NCBI RefSeq assembly: GCF_963924715.1 | Contig: NC_089527.1 | Span: 28,186,551 to 28,250,550 of the forward strand | Reading direction: 5' to 3' | DNA: 64,000 nt | Source: Thunnus thynnus | Lineage: Eukaryota | Shown here: positions 1-64,000 of the stretch, in pieces | Layout of the letters: the number at the start of each line of letters is the position of its first letter | Position numbering within the stretch: position 1 is the first letter of the stretch | Program-made: the position numbers and the translations under genes | Notes under the pieces: model-generated | Databases searched by the model: none | What the model was told of the DNA's origin: nothing | The model's input: only the letters and a program-made list of their open reading frames with translations

Positions 1-119
1 AAAATGTTATAAAATGCTGCTTATTGACCATAGATAACAGCCCACAACGTAAGCGTAATTACTCTGGAATTATGGTGTAATCTTTTATATTAATGGTGTA
101 CCACCTAGATAGTATACGG

Positions 120-500
120 AAGTGGGCCACTTCAGGCAATGATGTGACACTGCTGACCTTCTTCTGGCCCGGACAAAATGGATGTGAGCCTGAAATGGCC
201 CGAATGTAAAATAGCAAATATGGCCCAAATATCCCAAATCAAATGTGGGCCTTTTTTGGTAAAGATGCAATGTTCTCAGGTATGTGTCTTCTGGATGTGG
301 GCCAGTTCTGGTTCATCTGGTGTGTTCTCAGTTGACATACGGCTTGCTTGTGGCCCAGATCTGGGAAACTGGAGCGGACCGCCCAAGTGCCATCATTCCA
401 CGCGGTATGTGGACCAGATGAAAGTGCCGAAAGTGTCGAGTGTGGGTCAGATCTGGGCCACAGCAATTTTGCTATCTGAGCAGTACAGTACATACCAATA
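120..500. repeat. Degenerate tandem array of ~30-bp units, each carrying a TGGGCC/GGCCCA core
   Basis: Repeated words such as 'tgggccacttcagg', 'tggcccggacaaaatgg', 'tggcccgaatgtaaaa', 'tggcccaaatatccc', 'gtgggccagttctgg', 'tgtggcccagatctggg', 'gggtcagatctgggccac' visible by eye. The overlapping ORFs on both strands (178..507 +, 239..493 -) are consistent with repeat-driven ORFs rather than a gene. Confidence 0.35.
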
Positions 501-3426
501 CAGGTAGGTTGATGTTTGGGTGGAATTTGGAGAGAATTTATACTGTAGTTATTATTTAACTATGGGGTACCTGTATTCTTTTTATATCTGTTCTGTGATA
601 GTTCATTTGTGAGGTAGTGTTAGCCATTATTCTAGCTGTCTGAGTGCATTGCATTGCATTGCTAATTCAACATTCAATAATAAATTACTGTTGGGCTATT
701 GTTGTGTATTGCATTTTTTCAACTTTTATTCCTTGGGGACTCTATATACAAGACTACGAGATTAATTACTTAGTAATACTTTGAATAGAGAACTAAATGT
801 TGATCTTTTACGGCCGTCTTTGTTTCTTTCTGGCATGAAGATAGTAACTAATTTGATAGAATCCTTTGGTTTTACTCTCATTTATAGCATTTAAACTTTT
901 TTCTGATTTGTAATTACTATTGAATGCATTTGTTTTGTTTCGGGCAATATTGTTTTCACAGTTTCACAATTTCTTCCAAAACAAAATTACAATAGACAAC
1001 TCTTAAGCCCATATTCATAAGGTATTTTAAGGTCAAAGTTCCTAAACAAATCTGCAATTAGCAAATTAATAAAAGCAAATCATATGCAGTGAATATGGGG
1101 CTTTGGGTTGCCCTGGGTTAGTTAATAATTCAGCCTTGCTTCTAGTGTAACTTCTACTACCACTACTACACCCATTCCTGCTACTATCTCAATGAAACCA
1201 ACAGCTCTCAGCAGAAAACCACAACGTTTTTCAGTGTTGTTTCTCATGCTGCATTTTTATCTTTTTTGTTTGCTCTGAATGTGAGCTCTTAGAGACCTGG
1301 GTGTCTTATTAGGATAACACTAAGTCAACAGAACTTGTAGCTTGTGAGGAAGCTTTGGGAACAAAGATAAGGACCCCTGTAACAGGATGCTTTCTCAAGC
1401 AAAGCTCAGGTGTTAATGAGATTTCAGGCTACAATTTTGGACTGTGTTGCAGCATACAAGACACTGAATCACTGAGCTATACTTAGTGTGCTTAGAAGTT
1501 AAAATAGGGGAAGGAACATGATGGTGAACATTCACATTGCAACAGAAAAAACTCTTATTCAAAGAGCCCTATATCTTTTGAACATTCAGCATTTAATTTG
1601 TTGGCTGAGGAACAAAATTTTAGGATGAAGTTATTAAAAAAATCACAGAATCACCCATCATAGAGACCTCTGCCATAACACAAAGACTGCCAGATACTGG
1701 TAACAGACAACTAGATAAAAAAAGAACATAAAAAGTACAAAGTACAATCAATGTGCTACATGGAATATAATAATGGCTTATAAATTATTTTCTCCAGACT
1801 TGTGTTAGTTCTAGTGGCTCTGTAGCCATTCATTTGACAGCTTTTGTATTTTTGGATCATGTGTTCTCACATTCAGTTCTCCAGCTGAAAGAAAGTTGTT
1901 GACCTTCTAGCACATGAATGCGGACGCAAGTGCCTCCTACGCATCTTTTTGGCCTTGGATCATAAAGTATTCAATCTTTCATCTGAATTACGATCATGAG
2001 CTGAAAGTTTCTCTATAGTCAATTGAGAAAAAAAGTCTCACATAAGAAAGCTGAGAGATCATCCCCCTTGTGATTTAAATCACCTTGTGGATGTTTCACA
2101 ATTGCAAAATGTATCAATGATTTAGTCATTTATGACTCCTTTAACAGAGGAACAGAACTCCAACTCTTCAGCTTTTTAAATTTTACATACATTTGTTGTT
2201 TAATATTTTGATATTTATACTGAACGTATGTTTTTGGTTTACAGGAAAGAGACAAAACTTTTAAAGGCTCTGGTGTAGAGCTCTGCTGGGTGCAGGGAAA
2301 TGCCATTTTCTTTCTTTCTACTCCTATTGTAGCCCACTCAAACTATTTTCATCCTCTGATAACAGTCAGGCTGGTAAAATGTTTGGACAATTTGTCAGCT
2401 TGTTGTCATCTCAGGAACAGCTACTGACAGGAAAGCTGATTCCGTTAATTACTACTGTGAAAATTGACTTTTTCATCTCATCTGCGCATGGTGATGTGTT
2501 GTGAAATATTAGTGCAGATTTTGTATGAAAAAAGGATGTTACTGGGTCATTTTGACAAGGACTTAGTTATTGATTTAATTTACATATTATATGATAAAAT
2601 GATGAAAGTAGTGATGAAATTCAGGTTGAATTCCCATCTAAGTAGTTGTATGACAACCCAGTATGTATAGCTGGGGAGTTATACATAGACTGATGCACTG
2701 ACTTTCCTGATTTGACCACATTTAACATTATTTTCTGTGCTGATTTTGGTTGGAGGGTGTTTAATTGAAATACATTATTTGTATTTTAAGCGTTAATCCA
2801 CTGTTGCACAGTTGTCTGCATCAAGTATTTAGTTTGAAACACAGGCACCTGATACTGTATCAGTAGCCTATGTTACACTCACAAAAACAAAGGGATTTTA
2901 TGAGGATGACATATGAATGTTCTACTATATCATACGTCATCATTCTGTTTTAGCGACAGCTTAAATTTTTTAACTTTGAGCACAAAATTAAGTTAATTTG
3001 TCAAAAGATATTTGGCAAACAGTCTGACTAATCAACATTGCCAGGAAATGACTCAGAAAAATATGAAATATCTTGAAAATGCCAAAATGTACTGGAGGGG
3101 GGCTTTAAGGGTTAATTTTCAATTATCTGGTGGGACAAGCTTGCATCAACAGCAGTCATCTAGCAATAAGGCATTAAGTCAAAAGCATGGGCGATCTTTC
3201 TTTTCATTTTATTTTACAGACAAAGACTAAATGCAGCATAATATTAGGACATGTTTGATATGTTGCTAATTAACAGAAAAGTAATCACAAGTTCATATAA
3301 GTTCCAATAAGGATGTGTTGAAAGTTTGGCCAGTGTAGTAGCACATTAGCTTAATGTAGGTTGCTATGTGAATAAAATCACCTGAACATGTTTCAGCTTC
3401 TGTAAGAGACAAACCTACAAGTGTTA

Positions 3427-4057
3427 TACTGTACAGTGGAAACCACGTATCGTGATCACGGTTACAGTGATCAACCGCTTATATGGATCAAAAAGCTTTG
3501 GACAGAATGCTTCCTATACACATGCTGTTTAAATAATTTGCTTATAGTAATCAAATAGTCCGCTTACAGTGTTCATTTAGGGTCTTTTCATATGACAATA
3601 TGGGGGGAAAAAATTTAAACTGCGGTAATTCTATTTTTTTTACTTTACTCCCTTGATACACAAATGATATATACTTAGCGGCTGCTGCTTTTGCTTCTGT
3701 CTGGTTACCTGAGGCTGGTGCTGCGTGCACATTGCAATCATGATGGGAAAAAGTAAAAAAAAGTAATTTTCTCTCAATGAAAAATATAGTCTCCTCGAAG
3801 TTTATGACAAACTGCCAAAAACTAGCCAACGAGATGCAGCAGCGAAACAACAAGCGTTTGAAACAGCTGTACTGTATTTTAAAAGTCAATAAAGTTCAGT
3901 AAATAGCAGAGCTGTCCGTTTCATTATTTTATATTTATATAATAAATATACATGTCAATTAGATGGTAATCTGCATGAGAAATAAATAAAAAGATTAAAA
4001 AAATCGGTTATAAAAATCCTCCGCTTATAGTGATCACGCTAAGCTGTTTCCACTGTA
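3427..4057. mobile_element. Non-autonomous DNA transposon (MITE-like, ~630 bp) with 12-14 bp terminal inverted repeats
   Basis: Left end 'tactgtacagtggaaacc' (3427-3444) is the reverse complement of right end 'gtttccactgta' (4046-4057). Internal subterminal direct repeats 'ccgcttatatggatca' / 'ccgcttacagtgttca' / 'ccgcttatagtgatca'. The internal 112-aa ORF (3551..3889 -) has no recognisable domain. Confidence 0.4.
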
Positions 4058-4294
4058 TTACATTGAATGTACCGAGACAGCACAAATTCTATTGGAGCAA
4101 ACATTAGCGTTAGCTTGTAAAAACTGCAGAGTAACGCTTTGCTCTTTTATCTGGGCACACAGCATTAGCCTGGACATGAGCATCCAGTAGCTAACAAATG
4201 ATTATCAAGCTAACATTCCAACAGCACCTTTCATTTGTGCAGTAAACGCTACATTTGACATGAGCCACAAACAAGACATTTTGTTGCCAATAAA

Positions 4295-5431
4295 TACAGT
4301 GCTACTTGAAAGTTTGTGAGCCCTTTAGAATTTGCTCTATTTCTGCATAAATATGACCTAAAACATGATCAGATTTCCATGCAACTCCTAAAACTAGATT
4401 AAGAGACATCAATTAAAGAAATGAGACAAAAACATTACACTTGTTTGTTTGTTTATTGAGGAAAATGATCCAATGTTACATATTTGTGTGTGGCAAAAGT
4501 ATGTGAACCGCTAAGATTATCAGTTCATTTGAAGGGGAAATTAGAGTTGGGTGTTTCAGTCAATGGGATGACAATCAAGTGTGAATCTGGGAGGCCCTGT
4601 CTTATTTAAAGAAGAGAAATCTGGGTCTTCACTATCAAAGACTGAGCTTCACAACACAGGTTTGTGTCATGGCTCAAACAAAGGTTATTTCTGAGGACCT
4701 TAGAAGAAGAATTGTTGATGCTCACCAGGCTGGAAGGGGTTACAAAACCATTTCTAAAGAGTTTGGATTCCACCAGTCGACTGTCAGGCAGATTGTGTAC
4801 AAACAGAAGACATCCAACACCATTGTTACCCTCCCCAGAAGTGGTCTAACAACAAAGATCATACTAAGAGCAGGCATGTAATAGTCCAGGAGGCCAGGGT
4901 AACATCTAGGAAACTAAAGTCCTCTATTGCAGTGGCTACAGTCAATGTTCATGAGTCCACCAGCAGGAGAACATTGAACATCAATGGTGTGCATGGCGGA
5001 GTTGCAAGGAGAAAGCCACTACTCTCCAACAAGAATATTGTTGCTGTCTTCAGTTTGCTCAAGACCCCATGGATAAGCCAGAAGGTGATTGGAAAAATGT
5101 CCTGTGGATAGATGAGACCATAATCGAACTTTTGGGCTTGAATGAGAAGCATTGCCAGAAACGTTTGGTTGAAGTTATTGCTGCAAAAGGGGGTCACACC
5201 AATTACTAAAAGCAAGGGTTCACATACTTTTGCCTCACACAAATATGTAAGATTGGATAATTTTCCTCAATAAATTAATGAATAAATTCAATGTTTCTGT
5301 CTGCTTTGTTTAATTCAGTTTCCTTTATCTAGTATTAGGACTTGTATAAAAAACTGATCATGTTTTAGGTCATATTTATGCAGAAATAGAGCAAATTCTG
5401 AAGGGTTCACAAACTTTCAAGCAGCACTGTA
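4295..5431 (+). mobile_element. Tc1/mariner-family (Tc1-like, long inverted-repeat type) DNA transposon, copy 1, internally deleted (~1.14 kb)
   Basis: Termini 'tacagtgctacttgaaagtttgtgagccc' (4295-) and its reverse complement 'gggttcacaaactttcaagcagcactgta' (-5431). The ~200-bp terminal regions are inverted copies of each other ('ctatttctgcataaatatgacctaaaacatgatc' vs 'gatcatgttttaggtcatatttatgcagaaatag'). Flanking TA. Internal ORF 4669..4881 encodes a Tc1 transposase N-terminus. Confidence 0.85.
4669..5210 (+). pseudogene. Tc1-like transposase remnant (N-terminal paired-like HTH region intact; DDE region truncated and frameshifted)
   Basis: ORF 'MAQTKVISEDLRRRIVDAHQAGRGYKTISKEFGFHQSTVRQIVYKQKTSNTIVTLPRSG' is a Tc1 transposase DNA-binding domain. 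Downstream frames (around 4880-5200) carry transposase-like fragments interrupted by stops. Confidence 0.8.
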
Positions 5432-7499
5432 TGTTTTGATTATTCCACACCGTAGCAGGGAACAGATTAGGTATGTTCCCTCATCTCACCAGCATACGCC
5501 TGAAGTGTGGGTGAGTGGAGAGCTTTTCTATATAGAAGACACTCCCTCGTCCCCTGCTGTGATCCATTATGGATGAAGCGTACCCATTCAAATCACGATG
5601 AACTTTGATGATGCTGATGTGAGAGGTGATAGGTCACAACTATAATATAAAAAAATAACAGTACTCTATTCTTGCATTATTATTGTCTTTATGGAATTGC
5701 TTTTATTGCTTTTCCTATGCAAATGTTGTCACTTATTTGATTTATACTTTGTAGTTTGCCTGTTTGTTGGTAATATGTTGATAACAAGATCATTTGTAAA
5801 TATAATCACAACAGATTTATTAAGTGCTACAGAAGTCATCATTCCATCTTCCCTGAAATATCAAAAATTTTGCTCAGTTTTATAGTCATACTGTACCCTG
5901 TAATAATAGACTACAGGAAATGCTTGAACAAGGATATATAGAGAGTAAATAACAGATGCTTGCAGTGGTGGAAAGTAAGTAAGTACTTTTAGTCAATTAC
6001 TGTACTTAAATACAATTTTGAGGCACTTGTATTTTGAGTATTCTATTTTATGATACTTTATACTTCCACTTCACTACATTTCAGAATGAAATATTATACT
6101 TTTTATCCACTATATTTATTTGACACCGTGCACATGTATTTGCAATCCATGCACTCAAAAAACTTTTGTCTTCAGTGAACAGGGACCTTCAGTCAATAAG
6201 AAAAAATGCTACAGTAAAAATGAATAAAATTCAAGATTATCATACCCTGTGGTGTCCCCTGTCATATTGGGGTACTGGTTTCTTGAGACTTTTTAATACT
6301 GAGCAGGTAGGATCACAGCAAACAGGCAGAAATAGCAATAAGAATGAAAATCAGTATACCATGAGTAAAGGCAATAAGAAAAAAATAGTACAGATAAAAG
6401 ATCAAAATTTAGGCCTGTTAATCAATTAACGACCATTTCATGCTATGATTCATTCTCATTTCATCCTGCCCTCTTTGATTTGTTTTTCAGTTCATGAATT
6501 AGCTTGACAATGACTGAACAACGCCATCTACAGGTATAATGCCACTTTTAAGGTGGACTGGAAAATTCCAATAAGAAGCTGTGAATAAGAAGCCAGGTTG
6601 AGTGTCATCCATGCATGAAGGTCCTTCTTCTCTGCGGGAAAAAGTAATTTCAGCGCACAGATTTGTAGTCATGGTTTACAAAATCTGTTGGCATGTATTA
6701 TGAATCAGAGAGCACAGTTTGCATGGATTTGTAAATCGAGAGTGCAGATTTTCACATGGATCTTTTTTCTTTTTCTCAGCTGACCCTGGGGGACTCCGTA
6801 GGTTTCCAACCTTTTTGGCTGTTGATGTCTTACAAAAAGCAGTGTTTAGTCAGGGTCACATTTCGGATGTCTATAAGTTGTTAACAGCTCCACCAAATAG
6901 TGATTTTCCCTCTAAACTTCTCACATGGTTTCAATAAATGTTCAAATCATCCAATATTTCACCAAAAATCAAAAATTAGAGAAAAAACCATTTTTTTGTC
7001 TCAGAAGTTTGTTTTTTTCCTCTTGAGCATTATTATAGAGGATATGAGTCAAATAAAATGTGACAATCCTTACAAACAGAAGTAATATTCACTTCAACAT
7101 GTTTCTGCACTGTGTCACCAACAATTCGTCATGCTGCATGGGTGAAAAGAATGTATCTAATTAAGCTTTTTTTTCTTTCTTTTTTTTTTACCAAATTATT
7201 CTTGTGTTTATCAAATCCAATTAAAACTGAAGAGCTGGTATTTCATTGTCATTGTACTTTCATCAACTTTATTTTTAGATTTACTATTCAATTATAATTT
7301 CACCAGTGCTCTTTTCTTTATGTTTTTCACAACACATACAAAATATTTCTGCACACCCCTGACAATTACCATACTGCACAAACAAGAACTTCCTGTAGTT
7401 CATTAACAGATTTCTACATGTAAAAACTTTTTTGCACAAATTGAAAATGTGAATAAAAACAGGTGTACGGAAATGTGCCTACTGTGTTTAAATTCATGC

Positions 7500-7880
7500 A
7501 TAGTTAGGTGGCGGTGCACTGTCTGTTTGAAGATCTCTCTACAGGTGGATTGACTGGGAGCAGGTGTCTAAGCAGGCTTAAAAGGAGGGCATGAACCAGA
7601 TAATGCATCATCAGTTGTGTGGGATGGACACTCAGGATGGCGACATAAGCGTGTAGTGGCTGTCCGATGCCTGGTCCCCAAGAATGCTGTATTTCCCTGT
7701 CGCTGCCTTCCTGATGAGCCACACACTGTAGCCATTGCTGCAATGGAGACAGCACACCACCCTGGTGCCTGCCCCCCCCGCCGCTGGTGCCCACCCAAGC
7801 CTTCATCCTTCCTGCTTCACAGATGGCTGCGTGTGCCCATACAGCCTTTGTTTTCCTCTGGTCCAAAGCCATTATGTTAA
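7500..7880. other. CpG- and GC-enriched block with long overlapping ORFs on both strands; unassigned (possible CpG island or GC-rich repeat fragment)
   Basis: Locally high GC with multiple CpGs ('gcgacataagcgtg', 'ccgatgcc', 'cccccccgccgctggtgcc') against an AT-rich background. ORFs 7504..7872(-), 7568..7798(-), 7617..7880(+), 7735..7986(+) all overlap, as expected for GC-rich non-coding DNA. Confidence 0.3.
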
Positions 7881-8994
7881 CCCTGAGAGGGAATCCTGGA
7901 CTTCATTCCCAACTCACTGTACTTTGCTTACTTTAATTTTTTGTGTGTGTATTTTATTAGTCAGAGTCAGATTAAGCTGTCTGTAGCTTTTACATCAAGG
8001 GTTGTCCATCCCAGGGTCTGATCCCAACAACAAAAAGCTTGCAGTGAAATACATTACATATGCAGTGTTTCTTGTGTTCATCTGAATTTACCTATAGGTG
8101 TGTAAGGTTAAATGTTGTCTGTGTTATTCAGTGTTGGTGTCTTTTTTTGCTGGAGTAAGATCATTCTACTGTAAAGCGCAGCTATTACACATGACTCAAC
8201 CTAATAATGTGAATTCATCATTTTTACGAAAAGGTTTTTGTAATAAGGTGACTTTTGTAAGTAACAATCATTGTGGTTACTGGGGGACAGATAACCAATA
8301 GTCCAAGATTATATGTGTGACATGTATAAAAAAGTGACATCTCTGTTCTGCTGAAATACTGGTCGTAGCCCTGCTGGCACCATGACCTCTAAAATGTAAA
8401 TTTGCCTGTTCTCTTAAATACACATGAGGTTTAGCCATTACTCCTGCTGACTGACACATTTATTTGAAATTCACCAACTTCATTTGGAAAAAGTCCTGCA
8501 TACATTCAACAGAGAGCCTCATAAAATGAGTAAAATGATGAGCAAAATGTTTCCAAAGGCCTCCAGATTAAGTAAACTTTCTAATGTGTTGACATTTTGC
8601 ACCATTTAAAAAAATGTAGCAACAGAAAAAACACATTTCAATGGAAATGTCAGGTACTGCAACAACGACAAGAGTAAAAGTTGTGATAAACCCCAAGAAT
8701 AATAAATGTACATCTATAATTAAGGACTTGGCAATAAAAGTACTCTTATTCTGAAATCAGTTTTTCAATTAACCATTAAAGGTGTAATATGTAATTATTC
8801 CACATTAAAATGTCTAAAAACAACTAGACCTATGTTATATGTCTGTCCGCTACAATGGCGTCTAACAAAGAGTAACTTACACACATACAAGATAATACAT
8901 CAGTGTTGTGGTTGTTCCACAGAAACTGTTATAAATTGACTTTTATTCAGTTTTAAGCCACAGTTTCAAGATAAATTTAGGTCGCTTTTAACTA

Positions 8995-9480
8995 TATCTT
9001 TTAGCCGGAAGAAGAATTTTAGTTATTGGATGTCTGGATCTTAAGTTATCAGAAAAATAAACTGGGCAAACGTTAGCAGCAGCTCGGCTAAAAGCCCCTC
9101 CAGGAAGTCCGGTGGTCACCAAACATCATCAGAGAAATATTGATTTTTTTAGGTGAAACAGCTTTAATCAGTATTTTTAACAATTTTAATCTGCGTATAC
9201 ATTTGTTTTTGCAGATGAGGAGACCTCTGCGGATAATTCGGCTTCCGGGAGAAACCGACCAAACGTCTGGATCTTACGTTATAAGAGAAATAAGCCAAAC
9301 AAGTGTTAGCAGCAGCTCGGCTAACAGCCCGCACCAGACGTCCAGTGGTCGCCGTACATTGTTGGAGAAACAATTTTTTAGGTTAAACTGCTTTATTCAG
9401 TGTTTTTACCTGTAATCTTCGGGTCCGTTTGTTCTGGAGAGGAAAAGACCTCTGCAGGTAATTCGGCTCCCAGTAAGAAC
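8995..9480. repeat. Tandem duplication, ~245-bp unit x ~2 copies
   Basis: Unit containing '...aacgttagcagcagctcggctaa(a/c)agccc...ccagtggtc(a/g)cc...tttttaggt(g/t)aaac(a/t)gctttaatcag...agacctctgc(g/a)g(a/g)taattcggct(t/c)cc' appears twice head-to-tail (about 8995-9240 and 9240-9480). Confidence 0.6.
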
Positions 9481-10299
9481 ATCCCGAATGATTAACACTG
9501 GAGTAATCCTATCCCAGTGAAGCTGGTTATTTAACCACGAAGACAACAACTCCCATGATCCCTTGCTACTTAACACCGTCATCACACTCCGTCTTTTGTT
9601 ATTGTTTTGATTGACAGACCCCCAGCGGCTGAAATTACATATTGTGCGTTTAAAGTCTAAAATGAGCCATGTTATATATTTTTTCTTAGTGTCAGCAAAT
9701 CCCATGAAATGATCAAAACCAATAATTAAAACTGTGATATATTTTTGCCATATCACCCACCACTATTTCACATTATAAATGATCATGTCATATTGTATTA
9801 TATTTGTATTGCATATTTATGACTGTGATGCATCTCTCTACTAAAGGAAGCCTGCATTACATGTTTTCACAAAATAGAAAGGACTCTATATATTCAATAT
9901 TTTACACATTTTAATCATTATTACAAAAACATTGACCATTGGACCAGTATCAAAAGTGCTATGTTAACAGCATTTTTAAAACAGATAATCTCTTGTTTAA
10001 TGTGTTAACATGTGATGTAGAATTCTAAAACTTATACAAACTTGGAATTCTTACATGACAGAGGCAGAGCAGGGGTTTTTGGCACAACTTCACCTACTTC
10101 CAAGGTGCATGGAGAAGGCCACAAGCTGAAATGTGTTGGTCTAACAATAAAGTCCATCTTTAGTTGGATCAGACTGAGTCAAGCACAGAATGATGAAGAA
10201 CTCACACTTTCCAATGCCACATCCCACCAATCCCCTGCCAACTCAATTTCCAGTTCTTCCTCCCATTTGGATTTTGATTTGGAGACTGTGTCACTGATC

Positions 10300-12480
10300 A
10301 AGGATATGGTGTTTTGATAACTTTCAGATATAAGCCCCCTCTGAGTAGGAGATAGTTTGAAAAGGGTCTCCCATTTGGATTCTTTAGGGGACCCAGGAAA
10401 GGATCAAACTTTGTTCGTACAAAGTGACGGATCTGAAGATTGCAGAACAAGTTTGAACATGGCAAATTAAATTTAGGACATAAAGAATCAAAGCTAGAAA
10501 AAATATCACCATCATATAGGTCTTTGAAATGACTGATACCCAATCTGTTCCAGAGAATAAAGGTCGAGTCCAAAATGGAGGTGTGTTATTGATAATGTTT
10601 CCTAGTGATTTCCTGGTCAAGTGTGAAAAAATATGACTTGGGTAGAAATAGAGGAAGGCACTCAAAGACATACAGAAATTTGGGTAAAATGTTCATCTTA
10701 ACACATTGCACTTTTCCTGGGATTGAAAGAGGTAGGCTGCTCCAATGCTGAAAGGCTGACTTCATGTTTACTATTAGTGGGGCAAGGCTGACCTCAAAAA
10801 GGGAGGGTAGTGTACAGGTAATCTTGATACCCAGATATTTAAAGCCTGTCTCAGACAAATGAAAAGGAACTGAGGATTGTTGAAAATGATGCAAAATCTA
10901 GATAGCTTCAATTGGGTGGACAGAAGACATCAGATTTGTTATATAGAGCAAGAAATCATCTGCATAAAGGGATATCTTATGTGCAACATCGTAGCCCGTG
11001 ATACCTTGAAAATGGGGTGAAGCCTTGAGTGCTATAGAGAGTGGACAATTGCCATGGTGAAGAGTAGCAGAGACAACCAGCATCCCTGGCATGTCCCCCT
11101 GGATGGTGGAAAATATGGAGAGTGTACAGAGTTGGAAGTGATACAGGCCAGGGGGGAGGAGTAGAGCAGCCTAGTCCATGAAATAAGTTATCACCAAATA
11201 CAAATTTCTGTAAGACTGTAAATAAATACTCCCATTGTACCCAGTCAAAGGCCTTCCCTACATCTTAGGAGACAATGATCTCAGGAGGGAGAGAAGAAAC
11301 AGAAGTATGCAATAACATCTAAGTGTTTGGATATTGGAAAATGAATGTCGACCCTTGATGAAGCCAGTCTGATCCTCAGAAATAATCTGAGGATAAGTGT
11401 CTTCGAGGCGTCTGGCTATCACCTTAGCAATAATTTTATATTCTGTGTTGCACATGGAGATTGGACGGTATGATCTGCATTCTGTGGGGTCCTTGTCCTG
11501 TTTAAGTAGTAGTGAGATGTTTGCTTGAGTGAGTGTGTGGGACAGAGAACCAATCTGTGGTATCAACCGAGAGGCTGCTTGGCACTGGAGCTGATGAGCT
11601 GATGTGCCAACTAGTAGTAGTCAACTATTCTTATCTCCATATTCATATGACAAACCACGGGAGTGTAAAAGCAAGCATTCCACACCATTAGTGGATAATC
11701 TCTTTTTATACAGCTCTGGAGAAGGGTCTGTAGCATATTGTGTGTCAAGCTTGAGAATAGAGTCAGTAAGATCTTGCACCCGTTTTTCCTTATCCCAATT
11801 ATTGTGAGATGTATAGGAAATAATTTTGGCACACAGAACGGCTTTTAGCATCTCCCAGAATAATGAATGATGGGCAAGAGTAGTCCAGAGCAGGGTTCAA
11901 AATGCAGTTTAAGTCTACCCCAAAAATATGATGATGCGTATTGAGATTTGGTAGAGAAGAGAAAAGCTTGTCCATAAAATTGACATTATCCCAGTTGGGA
12001 GTGTAGACATTTACTAAAAGAACTGGGGTCGGATATAAAGTACCTGTCACAATTAAATATCTGCTGTTTTGATCAGCAATAATATTTAAGGGTGTGAACT
12101 GGGTCTTTTTGTTCATCAATTTTGCTACCCCTCTGGCATTGAATTTAGAATGACACACCTGACTGATCCAGAGTTTGTGTAATCTAACCTGATCCACATC
12201 CAGATCCGTGGGTTTCCTGTAGGAACATGATGTCGGCCTTCACGCTTTTAGGATTATTAGAAATCCTGGAGAATTTAACTGGACTGTCCAAGGATTTAAC
12301 ATTCCACAAAATCAGTCTAACTGAGTGGCCCCTCATACAAGAGTAGAGTTACTGGATGTAGAGGTCACAATTTAGGTTGGAGTAGAGTAGGCTGGCATAG
12401 AGGCTGTGCGGGAGGTACTACCCAAGCCAACCTTCTGCATAGACCATTGTAAGGCTGTGTGGACTACGGTGGTGCACAAA
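10300..12480 (-). mobile_element. L1/Tx1-clade LINE (non-LTR retrotransposon), ORF2 region (endonuclease + reverse transcriptase), 5'-truncated, frameshifted
   Basis: Minus-strand ORFs carry an apurinic-like endonuclease region ('FLQETH' in the rc of 12240-12420; 'FGVDLNCILNPALD' in ORF 11799..12197). RT motifs 'YRPISMCNTEYKIIAKVIARRLEDTYPQIISEDQTGFIKGR' (11258..11566), 'YADDFLLY' (10898..11092) and 'FKYLGIKIT...LPLSIPGKVQCVKMNILPKFLYVF' (10586..10894). Confidence 0.75.
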
Positions 12481-12889
12481 CACAGTAGCCAGAGGTTAAG
12501 AATTTAAAAAAATGAACCTCAACAATAAAGAATGAATGAAAACACATTAAACACACACAATCCCATCCTAGTTTTCTCTTTCTCCCAAACAAAGAGAACC
12601 ATAGGTTTATGTTGAAAAAACCACCGGTACATCCACTATCTATCCTAATGTATAAATGATAGCCTATTCTATCCTCTGCTTCCTAATGTAGTGGGTGTAA
12701 CAGAGTAAACAATGATAACAGTGTTAGGACGAGTTATATGTGACACAACAGCAGTAGGGACACATAATTCAATCACTGCTACTGGCATTTGAGGGACCAA
12801 TAGGGAGATCAGAGTGTAGCAAATTTGAGAGAGAAATTTAAGAATCAGAAGCAAATCTACTAGATAACAGTGATCAGCAATTAGAGTAT

Positions 12890-14290
12890 AAACACAGAAC
12901 AAGTAGTATTATACTCAGTGAACACTGGGCAGAATATCAAAGTTTTAATGTGCAAAATCAGGCCTGAGGAGTTGCCTTTGTCATATTAATCCTTCACAAA
13001 ATAATTTAAAAGTAACTGGTGTTTAAGCCATATTAAAGAAGAAAAAATAATACAAAAACAAAAAATATTGAGAAAATGAGAGTAAACATAAATTAAGATA
13101 GCAGCTTCAACATGTCTGTTAAGTAACCAACAAATGTAGCAAACTCCAAGGCTATACACTCTGTATGGCTTGTCCATGCTGAGCAAATAAGCTGAACAAG
13201 TAGTAAGCTATTACATTTGCGGTAAAAGTGTGCACTGCCCATAGTAACAAAAAAGAAAAAAAAATTCATATACAAAAACCAGGCCTGGGGAGCTGCCTTA
13301 ATCACATTATTTTCTAGATTAACCTACGCAAGATAAATTGTAGCCAGCTAGTGGCTAGGCCAGAGAAAAAAAAACTTGAAGGAAGGAGAATAGTAATACA
13401 TGAAAATTAGCAATGAAAATAACCAACAAATGCAGCAAATTCTGTCCAGGCTATACAGACTGTGTGGCTCAGCTGTGCTGAGCAAATCAGCTGAACATGT
13501 TAGTGTTCTATTCGGAGTTAAAGTGAGCACTGGCCAGAATACCAAAACCAAAACTAAAAAATAGGTGAAAGTAAACACAAAATAATAAAAGCAGCTGTAA
13601 TGTGTCCATTAAGTAACCAACCAATTCGGTAAACTCCATCCAGGCTATACAGACTCTGTGGTTCAGCCATGCTGAGAAAGTCAGCTGAACAAGTAGTATT
13701 ATATTCGGAGTAGAGGTGAGCACTGGCCGGAGTAACAAAAGTCTGTAATATACAAAATCAAGCCTGAAGAGCTGCCTTGATCACGTTAGTTTCCAGCTTT
13801 TCCTACATAAAATAATTTGAGGCCAGTTGGTAGTAAAAGCCGAATGAGAAAGGAAAAAATGAAAAAAGGAGAAAAAAATACTAAATTAAGGTAAGCACAA
13901 AATAAAATAGCAGCTATGATATGTCCATTAAGTAACCAGCAAATGCAGCAAACAACATCTAGGTTATACGGACTGTGTGGCTCGACCGAGCTGAGCAAAT
14001 CAGCCGAACAGATAGTGTTCTATTCGGAGTGAAAGTGAGCACTGGTCAGAGTAATGAAAACGTTTTAATATACAAAAACCAGGCCTGAGGAGCTGCTTTA
14101 CTCACATTCATTTCTGGCTTAACCTTCATAAAATAATTTAAAGCCAACTGGTGGCTAAGCCAGACAATAAGAAGAAATAATAAATAAAAGTAAGCACCTA
14201 GTAAGCACATAGTAAGGTAACAGTTCTGATATGTCCATTAAGTAGCCAACAGATGCTCCGACCTCTGTCCAGGCTATACCATGGATGTAT
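12890..14290. repeat. Satellite-like tandem array, ~190-320-bp units x ~5 copies
   Basis: Recurrent unit with conserved blocks 'gtaaccaacaaatg(c/t)agcaaa', 'aggctatacagactgtgtggct', 'gctgagcaaatcagctgaaca', 'ttcggagt.aaagtgagcactggcc', 'caggcctga.gagctgcctt.atcac' at about 13128, 13422, 13611, 13933 and 14235. The minus-strand ORFs across it (12986..13998) are repeat artefacts. Confidence 0.7.
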
Positions 14291-14700
14291 AAAGAGAACC
14301 GGATACAGGGACAGTGCCAGGTTTTAAAGCCAATTTGACATAGTAGCCAAACCTTGTAATCACAACGTTATGTGATGCACACTGGCCCAAAAAGAAAAAG
14401 ACTGTGGTGTAACTGGAGCTCTGCCAAAACTGTCCTGTCCTACCCTTCAGCTGAAGCTGTTCGCTGCGGAGAAGAGCTGCAGATCTACAGAGCTGCAGTC
14501 GGACAGGTTCAGTAATGGCTCTGGTTACAGCGTGATTGAACATTTTAAAGCAAGATTTTACCAGCCGATAACTGTAGGAATAGACAGCTCGAGAGTTAAA
14601 GAGCTACAGGATGACATGCGAAATTACCTCAGGCCCGTTAAAATGTTGTTGCAATGTTTGTCTTCTTGTCATTATTATATGTTGCTGAGCAAATTCTGCT
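14274..14700 (-). repeat. Copy of an interspersed repeat family also present at 48700-49300 on the plus strand
   Basis: The rc of 14274-14345 ('...tacaaggtttggctactatgtcaaattggctttaaaacctggcactgtccctgtatccgg...') matches 49150-49215 ('cacagtttggccactatgtcaaattggcttcaaagcctggcgcccttcctgg'). ORFs 14274..14543(-) and 49063..49248(+) share '(G)YYVKLA(L/S)KPG'. Confidence 0.5.
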
Positions 14701-17290
14701 CTCCTGCCTCACACAGCCACACTCCCCATCCCCTCTCTCAGCCTCGTTTTTAGCATTTTTCAAAATTATGCAGTGGGTGGAGTTACACTCAGACCTGGGG
14801 ATGCAGTTACACTTTAAACAATAAATAAATAAGTGCATAATAAACACATTTCATTGTTTGTGACATTTTGATGGTAATGCTACAGGGCCATGTTAATGGA
14901 ATCCAAATTGGCAGTGTCAAAGATATTAGATATCTGCTAGAGTTAGAATAAATGATGATGATGATGATAGAGATGTTTACTGTATTTCAGTCTGTAATCT
15001 ATATTATAACGTACTGCTCACTTCTTTGCTTCATGGACTAAACTGTAGAGACCGATATAGTGATCCCTGTTTCATAGTACAAAGGCTGAGTAGTTATGAA
15101 ACCACCATTTACCTTCTTGCAACTCCTCTATTTTTTCATTTAATCTATCTATTGTTGGCTGGTCTGCGTAACAGACATATTTTGAATTTGGCCTTAAATG
15201 TTTTTGCAAATCTACACTGTTCTCAAAAAATGCCCTCTGTAGGTTCAAAATAGTCTCTCAAGCCAATGTCTTTCTTCTGAAATATTTGAATATCGCAGAG
15301 ACAATTGGCTATGGAGTAGCACTGAGAAGAGGAAGGGGAAAGACATCCACTGGAATCACTTGGTAGTGCATGGATTTTGCAAAGATCCAGAATCAAGAGT
15401 CAACTCAGAAACATCTTTCTGCATCTGTATTTCTGCTCTCAACAGCTGCTTTGATATTTTTTTTGCAGTGGGACTTGTGTGAGACAAATGCAAGAAAAAA
15501 ATGGCATCTGGTATAGGAGATAAGGACGACAGACAGTTTAGTGGAAAGATTTGGAATGCTATGAGCCAAAACATCTACCTGGACAGACTGGGTTCAAAAT
15601 GAGTGAATCCAGTCATGTCAACTAAGAGCTTTAATCCATGCAATTTACCCATTAAGCACTCCACTCAAACTCTGAAATGCAGGTGATCAGGACTTTCAGG
15701 TTCACTGCACTGCTCTTCTTCTTTTCCTGATGCTCTTCTTTGGAGAGCATCAGGGCTGATCTTGAAGATGCACCTGTAGGTAAAGGAATACAAAATAATA
15801 TGAAATACAAACACTGTTAGATATCAACAAAACATCCACTCAGAATAACATTCCAATTTTATCAATCTCAAATAAAAGATACACAAGGGATGGCAGGGGA
15901 GACAGCTAAGGGCATGTATACTGGTTGCTAGTTTCAATTGAGCACCCTGTTGTTGTACCGCTGCAGTACATGAAGTGTGTGGATGTGTGTGAAAATTGTT
16001 GTTACAAGAGGGCAGCAGAGGGCTCACTTCACTCCTATACCCCTTGTTTGTAGTTCTTCTGGGCTGTTTCTATGCTGAAACCTCCTTGATGTCAACAACT
16101 ATGACAAAAAATAAAATATGACATCCCAGTAAAGTCATTCACTTGCATTGTATACTTGAAAATCTAGCTCACTGTATCCAAGTTGCATAAGGCACCTTTA
16201 AACTAAACCATGAGGCAAAATCAAATTTCCAAATAATCTACAAAGCAGATGAGCAAGACACTACCTTGATTGGAAACTTACTTCATATTTACTAATACTG
16301 ACAAAAAGCCTGCATCTTGCTTTTACAGGTTTGTCCTAGCCAGAGGAATTTTCATCTGATTAAATTAGCAAAATGTTTTGTGCTACCATGTGGGATAGTC
16401 TTGGGGGGTTGATTTTGGCAGAAATTAGTTGAGAAAGTGAGGAACAACGCTGGGTCCCTGCATACGGAACCTTAAATATTTGTGCCAGGTATCTGAGGAA
16501 GTGAAAATGTGCACAAGGAAGTGGAAGGTTTGTCTGCAAGAGATGTCGAGACAGACCCAGCATATGCGCAAGACAGACTGAAACTGTGCACGAACGAGAG
16601 AATGAAATATGGTCTGTGAGAGATTAAAGATTTTTGCTGATGTGCAAACTGCTCTCTAGACACCCAGTAGAGCTGGTATTGCTGATTTCAAAGTACATAC
16701 AACTTACAAGTACATATGCTAAATAAACCTATGCTAAACCTTAAAAGTTCCAGTTTTATCTTATGTCAGTTATAAAAAAAAGATTAAGGATGTCTGATTG
16801 GTCAGACCTGGATTAGTGGGTTTAATGTGACTTTTAAATATCAAAATTTGCAATAAAATTGTCTTCACAGACGAGCACTGTATTACTGAGGATACTGGTA
16901 TTTTGCTGTAATCTTCCAGCATACTGGTCCACCTTGTGGACAGAGTGGCTGCAATTAACCGCTTTGAGTTTTAGTAAGTAGTTTTCCCTCATCTTCTAAA
17001 CTTTTAATCAAACAATATCTATAATCCCATGGTGCAAAAAAGTGGATATTGAGCAACTTGTCATGTCAACATTAATTTTACAGTGATTCAGATTTTAAAT
17101 TGCAATGAATTGTAATTCTATGGTTGTACTGGATGAATTGCTGGTATTTATATGCTGATGTGTGTTTTTAGTTTTGTCTGTAGAATTGTCAGTGTGATAG
17201 AGACTATGTAATGGTGTTGCATGGAAATTAATGTTTTTATTATCTGGAAATTGTTCTGTGTACCTGCCCAGGGACTGCAGATGGAAATTA

Positions 17291-17379
17291 GCTAATAGCT
17301 AAATCTGGCATAAATCATATCTTCTCATTTTGAGATTAATGTTTTTTGTGCATTATTATTATTATTATAATTATTATTA

Positions 17380-17438
<59 letters not shown>

Positions 17439-17622
17439 AATAATAATAATAATAATTATTATTATTATTATTATTATTATATTATATATTATATATGCTA
17501 TATTATAGCATTATTATTATTATTATTATTATTATTAATAATAATAATAATAATAATAATGCACAAAAAACATTAATCTCAAAATGAGAAGATATGATTT
17601 ATGCCAGATTTAGCTATTAGCT
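17291..17622. repeat. Near-perfect ~330-bp palindrome: 62-bp unique inverted arms flanking an (ATT)n/(AAT)n core
   Basis: 17291-17352 'agctaatagctaaatctggcataaatcatatcttctcattttgagattaatgttttttgtgc' is exactly the reverse complement of 17561-17622 'gcacaaaaaacattaatctcaaaatgagaagatatgatttatgccagatttagctattagct'. The interior is (att)n switching to (aat)n around a centre near 17490 ('tgctatattatagca'). Confidence 0.85.
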
Positions 17623-17668
17623 TATTATTATTATTATTATTATTATTAATGATAATAATAATAATAAT

Positions 17669-17731
<63 letters not shown>

Positions 17732-17735
17732 TGGC
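17623..17735. repeat. Second (TTA)n/(ATA)n microsatellite, itself switching strand polarity at 'taatga'
   Basis: 'ttattattattattattattattaatgataataataataat...(aat)n' lies directly 3' of the palindrome. ORFs 17346..17576(+) and 17670..17933(-) (poly-I/N/Y) are translation artefacts of these repeats. Confidence 0.8.
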
Positions 17736-19267
17736 TGAGTAACTAAAGAGCTTATTTTCTATTTCACCATTTATGATATACATATATTTATATATACATT
17801 TATTATATACATATTTGTTCTGTAAGGTTTTGAATAAGGTCAACAATTCTTGATATGTACTAGTGGAGCAGTTACTGAAAAAATAGGGAAAACAATATCT
17901 TCCAGTAACATACTCTTTGTTTGTGATAGACAATTTTATAATAAGTGCCCATAACCTTGTATAACCAAAATGGGGTCAATGGAACCACTCAGATTTCCCT
18001 TTATAATCAGTAATCAGTATAATCTAGAGAGCAGTTCATATATCAGCAGTGGTGATTCGGCACTGATAATATCAACAATAATAATACATAATACATAATA
18101 TTGACGTGAGTCTTCATGCCGACAAGAGACTAGGTAGGGCCATTCTTCCTTAAGGGCCTGTGTGTCGTTACCAAACCCTATGTCATTTCTCTGAGATACG
18201 AAGGTGTCTGAGATTATTATTAGATTTTTTTTTTTTTTTGCATTCCTTTCTTTTTTCTTTGTCATCTGTGCTTCCACATTCATAGACCCACTTTCCTAGT
18301 GAATACACCCATAGGAGTCTCTCCATAGCTTCTTATTTTCTGAAACAGTGCTGTTGTCATTTGGAGTGCTTTTCTGTTGCTTACCCAGCATCTCATTTCC
18401 CTTGTAGTTATCAACTCTGCACTGAAGTTGTTTTGTCAAAGAATCATTGCCACTTGCAATTATGTCTTTGAAAGACTTTGGATATGCTAGGACCATCTCA
18501 CGTGCCACTTCACTTAGGTGCATCTTTGCTGGTTCTTTGCAAATGGCAAGGATTTCAGCTAAAATTATGATTTATTTAAATCATTTCCCTACTTTACCTG
18601 GCTGATGGCTGTTCATGATTGTGATTTCTTCCTCAAAACAGCAGGCTGCATGTTCCAGACTGCTGTATCGCTCTGAGCTGAGAAGACATGTAAAAAGCAC
18701 AGAGACACATTCACTCAAAAAGATCAATGTCATCTTTTATCAGGGATTCATTTTTGCATGTGTAAATACACTACTTTGTGGAAACTGAGGATGGAATACA
18801 TCTATATCACTTCTATTCAAAATACAGGTCCTTTGTGTCAATAATTACAAACAATGCAATCAAAAATACATTCAAATGTTCATTGTAGGCCTATTTGAAG
18901 CTAGTGACTAGCTGACAAATTCTGTCAATCTTAACAGAGCTCAGGCAATCAGTTTGGAAGTGAAATATGTTTTTATTCCAATGACATAGTAACCCAACAA
19001 CATCGTGTCAGATCAGTCTCAATATTAATTAATTCACACAGAAGGATTCACAAATGTATTTAGGGATTTATATATAAATGGCTCTCTCCACAAAAACATT
19101 TTTCAAGGCACTCAAAAATAGTCATTGTTGTATATAAATGTAAAACAAATCATCATATAAAAAAATAAGGTTCACAAATGTATTTCTGATGCACACAAAT
19201 ATTTATTGTTTTAAATAAATGTAGCAGAAATCCAGAAACATATGTATTTAAGAGTATTTGGAGTTTT

Positions 19268-19500
19268 CATGAAAAACATTTGGATGATGTTATATTTATA
19301 TACAAACTGTTGAACCAAACTACTTGTCATGTGTGAATTTAGAATTATCTGTAGCCAATCAGATGTCTCCTTTCTTTTCAGCCAATCATGTAAGTGTATA
19401 TTCAAGTGGAGTCTCAAAGACCCACATACAAATGCAAGTTCACACATGACAAGCAGTTTATTAAGAGCAGGTTCAACAGTTAAATGTAACAACATCCAAA
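19268..19500. mobile_element. Short inverted-repeat (MITE-like) element, ~230 bp
   Basis: 19270-19336 'catttggatgatgttatatttatatacaaactgttgaacc...cttgtcatgtgtgaa' is the reverse complement of 19440-19500 'ttcacacatgacaag...ggttcaacagttaaatgtaacaacatccaaatatg'. Confidence 0.4.
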
Positions 19501-20393
19501 TATGTTTGGATGTTATTTCAATACAGTAAAATTATTTGAAGATTGATTCCACTAACGACTACAAATGACCAGCACCCACCACACCACAGAATCCAACACA
19601 AACTCCAAAGTCAAAGCTAATATTACTGCAAAGCATGTGAAATACATTGTGTCATAGTTTTTTTTTATATGTTTTTTCTTAGTTATTGAACTTGAAAAAA
19701 AGCCAAACAATTTTTAATAGGAAATTACTTTAGATATACTAGGTAGTTTCATAAAATAACTGCTAAATACCCTCAATTTAGATAGATTGGCTTTAGATGT
19801 AGCTATTTTTATGTATTTTTTTGCACATTTATCAACAATAACATACTGTAATTTAATTTAATTTAATTTTTACTGTAAAACATTTACTGTAATTTTGTGG
19901 TACAGTTAATTACTGTAATTTTATGGTATCCATCTTGAAACTTTGCTGCCCGACTTGTTACCTTTTTTTTTTTTTAACAGTGTATGTATGTATGTGTGTA
20001 CTTTGCATATCTCGACAACCGTTCATCTGATGTACTTCACACTTGGCAGGTACATTGCTGGGGATCCAAAAAAGTGCAGTGTCAAATTTGGTGTAATTTG
20101 GACATGCGACATGATCAATATTAATAAACTTTGAATAAACAAGTATCAGCAAGCTGCTCTGCTCTGCAGCAGCATCATGAACACAGGCAGAGATCAGGGC
20201 TGTACAACCCTGCAATGAGAGAGATGAGGGGAGGACATCTCTCTATGTTTAATAATATTAAAACTTAGGCTTTGTTGTCTGCTGCCCATTTTAAAAAAGA
20301 CAAGAAAAAGAGAGAGAAGGTGAGCAAGCTGAGAGCACAAGCAAGTGACAGAGATACAGCGCTAGTGAGGAGAGACAGCAGTGGAAAGCTTTC

Positions 20394-20396
<3 letters not shown>

Positions 20397-20437
<41 letters not shown>
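20397..20437. repeat. (GA)n microsatellite
   Basis: Uninterrupted 'gagagaga...' for about 40 bp. Explains the ORFs 20265..20651(-) and 20272..20538(+) with (LS)n and (RE)n runs. Confidence 0.95.
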
Positions 20438-20440
<3 letters not shown>

Positions 20441-20566
20441 AGTTCATTTCTCTCCAAATTACTATACAAGAGAAGGAGACAGCATATCTTGCTGCCCAAT
20501 ATGTATCAACATGCAATAGCTTGAGGGACAGTGAATGACCTAGACACACACAGTACAAGCATGCAT

Positions 20567-20589
20567 TCACACACACACACACACACACA
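20567..20589. repeat. (CA)n microsatellite
   Basis: 'cacacacacacacacacacacaa'. Confidence 0.9.
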
Positions 20590-23500
20590 AACATACATAG
20601 GATATACTGCATATATATAATTATTATATATATTAACATTGTTCTCAACATTCATGCCAAAAAAGCCCATTGAATTAAAAAGAGAGAGAAAGAGAGAGAA
20701 AGAGTCACCTTCATGTCACCTTTTAGTATCAGCTCAGCTCGAGAAAAGTTCTTTTCACACAGTGTGTTCTAAAAGGAGAAAAGTAGACATTGAAAACAGA
20801 GCTTTTAATCAAGAACGGATAGACTCTTAGGCTACTTCCCATGGGCAGTTCAAAACCACTGTGTCTCATATAAGCATAAATCTTTTGAGCAATTATATAC
20901 CCACTCAAATGATCCAAACTGAAGCTACAGAAAATAAATGATCTAAGAGCCCAATGTGATCGATCCACCTTAATTTAGGATGCACATTTATTTCAAAAGC
21001 TCTCTGTTATATATTTTATTTTTAAATGCAGCCCTCATTATACTTGAAATGAGAAAAGAAAAGTTGGGAAGAATGCATTGGCGCAAAGGATTGATTAACA
21101 ATGGTAATCTGAGGTCTCCCACATAAAAGAATACAGAGTTACAACCAACCAGGCTGATGTGTGTTTAGATGTGTGTGTTATTTTACAGTAGCCTGGTGTC
21201 ATTTGCATGAGATTTAAGGTAAACACAGGAGGCTGTAGCCCCATGAAGAATTTACATGATGTTTGGCATATAAACTCCTGTATTAGTTGCTTCATTCGGC
21301 TGCCGTTTTTCATATTCTCTGGTTGATCTGGTCCAATAGCATCCCCAGTCACTATAACGACCTTCTCTGCACTGATAAGATAAGATAGGATATGCCATAA
21401 TGTTCCCTTTGGGAAACTTGTTTTGGACACTGTCCTGCAGTTCCGCAGAAAACAAAATATTGGAATCACCTGCTTGAGTTCATGTTGTCACATGAGATGT
21501 ATTTAGTAAGTAAGGTATGCCATACTGTCAATTTGTTCACCATAAAACAACCTTGTCCAATGAACCAGAAACTAGTGAAAATGACAAAGTGGAGGCAGGC
21601 AGAGAAAGAGAGGTACAATAGCCGGGGGAACACATCTGCTTAATGGAGTGTTTAATTAAAATAGTTTATTTACATTTAAATAGTTTATTAACATTATTCT
21701 GTTATTGCCGCACATCTGCTCTAAGTAGGATGTTAGGGAGGTGACACTGCACCAGAAACAGATGTGGTTCTGAATTGTCTATTTTCAACACAATGTCTAA
21801 TACCCAATTACCTCCAAAATACCAACAACTAGCATTGCGCTGTTCTAACTGAATGACCCTCCCACATTGTTGCACCTCTCCTCCCACCTGTGCACCTGCA
21901 CTCAGCACCAAAATATCACACAGGTGCGCAAAGTGAATTTCAAGGTCAGGAAAATATCAAACAGTTATAGCGCTGCTTGCACTGGTCATTGCACTCCAAC
22001 ATCTGATCACATCTACATGTTTCTGCATCTTTCTTTCCCACACAGCAGCATGACACCTTTGCCGAAATAAAACAAGCCCCACTTCACTATAACAGCAAAT
22101 CAAAACAATGGGGCATGCAACGAGATACTCATATGTTTAAAAAGGAAAACATAGCAGGGTTCAGGAAACAATTGCAGTTTGGTTTGCTACTATCAAATCA
22201 AGACAAAAAGGATGTTTGAAATTTTTATGTTACAAAACTGAGGTTGACAAAACTTTCAGTCAACATGTACGAGAAGGGGCCCTCATTTATTATTAATCAA
22301 TGTCTACACAATCGATCTTGCTGTTATTTCCATATAACTGTATGATGCTTGCAGTTCAAAATACTGTAGAACACGTCTCATCTTTGCATTCTCTTTTTGC
22401 CTCACCAGCTCTGTCAATATCATGACTAATACCCTTAAATCTCCTTAATCTCCTAGGAGTGACACAAGTAACAGCTTTCTTAACATTAATTGGTTATGTT
22501 AACAGTTTCAAAAGTGCTTTAGTATTTATCTGCCTTGCACACCAAGCCTTAATTTTTAAGTTTGCTTTTTTTTTTAATCTTAAACACAGTGTAAAGCATT
22601 TTTTATTATTTGTGAAAACTAGCAGTTTCAAAAACAATGCAGCTGTCAAACAGTGATTATTCTCTCACTTCTGAGGAGGAAAAGCAAATTCTCACATTTT
22701 CCTTGCCACTAAACTTGATTCATAAATACGTTGTTTACAACTTTTTAGCCTTTTTTCCGATAAAAAAAAACAAATAAAGAATTTGAGTATGTTCTGACAC
22801 AATTTATCACAGATGGAAAATAATGTGTAAACATAATGGACTAAATATGTCCAGATGTCTTTCTTTAAGGCCCAAGATTTGATGGGTTGATGAAGTCTCA
22901 TTTTAAAAAGGCATTATTTTTAGTATCCTTTTGCAAAAGAGACATATGGTTTACAGCAGGGGCAGAGTGGGAATAAAGCCCACCAAAACCCACACAACAT
23001 GGCTAATGCCACACTTTTACATTGTATAACAATTGCATTTACAATTATATTGTGTAACAGATTTGATTTCTTAAAAGCAACTATGACATTTTGTAGAAAT
23101 ATACATAAATAGAATCTCCTGTTCAATGTTATACAATAATAACGATAATGTATTTATTTGTGTTATAATTTTTATGTACTCTTGGTCAGATCTGATTCTA
23201 TGGTGAGTTCAAAACTGTATTTGTGAAGTTGTGAGGTGGACAAAATATCAGAAACACCTTTCCATATAATACAGTCAACTAACAACTAAAATAGTATGAA
23301 CAAAAACTAAACATGAATGAGTAAGGTAACTGGTATTTACTGCAGTTGTATTTGCATTGTATTACACTGTACAGATATGAGTGGTTTTCATGTTCCACTC
23401 TCATACATTAACTACAAGTACAAACATTTGAATTCAAACTGAACAGTAAAGCAATAAATACAGCATCATGCTAATATAATTCATCAGAGTGACTTGGCAT

Positions 23501-23727
23501 TGAACCCTTCTGTAATGAAGCAGGAGGTCTGTCTGGGGGAAAGATGTAAGGGAGATGACAGCAACCCAGAGCCACTCAGTCAGTCCGGTCAGTCCACTTG
23601 ACTGGGCCAGTCACTATCACAGCACTCTCTCTCCATTTATTTCATTGCATTGGCCCAGTTTATGTAATGGCCCACTATGAAATCTCTCAGTACTCCAGAT
23701 GGCCATTCTGCCTTGGGCTTATAGCTT

Positions 23728-24305
23728 TTTGGTAACATTTCATTTTACAGGTCTTCAAATTTCATGGTAATTTCATAGAAAGTAGGTGATAATTAGCAAG
23801 TAATTTCCAACTAATTTCTTTGAAATTACCAGCTAATTTCATGGTAATTTTATGGAAAATAGGTGATAATTAGGAAGTAATTTCCAACTAGTTTCTGCCT
23901 AACTTCTGCAGGCCAGTAAATTGAAGTATATTTTTTAACCATTTACATTCTCACCAATTTCTGTATATTTTCAGCAGATCAGTCCAACTTTGTAACAAAT
24001 TTCATTAATGTCGTTTTTTTTATCGTAAGCCACCATCTCTCAATGTATTGTGTATGAGACCCTGTCTGTGCATGCACAAAGTGTTGCCTATGGTTGACTT
24101 GATAATGGATGTAACCATCTTGTGACAGTCTTTGATGCACTCTCCAACAATCTGTGATAAAAAACAAAACTAATAAAGACAAACTACTGAAAACTAAACT
24201 GAAGCTAAACTAAATTGGACATGAAATTCAAAAAATAGTATAGAAATAACAATTAGGCTAATTGAAAAGAGAAAAGTAAAATAACCTGTGTGTGTGTGTT
24301 TTAAT
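23728..24305. repeat. Arm L of a large inverted duplication (partner arm at 26385-28690)
   Basis: The rc of 23730-24000 matches 28395-28690 (e.g. 'aaatttgttacaaagttggactgatctgctg' and 'tagttggaaattacttg.taattatcacctactttctatgaaat.accatgaaatttg'). The rc of 24190-24300 matches 26388-26520 ('caattagcctaattgttatttctatactatttttgaatttcatgt'). Confidence 0.8.
23979..24182 (-). pseudogene. ISL2EU-type (IS4EU/ISL2EU superfamily) transposase C-terminal fragment
   Basis: ORF '...RLSQDGYIHYQVNHRQHFVHAQTGSHTQYIERWWLTIKK' carries the ISL2EU-like C-terminal 'HxxVNH...FV...TG.HT..IE..W' signature. A mirror copy lies in the other arm. Confidence 0.5.
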
Positions 24306-26504
24306 GTTTGCTTTATGTCTAACAATCACCAAATCAAGGATGAGAGGTAAATGTAACCTGTGTGTAACCTTCCTCTTGTGGTAGGGAATCTATGCTGCTG
24401 ATCTTGGGTATAGTACCTACAGTATCTAAATCTGGAGTTCTCTAAAGCATCTTAGACCCAAGATCTTACAGTTCAGACAGATTACAGGTTCACTCAGTTT
24501 TCTAGGTTCACCAAATTCACTAGGTTCAATAAGGAGATTGGTGGTAGCAGACTCTAAAAAGAGAGAAGTAAGACCTCCAACCCACACAAAACACATGACC
24601 ACTGACTCAGAAATATAAAGATATATTTATAAAGGCATTCTGTCCTGTTTAATTTTCCTGATAGCTTCTTTTTATACTATATGTATTGTGTTTGGCCATG
24701 TTTTCCATTGTGTTTTGACCATCAGTTTCAGCTCGTTTACTATAATAACCTTGACACATACACAATCACATACACTTGTGGGCTGATGTAGCAGTATAAC
24801 CCATTGTGGGTGACTGAAAACTGTGAACAGTAGGTCAACAGATCTGTCTGACTGTAAACATGGGTAGTCAGACAAAAGAAGTGGAGTACTATCCAGTTGT
24901 ACCTTCCTCCTTCATGCTGTAAATGTTATAGTCACCTGCTGTGATGACAGCACTGTCCCACCCACAAAGTTATCTGAGTGGTTGAAACATGCAGATTGAC
25001 TGATAAAGACTGATAACTGATAATAAGTGCATTTTGGTCTAACTGACGATACATTCAATTTGTGTATGAATGACCACTTCGTAATTTCTTATTTACTGCA
25101 ATTTTGGTTTTACATTCATTTGTGTTTAATTTTATTTCTGTGATATAATTGAGTTGAAGATTTGCATCAAATTAAGAAATTTAGTTTTAGTTAGTTTTTT
25201 CCTGAGTCACCATTACCATGCAGGCATACACCTTTGGTGCACTGAGTAGGCAGAATCTGCACACCATTTGACAGTTATCATAGCCGGCAGATACGCCAGA
25301 TCCACTGCCAAATTTCAGCGGCTAGAGCAGCATTTACATCACCATGACAACATCACTCATACGAACACAAGCAAGTCAAGGAAGACTGAAGACAGAGAAC
25401 TGATGAATGCCATTCAGGCTTACATAAAATCATATTGTCAAAATTACTGTCCATGCTGACAAATATTTGTCACCTAGGGAAGCTACCATGGCGTTTGCCC
25501 GTATAGTTAGCTAACACTATGCAGCAGTATTCTGGCTAGGGATGTCAACGGGAAACCATCAAGAATATTTTTTACCAGTTACGCATGTCGGTCTATAGTT
25601 AAATTTGTATACACACTCCACTAACAGCTAGACAATTATGTGTTCACAACATCAGATATGTAAAACTGACTCCTACATGGAGTGTTGCATTACAGGTTGT
25701 TTGTAGCCTTAATGTTGCTAGGCTAGCGAGAGTCTTAATCTTAATCTGTTTATAGTGAGTGTGTTAGAGTCAGCCAGCATTAAAAGTCTTTTGTTAGTCC
25801 GGTTTAACCTGCAGGAGTTTCTGAAAGCTTGTGTAACGTGTTTTTCTGCAACAGAGGAAATAAATTCATGACGAGTGAAAATGAGTCCGAAGTGTATTCC
25901 AATGTGTCTACTGCAGAAACGGAATATGTCAAGCACTGTTACAGATGATAAGGAGCTCAGAAAGACACACAGGCAGTCTTATAAATGCTAACAGCTGGAG
26001 AAAATCATTTTGACTGCTTCAAAGAGCCTGGTAGGAGAGTGTGTGACTGGTAAACTGGTAAACACAATGTGTATTAATACTTGCACTGAACAGCATTTAG
26101 CTCCTTGTGCTTATCACATAACGTTAATTGTTAGCTAATGTTAGCTAGCAGGCTAGCTGTTAATGTTTATGTTAATGTTACATATATATTTGCGGGAGTG
26201 GTAGAAATCTTGCGCTACAGTTGATGTCCAGCATGATGACTGAGACACTGGAAAATGTAGAGTCTGTTTATTTGCTGCTTTGTTTTAAATGAGGAAATCC
26301 ACAATTTCTTTTAGGGGCACAACGGCCAGTTCAAAACAGGGCATGCTAAACTGGCAAGGTGGGTAGTTAATTTATAGCATATATTCAAACACACACACAC
26401 AGATTATAATAGTTTTCTTTCATCAATTAGCCTAATTGTTATTTCTATACTATTTTTGAATTTCATGTTCAGTTTAGTTTAGCTTCAGTTTAGTTTTCAG
26501 TAGT

Positions 26505-26816
26505 TTGTTTTTATTAGTTTTGTTTTTATCACAGATTGTTGGAGAGTGTATCAAAGACTGTTGCAAGATTGTTAAGTCAACCACAGGCGACACGTTGCAT
26601 GCACAGACAGGGTCTTATACACAACACATTAAGAGAGCCCGGCGTACTTATAAGGAGAACATCTACCGCTTCAGGGGGAACCGAATGCCCTCAGCTCTTA
26701 AGATGAACCTCAGATTCATTGAGTGGAACCACTGGTTGGCCAAAAAACACTGTGATGGAGTGGTTGGATGCCTTTTTAAAGACATCAGAGTATTATTTAA
26801 GGTGTACAAGTTTTAA
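26505..26816 (+). pseudogene. ISL2EU-type transposase C-terminal fragment (mirror of 23979-24182)
   Basis: ORF '...TGDTLHAQTGSYTQHIKRARRTYKENIYRFRGNRMP...' is the partner of 'FVHAQTGSHTQYIERWW' on the opposite strand. Confidence 0.5.
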
Positions 26817-26959
26817 CACAAATGTGTTTTCATTTCAAAACCTTTTTAAAAGTTACTTTTTTCCTGTTTATTATTAATTTGTTTATGTATTGTTGTCTCA
26901 AAATATAAAAAAATAACTTTTAACTTGAGGTGTGCATGCACTTCAGGGTGTGCTCCTTC

Positions 26960-28225
26960 TCAGCATTCCGGGAAAAGCTTAAGCCAGGGTGCTGGAAAGG
27001 TGGCTCCAGCCGATTGTCTAACCTCAGATTAAGGAGGAACAATACAGATTTCGTCCTGGTTGTGGAACAGTGGACCAGCTCTTCACCCTTGCAAGGGCAC
27101 TTGAGGGGTACATCCAGTCTACATGTGCTTTGTAGACTTGGAAAAGGCTTACAACCATGTCCCTTGGGGCACCTTGTGGGTGGTGCTGTGGGAGCATGGG
27201 GTACCGGGGTTGTTGCTGCAAGCCATTCAGTCCTTATATAACCGCAGTGAAAGCTGTGTTCGCGTTCTCAACAGTAAGTCAAACTCATTCTCAGTGGGTG
27301 TTGGGCTCCACCAGGGTTGTCCCTTGTCACTGATTGTTTTTGTGATTTTCATGTACAGAATCTCAAGGCACAGCTGGGGGGAGGAGAGTGTCCAGTTTCA
27401 GGACCTAAGGATTGCTTCTCTGCTTTTTGCAGATGATGTGATTCTGTTGGTTTCAACACACCATCACCTCCAGCAGGCACTGGGACAGTTTGCAGCCAAA
27501 TGTGAAGCGGCCGACATGAGAGTCAGCACCTCAAAATCTGAGGCCATTGTGCTCTGCTGGAAAAAGGTGGACTGCTCCCTCTGAGTTCGGTGTGAGTCGC
27601 TGCTCCAAGTGAAGGACTTCAAGTATCTCGGGGTCTTATTCACAAGTTAGAGTAAGATGGAGCATGACATTGACAGGCGGATCAGTGCAGCATCAGCAGT
27701 AACACGGGTGTTGTGCTGGACCACTGTGGTAAAGAAAGAGCTGAGTCAGAAGGCAAAGCTTAATTTACCAGTTGGTCTATGTTCCAACCCTCAACTATTG
27801 TCACGGGCTTTGGGTAGTAACTGAAAGAATTAGATTGCAAATACGAGCGGCCGAGTTTCCTCCAGAAAGTGTCTGGACTCAGCCTTAGAGATAGGGTTAA
27901 GAGCTCCGACATCCGACCTTGAAGTAGAGCCACTGCTCCTTTGCATCGAAAGGAGCCAGCTGAGGTGGTTTGGGCACATGGTTAGGATGCCTCCTGGACG
28001 CCTCCCTCTGGAGGTGTTCCAGGCACATCCAACTGGTAGGAGACCCCGGGGCAGACCCAGAACACTCTGGAGGGATTACATATCTCTCCTGGCCTGGGAA
28101 CGCCTTTGGATCCCCCAGGAGGAGCTGGAGGGCGTTGCCAGGGAGAAGGATGTCTGGGTTTCCTTATTCAGTCTAATGCCGACCAAGTCCCGGATGGGCA
28201 ATGGAAAATGGATGGACTTTTAACT
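26960..28225 (+). mobile_element. 5'-truncated LINE (L2/CR1-like or Rex-like) reverse-transcriptase and C-terminal region fragment
   Basis: RT motifs in frame: 'FVDLEKAYNHVPWGTLW', 'GLHQGCPLSLIVF', 'LLFADDVILL', 'VSTSKSEAIVL'. C-terminal 'SQLRWFGHMVRMPPGRLPLEVFQAHPTGRRPRGRPRTLWRDYIS...WERLWIPQEELE' is typical of fish LINE ORF2 tails. Stops and frameshifts are present. Confidence 0.8.
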
Positions 28226-29999
28226 TCAGTGGTGTGAAGACATTATTATCAGGCCTCAATAAGCAGGCAAGGAATGAGACTTTGAAAATGGGCAATTAGT
28301 AACTTGGTTCTTTATTATGAAGTTGTATTTCTCTGTAATCTGCAATTTATGGTGGCTTACAATTTTTTAAAAATGACATTTACAAAATTGTTACAAAGTT
28401 GGACTGATCTGCTGCACTTATGCAGAAATTGGTGAGGATGTAAATGGTGTACTTGAAATTACTGGCCTGGCAGGAGTAAGGCAGAAACTATTTGAAAATT
28501 AAGCTGCAACAACTTCAATTTAGTGGTCTGCTCAGCAGAAGTTAGGCAGAAACTACTTGGAAATTATCATGAAATTTGTGGGTAATTTTAAGGAAATTAG
28601 TTGGAAATTACTTGTTAATTATCACCTACTTTCTATGAAATCACCATGAAATTTGTGGACCTGTAAAATTAAGTGTTACTAGCTTTTTTAATGCGATATT
28701 ATACTAAACAACAGATTTATAATACTCTAACAGTACTATCTTGCATGTTCTCGAACTTTATTAAAGGATGGCATATTCCTCCTCCTCATCTGGATAATGA
28801 TAATAATAAAACATTTGCCATTCCCGCAAAAAATCTTACACAGAAAAACCTGAGATCTGAAACAAAATCTTACAGTAGATATGCTTTCATCTACTGTAGT
28901 TGAAAATGCAAAAATAGAAGTGGAACATGAGGATGGGCCACTGACAAAGCCAGGAACAAATAAAAGGCTTCAGTCTTTCCCAACAGGAAGAGAGGGATTG
29001 ATCTGTTTGTGGTTCAAGCAGCTTCTCTCTCTGACTCACCCACCAGATTTCAACATTTCAGATGTGTATGTTCATTATTTGTATCCCTTTTTTCAAGATA
29101 AAGTTAAAATGATGTTAATTACATGTGAGAAGGATTGTCTGTGAGTCACAGTTGCAGTATAGTTCATAAGCTTTTCTTCACACACTACCTACCCACTCAT
29201 CTACACACAGGCAAACACAGAGTACAAAAAAGGGAGCAATACCATGCAGTCATACTGCAATAACCAGCATTTTACTGGTTCAAATGACTCCATAATGTGA
29301 AAGGGGTTGCTCATAATGCCAAAATAAATATGTATTTAATGCCATTTTAATTAAAAACATTACTGATTTCTCTTTGCATTGGTACAGTATTTAGGAATAT
29401 TTTGAATGCAACTGATTACCTGCCTTCTGTACAATTCATGTTATCATCATGTAAATTTTGTGAGGGCCCAAAAGCAAGATGCAGGGGTGAAGCAGGTAAG
29501 GTAAAAAATGTAGTTCACTTGGTCTTTGTCCAAAAAACAAAGTCAGCAACAGGTAGGCCGTCAGCAAAGGTAAACAAGTGCAAAAAGGCAAACAAAATCC
29601 AAAAACAGGCAGAGCTCCTGAGGAGACAAGTAGGCTGGCAGTGCAAGGACTGGAAATATTAAGGCTATGAGGCACAACAGATGATCAGGCCATAGGCGGC
29701 GCAAGAGACTTTAGTCTTGTTGGGGCTAGCTATGGAATTTGAGATAGGTTTGGAATTTGTAACGCAGACATAAATATATGACCCATATACAAATACGTTA
29801 TTGTCCTGTTAGCATCGACAGCTACTGACTAGTGCTAGCGTGTTCCAGCTCCAGTAGTTTACCAACTGGACCTACAAGTAGTCAGTCTGTCTCCAAGCTC
29901 CTGAAATCACATATTTTGCGAGACGTCTGACTAAAATTTTCTGTGTCACTGTCTGGTGGGACCAGCCCTAAAGGATAAAGCTGACAATTTTCTATATGT

Positions 30000-30420
30000 A
30001 TTTTTTTAAGTCATCAAATCTCATGTGCAGAGCCAAACCAACAATGAACCGATCCTACTTACAAGTATTGTGTGTGTATCAAAAGCCTGATATATCTTAT
30101 TCCTCCGTGTCATAGAGCTCTGTTGTTGTCCAAAAACTATTAAAAACACATCAATGAGCAGCACTACTGCACTGGGTGACATGCTCCTTCATCCCTGAAG
30201 AGAGTGATTACCGTTTATTAAAAACAGCTGTTTTTTTAATAGTTTTTGGACAACATTGGAGATCTATGGCACAGAGGAATATGATATATCAAACTTTGGA
30301 TACATGCACAATACTTGTAAGTAGGATGACTTCATTGTTGGTTTGGCTCTGCACATGAGATTTGTTGACAATAAGAAAAAATATAAAAAATGGACAGCCT
30401 TATCCTTTAAGCTTGAGGGC
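30000..30420. mobile_element. Foldback/MITE-like element with ~63-bp inverted arms and ~230-bp loop
   Basis: 30012-30074 'catcaaatctcatgtgcagagccaaaccaacaatgaaccgatcctacttacaagtattgtgtg' is the reverse complement of 30307-30369 'cacaatacttgtaagtaggatgacttcattgttggtttggctctgcacatgagatttgttgac'. A related half-copy lies at 52920-53060. Confidence 0.5.
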
Positions 30421-31599
30421 AGGTATATACGGAGAGTAGCTGTTTAGGGGGAGTGAGGGGTAGGTGTGCAGGCAGTTACTGGACAGGTGAGTAACAGGAT
30501 CTGGAATGATTGGGAATGTAAGAAAACTGGCAGGAACTGTAAATAGGCAGAAATAAACAAAAATGGAACTATTGCCATGATACTTAAAAAGGTTTCCATC
30601 ATGATTTTCATATAGCTGGACTGGCTGCTTGTCACAGTTGTTTGTGAAGTCAGAGACCTGAGAGGAGAGCAAATGGAAGGAACAGTCAGTCAGAGAGTCG
30701 TATTTTGGCCTTGACAGTCCAAAATATGACCCCAAATTAATCAGACTGTAATGAAATATAGAGACATCACCTTTTATGTTTAATGACTTAGCAATGTCAA
30801 GACTGCATTACATAGGGAAATGGACATTCCAAAGTGAGAGACAACAGGAACAGCCTGTTAAGATCCAAATATGCTTCCTGTGCCTACATTACTACTTAGA
30901 TGTGACAAAGGAAAATACTGTAAAGTACATTAAACTAAGGGGGTGTGGGCCAATCAAAACCACCTCAAGGACACCTCTAGTTTCACATCTATGATGGACT
31001 AATGTTGCTCTCACCATAGGGGACACCTTCACAGTTAATAGGAGCAGCCTTGGGAGGAAAAGGCCAGTCAGACTCAGCCGCTCTATGGGCTTCAGGGAGG
31101 CCTGTGTGAGCTGCCTGCAGAAAGGGTGCCCTTCATTGCTAGACAGGGTGCCCTTTTTAAAACACAATCATAGATAGAGAGTGAGTGGCAGCCTCACTGT
31201 TGTCTGTCCCCATTGCTACATTCACTCACAAACTTGTCTTCAAGAGCCTTATTTGAGCATATTGTAGCTAGAGCCTCATGGACAGAACATGACCTTCAAC
31301 TCCCCACTCTAATCAGACTTTTTCTTAGCAAATGGATATAGGATTCATTTAATTTGTACCTTTTTGTGTTTTGCTTTGTCTCTATATAAATTCACCATCT
31401 TTTCATCTTTTTAATACCAGTGTATTCAGTTAAGTCAAGTTAATTTATATTTTATCTAGCAACAGAAATAGAGTTGTTACAGCAGTAGCATTAAGATGAT
31501 TTAGCAAGGAAACATGAGTACGTCAACAGGGTATGAGTGAGGCAAAAGAGACAAAAAATAGCTCTTGAAATTTGTGCATATTTGGTTTCCCTGCATATT

Positions 31600-32300
31600 T
31601 GTCTGACAGAACACTGGTGATCTGTACTGATGGACTCACTAGCCTTAAATAACAAAGGGGGTACCACAAGGTTTTGTGTTTGGTCCAGTGTTATTTTCAG
31701 TCTTCATAAACAATATTACAACTCAAAGACCATCCATTTTTATGCAGATGATACACTTCTGTATGCACATTTCTTCTCCAACTCAAGCCATGTCTAGATC
31801 ATAGTCTGCCTATAATTCTTCAGACATCTCTGTAGAAATCCTCAAACTTGTACTGAATGCTAATATGACAAGTGTTGTGTTTTACACTCAATAATCTTCC
31901 TGCATATAATGGTACTGAGCACATAATTGAAGGTGAAAATGGGTGTCTTATATCAGAATAAAGCATGTATTTCTCTTGAGGACATGAAAACCATTTTGCA
32001 TCTCACCATTATGTTTGTGCTTGACCATGGAGATATCCATCCTGCACTCTCATGCTGTTCATTCCACCTTTAAACAGCTTGATGCAGTTTACCACTGTGC
32101 CCTGTGTTTCATTACAGGAGATATATAAAGCACTCCTCACCATATACTACATGAAAAAGTAATCTGGTCCTCACTAGCAACAAGAAGAGAACTACATACT
32201 ATCTATTTTTTTAGAAATGTCTCCATCTGAAGCTGCATTAATATATTACATCCCTCCTCAAATCTAAAACTACTACTACTTTACTACTAAGTTCAAATTT
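31600..32300 (+). mobile_element. L2/CR1-like LINE 3' fragment (RT YADD region plus C-terminal domain), degenerate
   Basis: In-frame 'VPQGSVLGPVLFSLHKQYYNSKTIHFYADDTLLYAHF' and a downstream 'ILHLTIMFVLDHGDI...' region typical of L2 ORF2 C-termini. Multiple stops. Confidence 0.55.
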
Positions 32301-34537
32301 TTGAACACTTTAGTGATGTCTGTGATTGTTTCTGATGCTGTTTGTATGTGCTTGTATGTGTGACTGGCTGTGCTTTGTTGTATGTCTTATCTCCGTTCTT
32401 ATTTCTTCTACTGTACTCAGGTTTCTCCAAACGAGATATTCATCGCATTGAGACTACATGATTAGATAAAGGTTATACAATTTTTGGGGCAATAAAATGG
32501 AATATAACTAGTTCAAGTTTTATGTAAAGATATTGCAGTGATGGCAATGTAAGCACTTATTGCATAGGGGGCAGTAAGGGAAACCCTAACTGGCTTTTCC
32601 AAGTAGTTTGGATGGAAAATGTAATTCCTACCTGGATATTTTTCACTGGCAATATTTTCGAGTCAAGTCCAGGCATTTTCATACTGCACACACATTGGGA
32701 GGTTTTCTGGGTGGATGGTGGGCTTACAAAGTGCAGGTTTTTGACACTAGAGACCCAAACTCGCATCCTTATTTACGTCTGTGTTTAGGGAACATCACAC
32801 TTTGGTTATGGTAAGAGAAAAAATGTGGTTTCAGTTAACTGTTAATAAAGTAAACATGTCCTGCCTCATGCTTCATGTCATTGTTGACAAACACATTATT
32901 TTCCCTAACCTTGACCATGGTCTGTGGGTGCCTAGACGTGAGCATAGAGATGATTCTGCTATTACAGAACACCTCAGGCAGGCACAGTTTTAAAGGATAG
33001 GTTCACAAGTTTTCACCCAGACAACAGTCAGGTGCCCAGATGAACACCGACACATTATTTTTTGCTGGCCATTAAGAGATCCTTTCATAATACACTTTCA
33101 ATTCAAGTGATGGGGAATAAAATCAACAGTCCTCAGTCTGTATTTAACCTTTTAAAATCCACTGGGTCACCAGCGACCCGCTTAAGCCAGTTGGAAGCGG
33201 TAGTGTCACGCAATAATGAGTAAAAGCAATTGGCACAATTTGGCCAATTGGAGATGACTGGAGAGGTTCGGGGACACCAGTGACACCACAAAAACTCCCT
33301 AGCTCCCATAAGGTTAGGCCTAAAGGTCTGGAATTTTATACAGGTTGACAAGATGTAGAAAGTATATGGTGTTCTGCATAGTTCTGGCATAAAGTATGTC
33401 CTAATTATTATTATTAGAATATGACTCATAATAGCTGAGGACCAAAAACACTTTTTTGAGCCATATTTGAACTGACGTAATTTTGTTTGCGTTTTAGCCG
33501 CATGCTAAACAAGCACATTTCCAGAAACTAGAAGATGTCACTTGTCAAATGAAGCCCAATACATGCATTGTGGCCTTACAGTTCTTCTGTTATAAGCTTT
33601 TCCATCTGGGTGTGCAAAATAGGCAAAAATTCTATAAAAAGGGTGGCTGTTAAGGGGTTAAAGATAATATGAGACTTCAGCCATCCAAATTAGTCAAATC
33701 AAGTCAATATTCCCTCTTTTTGTTACTATCCTTCCACTGCAGCTAAACAGGCCTTGAAACACAAATAAGGATTTTATTTTCTAAAATCAACTTTATTTGA
33801 TTAGCCTCATATTATCTGCTGATAAGCTTTTGAAGACATTTTTCTCAAAACCAGGACTTTAGATTTTGTCCCCCAACACTTACATTGTAGGTATATTTGG
33901 AGTGGATCTTTTAATAGCCAGTATGAACAGGAGAAATGATTGCAGTGAGAAAAACCTGTTTCAATGTTCGTATGGGCACCTGTTGTTTTAAGAAAGAACA
34001 AAACAAAAAATGTGAACATATCCTTTAAGCATGTTTTGAAATGACAGAACTCTCTGGTGTTTACACATTATATCCAGTTATATCAAACATTAATTAAGGA
34101 ATAATCATTACCAGTATACCAGTACCAAGCACCCTACTTACACCACTGACAAGAAACATGCAATCTTGGATAAACTGTGTATACTTTACAAGCAAGAAAA
34201 CGCATCTACTTTTATAATATAGTAAGCAGTGCAAAAAATACATTATTTCTCATACAGAAAAAAAGACATTTTTCAATTTATTCACATTGGGATTCAATGT
34301 TTGTTCAATGTATTTTTTCTGTATCATTTATGTATGGCTAGATTTGTATAAACTGCTGTTTTATTTTTTAAAGAGACACTTGGTACAGTAATACACTTTC
34401 AATATACATTTACTTGCCTTGTTTCCGTTGTTTATTTTCACATTTTATTTTCAAGATAAATGTATTCTATCTTTTAAAGTAGTAAAATAATGAGTACACC
34501 ATGTGCAGAAAGATGTAACACTCATTGAGCAGATTAG

Positions 34538-34694
34538 TCACTTCAGCTTGACTTCATTTGGAATAGGTAAGCCTTTCACGCCAGCCAGGGCATTTTCCAC
34601 CATCTTCTCTACCATCCTGCTTGCTGTATTGTAGGTATTGATCCCAATGTGGGGGGTGATCAGCACATTAGGCAGGCTAAGGAGAGGATGATCC
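34538..34694 (-). CDS. grhpr: GRHPR-like D-2-hydroxyacid dehydrogenase, gene copy A, exon 5 (last; includes stop)
   Basis: Acceptor 'cttgtgcag|GGATCATCC'. Encodes 'R DHPLLSLPNVLITPHIGINTYNTASRMVEKMVENALAGVKGLPIPNEVKLK*', aligning with the human GRHPR C-terminus ('HPLLTLKNCVILPHIGSAT..TR..M....A.NLLAGL.G.PMP.ELKL'). TGA stop at 34538-34540. Paralog assignment is uncertain. Confidence 0.85.
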
Positions 34695-35458
34695 CTGCAC
34701 AAGATGAAGCATGAGGAATGAGTGAGCAGAAAATAATACATTAATCATATATTACTGTAGGATAGTGCATCAGTCTAGCTTGAGGATGTTGTTCTGGGCC
34801 TGTATTTATCAAACTAGTAAAAGTAATTTCATATTTTGGACTTAAGTGAAAGATAGAAGTAAAAATCCTTCGCTTTTACTCCTTACAAACTTAAGAATAA
34901 AAACTATTTATCAAACTTCTTTTGACTTAACAATGCTCTGAAATTATACTAAATATCATATGTCATAATGAATAATACATTACCTGAAGCTGTATAATTA
35001 AGAATAGAGTGGTGTAGCCACATATATTATTTGCATTTGATAGGACATAAAACCAATTTTTCTTTTTTTCTTTTGTTGTTAATTTCACTTGTTAATTACT
35101 CCTGGAGATTTAAAGATTTCACAAAAATAAACTTTTCAAAGACATGATAATGATGTTTGTTTTTTCAGAATATCATACTATACCACTGTGTAAACAGTAA
35201 GGCTATTTTAAGTATGTACAAAATGGCAGATGCAGCTTCAATCCATATCTCTGATTGACGACTTCATGTGATCAATTATGTGATCACATGAGAGTTACTC
35301 TTAAAATTGACTTTTACACTTTACACTTTTACACTTGATAAATATGTGTAATTGCTCACACTCAGCCAAGAACTTTTTTTACTTCTAGGTTGACTCTTTA
35401 GGGCATTCATAAGTGTTATTTTTAGAATTCTGAGAGTGTATGTTCAATGAAGTGAGAC

Positions 35459-35555
35459 CTTGGTAAAGGTTCAGGATGGGTCACATCTAATGCCGCTGCA
35501 CGGATTGTAGCCAACTGGAGAGCTTTAACTAAGGCATTCTGATCCACAACTTGAC
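35459..35555 (-). CDS. grhpr: GRHPR-like gene copy A, exon 4 (97 bp)
   Basis: Acceptor 'tctcag|GTCAAGTTG', donor 'CCAAG|gtctcac'. Encodes 'G QVVDQNALVKALQLATIRAAALDVTHPEPLP R' (compare human '[33 protein letters not shown]'). Confidence 0.75.
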
Positions 35556-35646
35556 CTGAGACATGAAAAGAGCATTATTAAGGTAACGTTAACCAGTAAT
35601 GATTCAATCAAGATCAACACAGTCTAGGAAACACACTGTTCCCCAC

Positions 35647-35825
35647 CTCTGCTGATGTTGACTAGTGTTGCCGTGGGTTTCATGAGGGACAACTCTCTGT
35701 GGCCGATGAGGCTTGTAGTGTCAGAGGTCAATTTGACAGCTATCATGACAAAGTCCGACCTTCTCAGCAGGTAATCCAGGCTCTCACAGTAAATCGCCCC
35801 GACTGCCTGCTCATCTTCAGCACTC
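35647..35825 (-). CDS. grhpr: GRHPR-like gene copy A, exon 3 (179 bp)
   Basis: Acceptor 'tgtattcag|GAGTGCTGAAG', donor 'AGCAGAG|gtgggga'. Encodes 'SAEDEQAVGAIYCESLDYLLRRSDFVMIAVKLTSDTTSLIGHRELSLMKPTATLVNISR(G)', the substrate/NAD domain with the conserved 'NISRG' catalytic Arg motif. Confidence 0.85.
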
Positions 35826-36290
35826 CTGAATACAATAACAAATTCCAACTTTTTTATACTCCAGCTTTCTACAGTGTTGTCAACATAATTAATGAGAGAC
35901 TGTATCTTGTTTTTTCTATTTAAAACATAATCTTTTTTGTGAAAAAAAATCTAGGTGGGTGTATTTAAAAAAAAATAAATACACCCACCGTACCATGTAA
36001 GAAAAATATTTAAATACTTAACTCAGTAAAATACCACCTCGTTAACCATTAGCAGGTGAGAGTCAATGGCTCTACATTATTTCCTGTGCAAGCATGTTTG
36101 TTTTCCTGTATGGTCTTGTGTAGTACATTCATATTGAGTGGGAAAACCCCATGATCAACAGTGTAAACTATCAAATGCAGTCATTGGTTATTTCTGCAAA
36201 AATGCAAACAAAAAATACTCAAATATCATGTTGTTACATGCTAATTAAAGAAATAACCTCATTAGCAAAGTTTGTCGTCTCTTTTTTTAC

Positions 36291-36462
36291 CTTCTGGTTC
36301 TATTGTGATACAGGATCTTCATTTCAAATCCTCTGCTTCTTTGGGCAATTTTGTAACCAATCTCTCCCATTCCAATGATTCCCAGAGTCGACCCTGTGAC
36401 TTCAACTCCCATCAGGCTTTGCAGTATATGGGTGGTCTTTGGGTCAACAGCAATATGATGAC
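36291..36462 (-). CDS. grhpr: GRHPR-like gene copy A, exon 2 (172 bp)
   Basis: Acceptor 'ttcctcatag|GTCATCAT', donor 'CCAGAAG|gtaaaaa'. Encodes '(G)[56 protein letters not shown](R)' with the Rossmann GxGxxG 'GIIGMGEIG'. Confidence 0.85.
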
Positions 36463-36954
36463 CTATGAGGAAAAAGGATTAAAAAGTAAACATTTTATAT
36501 ATGTATTACAGACCTCCTCACTCTGCCCTGATTAACAAGTAGCAACAAGGAAGTGATCCCTCTCTGGTTTCCCACCCAGCAACACTAATAATTTTAGGAC
36601 AAAACAATACTCCATACGTATGTTTTGCGGTTTTTCTTCGACCAAGTTTTAAAAATTAAGATTTTCAGATGACTTTACCAGGTTATGGAAGCTGATAATG
36701 TGATTTTGCTACAATATCTAAAATAAATAAAAATATTCTTTACATTCATCTGAAAATTGTGGACAACTAAGGATTAATTCCCTATTAAGACATAATAAAT
36801 ATGAGCCCTGGGACAGATGAAGGAGTTGCTCTGTCAATTTAAGTGCACACAGATGAACTTCTTTGAGATAACAGATAGCTGTAGGTCTTGGTTTTGGAAT
36901 TACATGGAGATTGTCACACACTGGGCCTGGGGTTCAGATAATCTTTGATCTCAC

Positions 36955-37333
36955 CCTCAAGGATCTTGCGAGCTGATGCCAGAAGCAGACCCATGGCAAA
37001 ATCTGCAGTGGCATTGCTCACTACACGAGGTGTGTTGGCCACCTTCACCCCAAGACTGTTGATGAACGGTACATCCAAGTGGTCGATGCCCACTCCTGCA
37101 CTTGCAACCACTTTGAGGGAGGGAAGCAATCTGAGCAGCGAAGGCTCGGCTGCAGGGCAGTACTTCCAAATTAAGAGGGCCTGGATCTTGGGGCCATGAA
37201 GCACTGGGTTTTGTAGAAACTCTCTGTAGCAGATGATTTGGAAGTGTTGTTTCAGTATGTCAGCTAGCTCTTCAAGGTAACCATTCTCTCCCCCCACCTC
37301 TGAGACCAATGCCCATGGTTTTTCCTCTTCCAT
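36955..37333 (-). CDS. grhpr: GRHPR-like gene copy A, exon 1 (ATG at 37331-37333; 379 bp)
   Basis: ORF 'MEEEKPWALVSEVGG...LKVVASAGVGIDHLDVPFINSLGVKVANTPRVVSNATADFAMGLLLASARKILEG' ends at donor 'GAGG|gtgagat'. Aligns with human GRHPR '[55 protein letters not shown]'. The five exons total 984 nt, giving a 327-aa product. Confidence 0.85.
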
Positions 37334-37554
37334 TGCTTGATGGGATAAGACACAAAAGGACTTACTGTACCACCTGACTGAAAATAGAGTTCAATTAGTA
37401 CAAAAGTACATGCAAAATTCGTCTACTAGCAAGCATTTGAAATATGTAAAATTTTCCAACAAATTTAACGAACATTTCCTTGGATTTAAATGGAGCTGTT
37501 CTTTAAATGAAAAAAAAATCCCCTATAATTTGTATAAAATTACATACTTCTCTC

Positions 37555-38720
37555 CAGAAAACTTTCTAGGTGATTTCTTTTTACTCTGAGTTAGTTTTAC
37601 AAGGAAAACTCACCTTTTCAACCTGAGCATCGAGTTTCAGTCCTGCTGTTTCCTCAGACCGAGGTAGAAGCTGAGGTCTTTTTTTTTTTTTCGAACTGAT
37701 CTTTGAGCCGTGTTGTGTTTTCATTCTCCATGGATGAAGTTAGAGTTTAAACGAGGCATGTTAATGTGAAAACCTGTCCTCACACTGTGGCACAGAGAGG
37801 TGGCAGGGCAAGAAATGTTGTGCTTGGTTCATTATTCACAAAAACATGAAGTATCAAGGAATTTAAGGTGTGTACAAGTGTACAAGGTGCAAAATTTGAA
37901 AAATATTTGTTTTCATACATTTTTATCTTAATGTATGTCATGGTGATTATGGTGGAATATTAGACTAAACAGAACAGCTGACTACAAATGTATGGGGAAA
38001 AAAAAGCATTTAATCTTTTATATCAATAAAATAATCAATGAAGAAAACTCATATGTCTCATTTGTCTTGTATGAATATATTTATTTTACTTAGCCAAGAA
38101 GAAACTTGCACACAACATGCAATCTGAGGTAAAAAAAACTTTCTAGGTGATTTCTTTTTACTCTGAGTTAGTTTTACAAGGAAAACTCACCTTTTCAACC
38201 TGAGCATCAAGTTTCAGTCCTGCTGTTTCCTCAGACTGAGGTAGAAGCTGAGGTCTTCTTTTTTTTGAACTGATCTTTGAGCAGCGTTGTGTTTTCATTC
38301 TCCATGGATGAAGTTAGAGTTTTAACGAGGCATGTTAATGTGAAAACCTGTCCTCACACTGTAGCACAGAGAGGTGGCAGGGCAAGAAATGTTGTGCTCG
38401 GTTCATTATTCACAAAAACATGAAGTATCAAGGAATTTAAGGTGTGTACAAGTGTACAAGGTGCAAAATTTGAAAAATATTTGTTTTCATACATTTTTAT
38501 CTTATTGTATGTCATGGTGATTATGGTGGAATATTAGACTAAACAGAACAGCTGACTACAAATGTATGGAAAAAAAGCATTTAATCTTTTATATCAATAA
38601 AATAATCAATGAAGAAAACTCATATGTCTCATTTGTCTTGTATGAATATATTTATTTTACTTAGCCAAGAAGAAACTTGCACACAACATGCAATCTGAGG
38701 TAAAAAAAAAAAAAAAAAGG
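37555..38720. repeat. Tandem duplication, ~585-bp unit x 2, in the GRHPR A-B intergenic region
   Basis: 37558-38140 and 38145-38720 are near-identical ('aactttctaggtgatttctttttactctgagttagttttacaaggaaaactcaccttttcaacctgagcatc(g/a)agtttcagtcctgctgtttcctcagac...'). Each copy ends with a poly-A run. On the minus strand each unit contains '...caggttgaaaag|gtgagttttcc', a consensus splice-donor-like site. Confidence 0.85.
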
Positions 38721-39107
38721 AAGCTGTTATACATATATTGTAGTAAGCCAGAAAAGAGCACAAGATTAGGGGGAAATGTACTCATAATGTTTTGGTTATG
38801 ATAATGTCTGAACATAATCTTTATACTCACATACACCAGTTGGAGTCAGTTTTCTTTCCTATCCTAACACATTCCAGTCAGAACCAGTTTTGTACATCCT
38901 TGCCTTGCGACATTGTTCATTGGAACAGTACTAAAGGTTACAAAGTCCCTTCAAGTTATACAGCAGATGAGCAGCAATTTTCTCATGTACCTTTTGGCAA
39001 ATTCTGGCACAATAATTAGCCAGCATTTCACGGCAACAATTTATGACTCTACAATCGCCTAATTTGACACATGACAAAAATACCATGTAGTCTGAATCTG
39101 GCATTAG

Positions 39108-39264
39108 TCACTCAAATTTGACTTCATTTGGAATAGGTAAACCATTCACTGCAGCCAGGGCATTTTCAACCATCTTCTGTACAATCCCTCTTACTGTAGC
39201 ACAAGTATTCATGCCAACGTGGGGGGTGATTAGCACGTTAGGCAGGCCAAGGAGAGGATGATCC
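39108..39264 (-). CDS. grhpr: GRHPR-like gene copy B, exon 5 (last; includes stop)
   Basis: Acceptor 'cttgtgcag|GGATCATCC'. Encodes 'R DHPLLGLPNVLITPHVGMNTCATVRGIVQKMVENALAAVNGLPIPNEVKFE*'. TGA at 39108-39110. Confidence 0.85.
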
Positions 39265-39596
39265 CTGCACAAGATGAAACAGAGGAGTTGTAAGGAGTGG
39301 TCAAGGAGCTGGTTGAGTGTTTGGTAAATGTTCATTCTACGTAGTACGTAAATATATCACATTTTAAATTAATGAACTATACTGATTGTATTTTTTTTTT
39401 GTTTGTTTTTTATTTTGTAATTTCCTGTTCAGATCTTTCCACTGTCCTTGTAAGATGATAATGTCCCTGAATGCCTCACGTGTCTGTACACACTGTGTTC
39501 TTATGCAGACTGAAGAAGTGTCAAGGCCATGTTTAATACAATTTAAGTAACATTCGTTGCACTTTGTTGTACAATAAAGTGATTCAAAGATGAGAC

Positions 39597-39693
39597 CTCG
39601 GTAAAGGTTCAGGGTGAGTCACATCTAAAGCTGCTGCACGAATCATTCCAGACTGGAGAGCTTTGACTAAGGCATCCTGGTCCACCAATAGAC
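39597..39693 (-). CDS. grhpr: GRHPR-like gene copy B, exon 4 (97 bp)
   Basis: Acceptor 'tctcag|GTCTATTGG', donor 'CCGAG|gtctcat'. Encodes 'G LLVDQDALVKALQSGMIRAAALDVTHPEPLP R'. Confidence 0.75.
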
Positions 39694-39799
39694 CTGAGAT
39701 ATGTAAAGAGCAAAATATGGCTAAATATGAGAGTTTCAGATTCTAGCAATTATCTAATCAAAATGAATCAGTACAGTCTAGCAAACACATTGTTCCCAC

Positions 39800-39978
39800 C
39801 TCTGCTGATGTTGACCAGTGTTGCCGTGGGTTTCATTAGGGACAGTTCTCTGTGGCCGATGAGACCTGTCGTGTTGGGAGTCAGATTGACAGCTAGCATG
39901 ACAAAGTCCGCCCTTCTCAGCAGGTCACCCAGGCTCTCGCAGAAAGTCGCCTCGACTGCTTGTTCATCTTCAATACTT
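39800..39978 (-). CDS. grhpr: GRHPR-like gene copy B, exon 3 (179 bp)
   Basis: Acceptor 'tactgttcag|AAGTATTGAAG', donor 'AGCAGAG|gtgggaa'. Encodes 'SIEDEQAVEATFCESLGDLLRRADFVMLAVNLTPNTTGLIGHRELSLMKPTATLVNISR(G)'. Confidence 0.85.
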
Positions 39979-40202
39979 CTGAACAGTAACCAAGCGAACA
40001 AGAGTAGAAACATTGTCTCACTGAGTTATTGTTTTCAGATTTTTGTTTGTAATTTACAGTACACACACTGCAGGTCTTTTATGGTCCATTATTGAAAGTC
40101 AAGTATAACAGATTGTTTCAGAAATTACTTTTTTTTTTGGTCTGCACATTTCTATGAATTGATTTGTCAAAATGTAGTGATGATGTCATCAAACACGTTT
40201 AC

Positions 40203-40374
40203 CTTCTATTCCTGTTGTGATACAGGATCTTCATGTCAAATCCTCTGCTTCTTTTAGCTATTTTGTATCCAATCTGACCCATTCCAATGATCCCCAAAGT
40301 GGATCCTGTGACATCAACTCCCATCAAGTTTTGTGCTAAATAGGTAGTTTTTGCATCCACAGCTATTTGGTGAC
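40203..40374 (-). CDS. grhpr: GRHPR-like gene copy B, exon 2 (172 bp)
   Basis: Acceptor 'cttcatag|GTCACCAAATAG', donor 'AATAGAAG|gtaaacg'. Encodes '(G)[56 protein letters not shown](R)'. Confidence 0.85.
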
Positions 40375-41309
40375 CTATGAAGAAAAGGACCAAATCAGTC
40401 ACTGTTTTTATAAAAGCCTGTACTGCTGCTGCAGGGCTCTGAAAGGCTAACTCTGTATTCACTGCTAACCTCAGCTGTGTACTGTATATGGAGGCTGTAG
40501 TGTGCCACCAGAATAATTAAACATGTATATAGTTGTTTCCTCTAGTACAATTATCAGGTCAAAATTTTAATTTGTCCAGTACTTTAGTGCAAAACTAATA
40601 ACATTCACATCAGCCTCAGCTGTACTTTGTGTTTAGTATTAATAAGCAAAATGCTAATGTAAGATGGTGAGCAAGAAAACACAGAAAAAAAGACATTTGG
40701 ATGTCTTTCCTTGACCAGCTGGTGGAAATCTTCATCTATTTAAATAATTTATTTACTTGAGGACAGCATTATAAAATGTATTAATTTCTTTTTTTTTTCT
40801 TAAAACTGTGTAGCCTAAATGTTGTTTTCATCTTAAGGCTAGTCTGTTATGCCTTTTCGCTTGATGTTTTTGATGTTTTCTTGATTGTTTTTGAAAATTT
40901 TGAAATTACAGCATGCCTAAATCCTGACAAAGACTCTTAGTCTGGTGCAGTGTTTGATGATCAAATATAATTGGATTGTGAAATTATTTTTGAAAAGTCT
41001 TTTAAATTTGTAGGTAAATTTGTGGTATTACATTACTAATGGGTGTTCCATTATTGAATTAAAGAATTGTTGTAACCTGTCCATCATTTAAAGAAGTAGT
41101 TCAACATTTTTAACTGACTGATGGCACATTAAGGAGTCTACCTCAAAACCTGAATCTGACTACCTCTTGTTAAACCTTATGTCAGTTTTATAATTAAAAA
41201 ATGATTTACTCTCACAATTACTCCCAAGAAAAATGTGCACCAGGTTTTGGTTTTGGAATCGTTCCACAATGTCCATGCAATTCGGGGCTCAATTAACCTT
41301 TCACTTTAC

Positions 41310-41688
41310 CCTCAACAATCCTCCGTGCTGATGCCAAAAGCAGACCCATTGCAATATCTGCAGTGGCATCACTGACCACACCAGGTGTGTTGGTCACCTT
41401 CACCCCTCGACTGGTGATGAAAGGCACATCCAGGTGATCGATGCCTGCTCCTCCGTTGGCTACGACTTTCAGCAAGGGAAGCAAATTAAGCAGCAAATGC
41501 TCAGCTGCAGGGCAGCAGCTCCACACGAACATGGCTTGGATTTTAGGGCCGTGCAGTAGGGGGTTCTGTAGGAACTCTCTGCTGGTGATTATTTGGAAGT
41601 GTGGTTCCATTATGTCAGCTAACTTTTCAAGAAAAGCTTGCTTCACGCCCTCCTCTGAGAGCAAGGCCCAGGGTTTGTCCTTTTCCAT
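41310..41688 (-). CDS. grhpr: GRHPR-like gene copy B, exon 1 (ATG at 41686-41688; 379 bp)
   Basis: 'MEKDKPWALLSEEGVKQAFLEKLADIMEPHFQIITSREFLQNPLLHGPKIQAMFVWSCCPAAEHLLLNLLPLLKVVANGGAGIDHLDVPFITSRGVKVTNTPGVVSDATADIAMGLLLASARRIVEG', with donor 'GAGG|gtaaagtg'. The start is chosen at the second Met of ORF 41293..41736 by alignment with copy A. About 70% amino-acid identity to copy A over this exon. Confidence 0.8.
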
Positions 41689-44125
41689 CACCTGGAGGGA
41701 TGAAATACAAAGATAAACACAGTAGAACTCAAACAATTTGGTTCATCTCATATCACTGGCAGCTTTCAGTATGTCTCCTTGCTTCTTAGTTCCTCCTGGC
41801 TAACTGTAGTTAGCCAGCCCCCCAGTAGCCAGTGCGAGCCAAACCAGCATAGCCCCTACACTCCCACTGGTAGTTCCCGAGCAGCCAGGAAGCCAGGGTG
41901 GCTGGGTGTCTGTCCAAAGGAAGCATAGCCCTAAGCAGAAGCCCACGGTCCACCACCAACCAGTTTTTGTTTCTAATAAGTAATAAGCAGTAAGGTTCTC
42001 CCTACTCAGCAGCACATCCGCTGAGAAACCAACTCTGATTATTGGTAGCTCCATCGTGAGAAACGTGAAGTTAGTAACACCAGCAACCATAGTCAAATGT
42101 ATTCTTTGGGCCAGAGTGGGCAATATAGCATCCTATTTAAAACTGCTGGCTAAGGATAAGCCTAAATATGGTAAAATTATTATTAACATTGGTGGTAACA
42201 GCTCTCAATTACACCAGTTGGAGGTCACTAAAATTAATGTTGTGTACATATGTTGTGTACATATGCAAAGACAATGTCGGACTCAGTAGTTCTCGGGGCC
42301 CCTGCCAAATCTGACCAGTGATGACATGTATAGCCGCATGTCATCAGTCAATCACTGGCTGTCATAGATAATTGGTGGACTTTCTGGGGAAGACCTGGTC
42401 TGATTAGGAGAGACGGCATACATCCCACTTTGGATGGAGCAGCTGTCATATCTAGAAATATGGCTGAGTTTATTAGAAGACCAAAATCATGACAACCCAG
42501 AGTTGAGACCAGGAGGCAGAGCTGCAGTCCTAGATGCTTCTCTGTGCTTCCATTAGAGCAGTTACCCAACCAAAAACCACATAGAAGGTTAAATCAATTA
42601 AATCTAAAGTAAACAGAAGAGGAATTATACATAAAAATCTGATAAAATTAACACCATAATTGCAATAGTATGTAGGAGAATTAAAAATGTATTCTTAAAC
42701 ATTGGATCTCTCTCATCTATAGCTGTATTAGTAAATGATCTAATATCAGATTATCATATTGATTTATTTAGTCTTACTGAAATCTGGCTGTGTGATGAAG
42801 AATATGTTAGCCTAAATGAATTCACTCCCCCCAGTCATATTAAAACTCACATTCATCAAGACACTGTCCAAGGAGGTGGAGTTGCAACTATTTTCAACTC
42901 AACCCTAATGATTAACCCTAGACCCAAATTTAATCATAACTCATTGGAAAGTCTTGTTCTTAGTCTCTCTCATCCAACCTGGAAAAGTTTCCAGCCAATT
43001 CTATTTGTTATTGTGTACCTGTACTTGTAATTTTATCTGAATTCTCACTTTTTATCAAACTTAGTCCTTAGTACAGATAAAGTAATTATAGTGGGTGACT
43101 TTGATATTAAAGTGGACGTTGATAATAATAGTCTTAGTACTGCATTTATTTCATTATTAGACTCAACTAGCTTCTCTCAGAGTGTAATTAAACCCACTCA
43201 CTGTTTCAACCACACCCTCAACCTTGCTCTGACATATGGCATCGAAATTGATCATTTAATAGTCTTTCCACAAAATCCTATTTTATCAGATCATTACTTA
43301 ATAACTTTTGAAATCCTATTACTGGACTACATACCATTAGTCAAAAATGTCTTCACTAGATAGCTAGATTTAGTTAAATTTAAGGAAGCAATTCCATCAG
43401 CAATGAATTCAGTGCCATGTCTCAATACAACAGTAGTACAACAACTTAGTCCCTCCAAACTTGATCATCTAGTTGATAGTCCCGCGGGGCCACTGTGAAT
43501 AACACTCTACTCCATCACTTCTTTAAAAAAGAAGATAATAAAACACAAGACGCTAGCTCCATGGTATAATAATATGGCAAATTAAAGCAAACATTACGAA
43601 AACTTTAAAGCAGATGGCATTCCATTCATTCCACTGGAAGACTGGAAGAATCTTGCTTAGTCTGGCAAGATAGTCTTAAAACATACAGGAAGAACCTCTG
43701 TAATGCCAGATCACTCATCATTAATAGAGGAGACAGCCCTAGGTTCCTTTTCAGCACTTTGGCCAGGCTGACAATGAGTCATAACTCTATTGATCTAGGT
43801 ATTCCTATAGCTCTTACTAGTAATGACTTTATGAGCTTCTTTAATGATAAAAATTTTAACTATTAGAGACAAAATTCATCACCTCCTGCCCTAAACAGAC
43901 ATCGATTTGTCCCCAAACACAGGAACCTTAGAAACAGCTGTAAAACCTGATATATATTTAGGCTGTTTTTCTCCACTTGACCTTCTTGAACTAACTTTAA
44001 CAATTTCTTCATCTAAACCATCAACCTGTCTCTTAGACACCATCCCAGCTAGGCTGCTTAAGGAAGTCTTACCCTGAATTAGCACTTCTTTACTAGATAT
44101 GATCAATCTGTCTTTAGTAACAGGC

Positions 44126-45664
44126 TACAGCACTGCTTGAAAGTTTGTGAACCCTTTAGAATTTGCTCTATTTCTGCATAAATATGACCTAAAATGTGAT
44201 CAAATTTCCATGCAAGTCCTAAAAATAGATAAAGAGACATCAGTTAAACAAATGAGACAAAAACCTTACACTTGTTTGTTTATTTATTGAAGAAAATGAT
44301 CCAATGTTACATATTTGTGCGTGGCAAAAGTATGTGAACCTCTAGGATTATCAGTTTATTTGAAGGGGAAATTAGAGTCGGGTGTTTCAGTCAATGAGAT
44401 GACAATCAAGTGTGAGTCTGGGAGGCCCTGCCTTATTTAAAGAAGAGAAATCTGGGTCTTCACTATCAAAGTCTTAGCTTCACAACACAGGTTTGTGGAA
44501 ATGTGTCTTGGCTCAAACAAAGGATATTTCTGAGGACCTTAGAAGAAGAGTTGAAGATGCTCACCAAGCTGGAAAGGGTTACAAAACCATTTCTAAAGAG
44601 TTTGGACTCCATCAGTCGAATATCAGGCAGATTGTGGACAAATTGAGGACGTCCAACACCATTGTTACCTTCCCCGGGAGTGGTCAACCAACAAAAATCA
44701 CACCATGAGCAGAATTGTAATTCTCCGGGTGGCCACAAGGGACCCCAGGGTAATGTCTAGGAAACTAAAGTCCTCTCATGCAGTGGCTACAGTCAGTATT
44801 CATGAGTCCACCATCAGGAGGATATTGAACATCAATGGTGTGCATGGCAGAGTTGCAAGGAAAAAAGCCACTTCTCTCCAAAAAGAACATTGCCTTTTGG
44901 CTTGAATGAGAAGCATTATGTTTGGCAATGAACAAACACTGCATTCCAGCATTAGAACCTCATCCCATCTGTGAAACATGGTGGTGGTAGTATCATGGTT
45001 TGGGCCTGCTTTGCTACCTCTGGACCAGGACAACTTCCAATCATTGAAGGAGCTATCAGTTCTGAGGTATACCAGCACATTCTATAGGAAAATGTCAAGG
45101 TATCTGTCTGTGAACTGAAACTCAACAGAAAGTAGGTCATGCAATAAGACAATGACCCTAAACACACAAGTTGTTCTACCAAAAAATGGTTAGAGCAGAA
45201 GAAGGATAATGTTTTGGAATGGCCGAGTCAAAGTCCTGACCTTAATCCTATAGAAATGCTGTGTAAGGACCTGAAGCAGGCAGTTCATGCAAAGAAGCCC
45301 AATATCTCACCAACAGTTGAGACTGTTCTGTAAGGAGGATTGGCTAAAATTCCACCAAGCTGATATGCAGGGCTGATAAACAGTGACCAGAAACGTTGGG
45401 TTGAAGTTATTGCTGCAAAAGGGGGTCACACCAGTTACTGAAAGCAAGGGTTCACATACTTTTGCCTCCCACAAATATGTGAGATTGGATAATTTTCCTC
45501 AATAAATAAATGAAAAAGTTTATTTTTTTGTCTCATTTGTTTAATTGGGTTCACTTAATCTAGTTTTAGGACTTGTAAATATCTGATCACGTGTTAGGTC
45601 ATATTTATATTGAAATATAGAAAATTCTAAAGGGTTCACAAACTTTCAAGAAGCACTATATGTA
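44126..45664 (+). mobile_element. Tc1-like DNA transposon, copy 2 (~1.54 kb, near full-length), nested inside the L2 LINE
   Basis: Termini 'tacagcactgcttgaaagtttgtgaaccctttagaatttgctctatttctgcataaatatgacc...' and inverted 'ggtcatatttatattgaaatatagaaaattctaaagggttcacaaactttcaagaagcact'. ~220-bp inverted repeats. Same family as copy 1 (4295-5431). LINE reading frames resume immediately on both sides. Confidence 0.9.
44493..45450 (+). pseudogene. Tc1-like transposase, disrupted by frameshifts and stops
   Basis: 'AQTKDISEDLRRRVEDAHQAGKGYKTISKEFGLHQSNIRQIVDKLRTSNTIVTFPGSGQPTKI' (HTH). 'RVATRDPRVMSRKLKSSHAVATVSIHESTIRRILNINGVHGRVARKK'. DDE region '...HGGGSIMVWACFATSGPGQLPIIEGAISSEVYQHIL..NV...DNDPKHTS...WPSQSPDLNPIEMLCKDLKQAVHAKKP' spread over three frames. 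Confidence 0.85.
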
Positions 45665-48539
45665 CCACAGTCCTTTAAAGTAGCAGTAATTAAACCCCTT
45701 CCCAACAAGTCTATTCTTGATCCAGGTGTTTTAGCCAACTATAGACCTATATCTAACGTTCCTTTTCTCTGTAAGGTCCTTGAGAAAGCAGTCGCCAATC
45801 AGTTGTGTGACTTTCTACATAACAATAGTTTATTCAAGGATTTTCAGTCAGAATTTAGAGCGCTTCATAGCACAGAGACAGCACTGGTGAAAGTTACTAA
45901 TGATCTCCTAACTGCATTGGATAAACAACTTCTCTCTGTACTTGTCTTGCTAGATCTTAGTGATGCATTTTGCACCATTGACCATCACATCCTATTACAG
46001 AGACTTGAACATTTAATTGGCATTAAAGGAACTGGACTAAGCTAGTTTAAGTCCTATTTATCAATTCGATTTCAGTTCATATACATTAACAATGCATGCC
46101 TTAAGGACATAACTGACGCATAACTGAATTGAACTGAAGCATGCCTGGATGACCTGCAATTTTCTGCTAATGAACTCAGACAAAACTGAAGTTATTGTGC
46201 TTGGCCCTAAAGACCTTAGAAACACATTATCTAATTATATAGCTACTGTAGATGGTATTACCCTGGCCTCCAGCACCACTGTAAGGAATCTGGGAGTTAT
46301 CTTTGATCAGGATATGTCCTTAAACTCCCACATAAAACAAATTTCAAGGACTGCCTTTTTTCACCTTTGTAATATTGCAAAAATCAGGCAAATCCTGCCT
46401 CAAATAGATGCAGATAAAATAGTCCATGCATTTGTTACTTCTAGGCTGGATTATCGTCATTCCTTATTATCAGGCTGCCCTAACCAGTCTCTAAAGACTC
46501 TCCAGCTGGTCCAGAATGCAGCTGCACGTGACAATAGTGTGCTCCCAGAATGCAGGCTTACTTGTGGTTCCTAGATTCTCCAAAAGTAGAATGGGAGGTC
46601 AAGGCAGATGGCTGCCCACCTAGAGCCTGGTTCTGCTTGAGGTTTCTTCCTGTTAAAGGGGAGATTTTCCTTGCTGCTGTCACCAAGTGCTTGCTCATGG
46701 GAGAATGCTAGGTCTCCCCAACATTCAATTAAAGAGTGCCTTGAGATAACTTCTGTTGTGATTTGGCGCTATATAAATAAAACTGACTTGACTTGACAGA
46801 AAAAATGCTCTAGTGTATTTAGTGGATTAGGATGACTGCAAGGGCAGATTTCATTTGTCTGTGAAATTTCTAACCAAGCCCTTTGTAATGTAGTGACAAA
46901 GTGATCTAAGACTTGAGTCACACATGCAAGAACTTCAAATGAACTATCACATCCATCTAACCTCCTCCCTACAAGATTTTGTTGTGCTAGTAACATCACA
47001 CTCTTTGCACCTTTTGTTCCTGAAGGGTCATAATTTACACAGCCATGAGGTCCATATTACTTAAACGTAAACAGAGTTTGTTGTAGGTATTTGAACAAAT
47101 TAAACTTTGTTTAATAATTAAAACTTTATTGTTTCTCTAATGAGGACGGTCTCATATTAAAGCACTCACAGCTATAAGTTGGCCTTTAGCTTACTGTAGA
47201 TTCTCTTTAGTGGATTTGCTTACATTTTTCACAAACATAATGAGAAGTCACTGATGGAAAAAAAAGGATGTAAAAGCAGAATGGTTTGAAACAGAACCGA
47301 GGTTGTAAAGAAGTAGACATTGCAATAAAGAATATAGCAGTGGAAAATCTCCCCATTTGGAGGATTGCTGAAATGTGACAGATTTGAAATAGACTGATCT
47401 GAAAAACCAGACAATAAAATAAATAAGATTAGGTAAAAGTGGACAGAAAATATCCAAACCAAGAGAGCATCTGAGCAAACAAACTACCAACTGTCAACCA
47501 AGTATGGAGCTGAACACAAGTCAGAAGCACTGTACTTTTTCAGCTTTACTTTTAGAGTTGACCTATAAATTGAGTTTACTGAGTTGAGGTTTTTTTTTTT
47601 TGTTTTTTTTTTTTAAGGCAGCAGGAGAACTTGTGTTTCAAAGTTGAACCAGACTGAAATGTTGTACAGTGTACTTTTCATGAGGCTGGAAGAACACTAT
47701 CAAAGTGCTTTTCTCCATCTTTATTCTACCTCACTTTGCTTTAGGGGTAAAATCCCACTGGAAACTGCAGGGTTTAGTCATTCTTTATTCAATTCACCTC
47801 ATACCTTTGTAAAAGAATTAAAAGGAATCAAATGGAGGAATTCCTCTATTGTGAGATGTGTAGGTAATATTTACTGTAAAGGCAATCAAAGTTAACAGGC
47901 ATAACAGTGTCTATGTAAAGACCCTAGGGATCTACTGCTCTGAAACCTTTTTGTAACACTTTGATCATGCTGGAAGAAGAAAAACTGATTGTATTTAGTC
48001 TGGGATGCCTCATACTTCAGTTTGAAGAGACAATAAACCCAGAGTTTGAAAAAATCTCATTTATATGCATCATCTTGTACAACATTTATTGTACAAAACT
48101 TTGGATTGACAATGTCTTATAATGTCTGAGCATGACAAATGTAACTGATGAATCACAACTCAAATACATAAATAAAACAATAGAACAGTTTATTATTTTA
48201 TTTAGATGAACTGTGGAAATATTTTCTTTTTCTTTTTCTTTAATTTCCAAAGAGTTGGATGGGCTATATTATTCAGTTGGTTCAGACTGAAATATCTCAG
48301 CAACTGTTGGATGGATTACCACACTTTTTTTCACAGACATTCATGGTGCCCAGGGGATAAATGGAAAAGGCTTTTTTTTCCTCTAGTGCCACCAGTGAAG
48401 TGACATTTTCAGTTTAAAGTTAAAAGTCACCTAATCTGTTGGAATGAAATGGCCATGAAATTTGGTAAAGACATTCATGTCCCCGTCAGGATGAATTGTA
48501 AGAATTTCGATGATCCCTGACTTCCCATGTAATGCCACT

Positions 48540-49300
48540 ATCAAAGTTTTAATTTATCTAATATTAATGGTGTCCCATCAGACTCAGCTGCACTCAGTGT
48601 TTTGTGCTAATTATCAAATGTTAGCATGCTAGCATTCTAGTTCCTGGGGATCATGTATCAGCATGCTAGCATTAGTGGATATCTTCTAGCATTATTATTG
48701 TGAGTTTGTTAGCATCATAGATGTATAAAGACAACTGAATACAGTGTTGGAGGTGGGGCCCTGTTCATTTCTATGAAAGTTGCTCAGTGGCGCATGAAGC
48801 CAAAAAAGTCACTTCCCACTGTAAAGACATTACCCGGGTGAAAACATACTGCACACGCTCTATGGGCCCAGTGTGCACAAAGACTATTCACACCAGAGAA
48901 TCCCGCTGGCCGGGCTGGCTAACTTCCAGTTTAGCCTCCTGGCTAACTTGAATGGGATTAAAATAATTGAATTGTGCGGCTCTTCTAGACTTTCCAAATG
49001 TTGTCGGACCGTATGGATCAAATTCTGATAGTGAAATGAGTCAATTTGCGGGGTTGTGAAAAATGTATCCTTCATGCTACAGCCTCTCGTTTTCCCAGGA
49101 TTGTGCGTGGGAAAAATGCTTTTTGGACCTGTCAGACCCAGAAGTTGTAATTCCACAGTTTGGCCACTATGTCAAATTGGCTTCAAAGCCTGGCGCCCTT
49201 CCTGGGGGCTTGTTTAGCATGCTAATGTTGGCATTAAGCTTAGTTTAAAGTACAGCCTCACAGAGCTTCTAGCATGATAGTAGACTGCCTCGTTATATAA
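48540..49300 (+). repeat. Interspersed repeat (same family as 14274-14700) preceded by 'gctagcatgctaac'-type word repeats
   Basis: 'ttagcatgctagcattctag...cagcatgctagcattagtgg...ctagcattattattg...ttagcatcatag' (48590-48720). 49100-49250 matches the rc of 14274-14345. Similar 'ttagc/gctaa' word clusters occur at about 4090-4200, 25470-25520 and 26080-26170. Confidence 0.45.
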
Positions 49301-50699
49301 GTCAGCTCACTATTGTATGTTTAGGCATGTGACTCTATTGAATTTATTTTTTAACTTATTAGTAAACTCAAAACAATATTAAATATGATTTGTTTATGTG
49401 TTCAGTCATACTTTGACTAACCAGGGGCTCCATATATTCTTTAGTCCCATATTATTGTTTGTGAAATTTAATGGTTTTTCACTCTGTTAAGTGTGAAGTA
49501 ATTTCAGGTAAATAGATAGACAGCAGATAACTCATAAAAAAAAGTGTACAGAAACAAAGCCATGCTCAGTGCCTGCCCCCCCACCTTCTCAGCTGTCCAA
49601 GTGATCCACGTTGCTATAAGCAGTACAGTCGATACAAATCCATTGCTGCAGGATAAAATGTTGTTTTTGAGGAAGTATGTAGGAGTGCTGTTTAAAAAGG
49701 TATGCTGAGCAGTTAAAGGGGGTCAAGAATGGGTGAACAGCATTTCCTCTTTTAGCTCTTTCTTTTTTAAGCATTTGAAGAGATCAATAAATGCGGAACA
49801 CCACTCTTCAACATGCTGGATTATCTCTTCTGCATCTCATCAGCCTGAGAGTATCTGCTTAGTGAACAGGCTAATATAAAAAAGGACAGAACTCATCCTC
49901 TTTGATGTTAAGTTTATAAAAAAAATGTTTTTAATTGGTTTTGTTTTACCCCCACATGCTGTTCACATAACACACTTTAGATATAATGTGTCTCTTATCA
50001 CCTCAGTTCTCATAACCCTAGCTGAACTGAAATGCTGGGCAGTTTTCACACCAAACCACTGGGTTATTCTTTAGGGTCTGTTTATACAGCTTGATCTGCG
50101 AAAGAAAAAAAACAACAAAAAAACAAATTGGTTCAGAATGCTGCTTTTATTTCGATCTGAGTTAAGAGGATAGATGAACTAGATATCGTGTAGCAATCAA
50201 TGGGTATTGATCAAACTCCAGTAATGCTTTTGTTTCAGGCATAGAATAGACCGCACAGTAAAGTGGTGTGTCATTAATGGAAGACAGGGGAAAATGAATG
50301 CTGTATAGAGCTGCCCATTTGTGTTTGCTTTTTTCCTGACCTCTGAGATCTCTTTGTACTGTTTGAGTTAATGAAACAGGAAACACAATATACCATCCTT
50401 TCAAGGCTTACAGTTGTGGTACCATATTATTTTTCAAAACTGAATCCCGCATTGAATTCACATATTGAATATGAATCCTCCTCAAAGACTCAGTTGAGAG
50501 CTGTAATCGCCTTTTGTTGGCAACGAGACCAACAGCCAGATTTGTTAAGGGGTATTTTGCAAAGCTGAAGCTGGATCTAATATGGAAGCAATTATTGGGA
50601 CCTTGTCTAACAACCCTTTCATCTCCAAGAAATTATGTGTATATACTAACTTGTTTTGCTGGCATCTTTCCTTAAGCTGTGCTGACTTCCAGTGATGAC

Positions 50700-53450
50700 A
50701 CTGAGCTGATTGGCAGCAGTCTTCTTGCTTGGTTTGCAACAACAAAACAAAATAATGAAACAATATTTTCATGGAGAGATGGATAGCGGAAACTCTGGGT
50801 GTGCAACTACCACAGATGCTGGAGCGGGCCCACCACATAGCAGGCCAAAGACATGACCCGTGCATACCAAAAACTTTTAATGTGAAATTTCTCAACTTCA
50901 TACATAGAGAATGTGTCTTCAAAGAAGCTAGATCAAAAGGGCAAGAGCTGTATGAAAAACAGCCAAATCAGTTTCCCCCCCAGACATGTCAGCCAAAGCA
51001 ACAGAGAAGCTACGATAGCGCACTTTTGTCTTTGATACACCGGCAGAAATACATTTCTGAACTGGGTGATTCGGCATAGAGACACATAATCGGGTCAGGT
51101 AATCTCACACTTTGCAGGGATGGACTACATATGGACTGCAGATAGCCTTTTTTTTCTCTCTGCTCCACTTTCTCTCTTTTATCTAAGAGTATGTCCCATA
51201 TTTGTCTGTGGGGAATACAAGAGAGGATTCGATTGGAAAGGTATGGATGACTTCTGCATTGTAGTTGTTATTATTAATATTTGTACGTCTATCTTTATAA
51301 TAAGACCCCAGTGGCCAAATACCATCAGTCACTGTTACTCTAAGATTTGTGTCCAGCTTCACAATATCTAGGTGAGGTGACATCTGTCGAGCAGGATTTT
51401 GGATAAACGTTCTGTTTCCATTTTTTTTCTCTTAATGTATTTAGTGGAATTGTTAATTAGACATAAAATAAAAAGCAAATATATCATAATAGAAAATTTC
51501 AACTGCACCCTAGATCCTCAGATAGATAGGTCCTCTGGAATGGAATGGAGGAGGACTAGAAAAGTATTACATCATTTTATTAAAGACATATATGGAGACA
51601 TCTAAGCGAGAGAGTTGCAGGACCAATAGAGTTAAAAACTCATTTGTCCCTGCTACCATTGGCTTTTTGAACAGTATTATGTAATTATGTACATAATTAT
51701 GTAATTCTTTGTCTTTTTTTGTGTGTAGGTTGGTGTGTGTTGTTTATTGTATTTATTTACTGTTGGCTGTGAAACAAATTCCCCCTTGGGGATAATAAAG
51801 ATTACCTTGACCTTGACCTCGAACTTGAGTTTACCTGCTATTCTAGTACAAAAGCTACTGTAGAATATATAGATTTTGGTCTCTGCTGATGCCTCTGATC
51901 ATGTCGTTTTTTCCATGGTATATGTAAAGTCAAAACTGATGTGCATTCCCTATGAATTTGAAATCCCTTTAAGTTTCAAATAAAATGGTTACAAGATCCA
52001 AATTCCATAGAGTATTTAGGAGAAGTATTTGATGTGCATTTTGAAACGAACATATCACAGACTTCTGCTTCCGTGAGATGGGATGGGATGTGGATAAAGC
52101 ATTACCAGGGCTTAAATATAAGTCACGCTGGTACAAAATGTAAGCATGTACAGGAAAAAAACTTAAATTTTTCAATCTAACATGAAAGTGCATAATCGCT
52201 CAGAAATTGACAAGGAACTATAACTTAGAATCTTATAAGATGCAGAGTAAGGGTCTCTGGCACAACTTCATCTACTTCCAAGGTGAACAGAGAAGGGAAA
52301 GAAGTCTAGAGAGATGAGAACTCCAGCAACACTTGTAGTATGAAGAACTTTATTAGTTGACCGACGCGTTTCGGCTTGTGGCCTTCATCAGGGTCATCGA
52401 AAACAATCAGAATTTGATAAGGCCATAGCATATTTGATAAGGCATAAACATGTTTATGATCAGGGAGGGAAACCTAGCAGACTTCTAGCTTAGCAAATAA
52501 AGCTTCAGCAAACTGAAGGGGCTGTTACTAAAATACAAGACGAGAAAGGAAATAGTTTAGTAGATCCTATGGAAATAAATAAAGCATTCAAAAATTTCTA
52601 AAGGAATATCTGTAAAGCTTGATATTCTTAGGCTCTCAGATGGCATTAAAGTGAAACTACTACTACTACATTGTAAAGAACTTTAGTACAAAGTCAAGAG
52701 GTTGTGTTATGTAGCACAACAAGCTAGCAAGGCTCTGCAAACAGAACAGCATTCCCACACATGCACAGTGGTGTAGCGTTACCTGGAACTTCTCTGTGGA
52801 GACTAAAACATTATAGTTATTAGATGTTGGAGCCCTTTCTACACTAACTTATGTGACCGTAATCTTTGTGGTGAAGGAACATTTCACCCAGTGCAGCAGT
52901 GTGGGTCACTGACATGTTTTTAATAGTGTTTGAACAACAACTGAGGTCTTCGGCACAGAAGAATACAATATATCAGCACAATACTTGTAAATATGATCAA
53001 CTCATTGTTGGTTTGGTCTGCACATGAGATTTGAGATAAGAAAAATATAGAAAATTCCCAGCCTTTTCTTTTAAGGGAGGAAAGGGAGGAATAGAGAGGA
53101 TAACCATGCCGTAAAGGATCCATTTAAGATCACCAGGGGCTGTCCCCAAGATTATTATTGCTATAAGAACATATACACAAACTAATGGAATCAAAATTGG
53201 AAGAACAGAACATAAAATAGTCATTGTAGATGACATCATTTTGTTTTTAAACAAATTAGATATTTCTCCTGGTAGCACTAGAAGGAAAGTCAGGGATTCA
53301 CCAAAGTCAGTAGGATTCATTCTCTAGGGACCGAATGTCAACATTTTATAACAATCCATCACATAGCTGTCAAGATATTTCAGTTTAGACCAAACCAACT
53401 GACAGACAGAGCTAGAGCTACACTGTTTAAAATCAAATCAGTGTTTCCTC
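50700..53450 (+). mobile_element. Degraded L1/Tx1-clade LINE (ORF1 C-terminus, endonuclease and RT fragments), with secondary insertions
   Basis: ORF1-like 'ERAHHIAGQRHDPCIPKTFNVKFLNFIHRECVFKEARSKGQELY' (50771..51079). Endonuclease 'IIENFNCTLDPQIDRS' (51399..51605). ORF2 linker 'IQDEKGNSLVDPMEINKAFKNF' (around 52530-52600). RT 'GIKIGRTEHKIVIVDDIILFL' (around 53190-53260). A foldback-MITE half-copy is inserted at 52920-53060. Confidence 0.6.
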
Positions 53451-56400
53451 CAGGTTGACTGCTTTGGCATGGTGTGGGGAGGGGGCTGTACTGTACATTT
53501 ACTGCCAGACTGACAACTTACTACTAACCTTTTCCTCTGCTCCACTCACATTCACTGTCACTTTTCTGCACTCACTCTCTCACTCAACCACTCACTCACC
53601 CGCTACACACACATATTACACACTGCCCTTAAAAGGAGCTATGCTACCAAGAGTTGCCCAGGCAACGACACAGAGGTTAACTCACGTTTTGGAACAGCAC
53701 TGCACAGAGGCTCCCAAACGCTATTGATTTCTGAATGAATGAGTATTTGGTGTTATTTTTTGCATTAAAAAATATTTTTTGGCCTGGCGGGGGGCCTCAT
53801 TGGCCTCACAGCCTGCCAGGCCTGTACTATTATAGGCCAAACACTGCAAATGAAATATGTTATCAGAAAACATGTTACTGAAATATTCAGTATCTACATT
53901 GTGCATCTTGGCAGATTTATGAATAAACAATGTTTCTTCATTACATTTCATAAAAAATGGGCATGTTTTCTGTTGCAAATCAATGGTACATTAACATAAC
54001 TTCTAGGAGATAGGGCTGACCCTAAATATGGTGCATGGATAGAATCTTTTTGGTAAAACAATGCATTTAACAGTGGCTGCAGTTACACAAACAAGCTGAG
54101 AAAAACAGTTTTTCAGTAGTTCTCATGAAACTCTCCTGAAAAAAACCTCAAAAGGACACACAGAGTCATTGAGGTGAAGCAGTTGAAACCAAGCCCAACT
54201 GGTTTCAGTTTTTCTCTTCTGTCATACATGTCCTGATAACATTTTGAGAAGAAACTGTGTGTTGATCAATCTAGTGCAGTGCAGGAGAGCTTCCTGTTGC
54301 CAAAAGAACATTTTTCTTCTAAAAAATGGTTGTGGTGGTTTGTATTTGATCAAGTTTAAGCCCAAACGGCTTACAGTGATATAAAAATCATGTAAGTTTA
54401 GTAATTACATTATTACAAATCAGTAGCGTAACCAAAGGATGGTTCATGGTGAGTGCAGCATGAAATTACATTTCAGGAAGGCAGAACAAGTGAAAGTGAC
54501 AAGCTCCAGTCAGAGTCTCTGGCAGAGGAGAAAAAGATGAAAAACATTAATCTTATTAAGGCATCTTTTAAAGCTTTTGTTTCCTTGGCTGTTAGTCTTG
54601 AAAAGAAATGAAGAGCTACGAAACTACCAAAGTCTAAAAGTCCTGCAAACAAAACCTTCAGTAGAAATATCTCCAGTAAACTGTACTTAAGTATCAAAAG
54701 TATATGTAGACATTGTAAAGGAAAAAGAAGTCTGCCTTTTTCATTTTCTGAGAAGTTGACAAGAAGATGTTTGAGAGATTCACTTTTATGAATTTAACAT
54801 ATGTGAAATTAGTAAGTGTGGTGAAGTAAAAACAACAGGCTAATATTTCTCTCTGGAATGTAATGTATGCAAAATACATAAAGTCCCAGTATATATTCTC
54901 TTTTTGTACTCTTTCTTGTTGTCCTATGTTAACTAGAGATATTGAAAGTGCATAAATTAATTTGGGGCGTCTACTGAAAACCTTTAAGAAATTAATCACT
55001 TTCACACCCATCGGCAAAGCAAACAGTATCAACTTGTGTTTATTACTTCAGGAGCCATAAATCTGCTGCCAGCTTTATATTGAGTTTGTCATCGGGAAAC
55101 CTGGCAAGCCAGTGAGAGCAAAGAGAAAATGAGCCAATTGAAAACAGTTTGGCAGGAGGAGCCAGATTACACTATTTGTTCGCTGTATTTTTTGTCTGAC
55201 TGGGAATCCCTGAAGTGAATTTGTTCAACCTCATTCTTTTTGTGGAAAAACAAAAACTCTTCAGCCAAGATCTCTGTGTGCTGGAACAAAGTCTCACTTT
55301 ATTGAAGCTTCAAGAGAAGAAAAAGTACTCTCTCATATAACAAGATACAAGCGTACTTTAAGTTCTCCTGCCTTTGGGTTGGAAGTAACAACAATTTATA
55401 CTATCTTTCTAGATGTGGTCAGATGTCATTGGCTACTTGCTCAAGGAGATGTTACCTTGAAACTCAAAGACCACAAGACCACATTAGGGAGTTTTTCCAC
55501 ATGTACCATCAGTTGATTATTACCATAGTTTATCATGTGATGAGTTCTCACAGCAAAGGCAGACACTTTCCATGTGTGCATTTCACAGATGTGATGACCT
55601 CTTCTATTGTATATACACTAGTTAATGATTACAACAAGTCCTCTGAATTGAACGACCAAATACGTCCTTTGACCATGCACCCAGATCCATACATAACAGA
55701 TTAGAAAACTCTCCTATCGGCAGTAATCAGCAGGACAACATCATGTGTCTGTGCTTTCTAAAACCATTACAATGTTTGATGCTGTAACAATGCTGTGGTT
55801 AAGGTCTGGTAAGGTTTCAGTACAAAACGTCTTGGTTAGGTTTAGGGAAAGATCATTTGGGTTAAAATGATCACTTAGTTAAGGTTAGAGAAACATGTGG
55901 TTTGGGTAAAAGTTAAGCGACCTTTATCATCAGTAACTGGCTACAGTAACAACTATAAGGTTATGGTTAGGGGACTAATACAGTTTGTAATAAAACTGTC
56001 CTATGGATTTTGATTACTTTACGCTAGGATGTGTGGAATTGATTAGACAAGATGAAAACAGGAAACACACATGAAATCAATGAGTTATGTGTGCTATGCA
56101 TTCATTTTAGTTTTAACTCTGCATGTTCCAGAGGTTAGCTGTCAATCAAATAATGATCGCAGTTTTTGGACATTATTTACTTGGTTAAATGGTAACTACT
56201 CAGTATCTGAATTATTTCCCATGCAAAAGACCATTACAACAATTAGTTCAATTAGTAATAGAGAGAAGCAAAATAGGCATCTTCTGTATGAATGTCTTGC
56301 ATTGTTAATCCCATGTGATACCTTTGTTCAGCCTGTAGGACAGGAGAACTTGAAACATTGCAAGTTGCTAGTAAATAGTGCTGTGTTTCACCCGAAGTGC

Positions 56401-59399
56401 CCCCCATCTGGTCAAAACCAGATTATCAAACTTAGACTATAAGAGCATCACATCACAGCATCACAGTCAGGACTCAAATTCAAAATTATGTGTGCCTGCT
56501 TTTTCCATTTCCGTGTTCTCATACTTAAATAAGGGGAGAATTTTTAGACATCAGTTTAAATCATCATGACTGGAAAGTGTCTCTGTTCCCATTCAGCACT
56601 TGTCGTGTAGGAAAATGGAAATGGATGTCAACAAGGATTAAAAGCTGAACCTGCATCACTTGTTTCCCACTGCCACACTGTCCTCCTACTTCAAAACATT
56701 AAAGGTTTTCCTTTTAGTTGCACCACTTCTCTCTCTTTCTCTCTGCAGCAGAGCAAGCACAAAAATATTAATAGGCCTACTGACTGTTATGATCATTGTA
56801 CTGTGCAAAGATACCTGCTGCAGAAAGCAGAAACAAACAGAGAGACTGTTTGTCTTTCAGTATGTGTCTGTATGGATCATGGCAAGATAAACCTGTTAGA
56901 GGGCCCTTGGGGAAAAAAATGCTTCTGGGCCCTACTGACCCCCCACCCACTGCAATGTGAACGTATCCCATCTCTTCCTCTTCAAAGGTGCCCTGTGGAA
57001 TTTTCTTCTAAGACACACAAAGTTATGTTTGCATTCAGTATTACTTGCAAAAGCACACTGTGTGTATCCTTCAGGCCAGAAAAACATGCTGAATGTACTG
57101 GTATGTCTTTTCTCATAAAACATTTCCAAGACATTTTTGGAAAAAATCATGCATGTTTGGTAGCTTGCAGTCGTCTTCTTTGCATGTTACGCCAAACTGT
57201 TGATCAGCGGAATCCTGTGAAAACACTTATAGCTACGTCTGTTGCAGCGCCCACATGTGCATGCATGTGTGTGTGCACGTTCCAAACAAAATGGGGACAC
57301 ATTTGTAAAAATATGATACAACATCAACTAAAATAATTAATATAAATTAGTAATTCACAATTGAACTTAAAGCTAGATTATGACACAGGGCCCCTCAATA
57401 AGACAAGGCCACATCATTAGCTAATAACGTAAAACCTGCCTCAGTTATATAATTGTACTGCAAATTCCCTAAAAAATAATTAAATTAACTAAACCAATTG
57501 CCTTACATTCCCTGCATGCATGGACTTTTGGGACACCTAATTTGGGGCCCCAGGTGGTTGTCCCCTTTGCCCATCTGATAATCCATCCTTTTTATGTGGA
57601 TTTGTGGGAGCAGTAAGTGGAGAAGATGCCTTTTGTTTTGTATCAGTTCTAGATATTGCAGTGGAGTCATGGTTCTCACTCAGTCTGCCTGACAGCTCAG
57701 TATCTTCCCTTCCTTCACATTTCCCACTGACTCTCCTGCCAGTCAGTGGGGGAAGTTAACGTTTTAGTGATTAGTGTGTTACCATGTAAGCACAAAGTGT
57801 ATATGGGCTGTTAATTATTACATATTCTGTCTGTAATGAGTCAGTATGTTTTTGAAGGTTTTTACATATTCACTAAAACTCGGCAGTCTGACTGAAAACA
57901 TTCACAGCTCTTTTAACCTTACAGGGATTATCATAAAATTATTATAAGCTAAGTGAACATTGGCTTCAAATGGAACTAATGAGTTAATGTTTTAAGCATT
58001 AGAACTCTGACTATGCTTGGTAAGATGGTAAACATGAACCTTTTTGAAGGCACCTGCTGTCAAACCTTCTGACTTTGGGAGAGTGGGCTGTGAAGATTTG
58101 GATTTTCACATACAATCTGAAAAGCATCCTGCTGTGCGTTTGAATTGTACTGTATGGTGAGTCATAGCTGTTCTTGCTACAGCTGTTGCTACACAGTTAC
58201 TGTATACTGTGTACTGCAGCTTAGTAGGGCAGGGTTAAAGTTCAACTATACTCACATTTAATCATTCATCTTTGCATCATGTTTTTTTTAAACATATTGA
58301 TAATACTTAAGAAAAAAACTTAAGAAAATAGGACAGTGTGTCATTTTACCAGCAAAGTTAAAAACTTCAAATCTGTAGTACATTCTGTTGTGGTGAAATA
58401 CAATGAAACACATAATATCTAATCAGTAAACTTTTACACTACAGATTTATGTTTACATAAAAAAGAAACAATACACATATCATAAATACATGATTTACAC
58501 GATACTTTGATACAGGTACAGATCAATGCTGAAAACCAGAAAAATGTAATGGTAAAATGTTCACAGATCTAATGGTTTATTTTCACATCAAAATGTATCA
58601 ATGCATGTATCAAATACATGACTTACATACTCTTTACTACATGTATGACATACAAAAATACCCCCAGTATTCCTGTTACTTTAAGCTCATTACTTATACA
58701 GCACAGCTTAAACAAAACAAGAAAGAGGAAATTCTCCCAAGCAACTAGAAGAAGACCTTCTGCACAGACTCATTCAAAAATCACAGTCAGCAGGTGACTG
58801 AACAACAAATTATTAATAAACTGGAGAAATTTCAAATTATTCAAAGCTCTGCAGACTTTGTCCCTGTGACTGACTCTGTGTCGACAACATACTATAACAC
58901 AATAGCCTCACTGTCCTGGGAGACTACCTGCAGTAAAGTTACATATTATGATCCCTTTGCTGTGTTCTTCTTAAGGAGTTAAATGCGCACAGAAAGCCAG
59001 GAAGACATTAAAGCATCAGCAGAAATCAACGAGCAAAGAGACAGAGAGAGAGAAGGTGTATCTGACTCACGTTGATAGATATCAAATCCACTCTCCTTTC
59101 TCTGATGGAGATGAAAAAGTTATGCCATTTACTGTACTGCATCTGCTGCTGTGATCATTTTCTTTGTTGACAGACCACATTGCTACTAGCTATCTAGTGT
59201 TAAAACACCAGTGCTGATATCATCAGCAACACTGGAAATTAAGCTAACGCTCGCAGTTATTTAATTTATGTTGTTAACTTTCTTTTGTTTATATAGTATA
59301 ACTGGCTTGACAGTTGGTTTCACAGTGACACGAAAGTGACACTTAAACATTTGATACTATTTTTGATCAAACTTCCCCTTTCTTCTCTTCGGTAAGGCT

Positions 59400-59990
59400 G
59401 CAACACCATGTTTGACCACACAGGCAGTATAACACTTACAAGCAGTTACACCCCCCTCCGTGATGCTGGGATGATAGCGGCTCAGGCTGCTTCCTCCAGC
59501 AGAGGCTGCATGATGCAGAAAGCACTTGCTGGTACTGTTATTTATCGGACCAGCCAGTGCAGCATGTCTCCTGTGGAAATAGTGAGGCAGCAAGCAGCAT
59601 TATATCCTCACACAGGAATAACGCTTCATGCCCATACATTGACCGGAGTGAGGACGCCTCATGTCTACATAGTGTCAGCACTGTGTCCCACTGTTCGCAC
59701 CACCCTGCACAGGAATGACGCATACAGCTTACCACTCGGTGTTATGTTAGCGTGGCCAGTGACATTACTTCCTCCTTATTGAGTAATGTACTAGGCCCAC
59801 ACGTGGACTGAAGAGAGGAGACACCAAGGTGGCTCCACTCCCCTCCGATTATTTCTGTGGGAAATACAAAGGATGACAATGACACAACATCTAACGCTGT
59901 GCTGAGGCAGCCAACTGCGTTCAAGGACCACGCTGTCAGCAACAATAAAACTAAGAAAACAGAGAAGAAAGACAGGAACGAGGAAAAAAA
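59400..59990. other. CpG-enriched, GC-rich ~600-bp block with long ORFs on both strands; unassigned (candidate CpG island or first exon region)
   Basis: CpG-containing words are dense relative to the surroundings ('ccgtgatg', 'agcggctc', 'gaccggagtgaggacgcctc', 'gttcgcacc', 'tgacgcatac', 'ctgcgttcaaggaccacgctgtc'). ORFs 59408..59782(+), 59357..59593(-), 59538..59735(-) overlap. The plus-strand ORF 59857..60075 ends in a Lys/Glu-rich stretch followed by 'aaaaag|gtaacaaaacaagtaagt', a donor-like site. Confidence 0.3.
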
Positions 59991-60392
59991 GGTAACAAAA
60001 CAAGTAAGTAAATGTATACACAGGGTACATGATGGCATCACCTATCATAATGCTATTATTCACGTACCACCGTAACAGTAGTATACATGGTATGTATGAC
60101 TATCATGTCTATATCAAAATGATAGTTACAACCAGGGCCAGCATTACTGGACACATAGCTGCTACTCATATGTCTAATATTAATGACATATAGGACAAAC
60201 AACACATTACATAGCTACCATTCCTATTTAAGTATGACAATCCCTCCCATATATTAATAACACCTTATTGGACATCCTCATCCTCATCATCATCATAAAG
60301 TTATCATTCATATGTCATAGTGCAAGTACCATACCATTGTCACTGTTCTGTTCCATCTCTCACAATTCTTGATAGTAACATCTTACATAGGC

Positions 60393-60617
60393 TTATATTA
60401 ACTTTGTCAAATTCTCCATAGTTTGCCATTCAGTATTATTTTTGAGCGCAGGGCTCTGTAGCAACTCTCTACCAAGTACTTTGTTGAGCAATATAACATT
60501 GCTTGACCGGGCTACTCGTGTGGCTGCTTTGTAAGTCCAACACACCAGTGGGTCAGTCTTTGGACAGTGTGGATTAGCAGTCACGCACTCTGGACCCAGA
60601 GATGTTAAGGCTGCCAT
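60393..60617 (-). CDS. Unassigned 74-aa ORF immediately downstream of the 161-aa ORF on the minus strand
   Basis: 'MAALTSLGPECVTANPHCPKTDPLVCWTYKAATRVARSSNVILLNKVLGRELLQSPALKNNTEWQTMENLTKLI', preceded by an acceptor-like 'atgcctccag|'. It could be a separate exon or ORF of the same unit. Confidence 0.15.
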   Translation of the reverse strand: MAALTSLGPECVTANPHCPKTDPLVCWTYKAATRVARSSNVILLNKVLGRELLQSPALKNNTEWQTMENLTKLI

Positions 60618-60623
60618 CTCCTG

Positions 60624-61109
60624 CTAAACTGGAGGCATATCCCCCATTCCAGTCTCCGGAGCATACTGAACCTCGATCAGTCTCCAATAGCCTGCATTGA
60701 ATTGATAATATATGATATGATAATAATCTCCAGCCACAGGTAACATAAACTGATTGCTGGGAGAGATGTCTGCCAAAACTCCATCCACTGGAGCAGTCTC
60801 AACTGAAACATTGAGCTCCACAATTTTTGCAGCACTCATCACCTTGGAGGCTGCGGGCTCACTATCACCCGTGTTGCTAAGGTTGGACGCTCCTTCAAAT
60901 TGCAAGGATTTGAGCTGTTCTGACCCAGCAGCGCCATCAGACTGCTCATCACTTCCAAAAGGGGAATTTTCAGCATAGAGAGAGAGAACATTAGGTTGAT
61001 CAATATTCCCCTCCTGATAAAAAGGTAACCTGTCAGGGGAGGAACCCTTCAAGTGTCCTGGCTCTGACATGGTTCTTGTAGCAGGACACTGGGCCTCAAC
61101 TCTATCCAC
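60624..61109 (-). CDS. Unassigned 161-aa ORF (148 aa from the internal 'MSEPGHLK'); an acidic/Ser-rich half followed by the aromatic-rich 'DYYHIIYYQFNAGYWRLIEVQYAPETG'; no family recognised
   Basis: It is the longest ORF in the window that lies outside any recognised repeat. Moderate GC, no internal low-complexity DNA. It is followed after a single stop by a second in-phase-shifted ORF (60393..60617). No homology could be assigned by eye. Confidence 0.25.
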   Translation of the reverse strand: MDRVEAQCPATRTMSEPGHLKGSSPDRLPFYQEGNIDQPNVLSLYAENSPFGSDEQSDGAAGSEQLKSLQFEGASNLSNTGDSEPAASKVMSAAKIVELNVSVETAPVDGVLADISPSNQFMLPVAGDYYHIIYYQFNAGYWRLIEVQYAPETGMGDMPPV

Positions 61110-61599
61110 TCTCTCTCAGACCACGTATGGCAGCTAGGATTCGCAGCTGAGTGTCATCCTGCTGACCCTGTTCTCCCAAAGCACCAGGTAGGTGATATGA
61201 GGGCTGGGTGGCATGTTTTTTACCTGGACCTGCCTACAATTAAAGGTGTGCTCATCTCTGCACTTCTGGGAATGTTTCCTGGAAACATATTCCCCCTCAC
61301 CACCTGGCTCTTTGAATGTGCTCCTCCACAGGAAGTTCAACTGCTGCCCTACACAGATTCTCAATATCCTCCAATAAATGTACCATGCCAAAGACAACGG
61401 GCATTCATGATGGCCATCACGGGGGCCTCAGCAAAAACAACACAACTGTGAGGCCATTTCTTGTAAGTTTTTGTAATTGTTTTTTCTTTTTTTATTTTTG
61501 TGAACTGAAAATAAACAGCAGTGCCCAACAGCTACGGATAGCTGAAAAATGGGAACCAATAAACAGGCCACTCACAGCTGGCAACAATCACTTACAATA

Positions 61600-62140
61600 A
61601 AATAAAATACGGAATAAATGTAATTCACCTGAAAACACCCACTGTATACATGTAAAGGTGAAGGGGGAAGCAATCAGAAGCCCACCCACTGTGAACAGAG
61701 GCTAAGGGCAATACAATCAGCACTTAACAAAAAAATAATAACCAACTTAAATCCCAGTGCATGTCATATACAGGTAGAAAAAAGTAAACAATCCCACCCG
61801 TTGTACACAGAGGTAAAAAGGGAAATTGACAGGACAATACAACCAGCACTTAACTAAAATAATAATAATAACCAACTTAATCCCTGTGTATCTCATATAC
61901 AGGGAGAAGAAACTAAACAGTCCTGTAAGAAGGGAAGTTGCTAATAACGCCTTTTTCTGATTAAATAGAAAGGAACAGTTTATCAAAACTCACCTCCCCC
62001 ACTAATTGTGTGCAAAAGCATGATGAGGGAGGGGTAAGGGAAGGGTGGGGGGTGCGGATGTAACTCAAAAAACCCCAGTCACTGCGAACAGTGAGTAAAC
62101 GGGGAGAGTAAGTGAACCCAGTTCAAATTAATATAGAAAG
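61600..62140. repeat. Tandem repeat, ~125-bp unit x ~3-4 copies
   Basis: Recurring '...cccacc(c/g)(a/t)(c/t)tgt(g/a)(a/c)acagagg(c/t)taa(g/a)gg(c/g)aa...caatacaa(t/c)cagcacttaac(a/t)aaaa(a/t)aataataaccaacttaa(a)tccc(a/t)gtg(c/t)at(g/c)tcatatacagg(t/g)agaa' at about 61660, 61790, 61910 and 62060. Confidence 0.65.
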
Positions 62141-62399
62141 AGATTACTTAGTAATCATGCCCAAATTGTTTCATTAACTTACTCCTGAGCGAAAAAGTGT
62201 GTGAAACAAACAGCACTTACCCAAAGCTGCAATCTACAATAATTGCTTTGCACTAGGTGCAACAAATTAGGCTACCTGAAATGAAAAGAAGAGGTTAACA
62301 CAAGCAGTGTAACCCTCTGCCATTTAAATGCAACTCAAAACCGCAAAAGGGAAAAACCACGTACAGTATAGTCCTCAGGGACACAAGGCACTTGTGCCA

Positions 62400-63000
62400 C
62401 AGTGACAGATTGGTAATAGTGGAGTCCCAAACATACACAGCTTACCTACAGGTCTTGGATGGGGTGAGTGAAGAAAAGAAGAAGAAGCACGGTCACCTGG
62501 ATGCTCTAATAGATGGAGAACCAAGCCTCCTAAGGTCAGTCACATGACTTTGTTGATACATGGTCTCGAGGATAGGTAGATGATGGCATCATTCAAGGTA
62601 AAGACTGTGGTGACAGTCTGAGTGAGGTCAAAATAGATCTCCTTTAACATCACAGACAAGCTCTTCCTGTAAAGTAAGAAGTGAACTATTTTACAGCAGT
62701 ATGTCAAACACATGCACTGTAGCTTTGACATCAGTATAGTATGATTTACTGTGTCAAAGGCTTTTTGAAAATCATCAAGATCATGCCAACATACTTTCCT
62801 TCATCAAGGTTTTGTCTAACAAAGTCAAACAGATGAATAAGACAGGTGTCCGTAGAGTATGATGCTCTAAAGCCAAACTGAAGCTCATGCAACAAATTTT
62901 GTCTGACTAAATGGCATGACATGGAGCTTCTCCCCAGCCGAGCCCTACTTGTCAAAATTACACCCTGACGACTATCCCCTGATGTTGCAGCTTGCTAATG
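62400..63000 (-). mobile_element. L2/RTE-like LINE reverse-transcriptase fragment
   Basis: ORF 62746..62955(-) 'LQFGFRASYSTDTCLIHLFDFVRQNLDEGKYVGMILMIFKK' (RT domains 1-2). ORF 62540..62731(-) 'LKEIYFDLTQTVTTVFTLNDAIIYLSSR'. Confidence 0.6.
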
Positions 63001-63539
63001 GCCTTGTTGACCTCTGTGTGTGCCTGCCACTTCCAGCTTGTTCAGATAGGGACACCTCACTAGCAGGTCAGTGGACTCTCTTAGCTCCCGGACTAATCTT
63101 GACTTCTGCTTGTAGCCCAAGATGATGGATTGGATTGGCAGTTAGACTGAGTTCACCCTGAACTCCTGTGTCAGGCCTCTGTCAGAGAAGCATCACGGTA
63201 GTCCCAGAGATAGCTGTTCTGTCCATTCCATGGGCACACGCACACACCTTCAGTGGCCACATTACCCTTTGATACAGTCTGAATGTGGTAGATCGAAGTT
63301 TATGCACATGCCAGTTCAATAAGTTACAGTTTTAAAGTTTAAACTTTAAGTGTTGGAGTTTTTTTTATAAATAGTGCAGTTGAAAAATTGTTAAAAACAA
63401 ATACAGAGAGGTTACAGGAATTCATGTGTGGAATTCATTATTAGAATTAAAACAACAGGAATAATGCAGAAAAGAGAAAAGAAGGGAAAATATCCTGTAT
63501 AAAAATATAAGCCAATTAAAAACATTAAAATTGAATTGA

Positions 63540-64000
63540 ATCAAAATTGAATCTTTCCCCTTTTTTAAGGTGCCAAAAACAAGTTAGCTAGCAATGGCAG
63601 CACAACATGTTTTTAATGTAATTACAAGTGGAGAGTCTTTAGAGACATGTTAGGGCAGCCTGATAATAAGGAATTGCAATAATAGAGCCTAGAAGTAACA
63701 AATGTGTGGACTAGTTTTTTGTATCTTTTTGAGACAGGCTATACCTGATTTTTGCAATGTTACAGAGGTGAAAAAAGGCAGTCCTTGAAATTTGTTTCAT
63801 GTGGGAGTTGAAGGACATATCCTGATAACTCCCAGATTCCTTACGGTGGTGCTGGAGGCCAGGGTAATGCCATCTAGAGTAACTATATTATTAGATAATG
63901 TGTTTCTGAGGTGTTTAGGGCCAAGCACATTAACTTCAGTATTGTCTGAGTTTAGTAGCAGAAAATTACAGGTCATCCAAGTCTTTATTTCCTTAAGGCA
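63540..64000 (-). mobile_element. 3' portion of a second copy of the same L2 family as 41800-46797 (minus strand), running off the window end
   Basis: The rc of 63760-63990 matches 46150-46380 ('gacctg.aattttctgcta..aactcagaca..actgaagtta.tgtgcttggccctaaa.acct.agaaacacattatctaat.atatag.tact.tagatgg.attaccctggcctccagcaccac.gtaaggaatctgggagtt'). The rc of 63560-63700 matches 46430-46560. Confidence 0.75.

Follow-up and report, generated by a model that had tools for sequence, protein, structure and literature searches.

Merlin elements are eukaryotic relatives of the bacterial IS1595/IS1016 elements (Feschotte 2004, via PMC8101967). They are recognized by a DDE_Tnp_IS1595 domain, a terminal 5'-GG, target-site duplications of 8-9 bp and terminal inverted repeats (TIRs) of 24-462 bp, and are known in zebrafish (PMC8101967). 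ISL2EU elements (PHIS, PIF/Harbinger) produce a 2-bp 5'-AT-3' duplication (target A/AT/T) and encode an IS5/PIF-like DDE transposase with THAP/HTH; the autonomous copies contain a second ORF for a YqaJ-exonuclease-domain protein (PMC4482050). Terminal repeats may also be lengthened. Goblin of Aedes aegypti, which is non-autonomous and derives from the Tc1/mariner element Ozma, has TIRs of 54 bp that were extended by inversely duplicated subterminal sequence from one parent end, for which template switching during gap repair was proposed, and carries deletions at short microhomologies (PMC3814204). In Galileo, long TIRs with multiple binding sites are a family trait (PMC3688188).

The window analysed here, the whole stretch of 64,000 nucleotides of a teleost fish genome, contains a large inverted duplication of transposon sequence. 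Its two halves are the long inverted ends of one and the same dead Merlin-type element: positions 23731-28679 very probably make up one DNA transposon of 4,949 bp that belongs to the Merlin superfamily, is non-autonomous and has long been dead. The unit integrated as a whole in one transposition event that generated a target-site duplication of 8-9 bp, was later struck by a LINE and by a deletion, and has no present function. The features are collected in Table 1.

Table 1. Features of the element, its flanks and the nested insertion (positions within the window).
Feature	Positions	Strand	Basis or remarks
Left target-site duplication copy, TAGCTTTTT	23722-23730	.	Read from sequence; alternative 8-bp reading AGCTTTTT, 23723-23730
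Left long terminal inverted repeat, 588 bp	23731-24318	-	Repeat search, BLAST, alignment to right arm
Subterminal array, ~11-bp TAATTTC-type motifs	23731-23920	.	Motif count
Left transposase pseudo-exon, ITDCW...VNH...HTQYIERWW	24015-24158	-	tblastn, Pfam
Unique asymmetric centre, 2,051 bp	24319-26369	.	Pfam, tblastn, Rfam, self-comparison, BLAST
Right arm, inner part	26370-26636	+	Pairs with 24037-24318, 90.2% identity over ungapped columns
Right transposase pseudo-exon, ITDCW to natural C-terminus (...FKDIRVLFKV)	26528-26816	+	tblastn, alignment
Transposon segment only in right arm	26637-26929	+	Transposase C-terminus and start of 3' non-coding sequence; tblastn, alignment
LINE target-site duplication, 5' copy, ACTTTTAACTTGAG	26916-26929	.	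13/14 match to 28216-28229
5'-truncated LINE fragment, 1,286 bp	26930-28215	+	Pfam RVT_1, translation, flanking direct repeat
LINE target-site duplication, 3' copy, ACTTTTAACTTCAG	28216-28229	.	13/14 match to 26916-26929
Transposon 3' non-coding sequence, right arm only	28230-28348	+	Alignment; part of the segment deleted on the left
Right arm, outer part	28349-28679	+	Terminus ...GGACCTGTAAAATTAAGTGTTAC; TAATTTC-type array and own local duplication
Right target-site duplication copy, TAGCTTTTT	28680-28688	.	Read from sequence

The assignment to Merlin relies on the transposase remnants and on the structure of the ends. A sequence-only reading had placed a transposase-like fragment in each arm, in opposite orientation, and tblastn recovers both. 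The left pseudo-exon covers the second catalytic D and the E region of the DDE domain (positions 81-128 of the Pfam profile PF12762), is cut by the deletion after ERWW, and is 54-62% identical to its relatives (tblastn, E down to 3e-18). The right one reaches the stop codon at 26814-26816, is disrupted by a 12-bp deletion and a frameshift, and matches the relatives P0001-P0008 with E down to 7e-31 (tblastn). The reconstructed fragment matches PF12762 (DDE_Tnp_IS1595) with E=2.8e-5 and 24.6 bits, which is below the gathering cut-off of 27 bits because only a third of the domain (positions 81-130 of 153) survives, and NCBIfam NF033547 transpos_IS1595 with E=3e-8. PF12762 is carried by 8/8 homologues, and P0002, P0005 and P0007, from the relatives with 58-70% identity, reach 65-72 bits against the same cut-off. 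IS1595-family models are the only Pfam and NCBIfam profiles matched, and the fragments are thus evidently of the IS1595/Merlin type and not ISL2EU.

The element had been labelled ISL2EU (PIF/Harbinger-related), a family in whose TIRs a terminal GG is also common (PMC4482050). On the other hand, no PIF/IS5-type DDE, THAP or YqaJ domain is matched in Pfam at E<=10 by the fragment or its relatives, and the target duplication measures 8-9 bp instead of AT. A profile search had been named beforehand as the result that could overturn the label, and it supports IS1595 only (PF12762 and NF033547). With its negligible probability, ISL2EU identity was rejected on the profile search and on the length of the target duplication.

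The locus combines a DDE_Tnp_IS1595 domain, an 8-9 bp target duplication and terminal inverted repeats with 5'-GG. A complete DDE triad in an intact ORF is absent: what survives runs from the second D to the C-terminus, with a truncation in the left copy and a frameshift in the right one, and the N-terminal half of the domain, with the first-D region, is found nowhere in the window by tblastn. The copy is therefore non-autonomous and dead, which leaves its superfamily membership unaffected. Encoding no functional transposase, the element must have been mobilised in trans.

The inverted repeat lies almost exactly where the sequence-only reading had located it, and its arms are genuinely inverted copies of one stretch of transposon sequence, the 3' part of a DDE transposase gene included. 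BLAST and a repeat search pair 23732-24036 with 28679-28349 (E=9e-60) and 24036-24315 with 26636-26373 (E=5e-89), and BLAST detects no further copy of this sequence in the window. The left arm measures 588 bp and the right one, with the LINE taken out, ~1.0 kb. Starting from GGTAACATTTCATTTTACAGGTC at 23731, the left arm extends to a (GT)n run at ~24288-24299, after which the similarity fades at ~24318-24330 and none is found beyond; both arms stop at the same inner (CA)n boundary. They also share a truncation point upstream of ITDCW, preceded by the same non-homologous 160 bp, at a position where the relatives read straight through. Divergence between the arms is even along their length (10-13%; K2P 0.105, 0.129 and 0.115). 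The common ITDCW truncation and this uniform divergence indicate that the arms stem from one end-duplication event. Both arms are, with high probability, copies of the same (3') Merlin end, comprising the terminus, the motif array, the 3' non-coding sequence and the last part of the transposase.

The outer portion of the arms is repetitive. Six TAATTTC motifs occur in 23731-23920 versus 0.11 expected per 200 bp, and TAATTTC-type motifs are candidate transposase-binding sites. A 62-bp tandem duplication (23758-23819 / 23835-23896, 92%) is located in the left array, and the right outer arm has a local duplication at 28470-28501 / 28535-28566. Such small local duplications were gained by each arm after arm formation.

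Alternatively, long arms may be standard in a whole Merlin family of this fish, whose ancestral TIRs of 0.6-1 kb would overlap the end of the transposase gene; the copy would in that case be no more than a common product of internal deletion. This version of the end-duplication explanation departs from it only in the timing of the arms, and is rather unlikely. Published Merlin TIRs reach up to 462 bp (<=462 bp; PMC8101967), long TIRs recur in several superfamilies (PMC3688188), and the element demonstrably transposed with long arms. Against it, a 5' arm that holds an inverted pseudo-copy of the last exon still needs an end duplication at some time, the compact relatives have TIRs of 24-35 bp, and the ITDCW truncation implies that the arm was copied from a broken gene, which is hard to square with an autonomous founder. 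The compact relatives end in GGTAC... or GGATC..., and one of them has an 8-bp duplication. No TIRs were found on the contigs of the closest relatives (L006-L008), so these do not provide the canonical ends of the lineage. The evidence base is this one copy, and the long arms may be peculiar to it or shared by its family.

The integration as one unit is recorded at the outer boundaries. A perfect 9-bp direct repeat, TAGCTTTTT, stands directly outside both outer termini (GGTAAC...GTTAC), and the chance of a perfect 9-mer around two random positions of this window, allowing +/-2 bp, is 9e-5. The flanks (...TTTTT/GG and AC/TAGC..., with the slash at the junction) correspond to a 9-bp duplication rather than to a 2-bp AT. 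The left end begins with GGTAAC... and the right end, in reverse complement, with GTAAC..., a G having been lost or mutated; the expected ...CC at the right terminus lacks one base. If the terminal base mutated, the duplication is 8 bp long; the other possibility is the loss of one base. The terminal 105 bp of the two ends are 89% identical (terminal block, 89.4%). Across the whole window, the terminal 22-mer, with <=3 mismatches allowed, is confined to 23732 and 28679, the two outer ends (0 expected), and no inner termini are present between the arms. The similarity between the arms ends exactly at the termini and no flank was copied (BLAST, alignment). A single transposed unit follows from the perfect 9-bp repeat at the outer termini and from the confinement of the terminal 22-mer to them. 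The 9-bp duplication bounding the whole structure had been missed in the sequence-only reading.

Two other origins were weighed against these boundaries. The first one takes up the head-to-head insertion of two copies that had already been proposed: two independent Merlin copies, with host DNA between them, would be simple neighbours or would later have moved as a composite (macro)transposon via their outer ends. In its favour, the outer terminus is complete on both sides, the gene fragment recurs in opposite orientation, a large deletion and local duplications distinguish the arms, as could be the case for independent copies, the unique centre without coding content could be host DNA, and the composite version would also yield an outer target-site duplication. 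Nevertheless, the flanking elements would have no inner termini, since the terminal 22-mer is at the outer ends only, and the two copies would need identical truncations, at the common (CA)n boundary and with the 160 bp upstream of ITDCW; simple neighbours cannot account for there being just one 9-bp duplication, which encloses the outer ends alone. The proposal is accordingly improbable to a marked degree. The second origin, raised before as a hairpin-mediated duplication, is that the chromosome itself underwent an inverted duplication in place (by hairpin or foldback repair, or by a replication template switch), after the insertion and with no link to transposition. Foldback repair is known to produce large inverted duplications around a unique spacer, and the uniform arm divergence fits one event. 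Such an event, however, would copy or disrupt the host flank, and no 9-bp repeat would be expected exactly at two intact termini; the same target-site duplication thus contradicts it, as does the stop of the similarity exactly at the termini with the flanks unduplicated. It retains a very slight probability. The single Merlin unit with duplicated ends is the explanation followed below.

The right arm had been described as split by a LINE fragment. The LINE is there and is nested (RVT_1, E=2e-20), but the interruption is larger than described, 1,712 bp (26637-28348), and ~412 bp of it comes from the transposon: the conserved C-terminal end of the transposase, with the stop at 26816, and 3' non-coding sequence; the LINE occupies only 26930-28215. 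The nested insert has the hallmarks of a non-LTR element: a reverse-transcriptase domain (RVT_1, E=2.2e-20, profile positions 67-203 only), 5' truncation, with no endonuclease or 5' part detected by Pfam, and a flanking target-site duplication, whose 13/14 match was equalled in 5/2000 shuffles. The reverse-transcriptase ORF has decayed, and at the 3' end stands the tail ...AATGGAAAATGGATGG. This tail of short repeats (AATGG/ATGG) resembles L2-type tails, and the insert may belong to that clade. The segment equivalent to 26637-26929 is homologous to the relatives and thus ancestral, so it was the left arm that lost it. In the alignment, the left arm carries a deletion spanning the LINE insertion site. 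Consequently, the absence of the LINE on the left says nothing on timing, and the earlier deduction that it postdates the duplication does not follow.

The centre offers few clues. The sequence-only reading had suggested searching it for the rest of an ISL2EU transposase, and this search found nothing: six-frame translation of 24300-26400 gives no Pfam domain, and tblastn no transposase homology, in the centre. The same six-frame Pfam search shows no YqaJ-type ORF, which non-autonomous copies may lack anyway. The centre has no Rfam match, no self-similarity or palindromy, and no second copy in the window (BLAST). It may be an internal non-coding part of the transposon or may have been captured. 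Transduplication is best known from plant Pack-MULEs. A centre of captured host DNA would make the element a 'Pack-Merlin', a two-right-ended derivative with arms beyond the described Merlin range that moved in trans; this is an improbable reading, which if true would extend transduplication to Merlin elements in vertebrates.

A plausible history can be proposed. One end of an already truncated Merlin copy would have been duplicated and placed, inverted, on the opposite side, probably by template switching or foldback synthesis during excision-gap repair, as precedent suggests. The result would be an element with two identical 'right' ends, still pairable by the transposase. The end duplication must have preceded the last transposition, because the target-site duplication bounds the whole unit. 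After arm formation, the left arm lost ~412 bp, or ~1.7 kb if the LINE was already there, possibly between imperfect short repeats (ATGGTGGCTTAC-like); the microhomology at this deletion is imperfect (~7/9 bases). In the right arm, the 5'-truncated LINE landed 100-115 bp beyond the stop codon of the transposase. The arms drifted to a divergence of 10-13%. At this divergence, and with 36 bp as the longest identical run, the inversion of the spacer through the arms that had been envisaged is unlikely now.

Compared with the known systems, the likeness to ISL2EU is superficial only (TIRs often starting with GG and a size of ~4.8 kb), and the AT duplication, the IS5/PIF-like DDE with THAP/HTH and the YqaJ ORF are all absent here. 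Galileo (P superfamily), Bari3 and the Sleeping Beauty-type IR/DR elements similarly have long repetitive TIRs with short motifs near the ends (PMC3688188); they belong to other superfamilies, and the TAATTTC-type motifs are putative binding sites of a Merlin transposase. Goblin is likewise non-autonomous with TIRs extended by an inverted copy of one end. In contrast to Goblin, a member of another superfamily, the arms here are ~10-20x longer and include coding sequence. Differences from described Merlin elements are the arms of 0.6-1 kb versus published TIRs of 24-462 bp (PMC8101967), the inverted pseudo-copy of the transposase end in the arms, the lack of an intact transposase and the 2-kb centre without a coding remnant. 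The element shares with Merlin the IS1595-type transposase remnant, the 8-9 bp duplication, the 5'-GG (GGTA...), the terminal inverted repeats and a teleost host, and represents ordinary repeat debris with unusually long ends.

The inverted repeat proposed in a sequence-only reading of this region is confirmed by a repeat search and by a BLAST comparison of the region with the entire window. The stretch 23732-24036 pairs in inverted orientation with 28679-28349 (340 aligned columns, E=9e-60) and 24036-24315 with 26636-26373 (280 columns, E=5e-89). No further copy of either arm is found by BLAST in the 64-kb window, and no arm similarity continues past about 24318-24330 and 26358-26370 in a sensitive search. 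The element is composed of two arms flanking a centre of about 2,051 bp that is both unique and asymmetric (Table). The host is a teleost: a GRHPR-like exon of the window matches teleost proteins only, the best at 88%.

The left terminus, GGTAACATTTCATTTTACAGGTC, begins at 23731 and the right terminus, ...GGACCTGTAAAATTAAGTGTTAC, finishes at 28679. Both are abutted by an identical 9-mer, TAGCTTTTT (23722-23730 and 28680-28688). The chance frequency of a perfect 9-mer at both positions, within +/-2 bp, is 9e-5 (estimated from two million pairs of positions drawn at random in the window). Searching the whole window for the terminal 22-mer with up to 3 mismatches retrieves only the two outer ends (0 expected by chance) and no internal termini between the arms. 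Most simply, the 4,949 bp of 23731-28679 arrived in one transposition event, with 9 bp of the target duplicated; the duplication may instead measure 8 bp, if the right terminus originally ended in a C that has since mutated. If the insertion was single, the pre-insertion empty site would read ...GGGCTTATAGCTTTTTTAATGCG.... Two other origins had been suggested for the inverted arms, the head-to-head insertion of two copies and a hairpin-mediated chromosomal inverted duplication. Both are contradicted by the direct repeat placed exactly at both intact termini: a single 9-bp duplication around the outer ends rules out two independent neighbouring insertions, and a chromosomal hairpin duplication in place would leave no such repeat.

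On the minus strand of the left arm, the ORF at 24158-24015 reads ITDCWRVHQRLSQDGYIHYQVNHRQHFVHAQTGSHTQYIERWW. Its right-arm counterpart (plus strand, 26528-26816) matches it apart from a 12-bp deletion and a frameshift, and this pseudo-exon goes on through ...RTYKENIYRFRGNRMPSALKMNLRFIEWNHWLAKKH...FKDIRVLFKV to the stop codon. The sole Pfam match is PF12762 (DDE_Tnp_IS1595), with E=0.005 for the left fragment and E=2.8e-5 for the reconstructed 107 residues, and the sole NCBIfam match is the IS1595-family transposase NF033547 (E=3e-8). The eight relatives in the protein database are 58-70% identical, the one named source being a goby. PF12762 is present in all eight and scores 65-72 bits in P0002, P0005 and P0007 (the goby protein), for a cut-off of 27. 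Merlin elements, which occur in zebrafish, are defined by a DDE_Tnp_IS1595 domain, 8- or 9-bp target-site duplications, a terminal 5'-GG and terminal inverted repeats (TIRs) of 24-462 bp (PMC8101967). In ISL2EU elements the DDE transposase is IS5/PIF-like and carries THAP and HTH domains, a second ORF encodes a YqaJ domain, and the target duplication is a 2-bp AT (PMC4482050). Profile searches at E<=10 return no PIF/Harbinger-type, THAP or YqaJ model. The element is a Merlin and not an ISL2EU, as it had been labelled, because only IS1595 models match and the duplication has 8-9 bp. It integrated as a unit and left a Merlin-type duplication.

Distant compact relatives from metagenome contigs, used as a positive control, span 0.9-1.4 kb with TIRs of 24-35 bp. 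Most of them end in GGTAC or GGATC, and the present element in GGTAAC. Four of the metagenome loci (L023 at 1479-2615, L017, L018 and L024) hold IS1595/Merlin-type elements of 0.9-1.1 kb with TIRs of 29-35 bp, and L023 shows a clean 8-bp target duplication, GGTCATCC. No TIR pair is detected in the contigs of the closest relatives, and the only inverted repeats flanking the goby locus of P0007 are tRNA-derived SINEs. The DNA similarity of L002-L005 (Logan/ENA contigs) and L006-L030 (metagenome loci) to the window is restricted to the coding block, and a conserved arm 26-mer has no match in the metagenome contigs. Among themselves, the closest Merlin-type relatives on fish-derived contigs (L002-L007) reach 85% nucleotide identity. 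The likeness between L002 (994-1438) and L005 (175-619) is confined to the ORF and ends at the stop codon, with no TIRs detected. These closest relatives could belong to families that are old and divergent, or represent a Merlin-derived gene that is conserved, and possibly domesticated, in teleosts.

In both arms the transposase homology ends at one identical residue, upstream of ITDCW in the region of the second catalytic D. In the goby gene and in the Logan, ENA and metagenome relatives, one ORF runs uninterrupted through this break point. The ~160 bp upstream of ITDCW are common to both arms, show no likeness to the relatives and end at (CA)n in both. Given the identical truncation, the gene was already cut short when the arm was copied from it, and the two arms therefore derive from one copy. 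The uniform divergence of the three aligned blocks (Table) fits one duplication event, not a conserved short TIR joined to unrelated similarity. Each arm has separately acquired a small local tandem duplication. In each arm, TAATTTC-type motifs recur about every 11 bp and crowd the outer ~200 bp (6 and 3 in the two arms; 0.11 expected). By analogy with Galileo and the IR/DR elements (PMC3688188), they are plausible candidate transposase-binding sites.

An interruption of 1,712 bp (26637-28348) splits the right arm. A LINE is indeed present there, as the sequence-only reading held, and the interruption also contains transposon sequence on both sides of it. The stretch 26637-26816 is ancestral, since it is homologous to the C-termini of the relatives. 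On either side of the LINE stands a direct repeat, ACTTTTAACTT(G/C)AG, matching at 13/14 positions; 5 of 2000 shuffles reach as good a match. An exact look-up with the LINE ORF matched no record. The left arm lacks the whole interval present in the right-arm interruption, and its deletion junction carries a ATGGTGGCTTAC motif with an imperfect likeness to the proximal-breakpoint sequence. Microhomology may have mediated this loss, as in the deletions that PMC3814204 describes. The loss may have taken out about 412 bp if no LINE was there, or ~1.7 kb if one was. That the left arm has no LINE had been read as evidence that the LINE inserted after the inversion-duplication. The left-arm deletion covers the insertion site, and that absence therefore cannot order the LINE relative to arm formation.

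Table. Features of the element, divergence of its arms and other repeats in the window
Feature	Position	Observation
Element	23731-28679	
Left arm	23731-24318	
Centre	24319-26369	
Right arm (reverse complement)	26370-26636 + 28349-28679	
Conserved transposase C-terminus and ~110 bp of 3' non-coding sequence	26637-26929	Stop at 26816
5'-truncated non-LTR retrotransposon, decayed reverse-transcriptase ORF	26930-28215	RVT_1 E=2e-20, profile positions 67-203
Transposon sequence again	28230-28348	
Arm divergence, inner block		90.2% identity over ungapped columns; K2P 0.105
Arm divergence, proximal outer block		88.2% identity over ungapped columns; K2P 0.129
Arm divergence, terminal 105 bp		89.4% identity over ungapped columns; K2P 0.115
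Tc1-like element	4288-5438	TIRs ~220 bp; internally deleted
Tc1-like element	44126-45664	TIRs ~220 bp; full length (1.54 kb); decayed transposase with VKHGGGSIMVW, DNDPKHTS and WPSQSPDLNPIE motifs
Degenerate tandem array	12897-14256	Overlapping direct matches, 70-82% identity over 130-530 bp
Dense palindromic/tandem-inverted array	17286-17747	Self-complementary, 79-88% over 340-400 bp; lies where the window is richest in AT (GC 0.30)
Foldback, MITE-like palindrome, ~440 bp	29969-30409	Arms 30001-30150 / 30229-30378, 86% complementary; 1.3 kb downstream of the Merlin element; 75-77% identical copy at 52872-53076
Tandem segmental duplication	34533-37356 vs 39103-41711	77-85% nucleotide identity
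Paralogous first exons, D-2-hydroxyacid dehydrogenase / GRHPR-like, in the segmental duplication	36914-37333, 41293-41736 (minus strand)	PF00389 in homologues; all named homologues teleost, best 88%
Very young ~580-bp tandem duplication	37558-38138 vs 38135-38709	97% identical; between the GRHPR-like exons
Inverted interspersed repeat pair	46146-46504 vs 63979-63629	88.6% identical; first copy overlaps ORF 46149-46574, resembling the C-terminal part of a LINE reverse transcriptase

The sequence-only reading had proposed searching the spacer for the rest of the transposase. The centre lacks the N-terminal half of the DDE domain: no transposase remnant is found by tblastn with the eight relatives (word size 2, E<=5), and no Pfam domain in a six-frame scan with stops masked. 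Rfam has no match in the whole window, the centre included, BLAST finds no repeat of the centre elsewhere in the window, and a sensitive search reveals no palindromy inside it. With one copy to judge from, the centre is either non-coding transposon-internal DNA or captured host DNA; the latter, a 'Pack-Merlin', is improbable.

The arms can be compared with the two Tc1-like copies of the window, as the sequence-only reading had recommended. These copies are 84-88% identical, and the Merlin arms, diverged by 10-13%, are therefore broadly similar in age. Inversion of the spacer through recombination between the arms, also suggested earlier, is unlikely today because the longest identical run between them is only 36 bp. 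The arms are moreover diverged and interrupted, and they pose no evident risk to genome stability.

The element is non-autonomous and was therefore mobilised in trans. Each of its ends is a copy of one and the same end of a truncated, gene-bearing Merlin fragment. The inverted copy was probably made by template switching or foldback synthesis during the repair of an excision gap, which would give the element a 'right' end on both sides. Arm formation would have been followed by the insertion of the LINE, the loss from the left arm, the local duplications and the ~10-13% arm divergence. The long arms may be the standing architecture of the family in this fish or may stem from one event in the immediate progenitor.

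The element is an ordinary decayed non-autonomous Merlin with unusually long, pseudo-exon-bearing TIRs and a nested LINE. The main value of the analysis is for annotation: the locus should be labelled as one non-autonomous Merlin plus a nested LINE, neither an ISL2EU nor a chromosomal inverted duplication. It also offers a clear case, at a single locus, in which a cut-and-paste element made of one end in two copies, with a pseudo-exon in its arms, was nonetheless mobilised. Such an element fits the template-switch model for the origin of long TIRs and of some MITE-like families. In Goblin, the longer TIRs are 'inversely duplicated subterminal sequences' of Ozma, for which the same repair model was proposed (PMC3814204), and the origin suggested here for the long arms is alike. 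Compared with published Merlin elements, the sole unusual trait is the length of the arms, which exceeds the known TIR range.

What the first reader, a model, noticed from the sequence alone, without database searches (positions are those of the whole stretch)
34538..41688. Tandem pair of intact, diverged GRHPR-like genes with perfectly conserved exon architecture
Two complete GRHPR-like genes sit head-to-tail on the minus strand, 1.8 kb apart. Each has five coding exons of exactly 379/172/179/97/157 nt with identical intron phases. Both have canonical GT-AG introns, a Rossmann GxGxxG motif, the NISRG and PH(I/V)G catalytic motifs, and no stops. They are only about 70% identical at the protein level over exon 1, so this is an old duplicate pair kept under selection, not a recent segmental copy. 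The C-termini also differ (copy A '...KLK', copy B '...KFE'). Copy B has 'HQIA' where copy A has 'HHIA' at the exon 1/2 junction, and 'GMIRAAALD' versus 'LATIRAAALD' in exon 4. These are sites where substrate or cofactor preference could plausibly have diverged.
Basis: partly seen in the sequence, partly recalled or inferred. Interest (0 to 1): 0.55.

Follow-up and report, generated by a model that had tools for sequence, protein, structure and literature searches.

The report
Tandem tuna 2-hydroxyacid dehydrogenase gene pair
Two intact neighbouring genes in the Atlantic bluefin tuna genome encode related NADPH-type 2-ketoacid reductases; they are an old duplicate pair, are already annotated in public databases, and are distant cousins of the kidney-stone gene GRHPR, not its fish counterparts.

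Summary
Two head-to-tail genes lie on the minus strand, each with five coding exons of 379/172/179/97/157 nt, GT-AG introns and a 327-aa open reading frame. They are 76% identical in protein and 1.8 kb apart.

The window is Thunnus thynnus. Copy A is exactly RefSeq XP_067458763.1. Copy B is XP_067458765.1, apart from one NAGNAG-acceptor codon. RefSeq names both 'probable 2-ketogluconate reductase'.

They are D-2-hydroxyacid dehydrogenases related to the GHRB (GRHPR/GhrB) group, but they are not GRHPR orthologues:
- They are 35% identical to human GRHPR, whereas true fish and shark GRHPR is 72-75% identical.
- They have 5 coding exons against 9, with no exactly shared intron.
- GRHPR's substrate-pocket residues Ser296, Trp141, Arg302 and Leu59 are replaced.

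They belong to a metazoan lineage (zebrafish zgc:136493), and tuna has a third paralogue on another chromosome.

The duplication is old. The B-then-A order recurs in Enoplosus. Decayed B relics sit upstream of A in Scomber and Seriola, and an A relic follows an intact B in Pampus.

Both copies are under purifying selection (dN/dS 0.17-0.29). The catalytic triad and an Arg-rich NADPH-type loop are intact. Substrates are unknown.

This is an ordinary, already annotated gene pair of low novelty.

The parts
41310..41688 (-). Copy B coding exon 1 (ATG at 41688-41686; 379 nt). An acceptor-like cag at 41694-41692 lies 3 nt upstream of the ATG. An alternative donor 12 nt downstream gives the 331-aa T. 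maccoyii isoform X1.
40203..40374 (-). Copy B exon 2 (172 nt). Encodes the Rossmann GIIGMGQIG motif and the start of the NRNRRS cofactor loop.
39800..39978 (-). Copy B exon 3 (179 nt). The tandem acceptor cAG|AAG (39981-39976) allows a 176-nt form that lacks Arg184, as in RefSeq XP_067458765.1. The exon ends in NISRG, which holds the catalytic Arg243.
39597..39693 (-). Copy B exon 4 (97 nt). Encodes Asp267 and the catalytic Glu272. The donor GAG|GTCTCA is weak but conserved.
39108..39264 (-). Copy B exon 5 (157 nt including the TGA stop). Encodes the catalytic His291 and the pocket residues Met294 and Val300-Arg-Gly-Ile303.
38651..38656 (-). First AATAAA downstream of the B stop; likely poly(A) signal of B.
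   Evidence: motif position only; no transcript evidence
38135..38709 (-). Intergenic repeat unit 1, 97.4% identical to unit 2. It carries a second copy of the putative A promoter and 5' exon, with a donor-like AAAAG|GTGAGT whose GT is at 38190-38189.
37558..38138 (-). Intergenic repeat unit 2 (581 bp). It is single-copy in Enoplosus, Pampus, Scomber and Seriola, where it is about 66-70% conserved. T. maccoyii has three copies.
37614..37680 (-). Putative non-coding 5' exon of copy A. Its 3' end at 37614 is set by the donor AAAAG|GTGAGT; its 5' end is approximate. The donor is conserved in Enoplosus, Scomber, Seriola and Pampus.
   Evidence: conservation only; inferred, no RNA evidence
36955..37377 (-). 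Copy A first coding exon. The acceptor cag is at 37380-37378, followed by a 44-nt 5'UTR, the ATG at 37333-37331 and a 379-nt coding part (37333-36955).
36291..36462 (-). Copy A exon 2 (172 nt). Encodes GIIGMGEIG and the NRTRRS cofactor loop.
35647..35825 (-). Copy A exon 3 (179 nt). Ends in NISRG, which holds the catalytic Arg243.
35459..35555 (-). Copy A exon 4 (97 nt). Encodes Asp267 and Glu272. The donor is AAG|GTCTCA.
34538..34694 (-). Copy A exon 5 (157 nt including the TGA stop). Encodes His291 and the pocket residues Ile294 and Ala300-Ser-Arg-Met303.
34431..34449 (-). Two AATAAA motifs 89-102 nt downstream of the A stop; likely poly(A) signals of A.
   Evidence: motif position only

Best explanation
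Window 34.5-41.7 kb, minus strand, of the Thunnus thynnus genome holds two intact tandem paralogues, B upstream and A downstream. Each encodes a 327-aa D-isomer-specific 2-hydroxyacid dehydrogenase. The proteins are related to the GHRB (glyoxylate/hydroxypyruvate reductase B) group. Within it they belong to an old metazoan lineage that NCBI calls 'probable 2-ketogluconate reductase' and that is zgc:136493 in zebrafish. This lineage is separate from GRHPR.

Likely mechanism (inferred from conserved residues and family knowledge). The enzyme is probably a homodimer, as its solved relatives are. Each subunit binds NADPH in a Rossmann domain through GxGxxG and an Arg-rich NR(T/N)RRS loop that lacks the NADH-specifying Asp. 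It transfers a hydride to C2 of a 2-oxo-acid held by Arg243. His291, paired with Glu272, donates the proton, and the product is a D-2-hydroxy acid. The physiological substrate is unknown. GRHPR's hydroxypyruvate-selecting Ser296, the pocket-capping Trp141 and Arg302 are replaced: by Ile, His and Ala in A, and by Met, Tyr and Val in B. The enzymes are therefore probably not hydroxypyruvate-optimised. A, B and the third paralogue C (Thr at 294) may differ in substrate preference.

History (shown by comparative loci). The tandem duplication predates the split of tunas and butterfishes, jacks and Enoplosus. Copies were then lost differentially. Both are intact in Thunnus and Enoplosus. B is a pseudogene in Scomber and Seriola. 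A is truncated in Pampus.
For: - Gene models and ORFs.
- Family: Pfam 2-Hacid_dh_C at E = 4e-57 and 1e-58, plus 2-Hacid_dh. The best PDB sequence matches are glyoxylate and 2-ketogluconate reductases at 191-203 bits; human GRHPR scores 171 bits.
- Public annotation: A equals XP_067458763.1 exactly; B equals XP_067458765.1 apart from one NAGNAG codon. The same gene pair is called in T. maccoyii and T. albacares.
- Not GRHPR: 111/319 (A) and 108/319 (B) identical residues with human GRHPR, against 72-75% for true GRHPR orthologues. Invertebrate members (Lingula, amphioxus, echinoderms, Styela) score 224-297 bits with A but 155-191 bits with GRHPR. Sturgeon GRHPR has 9 coding exons and no intron exactly shared with the tuna genes.
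- Active site: Arg, Glu, His and Asp are invariant in all 128 members of the lineage in the alignment and in the 8 GRHPR sequences. Pocket substitutions are tabulated and interpreted with PMC6303947.
- Age: introns 1, 2 and 4 do not align between A and B. Enoplosus has the same B-then-A tandem with identical exon lengths. Frameshifted B relics lie upstream of A in Scomber and Seriola. Pampus has an A relic. The B clade (Thunnus, Pampus, Enoplosus) has 95-100% bootstrap support.
- Selection: dN/dS is 0.17-0.29 in all comparisons. Among three Thunnus species B shows 1 nonsynonymous to 6 synonymous differences.
Against: - No transcript evidence for A or B themselves was obtainable. The full-length Logan cDNA contigs recovered from Thunnus are for paralogue C only.
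- B has been lost repeatedly in related fishes, so it is dispensable in some lineages.
- Within Thunnus, A shows 7 nonsynonymous to 2 synonymous differences. This could mean constraint on A has relaxed recently.
- No member of this animal lineage has been characterised biochemically in the searched literature. The substrate and cofactor statements are therefore inferences from alignment to GRHPR and other GHRB enzymes.
- The neighbour-joining tree does not resolve the branching order of A, B and C (support 0-31%). Gene conversion, seen in Enoplosus exons 3-4, can blur it.
Confidence: 0.88

Rival explanations
1. The two genes are the teleost GRHPR co-orthologues (grhpra/grhprb).
For: UniRef labels many members 'Glyoxylate reductase/hydroxypyruvate reductase'. 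The fold and the catalytic motifs are the same.
Against: Identity to human GRHPR is 34-35%, against 72-75% for GRHPR of a cyprinid, sharks, sturgeon and coelacanth. There are 5 coding exons against 9, with no exactly shared intron. GRHPR-invariant Leu59, Trp141, Ser296 and Arg302 are all replaced. No GRHPR cluster appears among the best 150 representatives found with copy A.
Confidence: 0.02
2. Copy B is a decaying or non-functional duplicate whose reading frame is still open by chance. Alternatively, copy A is the one decaying in tunas.
For: B is a frameshifted, unannotated relic in Scomber and Seriola. B evolves about 1.8 times faster than A at nonsynonymous sites (dN 0.109 versus 0.062). 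No full-length Logan cDNA was found for A or B. For A: 7 nonsynonymous to 2 synonymous differences among three Thunnus species, and A is truncated in Pampus.
Against: The B ORF is intact in T. thynnus, T. maccoyii and T. albacares, and there are annotated full-length or near-full-length models in Pampus, Enoplosus and, partially, T. orientalis. dN/dS between Thunnus B and Enoplosus B is 0.21-0.28. Within Thunnus, B shows 1 nonsynonymous to 6 synonymous differences. The catalytic residues are intact. A is retained at 80-88% identity across 45 percomorph sequences, with dN/dS of 0.17-0.21.
Confidence: 0.08
3. The pair is a recent segmental duplication or an assembly artefact.
For: The exon lengths and splice-site hexamers are identical. 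A 581-bp tandem duplication in the spacer shows that the locus does undergo recent duplication.
Against: The coding sequences are only 81.6% identical, with dS about 0.5. Introns 1, 2 and 4 do not align. The same two genes are present in two other Thunnus assemblies at about 99% identity. The same arrangement occurs in Enoplosus.
Confidence: 0.01
4. The genes were acquired from bacteria by horizontal transfer, since the closest solved structure is a bacterial-type 'probable 2-ketogluconate reductase'.
For: The best PDB match is 9m0t 'Probable 2-ketogluconate reductase', ahead of human GRHPR. Unnamed metagenome proteins are about as similar to A (44-47%) as invertebrate homologues are.
Against: The genes have four spliceosomal introns with family-wide conserved positions. 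Homologues occur in a brachiopod, echinoderms, amphioxus, a tunicate, a ray, a bichir, birds, felids and a marsupial. This distribution fits vertical descent from an early animal gene.
Confidence: 0.02

Closest known systems
Thunnus paralogue C ('probable 2-ketogluconate reductase' XP_042291911.1 / XP_044191640.1; orthologue of zebrafish zgc:136493)
   Same: It is 78% identical to A and 80% to B. It has the same five-coding-exon layout and the same AG|GTCTC exon-4 donor, and the same catalytic residues and Arg-rich cofactor loop.
   Different: It lies on another chromosome. It has 326- and 360-aa isoforms, the longer with an N-terminal extension. It is one residue shorter in exon 1. It has Thr, not Ile or Met, at pocket position 294, and Thr-Arg-Arg-Met at 300-303. 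It has direct cDNA support, L009.
Human GRHPR (PDB 2gcg; primary hyperoxaluria type 2 gene) and its vertebrate orthologues, including zebrafish grhpra/grhprb
   Same: It is a 2HADH that PMC6303947 assigns to the GHRB subfamily, and A and B match it and other GHRB enzymes best. It has the same Arg-Glu-His triad, Asp269, GxGxxG and NISRG, and a similar length of 328 aa. It prefers NADPH.
   Different: It is only 34-35% identical. It has 9 coding exons. Its Gly-Ser296 motif, Trp141, Arg302 and Leu59 define its small hydroxypyruvate/glyoxylate pocket, and these are replaced in A and B.
Prokaryotic GHRB enzymes: Pyrococcus glyoxylate reductases (2dbq, 5aov, 6bii), 'probable 2-ketogluconate reductase' 9m0t, E. 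coli GhrB/TkrA
   Same: These are the best-scoring solved relatives, at 191-203 bits. The alignment runs over about 260-300 residues. They share the (S/N)R(T/H)R(K/R) cofactor loop.
   Different: They are prokaryotic, intron-less genes. Pyrococcus GYAR keeps the Gly-Ser motif linked to hydroxypyruvate preference. The name '2-ketogluconate reductase' on the fish genes is transferred by similarity only and has not been tested.

Membership tests
D-isomer-specific 2-hydroxyacid dehydrogenase superfamily (2HADH) | Catalytic domain plus NAD(P)-binding domain (Pfam PF00389 and PF02826) above the gathering thresholds | tested here: met
   A: 193 and 67 bits. B: 198 and 66 bits. Cut-offs are about 25 bits.
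D-isomer-specific 2-hydroxyacid dehydrogenase superfamily (2HADH) | Rossmann GxGxxG pyrophosphate loop and the Arg-Glu-His catalytic triad with the supporting Asp | tested here: met
   G152-x-G-x-x-G, R243, E272, H291 and D267 are present in A and B. They are invariant in all 136 aligned sequences.
GHRB subfamily (glyoxylate/hydroxypyruvate reductase B; Matelska et al. 2018, PMC6303947) | Closest characterised relatives are GHRB members (GRHPR_HUMAN, GYAR_PYRHO, GhrB-type 2-ketogluconate reductases), not SERA, CTBP, LDHD or FDH | tested here: met
   The top PDB hits are glyoxylate and 2-ketogluconate reductases at 171-203 bits. PHGDH-type entries are mostly lower (118-137 bits), though one chain named phosphoglycerate dehydrogenase (1wwk) reaches 178 bits. 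Formate dehydrogenase scores 113 bits or less. Placement in the authors' reference tree was not done.
GHRB subfamily (glyoxylate/hydroxypyruvate reductase B; Matelska et al. 2018, PMC6303947) | βB-αD loop without the NADH-specifying Asp and with an Arg-rich fingerprint, as expected for NADPH preference | tested here: met
   The loop is YHNRTRRS in A and YHNRNRRS in B, and R183-R184 is conserved in all three teleost clades. Actual cofactor use cannot be tested here.
GRHPR orthologue group (human GRHPR, zebrafish grhpra/grhprb) | Orthologue-level similarity (jawed-vertebrate GRHPRs are 72-75% identical to human) | tested here: not met
   A is 35% and B 34% identical to human GRHPR. Cyprinid, shark, sturgeon and coelacanth GRHPR are 72-75% identical.
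GRHPR orthologue group (human GRHPR, zebrafish grhpra/grhprb) | Nine-coding-exon gene structure with its intron positions | tested here: not met
   Sturgeon GRHPR has introns at 49.2, 93.1, 117.2, 156.2, 186.1, 221.1, 266.2 and 310.1 (complete codons.phase). Tuna has introns at 126.1, 183.2, 243.1 and 275.2. None coincides exactly. One falls in the same Gly codon of NISRG but in a different phase.
GRHPR orthologue group (human GRHPR, zebrafish grhpra/grhprb) | Substrate-pocket residues Gly-Ser296, Trp141 (from the partner subunit), Arg302-x-x-Met305 and Leu59 | tested here: not met
   A has Ile294, His138, Ala300..Met303 and Lys57. B has Met294, Tyr138, Val300..Ile303 and Ser57. All 8 GRHPR sequences keep S, W, R, M and L.
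Metazoan 'probable 2-ketogluconate reductase' / zgc:136493 lineage | Clusters with named members to the exclusion of GRHPR, and shares the five-coding-exon structure | tested here: met
   The best 120 hits are nearly all teleost members at 69-99% identity, plus a few long bird models. The teleost clade has 100% bootstrap support. Paralogue C and the Enoplosus genes have the same exon layout.
Metazoan 'probable 2-ketogluconate reductase' / zgc:136493 lineage | 2-keto-D-gluconate reductase activity, as implied by the name | not testable with these tools
   The name is transferred by similarity. No biochemical study of an animal member was found.

The most novel reading that the evidence does not exclude
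In tunas and butterfishes, copy B may have become the main or a newly specialised enzyme, instead of being a redundant spare. Its pocket is changed (Met294, Val300-Arg-Gly-Ile303, Ser57). B is the only intact copy in Pampus. In Thunnus, B is the more constrained copy (1 nonsynonymous to 6 synonymous differences, against 7 to 2 for A). In mackerel and amberjack the same copy decayed. This would be lineage-specific neofunctionalisation of an uncharacterised vertebrate 2-oxo-acid reductase.
Probability: 0.2. Interest if true: 0.35.

Novelty: already known. Interest (0 to 1): 0.15.

Why it matters
It matters little beyond careful annotation. Both genes are already in RefSeq for this species. Tandem duplicates of metabolic enzymes are common in teleosts.

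There are three modest points of value:
1. These genes should not be read as fish GRHPR, the primary hyperoxaluria type 2 gene. They belong to a separate, biochemically uncharacterised animal lineage of the GHRB group. That lineage occurs in fishes and birds and in at least some mammals (felid and marsupial models).
2. The locus is a clean example of birth-and-death evolution, with reciprocal loss of A or B in related fishes.
3. The three tuna paralogues differ at the residue aligned with GRHPR Ser296 (Ile, Met or Thr). This gives a simple, testable hypothesis for substrate divergence.

Tried and rejected
- GRHPR orthology was tested and rejected.
- The recent-duplication or artefact reading was rejected.
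- Bacterial horizontal transfer was considered because the top PDB hit is bacterial-type. It was rejected on introns and animal-wide distribution.
- Direct transcript support for A and B was sought but not obtained. The 90% clusters hold no full-length Logan cDNA for A or B, only a 147-aa product that matches the unspliced exon-1 ORF and so probably comes from genomic DNA.
- The neighbour-joining tree with 200 bootstraps could not resolve the order of the A, B and C splits. A 1-codon indel that I hoped would unite A and B turned out to be a deletion in percomorph C. Signature residues instead suggest that A-type genes already existed in Megalops, Esox and Polymixia.
- Tandem Repeats Finder missed the 581-bp spacer duplication because its period limit is 500. 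BLAST found it.
- Rebuilding Pampus B with the tuna exon lengths failed at exon 1. I relied on the annotated protein P0122 instead.
- Literature searches for zgc:136493 and for fish '2-ketogluconate reductase' found nothing functional.
- Rfam and tRNA scans of the whole window were empty.
- Structure prediction was not run. The fold is not in doubt, and coordinates would not have been returned for pocket measurements.

Full report
**Observation.** I read window 34000-42200 on the minus strand and spliced the proposed exons.
- Copy B exons: 41688-41310, 40374-40203, 39978-39800, 39693-39597, 39264-39108.
- Copy A exons: 37333-36955, 36462-36291, 35825-35647, 35555-35459, 34694-34538.
- Each copy has exons of 379/172/179/97/157 nt. 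All introns are GT..AG. Each CDS is 984 nt and encodes 327 aa with one terminal stop.
- The copies are 76% identical in protein and 81.6% in coding DNA, with 71-72% protein identity in exon 1.
- tblastn finds no third copy in the window.
- All the quoted motifs and C-termini are present.

**Species and annotation.** Copy A is 99% identical to a T. maccoyii protein, and copy B differs by one residue from a protein shared by T. albacares and T. maccoyii. The region is about 99% identical in DNA to both genomes, where the same two adjacent genes are called. An exact-sequence look-up shows that the window's A protein is XP_067458763.1 of Thunnus thynnus. The RefSeq B model of that species, XP_067458765.1, has 326 aa. 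It differs from my 327 aa only by one Arg at the exon 2/3 junction. The cause is a tandem cAG|AAG acceptor at 39981-39976. The genes are therefore already annotated, as 'probable 2-ketogluconate reductase'.

**Family.** Both proteins match Pfam 2-Hacid_dh_C (E = 4e-57 and 1e-58) and 2-Hacid_dh. The best solved relatives are 'probable 2-ketogluconate reductase' 9m0t and archaeal glyoxylate reductases at 191-203 bits. Human GRHPR scores 171 bits. PMC6303947 places human GRHPR, Pyrococcus GYAR and E. coli GhrB in one heterogeneous subfamily, GHRB.

**Not GRHPR orthologues.** My recalled human GRHPR sequence was verified as identical to PDB 2gcg. Used as a query, it recovers true orthologues from sharks, sturgeon, paddlefish, coelacanth, lungfish and a cyprinid at 72-75% identity. 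Tuna A and B are only 35% and 34% identical to it. No GRHPR cluster is among the 150 best representatives found with A.

The nearest non-vertebrate relatives of A are from Lingula, amphioxus, sea urchins, a sea cucumber, a crinoid and a tunicate. These score 224-297 bits with A against 155-191 bits with GRHPR. Members also exist in a manta ray, a bichir, birds, felids and a marsupial.

Gene structure agrees. Sturgeon GRHPR has nine coding exons, and none of its eight introns coincides exactly with the four tuna introns. A and B thus belong to a separate, old animal lineage related to the GHRB group. UniRef labels some members Zgc:136493. I found no functional literature on it. One chicken liver transcriptome paper lists the bird gene, as 2KTGRL.

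**A third paralogue, and the exon architecture.** Thunnus has a paralogue C on another chromosome, with 326- and 360-aa isoforms. It is 78% identical to A and 80% to B. C has the same five-coding-exon layout. A 1517-nt Logan cDNA contig from run SRR33509415 shows its five exon blocks. The Enoplosus A and B genes have the identical 379/172/179/97/157 layout. The 'perfectly conserved architecture' is therefore a family trait.

The weak exon-4 donor AG|GTCTC(A/G) is conserved in A, B and C across Thunnus, Enoplosus, Scomber, Seriola and Pampus. The C cDNA uses the homologous junction. It is a genuine splice site.

**Age of the duplication.** Between A and B only the exons, about 20 nt of flanks and the short intron 3 still align.
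- In Enoplosus armatus the same B-then-A tandem is annotated.
- In Scomber scombrus and Seriola dumerili only A is annotated. Upstream of it lies an unannotated B-like relic, with HSPs in different frames within exon 1 and 38-66% identity elsewhere.
- In Pampus argenteus B is intact. A is reduced to an exon-1 fragment followed directly by A's 3' flank.
- In the neighbour-joining tree the B clade (Thunnus, Pampus, Enoplosus) has 95-100% bootstrap support.

The duplication thus predates the divergence of these percomorph lineages and was followed by differential loss. By general knowledge of fish time-trees, which I did not test here, that is roughly 100 million years.

The order of the A, B and C splits is unresolved. 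A-type signature residues (Lys57, Ile294, Ala300) occur in Megalops, Esox and Polymixia. C-type residues occur in Centroberyx and Myripristis. The A/C split may therefore be older than percomorphs.

**Selection.** Values are NG86-ML ranges:

| Comparison | dN/dS |
|---|---|
| A vs B within tuna | 0.24-0.29 (dS about 0.5) |
| Thunnus A vs Enoplosus A | 0.17-0.21 |
| Thunnus B vs Enoplosus B | 0.21-0.28 |

B evolves faster (dN 0.109 against 0.062) but is clearly constrained. Enoplosus exons 3-4 are 93% identical between its A and B, against 78-84% in the other exons. This indicates local gene conversion.

Among three Thunnus species, A has 7 nonsynonymous and 2 synonymous variable codons, while B has 1 and 6 (Fisher p = 0.04). 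This is a small sample and remains unexplained. It argues against B being the decaying copy in tunas.

**Mechanism.** Arg243, Glu272, His291 and Asp267 align with GRHPR Arg245, Glu274, His293 and Asp269. They are invariant in all 136 sequences examined. The cofactor loop is YHNR(T/N)RRS. It has no NADH-specifying Asp and resembles the NADPH fingerprint. The inferred chemistry is NADPH-dependent reduction of a 2-oxo-acid to a D-2-hydroxy acid.

The residues that PMC6303947 links to GHRB substrate choice differ from GRHPR and among the paralogues:

| GRHPR residue | Role | A | B | C |
|---|---|---|---|---|
| Ser296 | hydrogen-bonds the hydroxypyruvate hydroxyl | Ile (41/45 in clade) | Met in Thunnus and Pampus, Thr in Enoplosus | Thr (67/72) |
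| Arg302-x-x-Met305 | limits C2 substituents | Ala-Ser-Arg-Met | Val-Arg-Gly-Ile | Thr-Arg-Arg-Met |
| Trp141 | from the partner subunit; excludes large substrates | His | Tyr | mostly His |
| Leu59 | pocket lining | Lys | Ser | Asn |

The enzymes are thus likely to prefer substrates other than GRHPR's, and the paralogues may differ from one another. This is inference and has not been shown.

**Surroundings.** The 1.8-kb spacer contains a 581-bp unit duplicated in tandem (37558-38138 and 38135-38709, 97.4% identical). T. maccoyii has three copies. The unit is single-copy and about 66-70% conserved in the other genera.

Each unit ends in a strong donor-like AAAAG|GTGAGT. This donor, together with an acceptor 44 nt upstream of A's ATG, is conserved in Enoplosus, Scomber and Seriola. 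In Pampus, where A is dead, the acceptor AG has become AA. Gene A therefore probably has a non-coding 5' exon. In bluefin tuna its promoter region is duplicated.

AATAAA motifs lie 89-102 nt after the A stop and 452 nt after the B stop. The rest of the window is rich in LINE reverse-transcriptase and Tc1/Sleeping-Beauty-like fragments. It has no Rfam or tRNA hits.

**Verdict.** The GRHPR label needs correcting to a distinct GHRB-type lineage. The genes are already annotated, so novelty and interest are low.

Noticed in passing
window 37558-38709 (minus-strand spacer between B and A): A 581-bp unit is tandemly duplicated (97.4% identity). T. maccoyii has three copies, and Enoplosus, Pampus, Scomber and Seriola have one. 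The unit holds B's first AATAAA and the putative promoter and non-coding 5' exon of A. Bluefin tuna therefore carries two copies of that element.
   Followed up: partly
window 39976-39981 (acceptor of B exon 3); the same position in A is 35823-35828 (cAG|GAG): This is a NAGNAG tandem acceptor. Using the distal AG removes Arg184 from the NRNRRS cofactor loop. The T. thynnus RefSeq model uses the distal AG (326 aa). The T. albacares and T. maccoyii models use the proximal one (327 aa).
   Followed up: partly
window A and B coding exons versus L001 (T. maccoyii) and L002 (T. albacares): Among three Thunnus species, copy A has 7 nonsynonymous and 2 synonymous variable codons. Copy B has 1 and 6 (Fisher p = 0.04). 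This is the reverse of the long-term pattern, in which A is the more conserved copy.
   Followed up: partly
L005 6171-8869 (Scomber scombrus); L006 3928-6639 (Seriola dumerili): Unannotated, frameshifted relics of copy B lie just upstream of the annotated A gene in both species.
   Followed up: partly
L004 21829-23832 and 25415-26029 (Pampus argenteus): B is intact. A is reduced to a diverged exon-1 fragment followed directly by sequence homologous to A's 3' flank. The acceptor upstream of A's ATG is AA, not AG.
   Followed up: partly
L003 11573-11937 versus 15247-15609 (Enoplosus armatus exons 3-4 of B and A): These exons are 93% identical between the two Enoplosus paralogues, against 78-84% in the other exons. 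This suggests a local gene-conversion tract.
   Followed up: partly
window 4585-5266, 10900-12240, 27105-27581, 42635-46571, 44416-45230: The flanks are dominated by transposon debris: LINE reverse-transcriptase fragments (Pfam RVT_1) and two Tc1/Sleeping-Beauty-like transposase HTH fragments. One of the latter appears nested inside the LINE-like stretch upstream of B.
   Followed up: partly
window 60627-61115 (-) and 56611-57333 (+): These are long open frames of 163 and 241 codons with no Pfam match. They could be exons of a neighbouring gene or chance or transposon-derived frames.
   Followed up: no
window 17340-17975 and 20268-20651: Low-complexity tracts. The first is an AT-rich simple repeat that translates as runs of I, N and Y. 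The second is a dinucleotide microsatellite that translates as SLSLSL or RERERE.
   Followed up: no
proteins P0016, P0107, P0121 (birds); P0144, P0145 (felids); P0158 (sugar glider): Bird models of 508-563 aa match the query twice and look like fused tandem copies. Members or fragments of this lineage are also predicted in felids and a marsupial, so it is not absent from all mammals.
   Followed up: no
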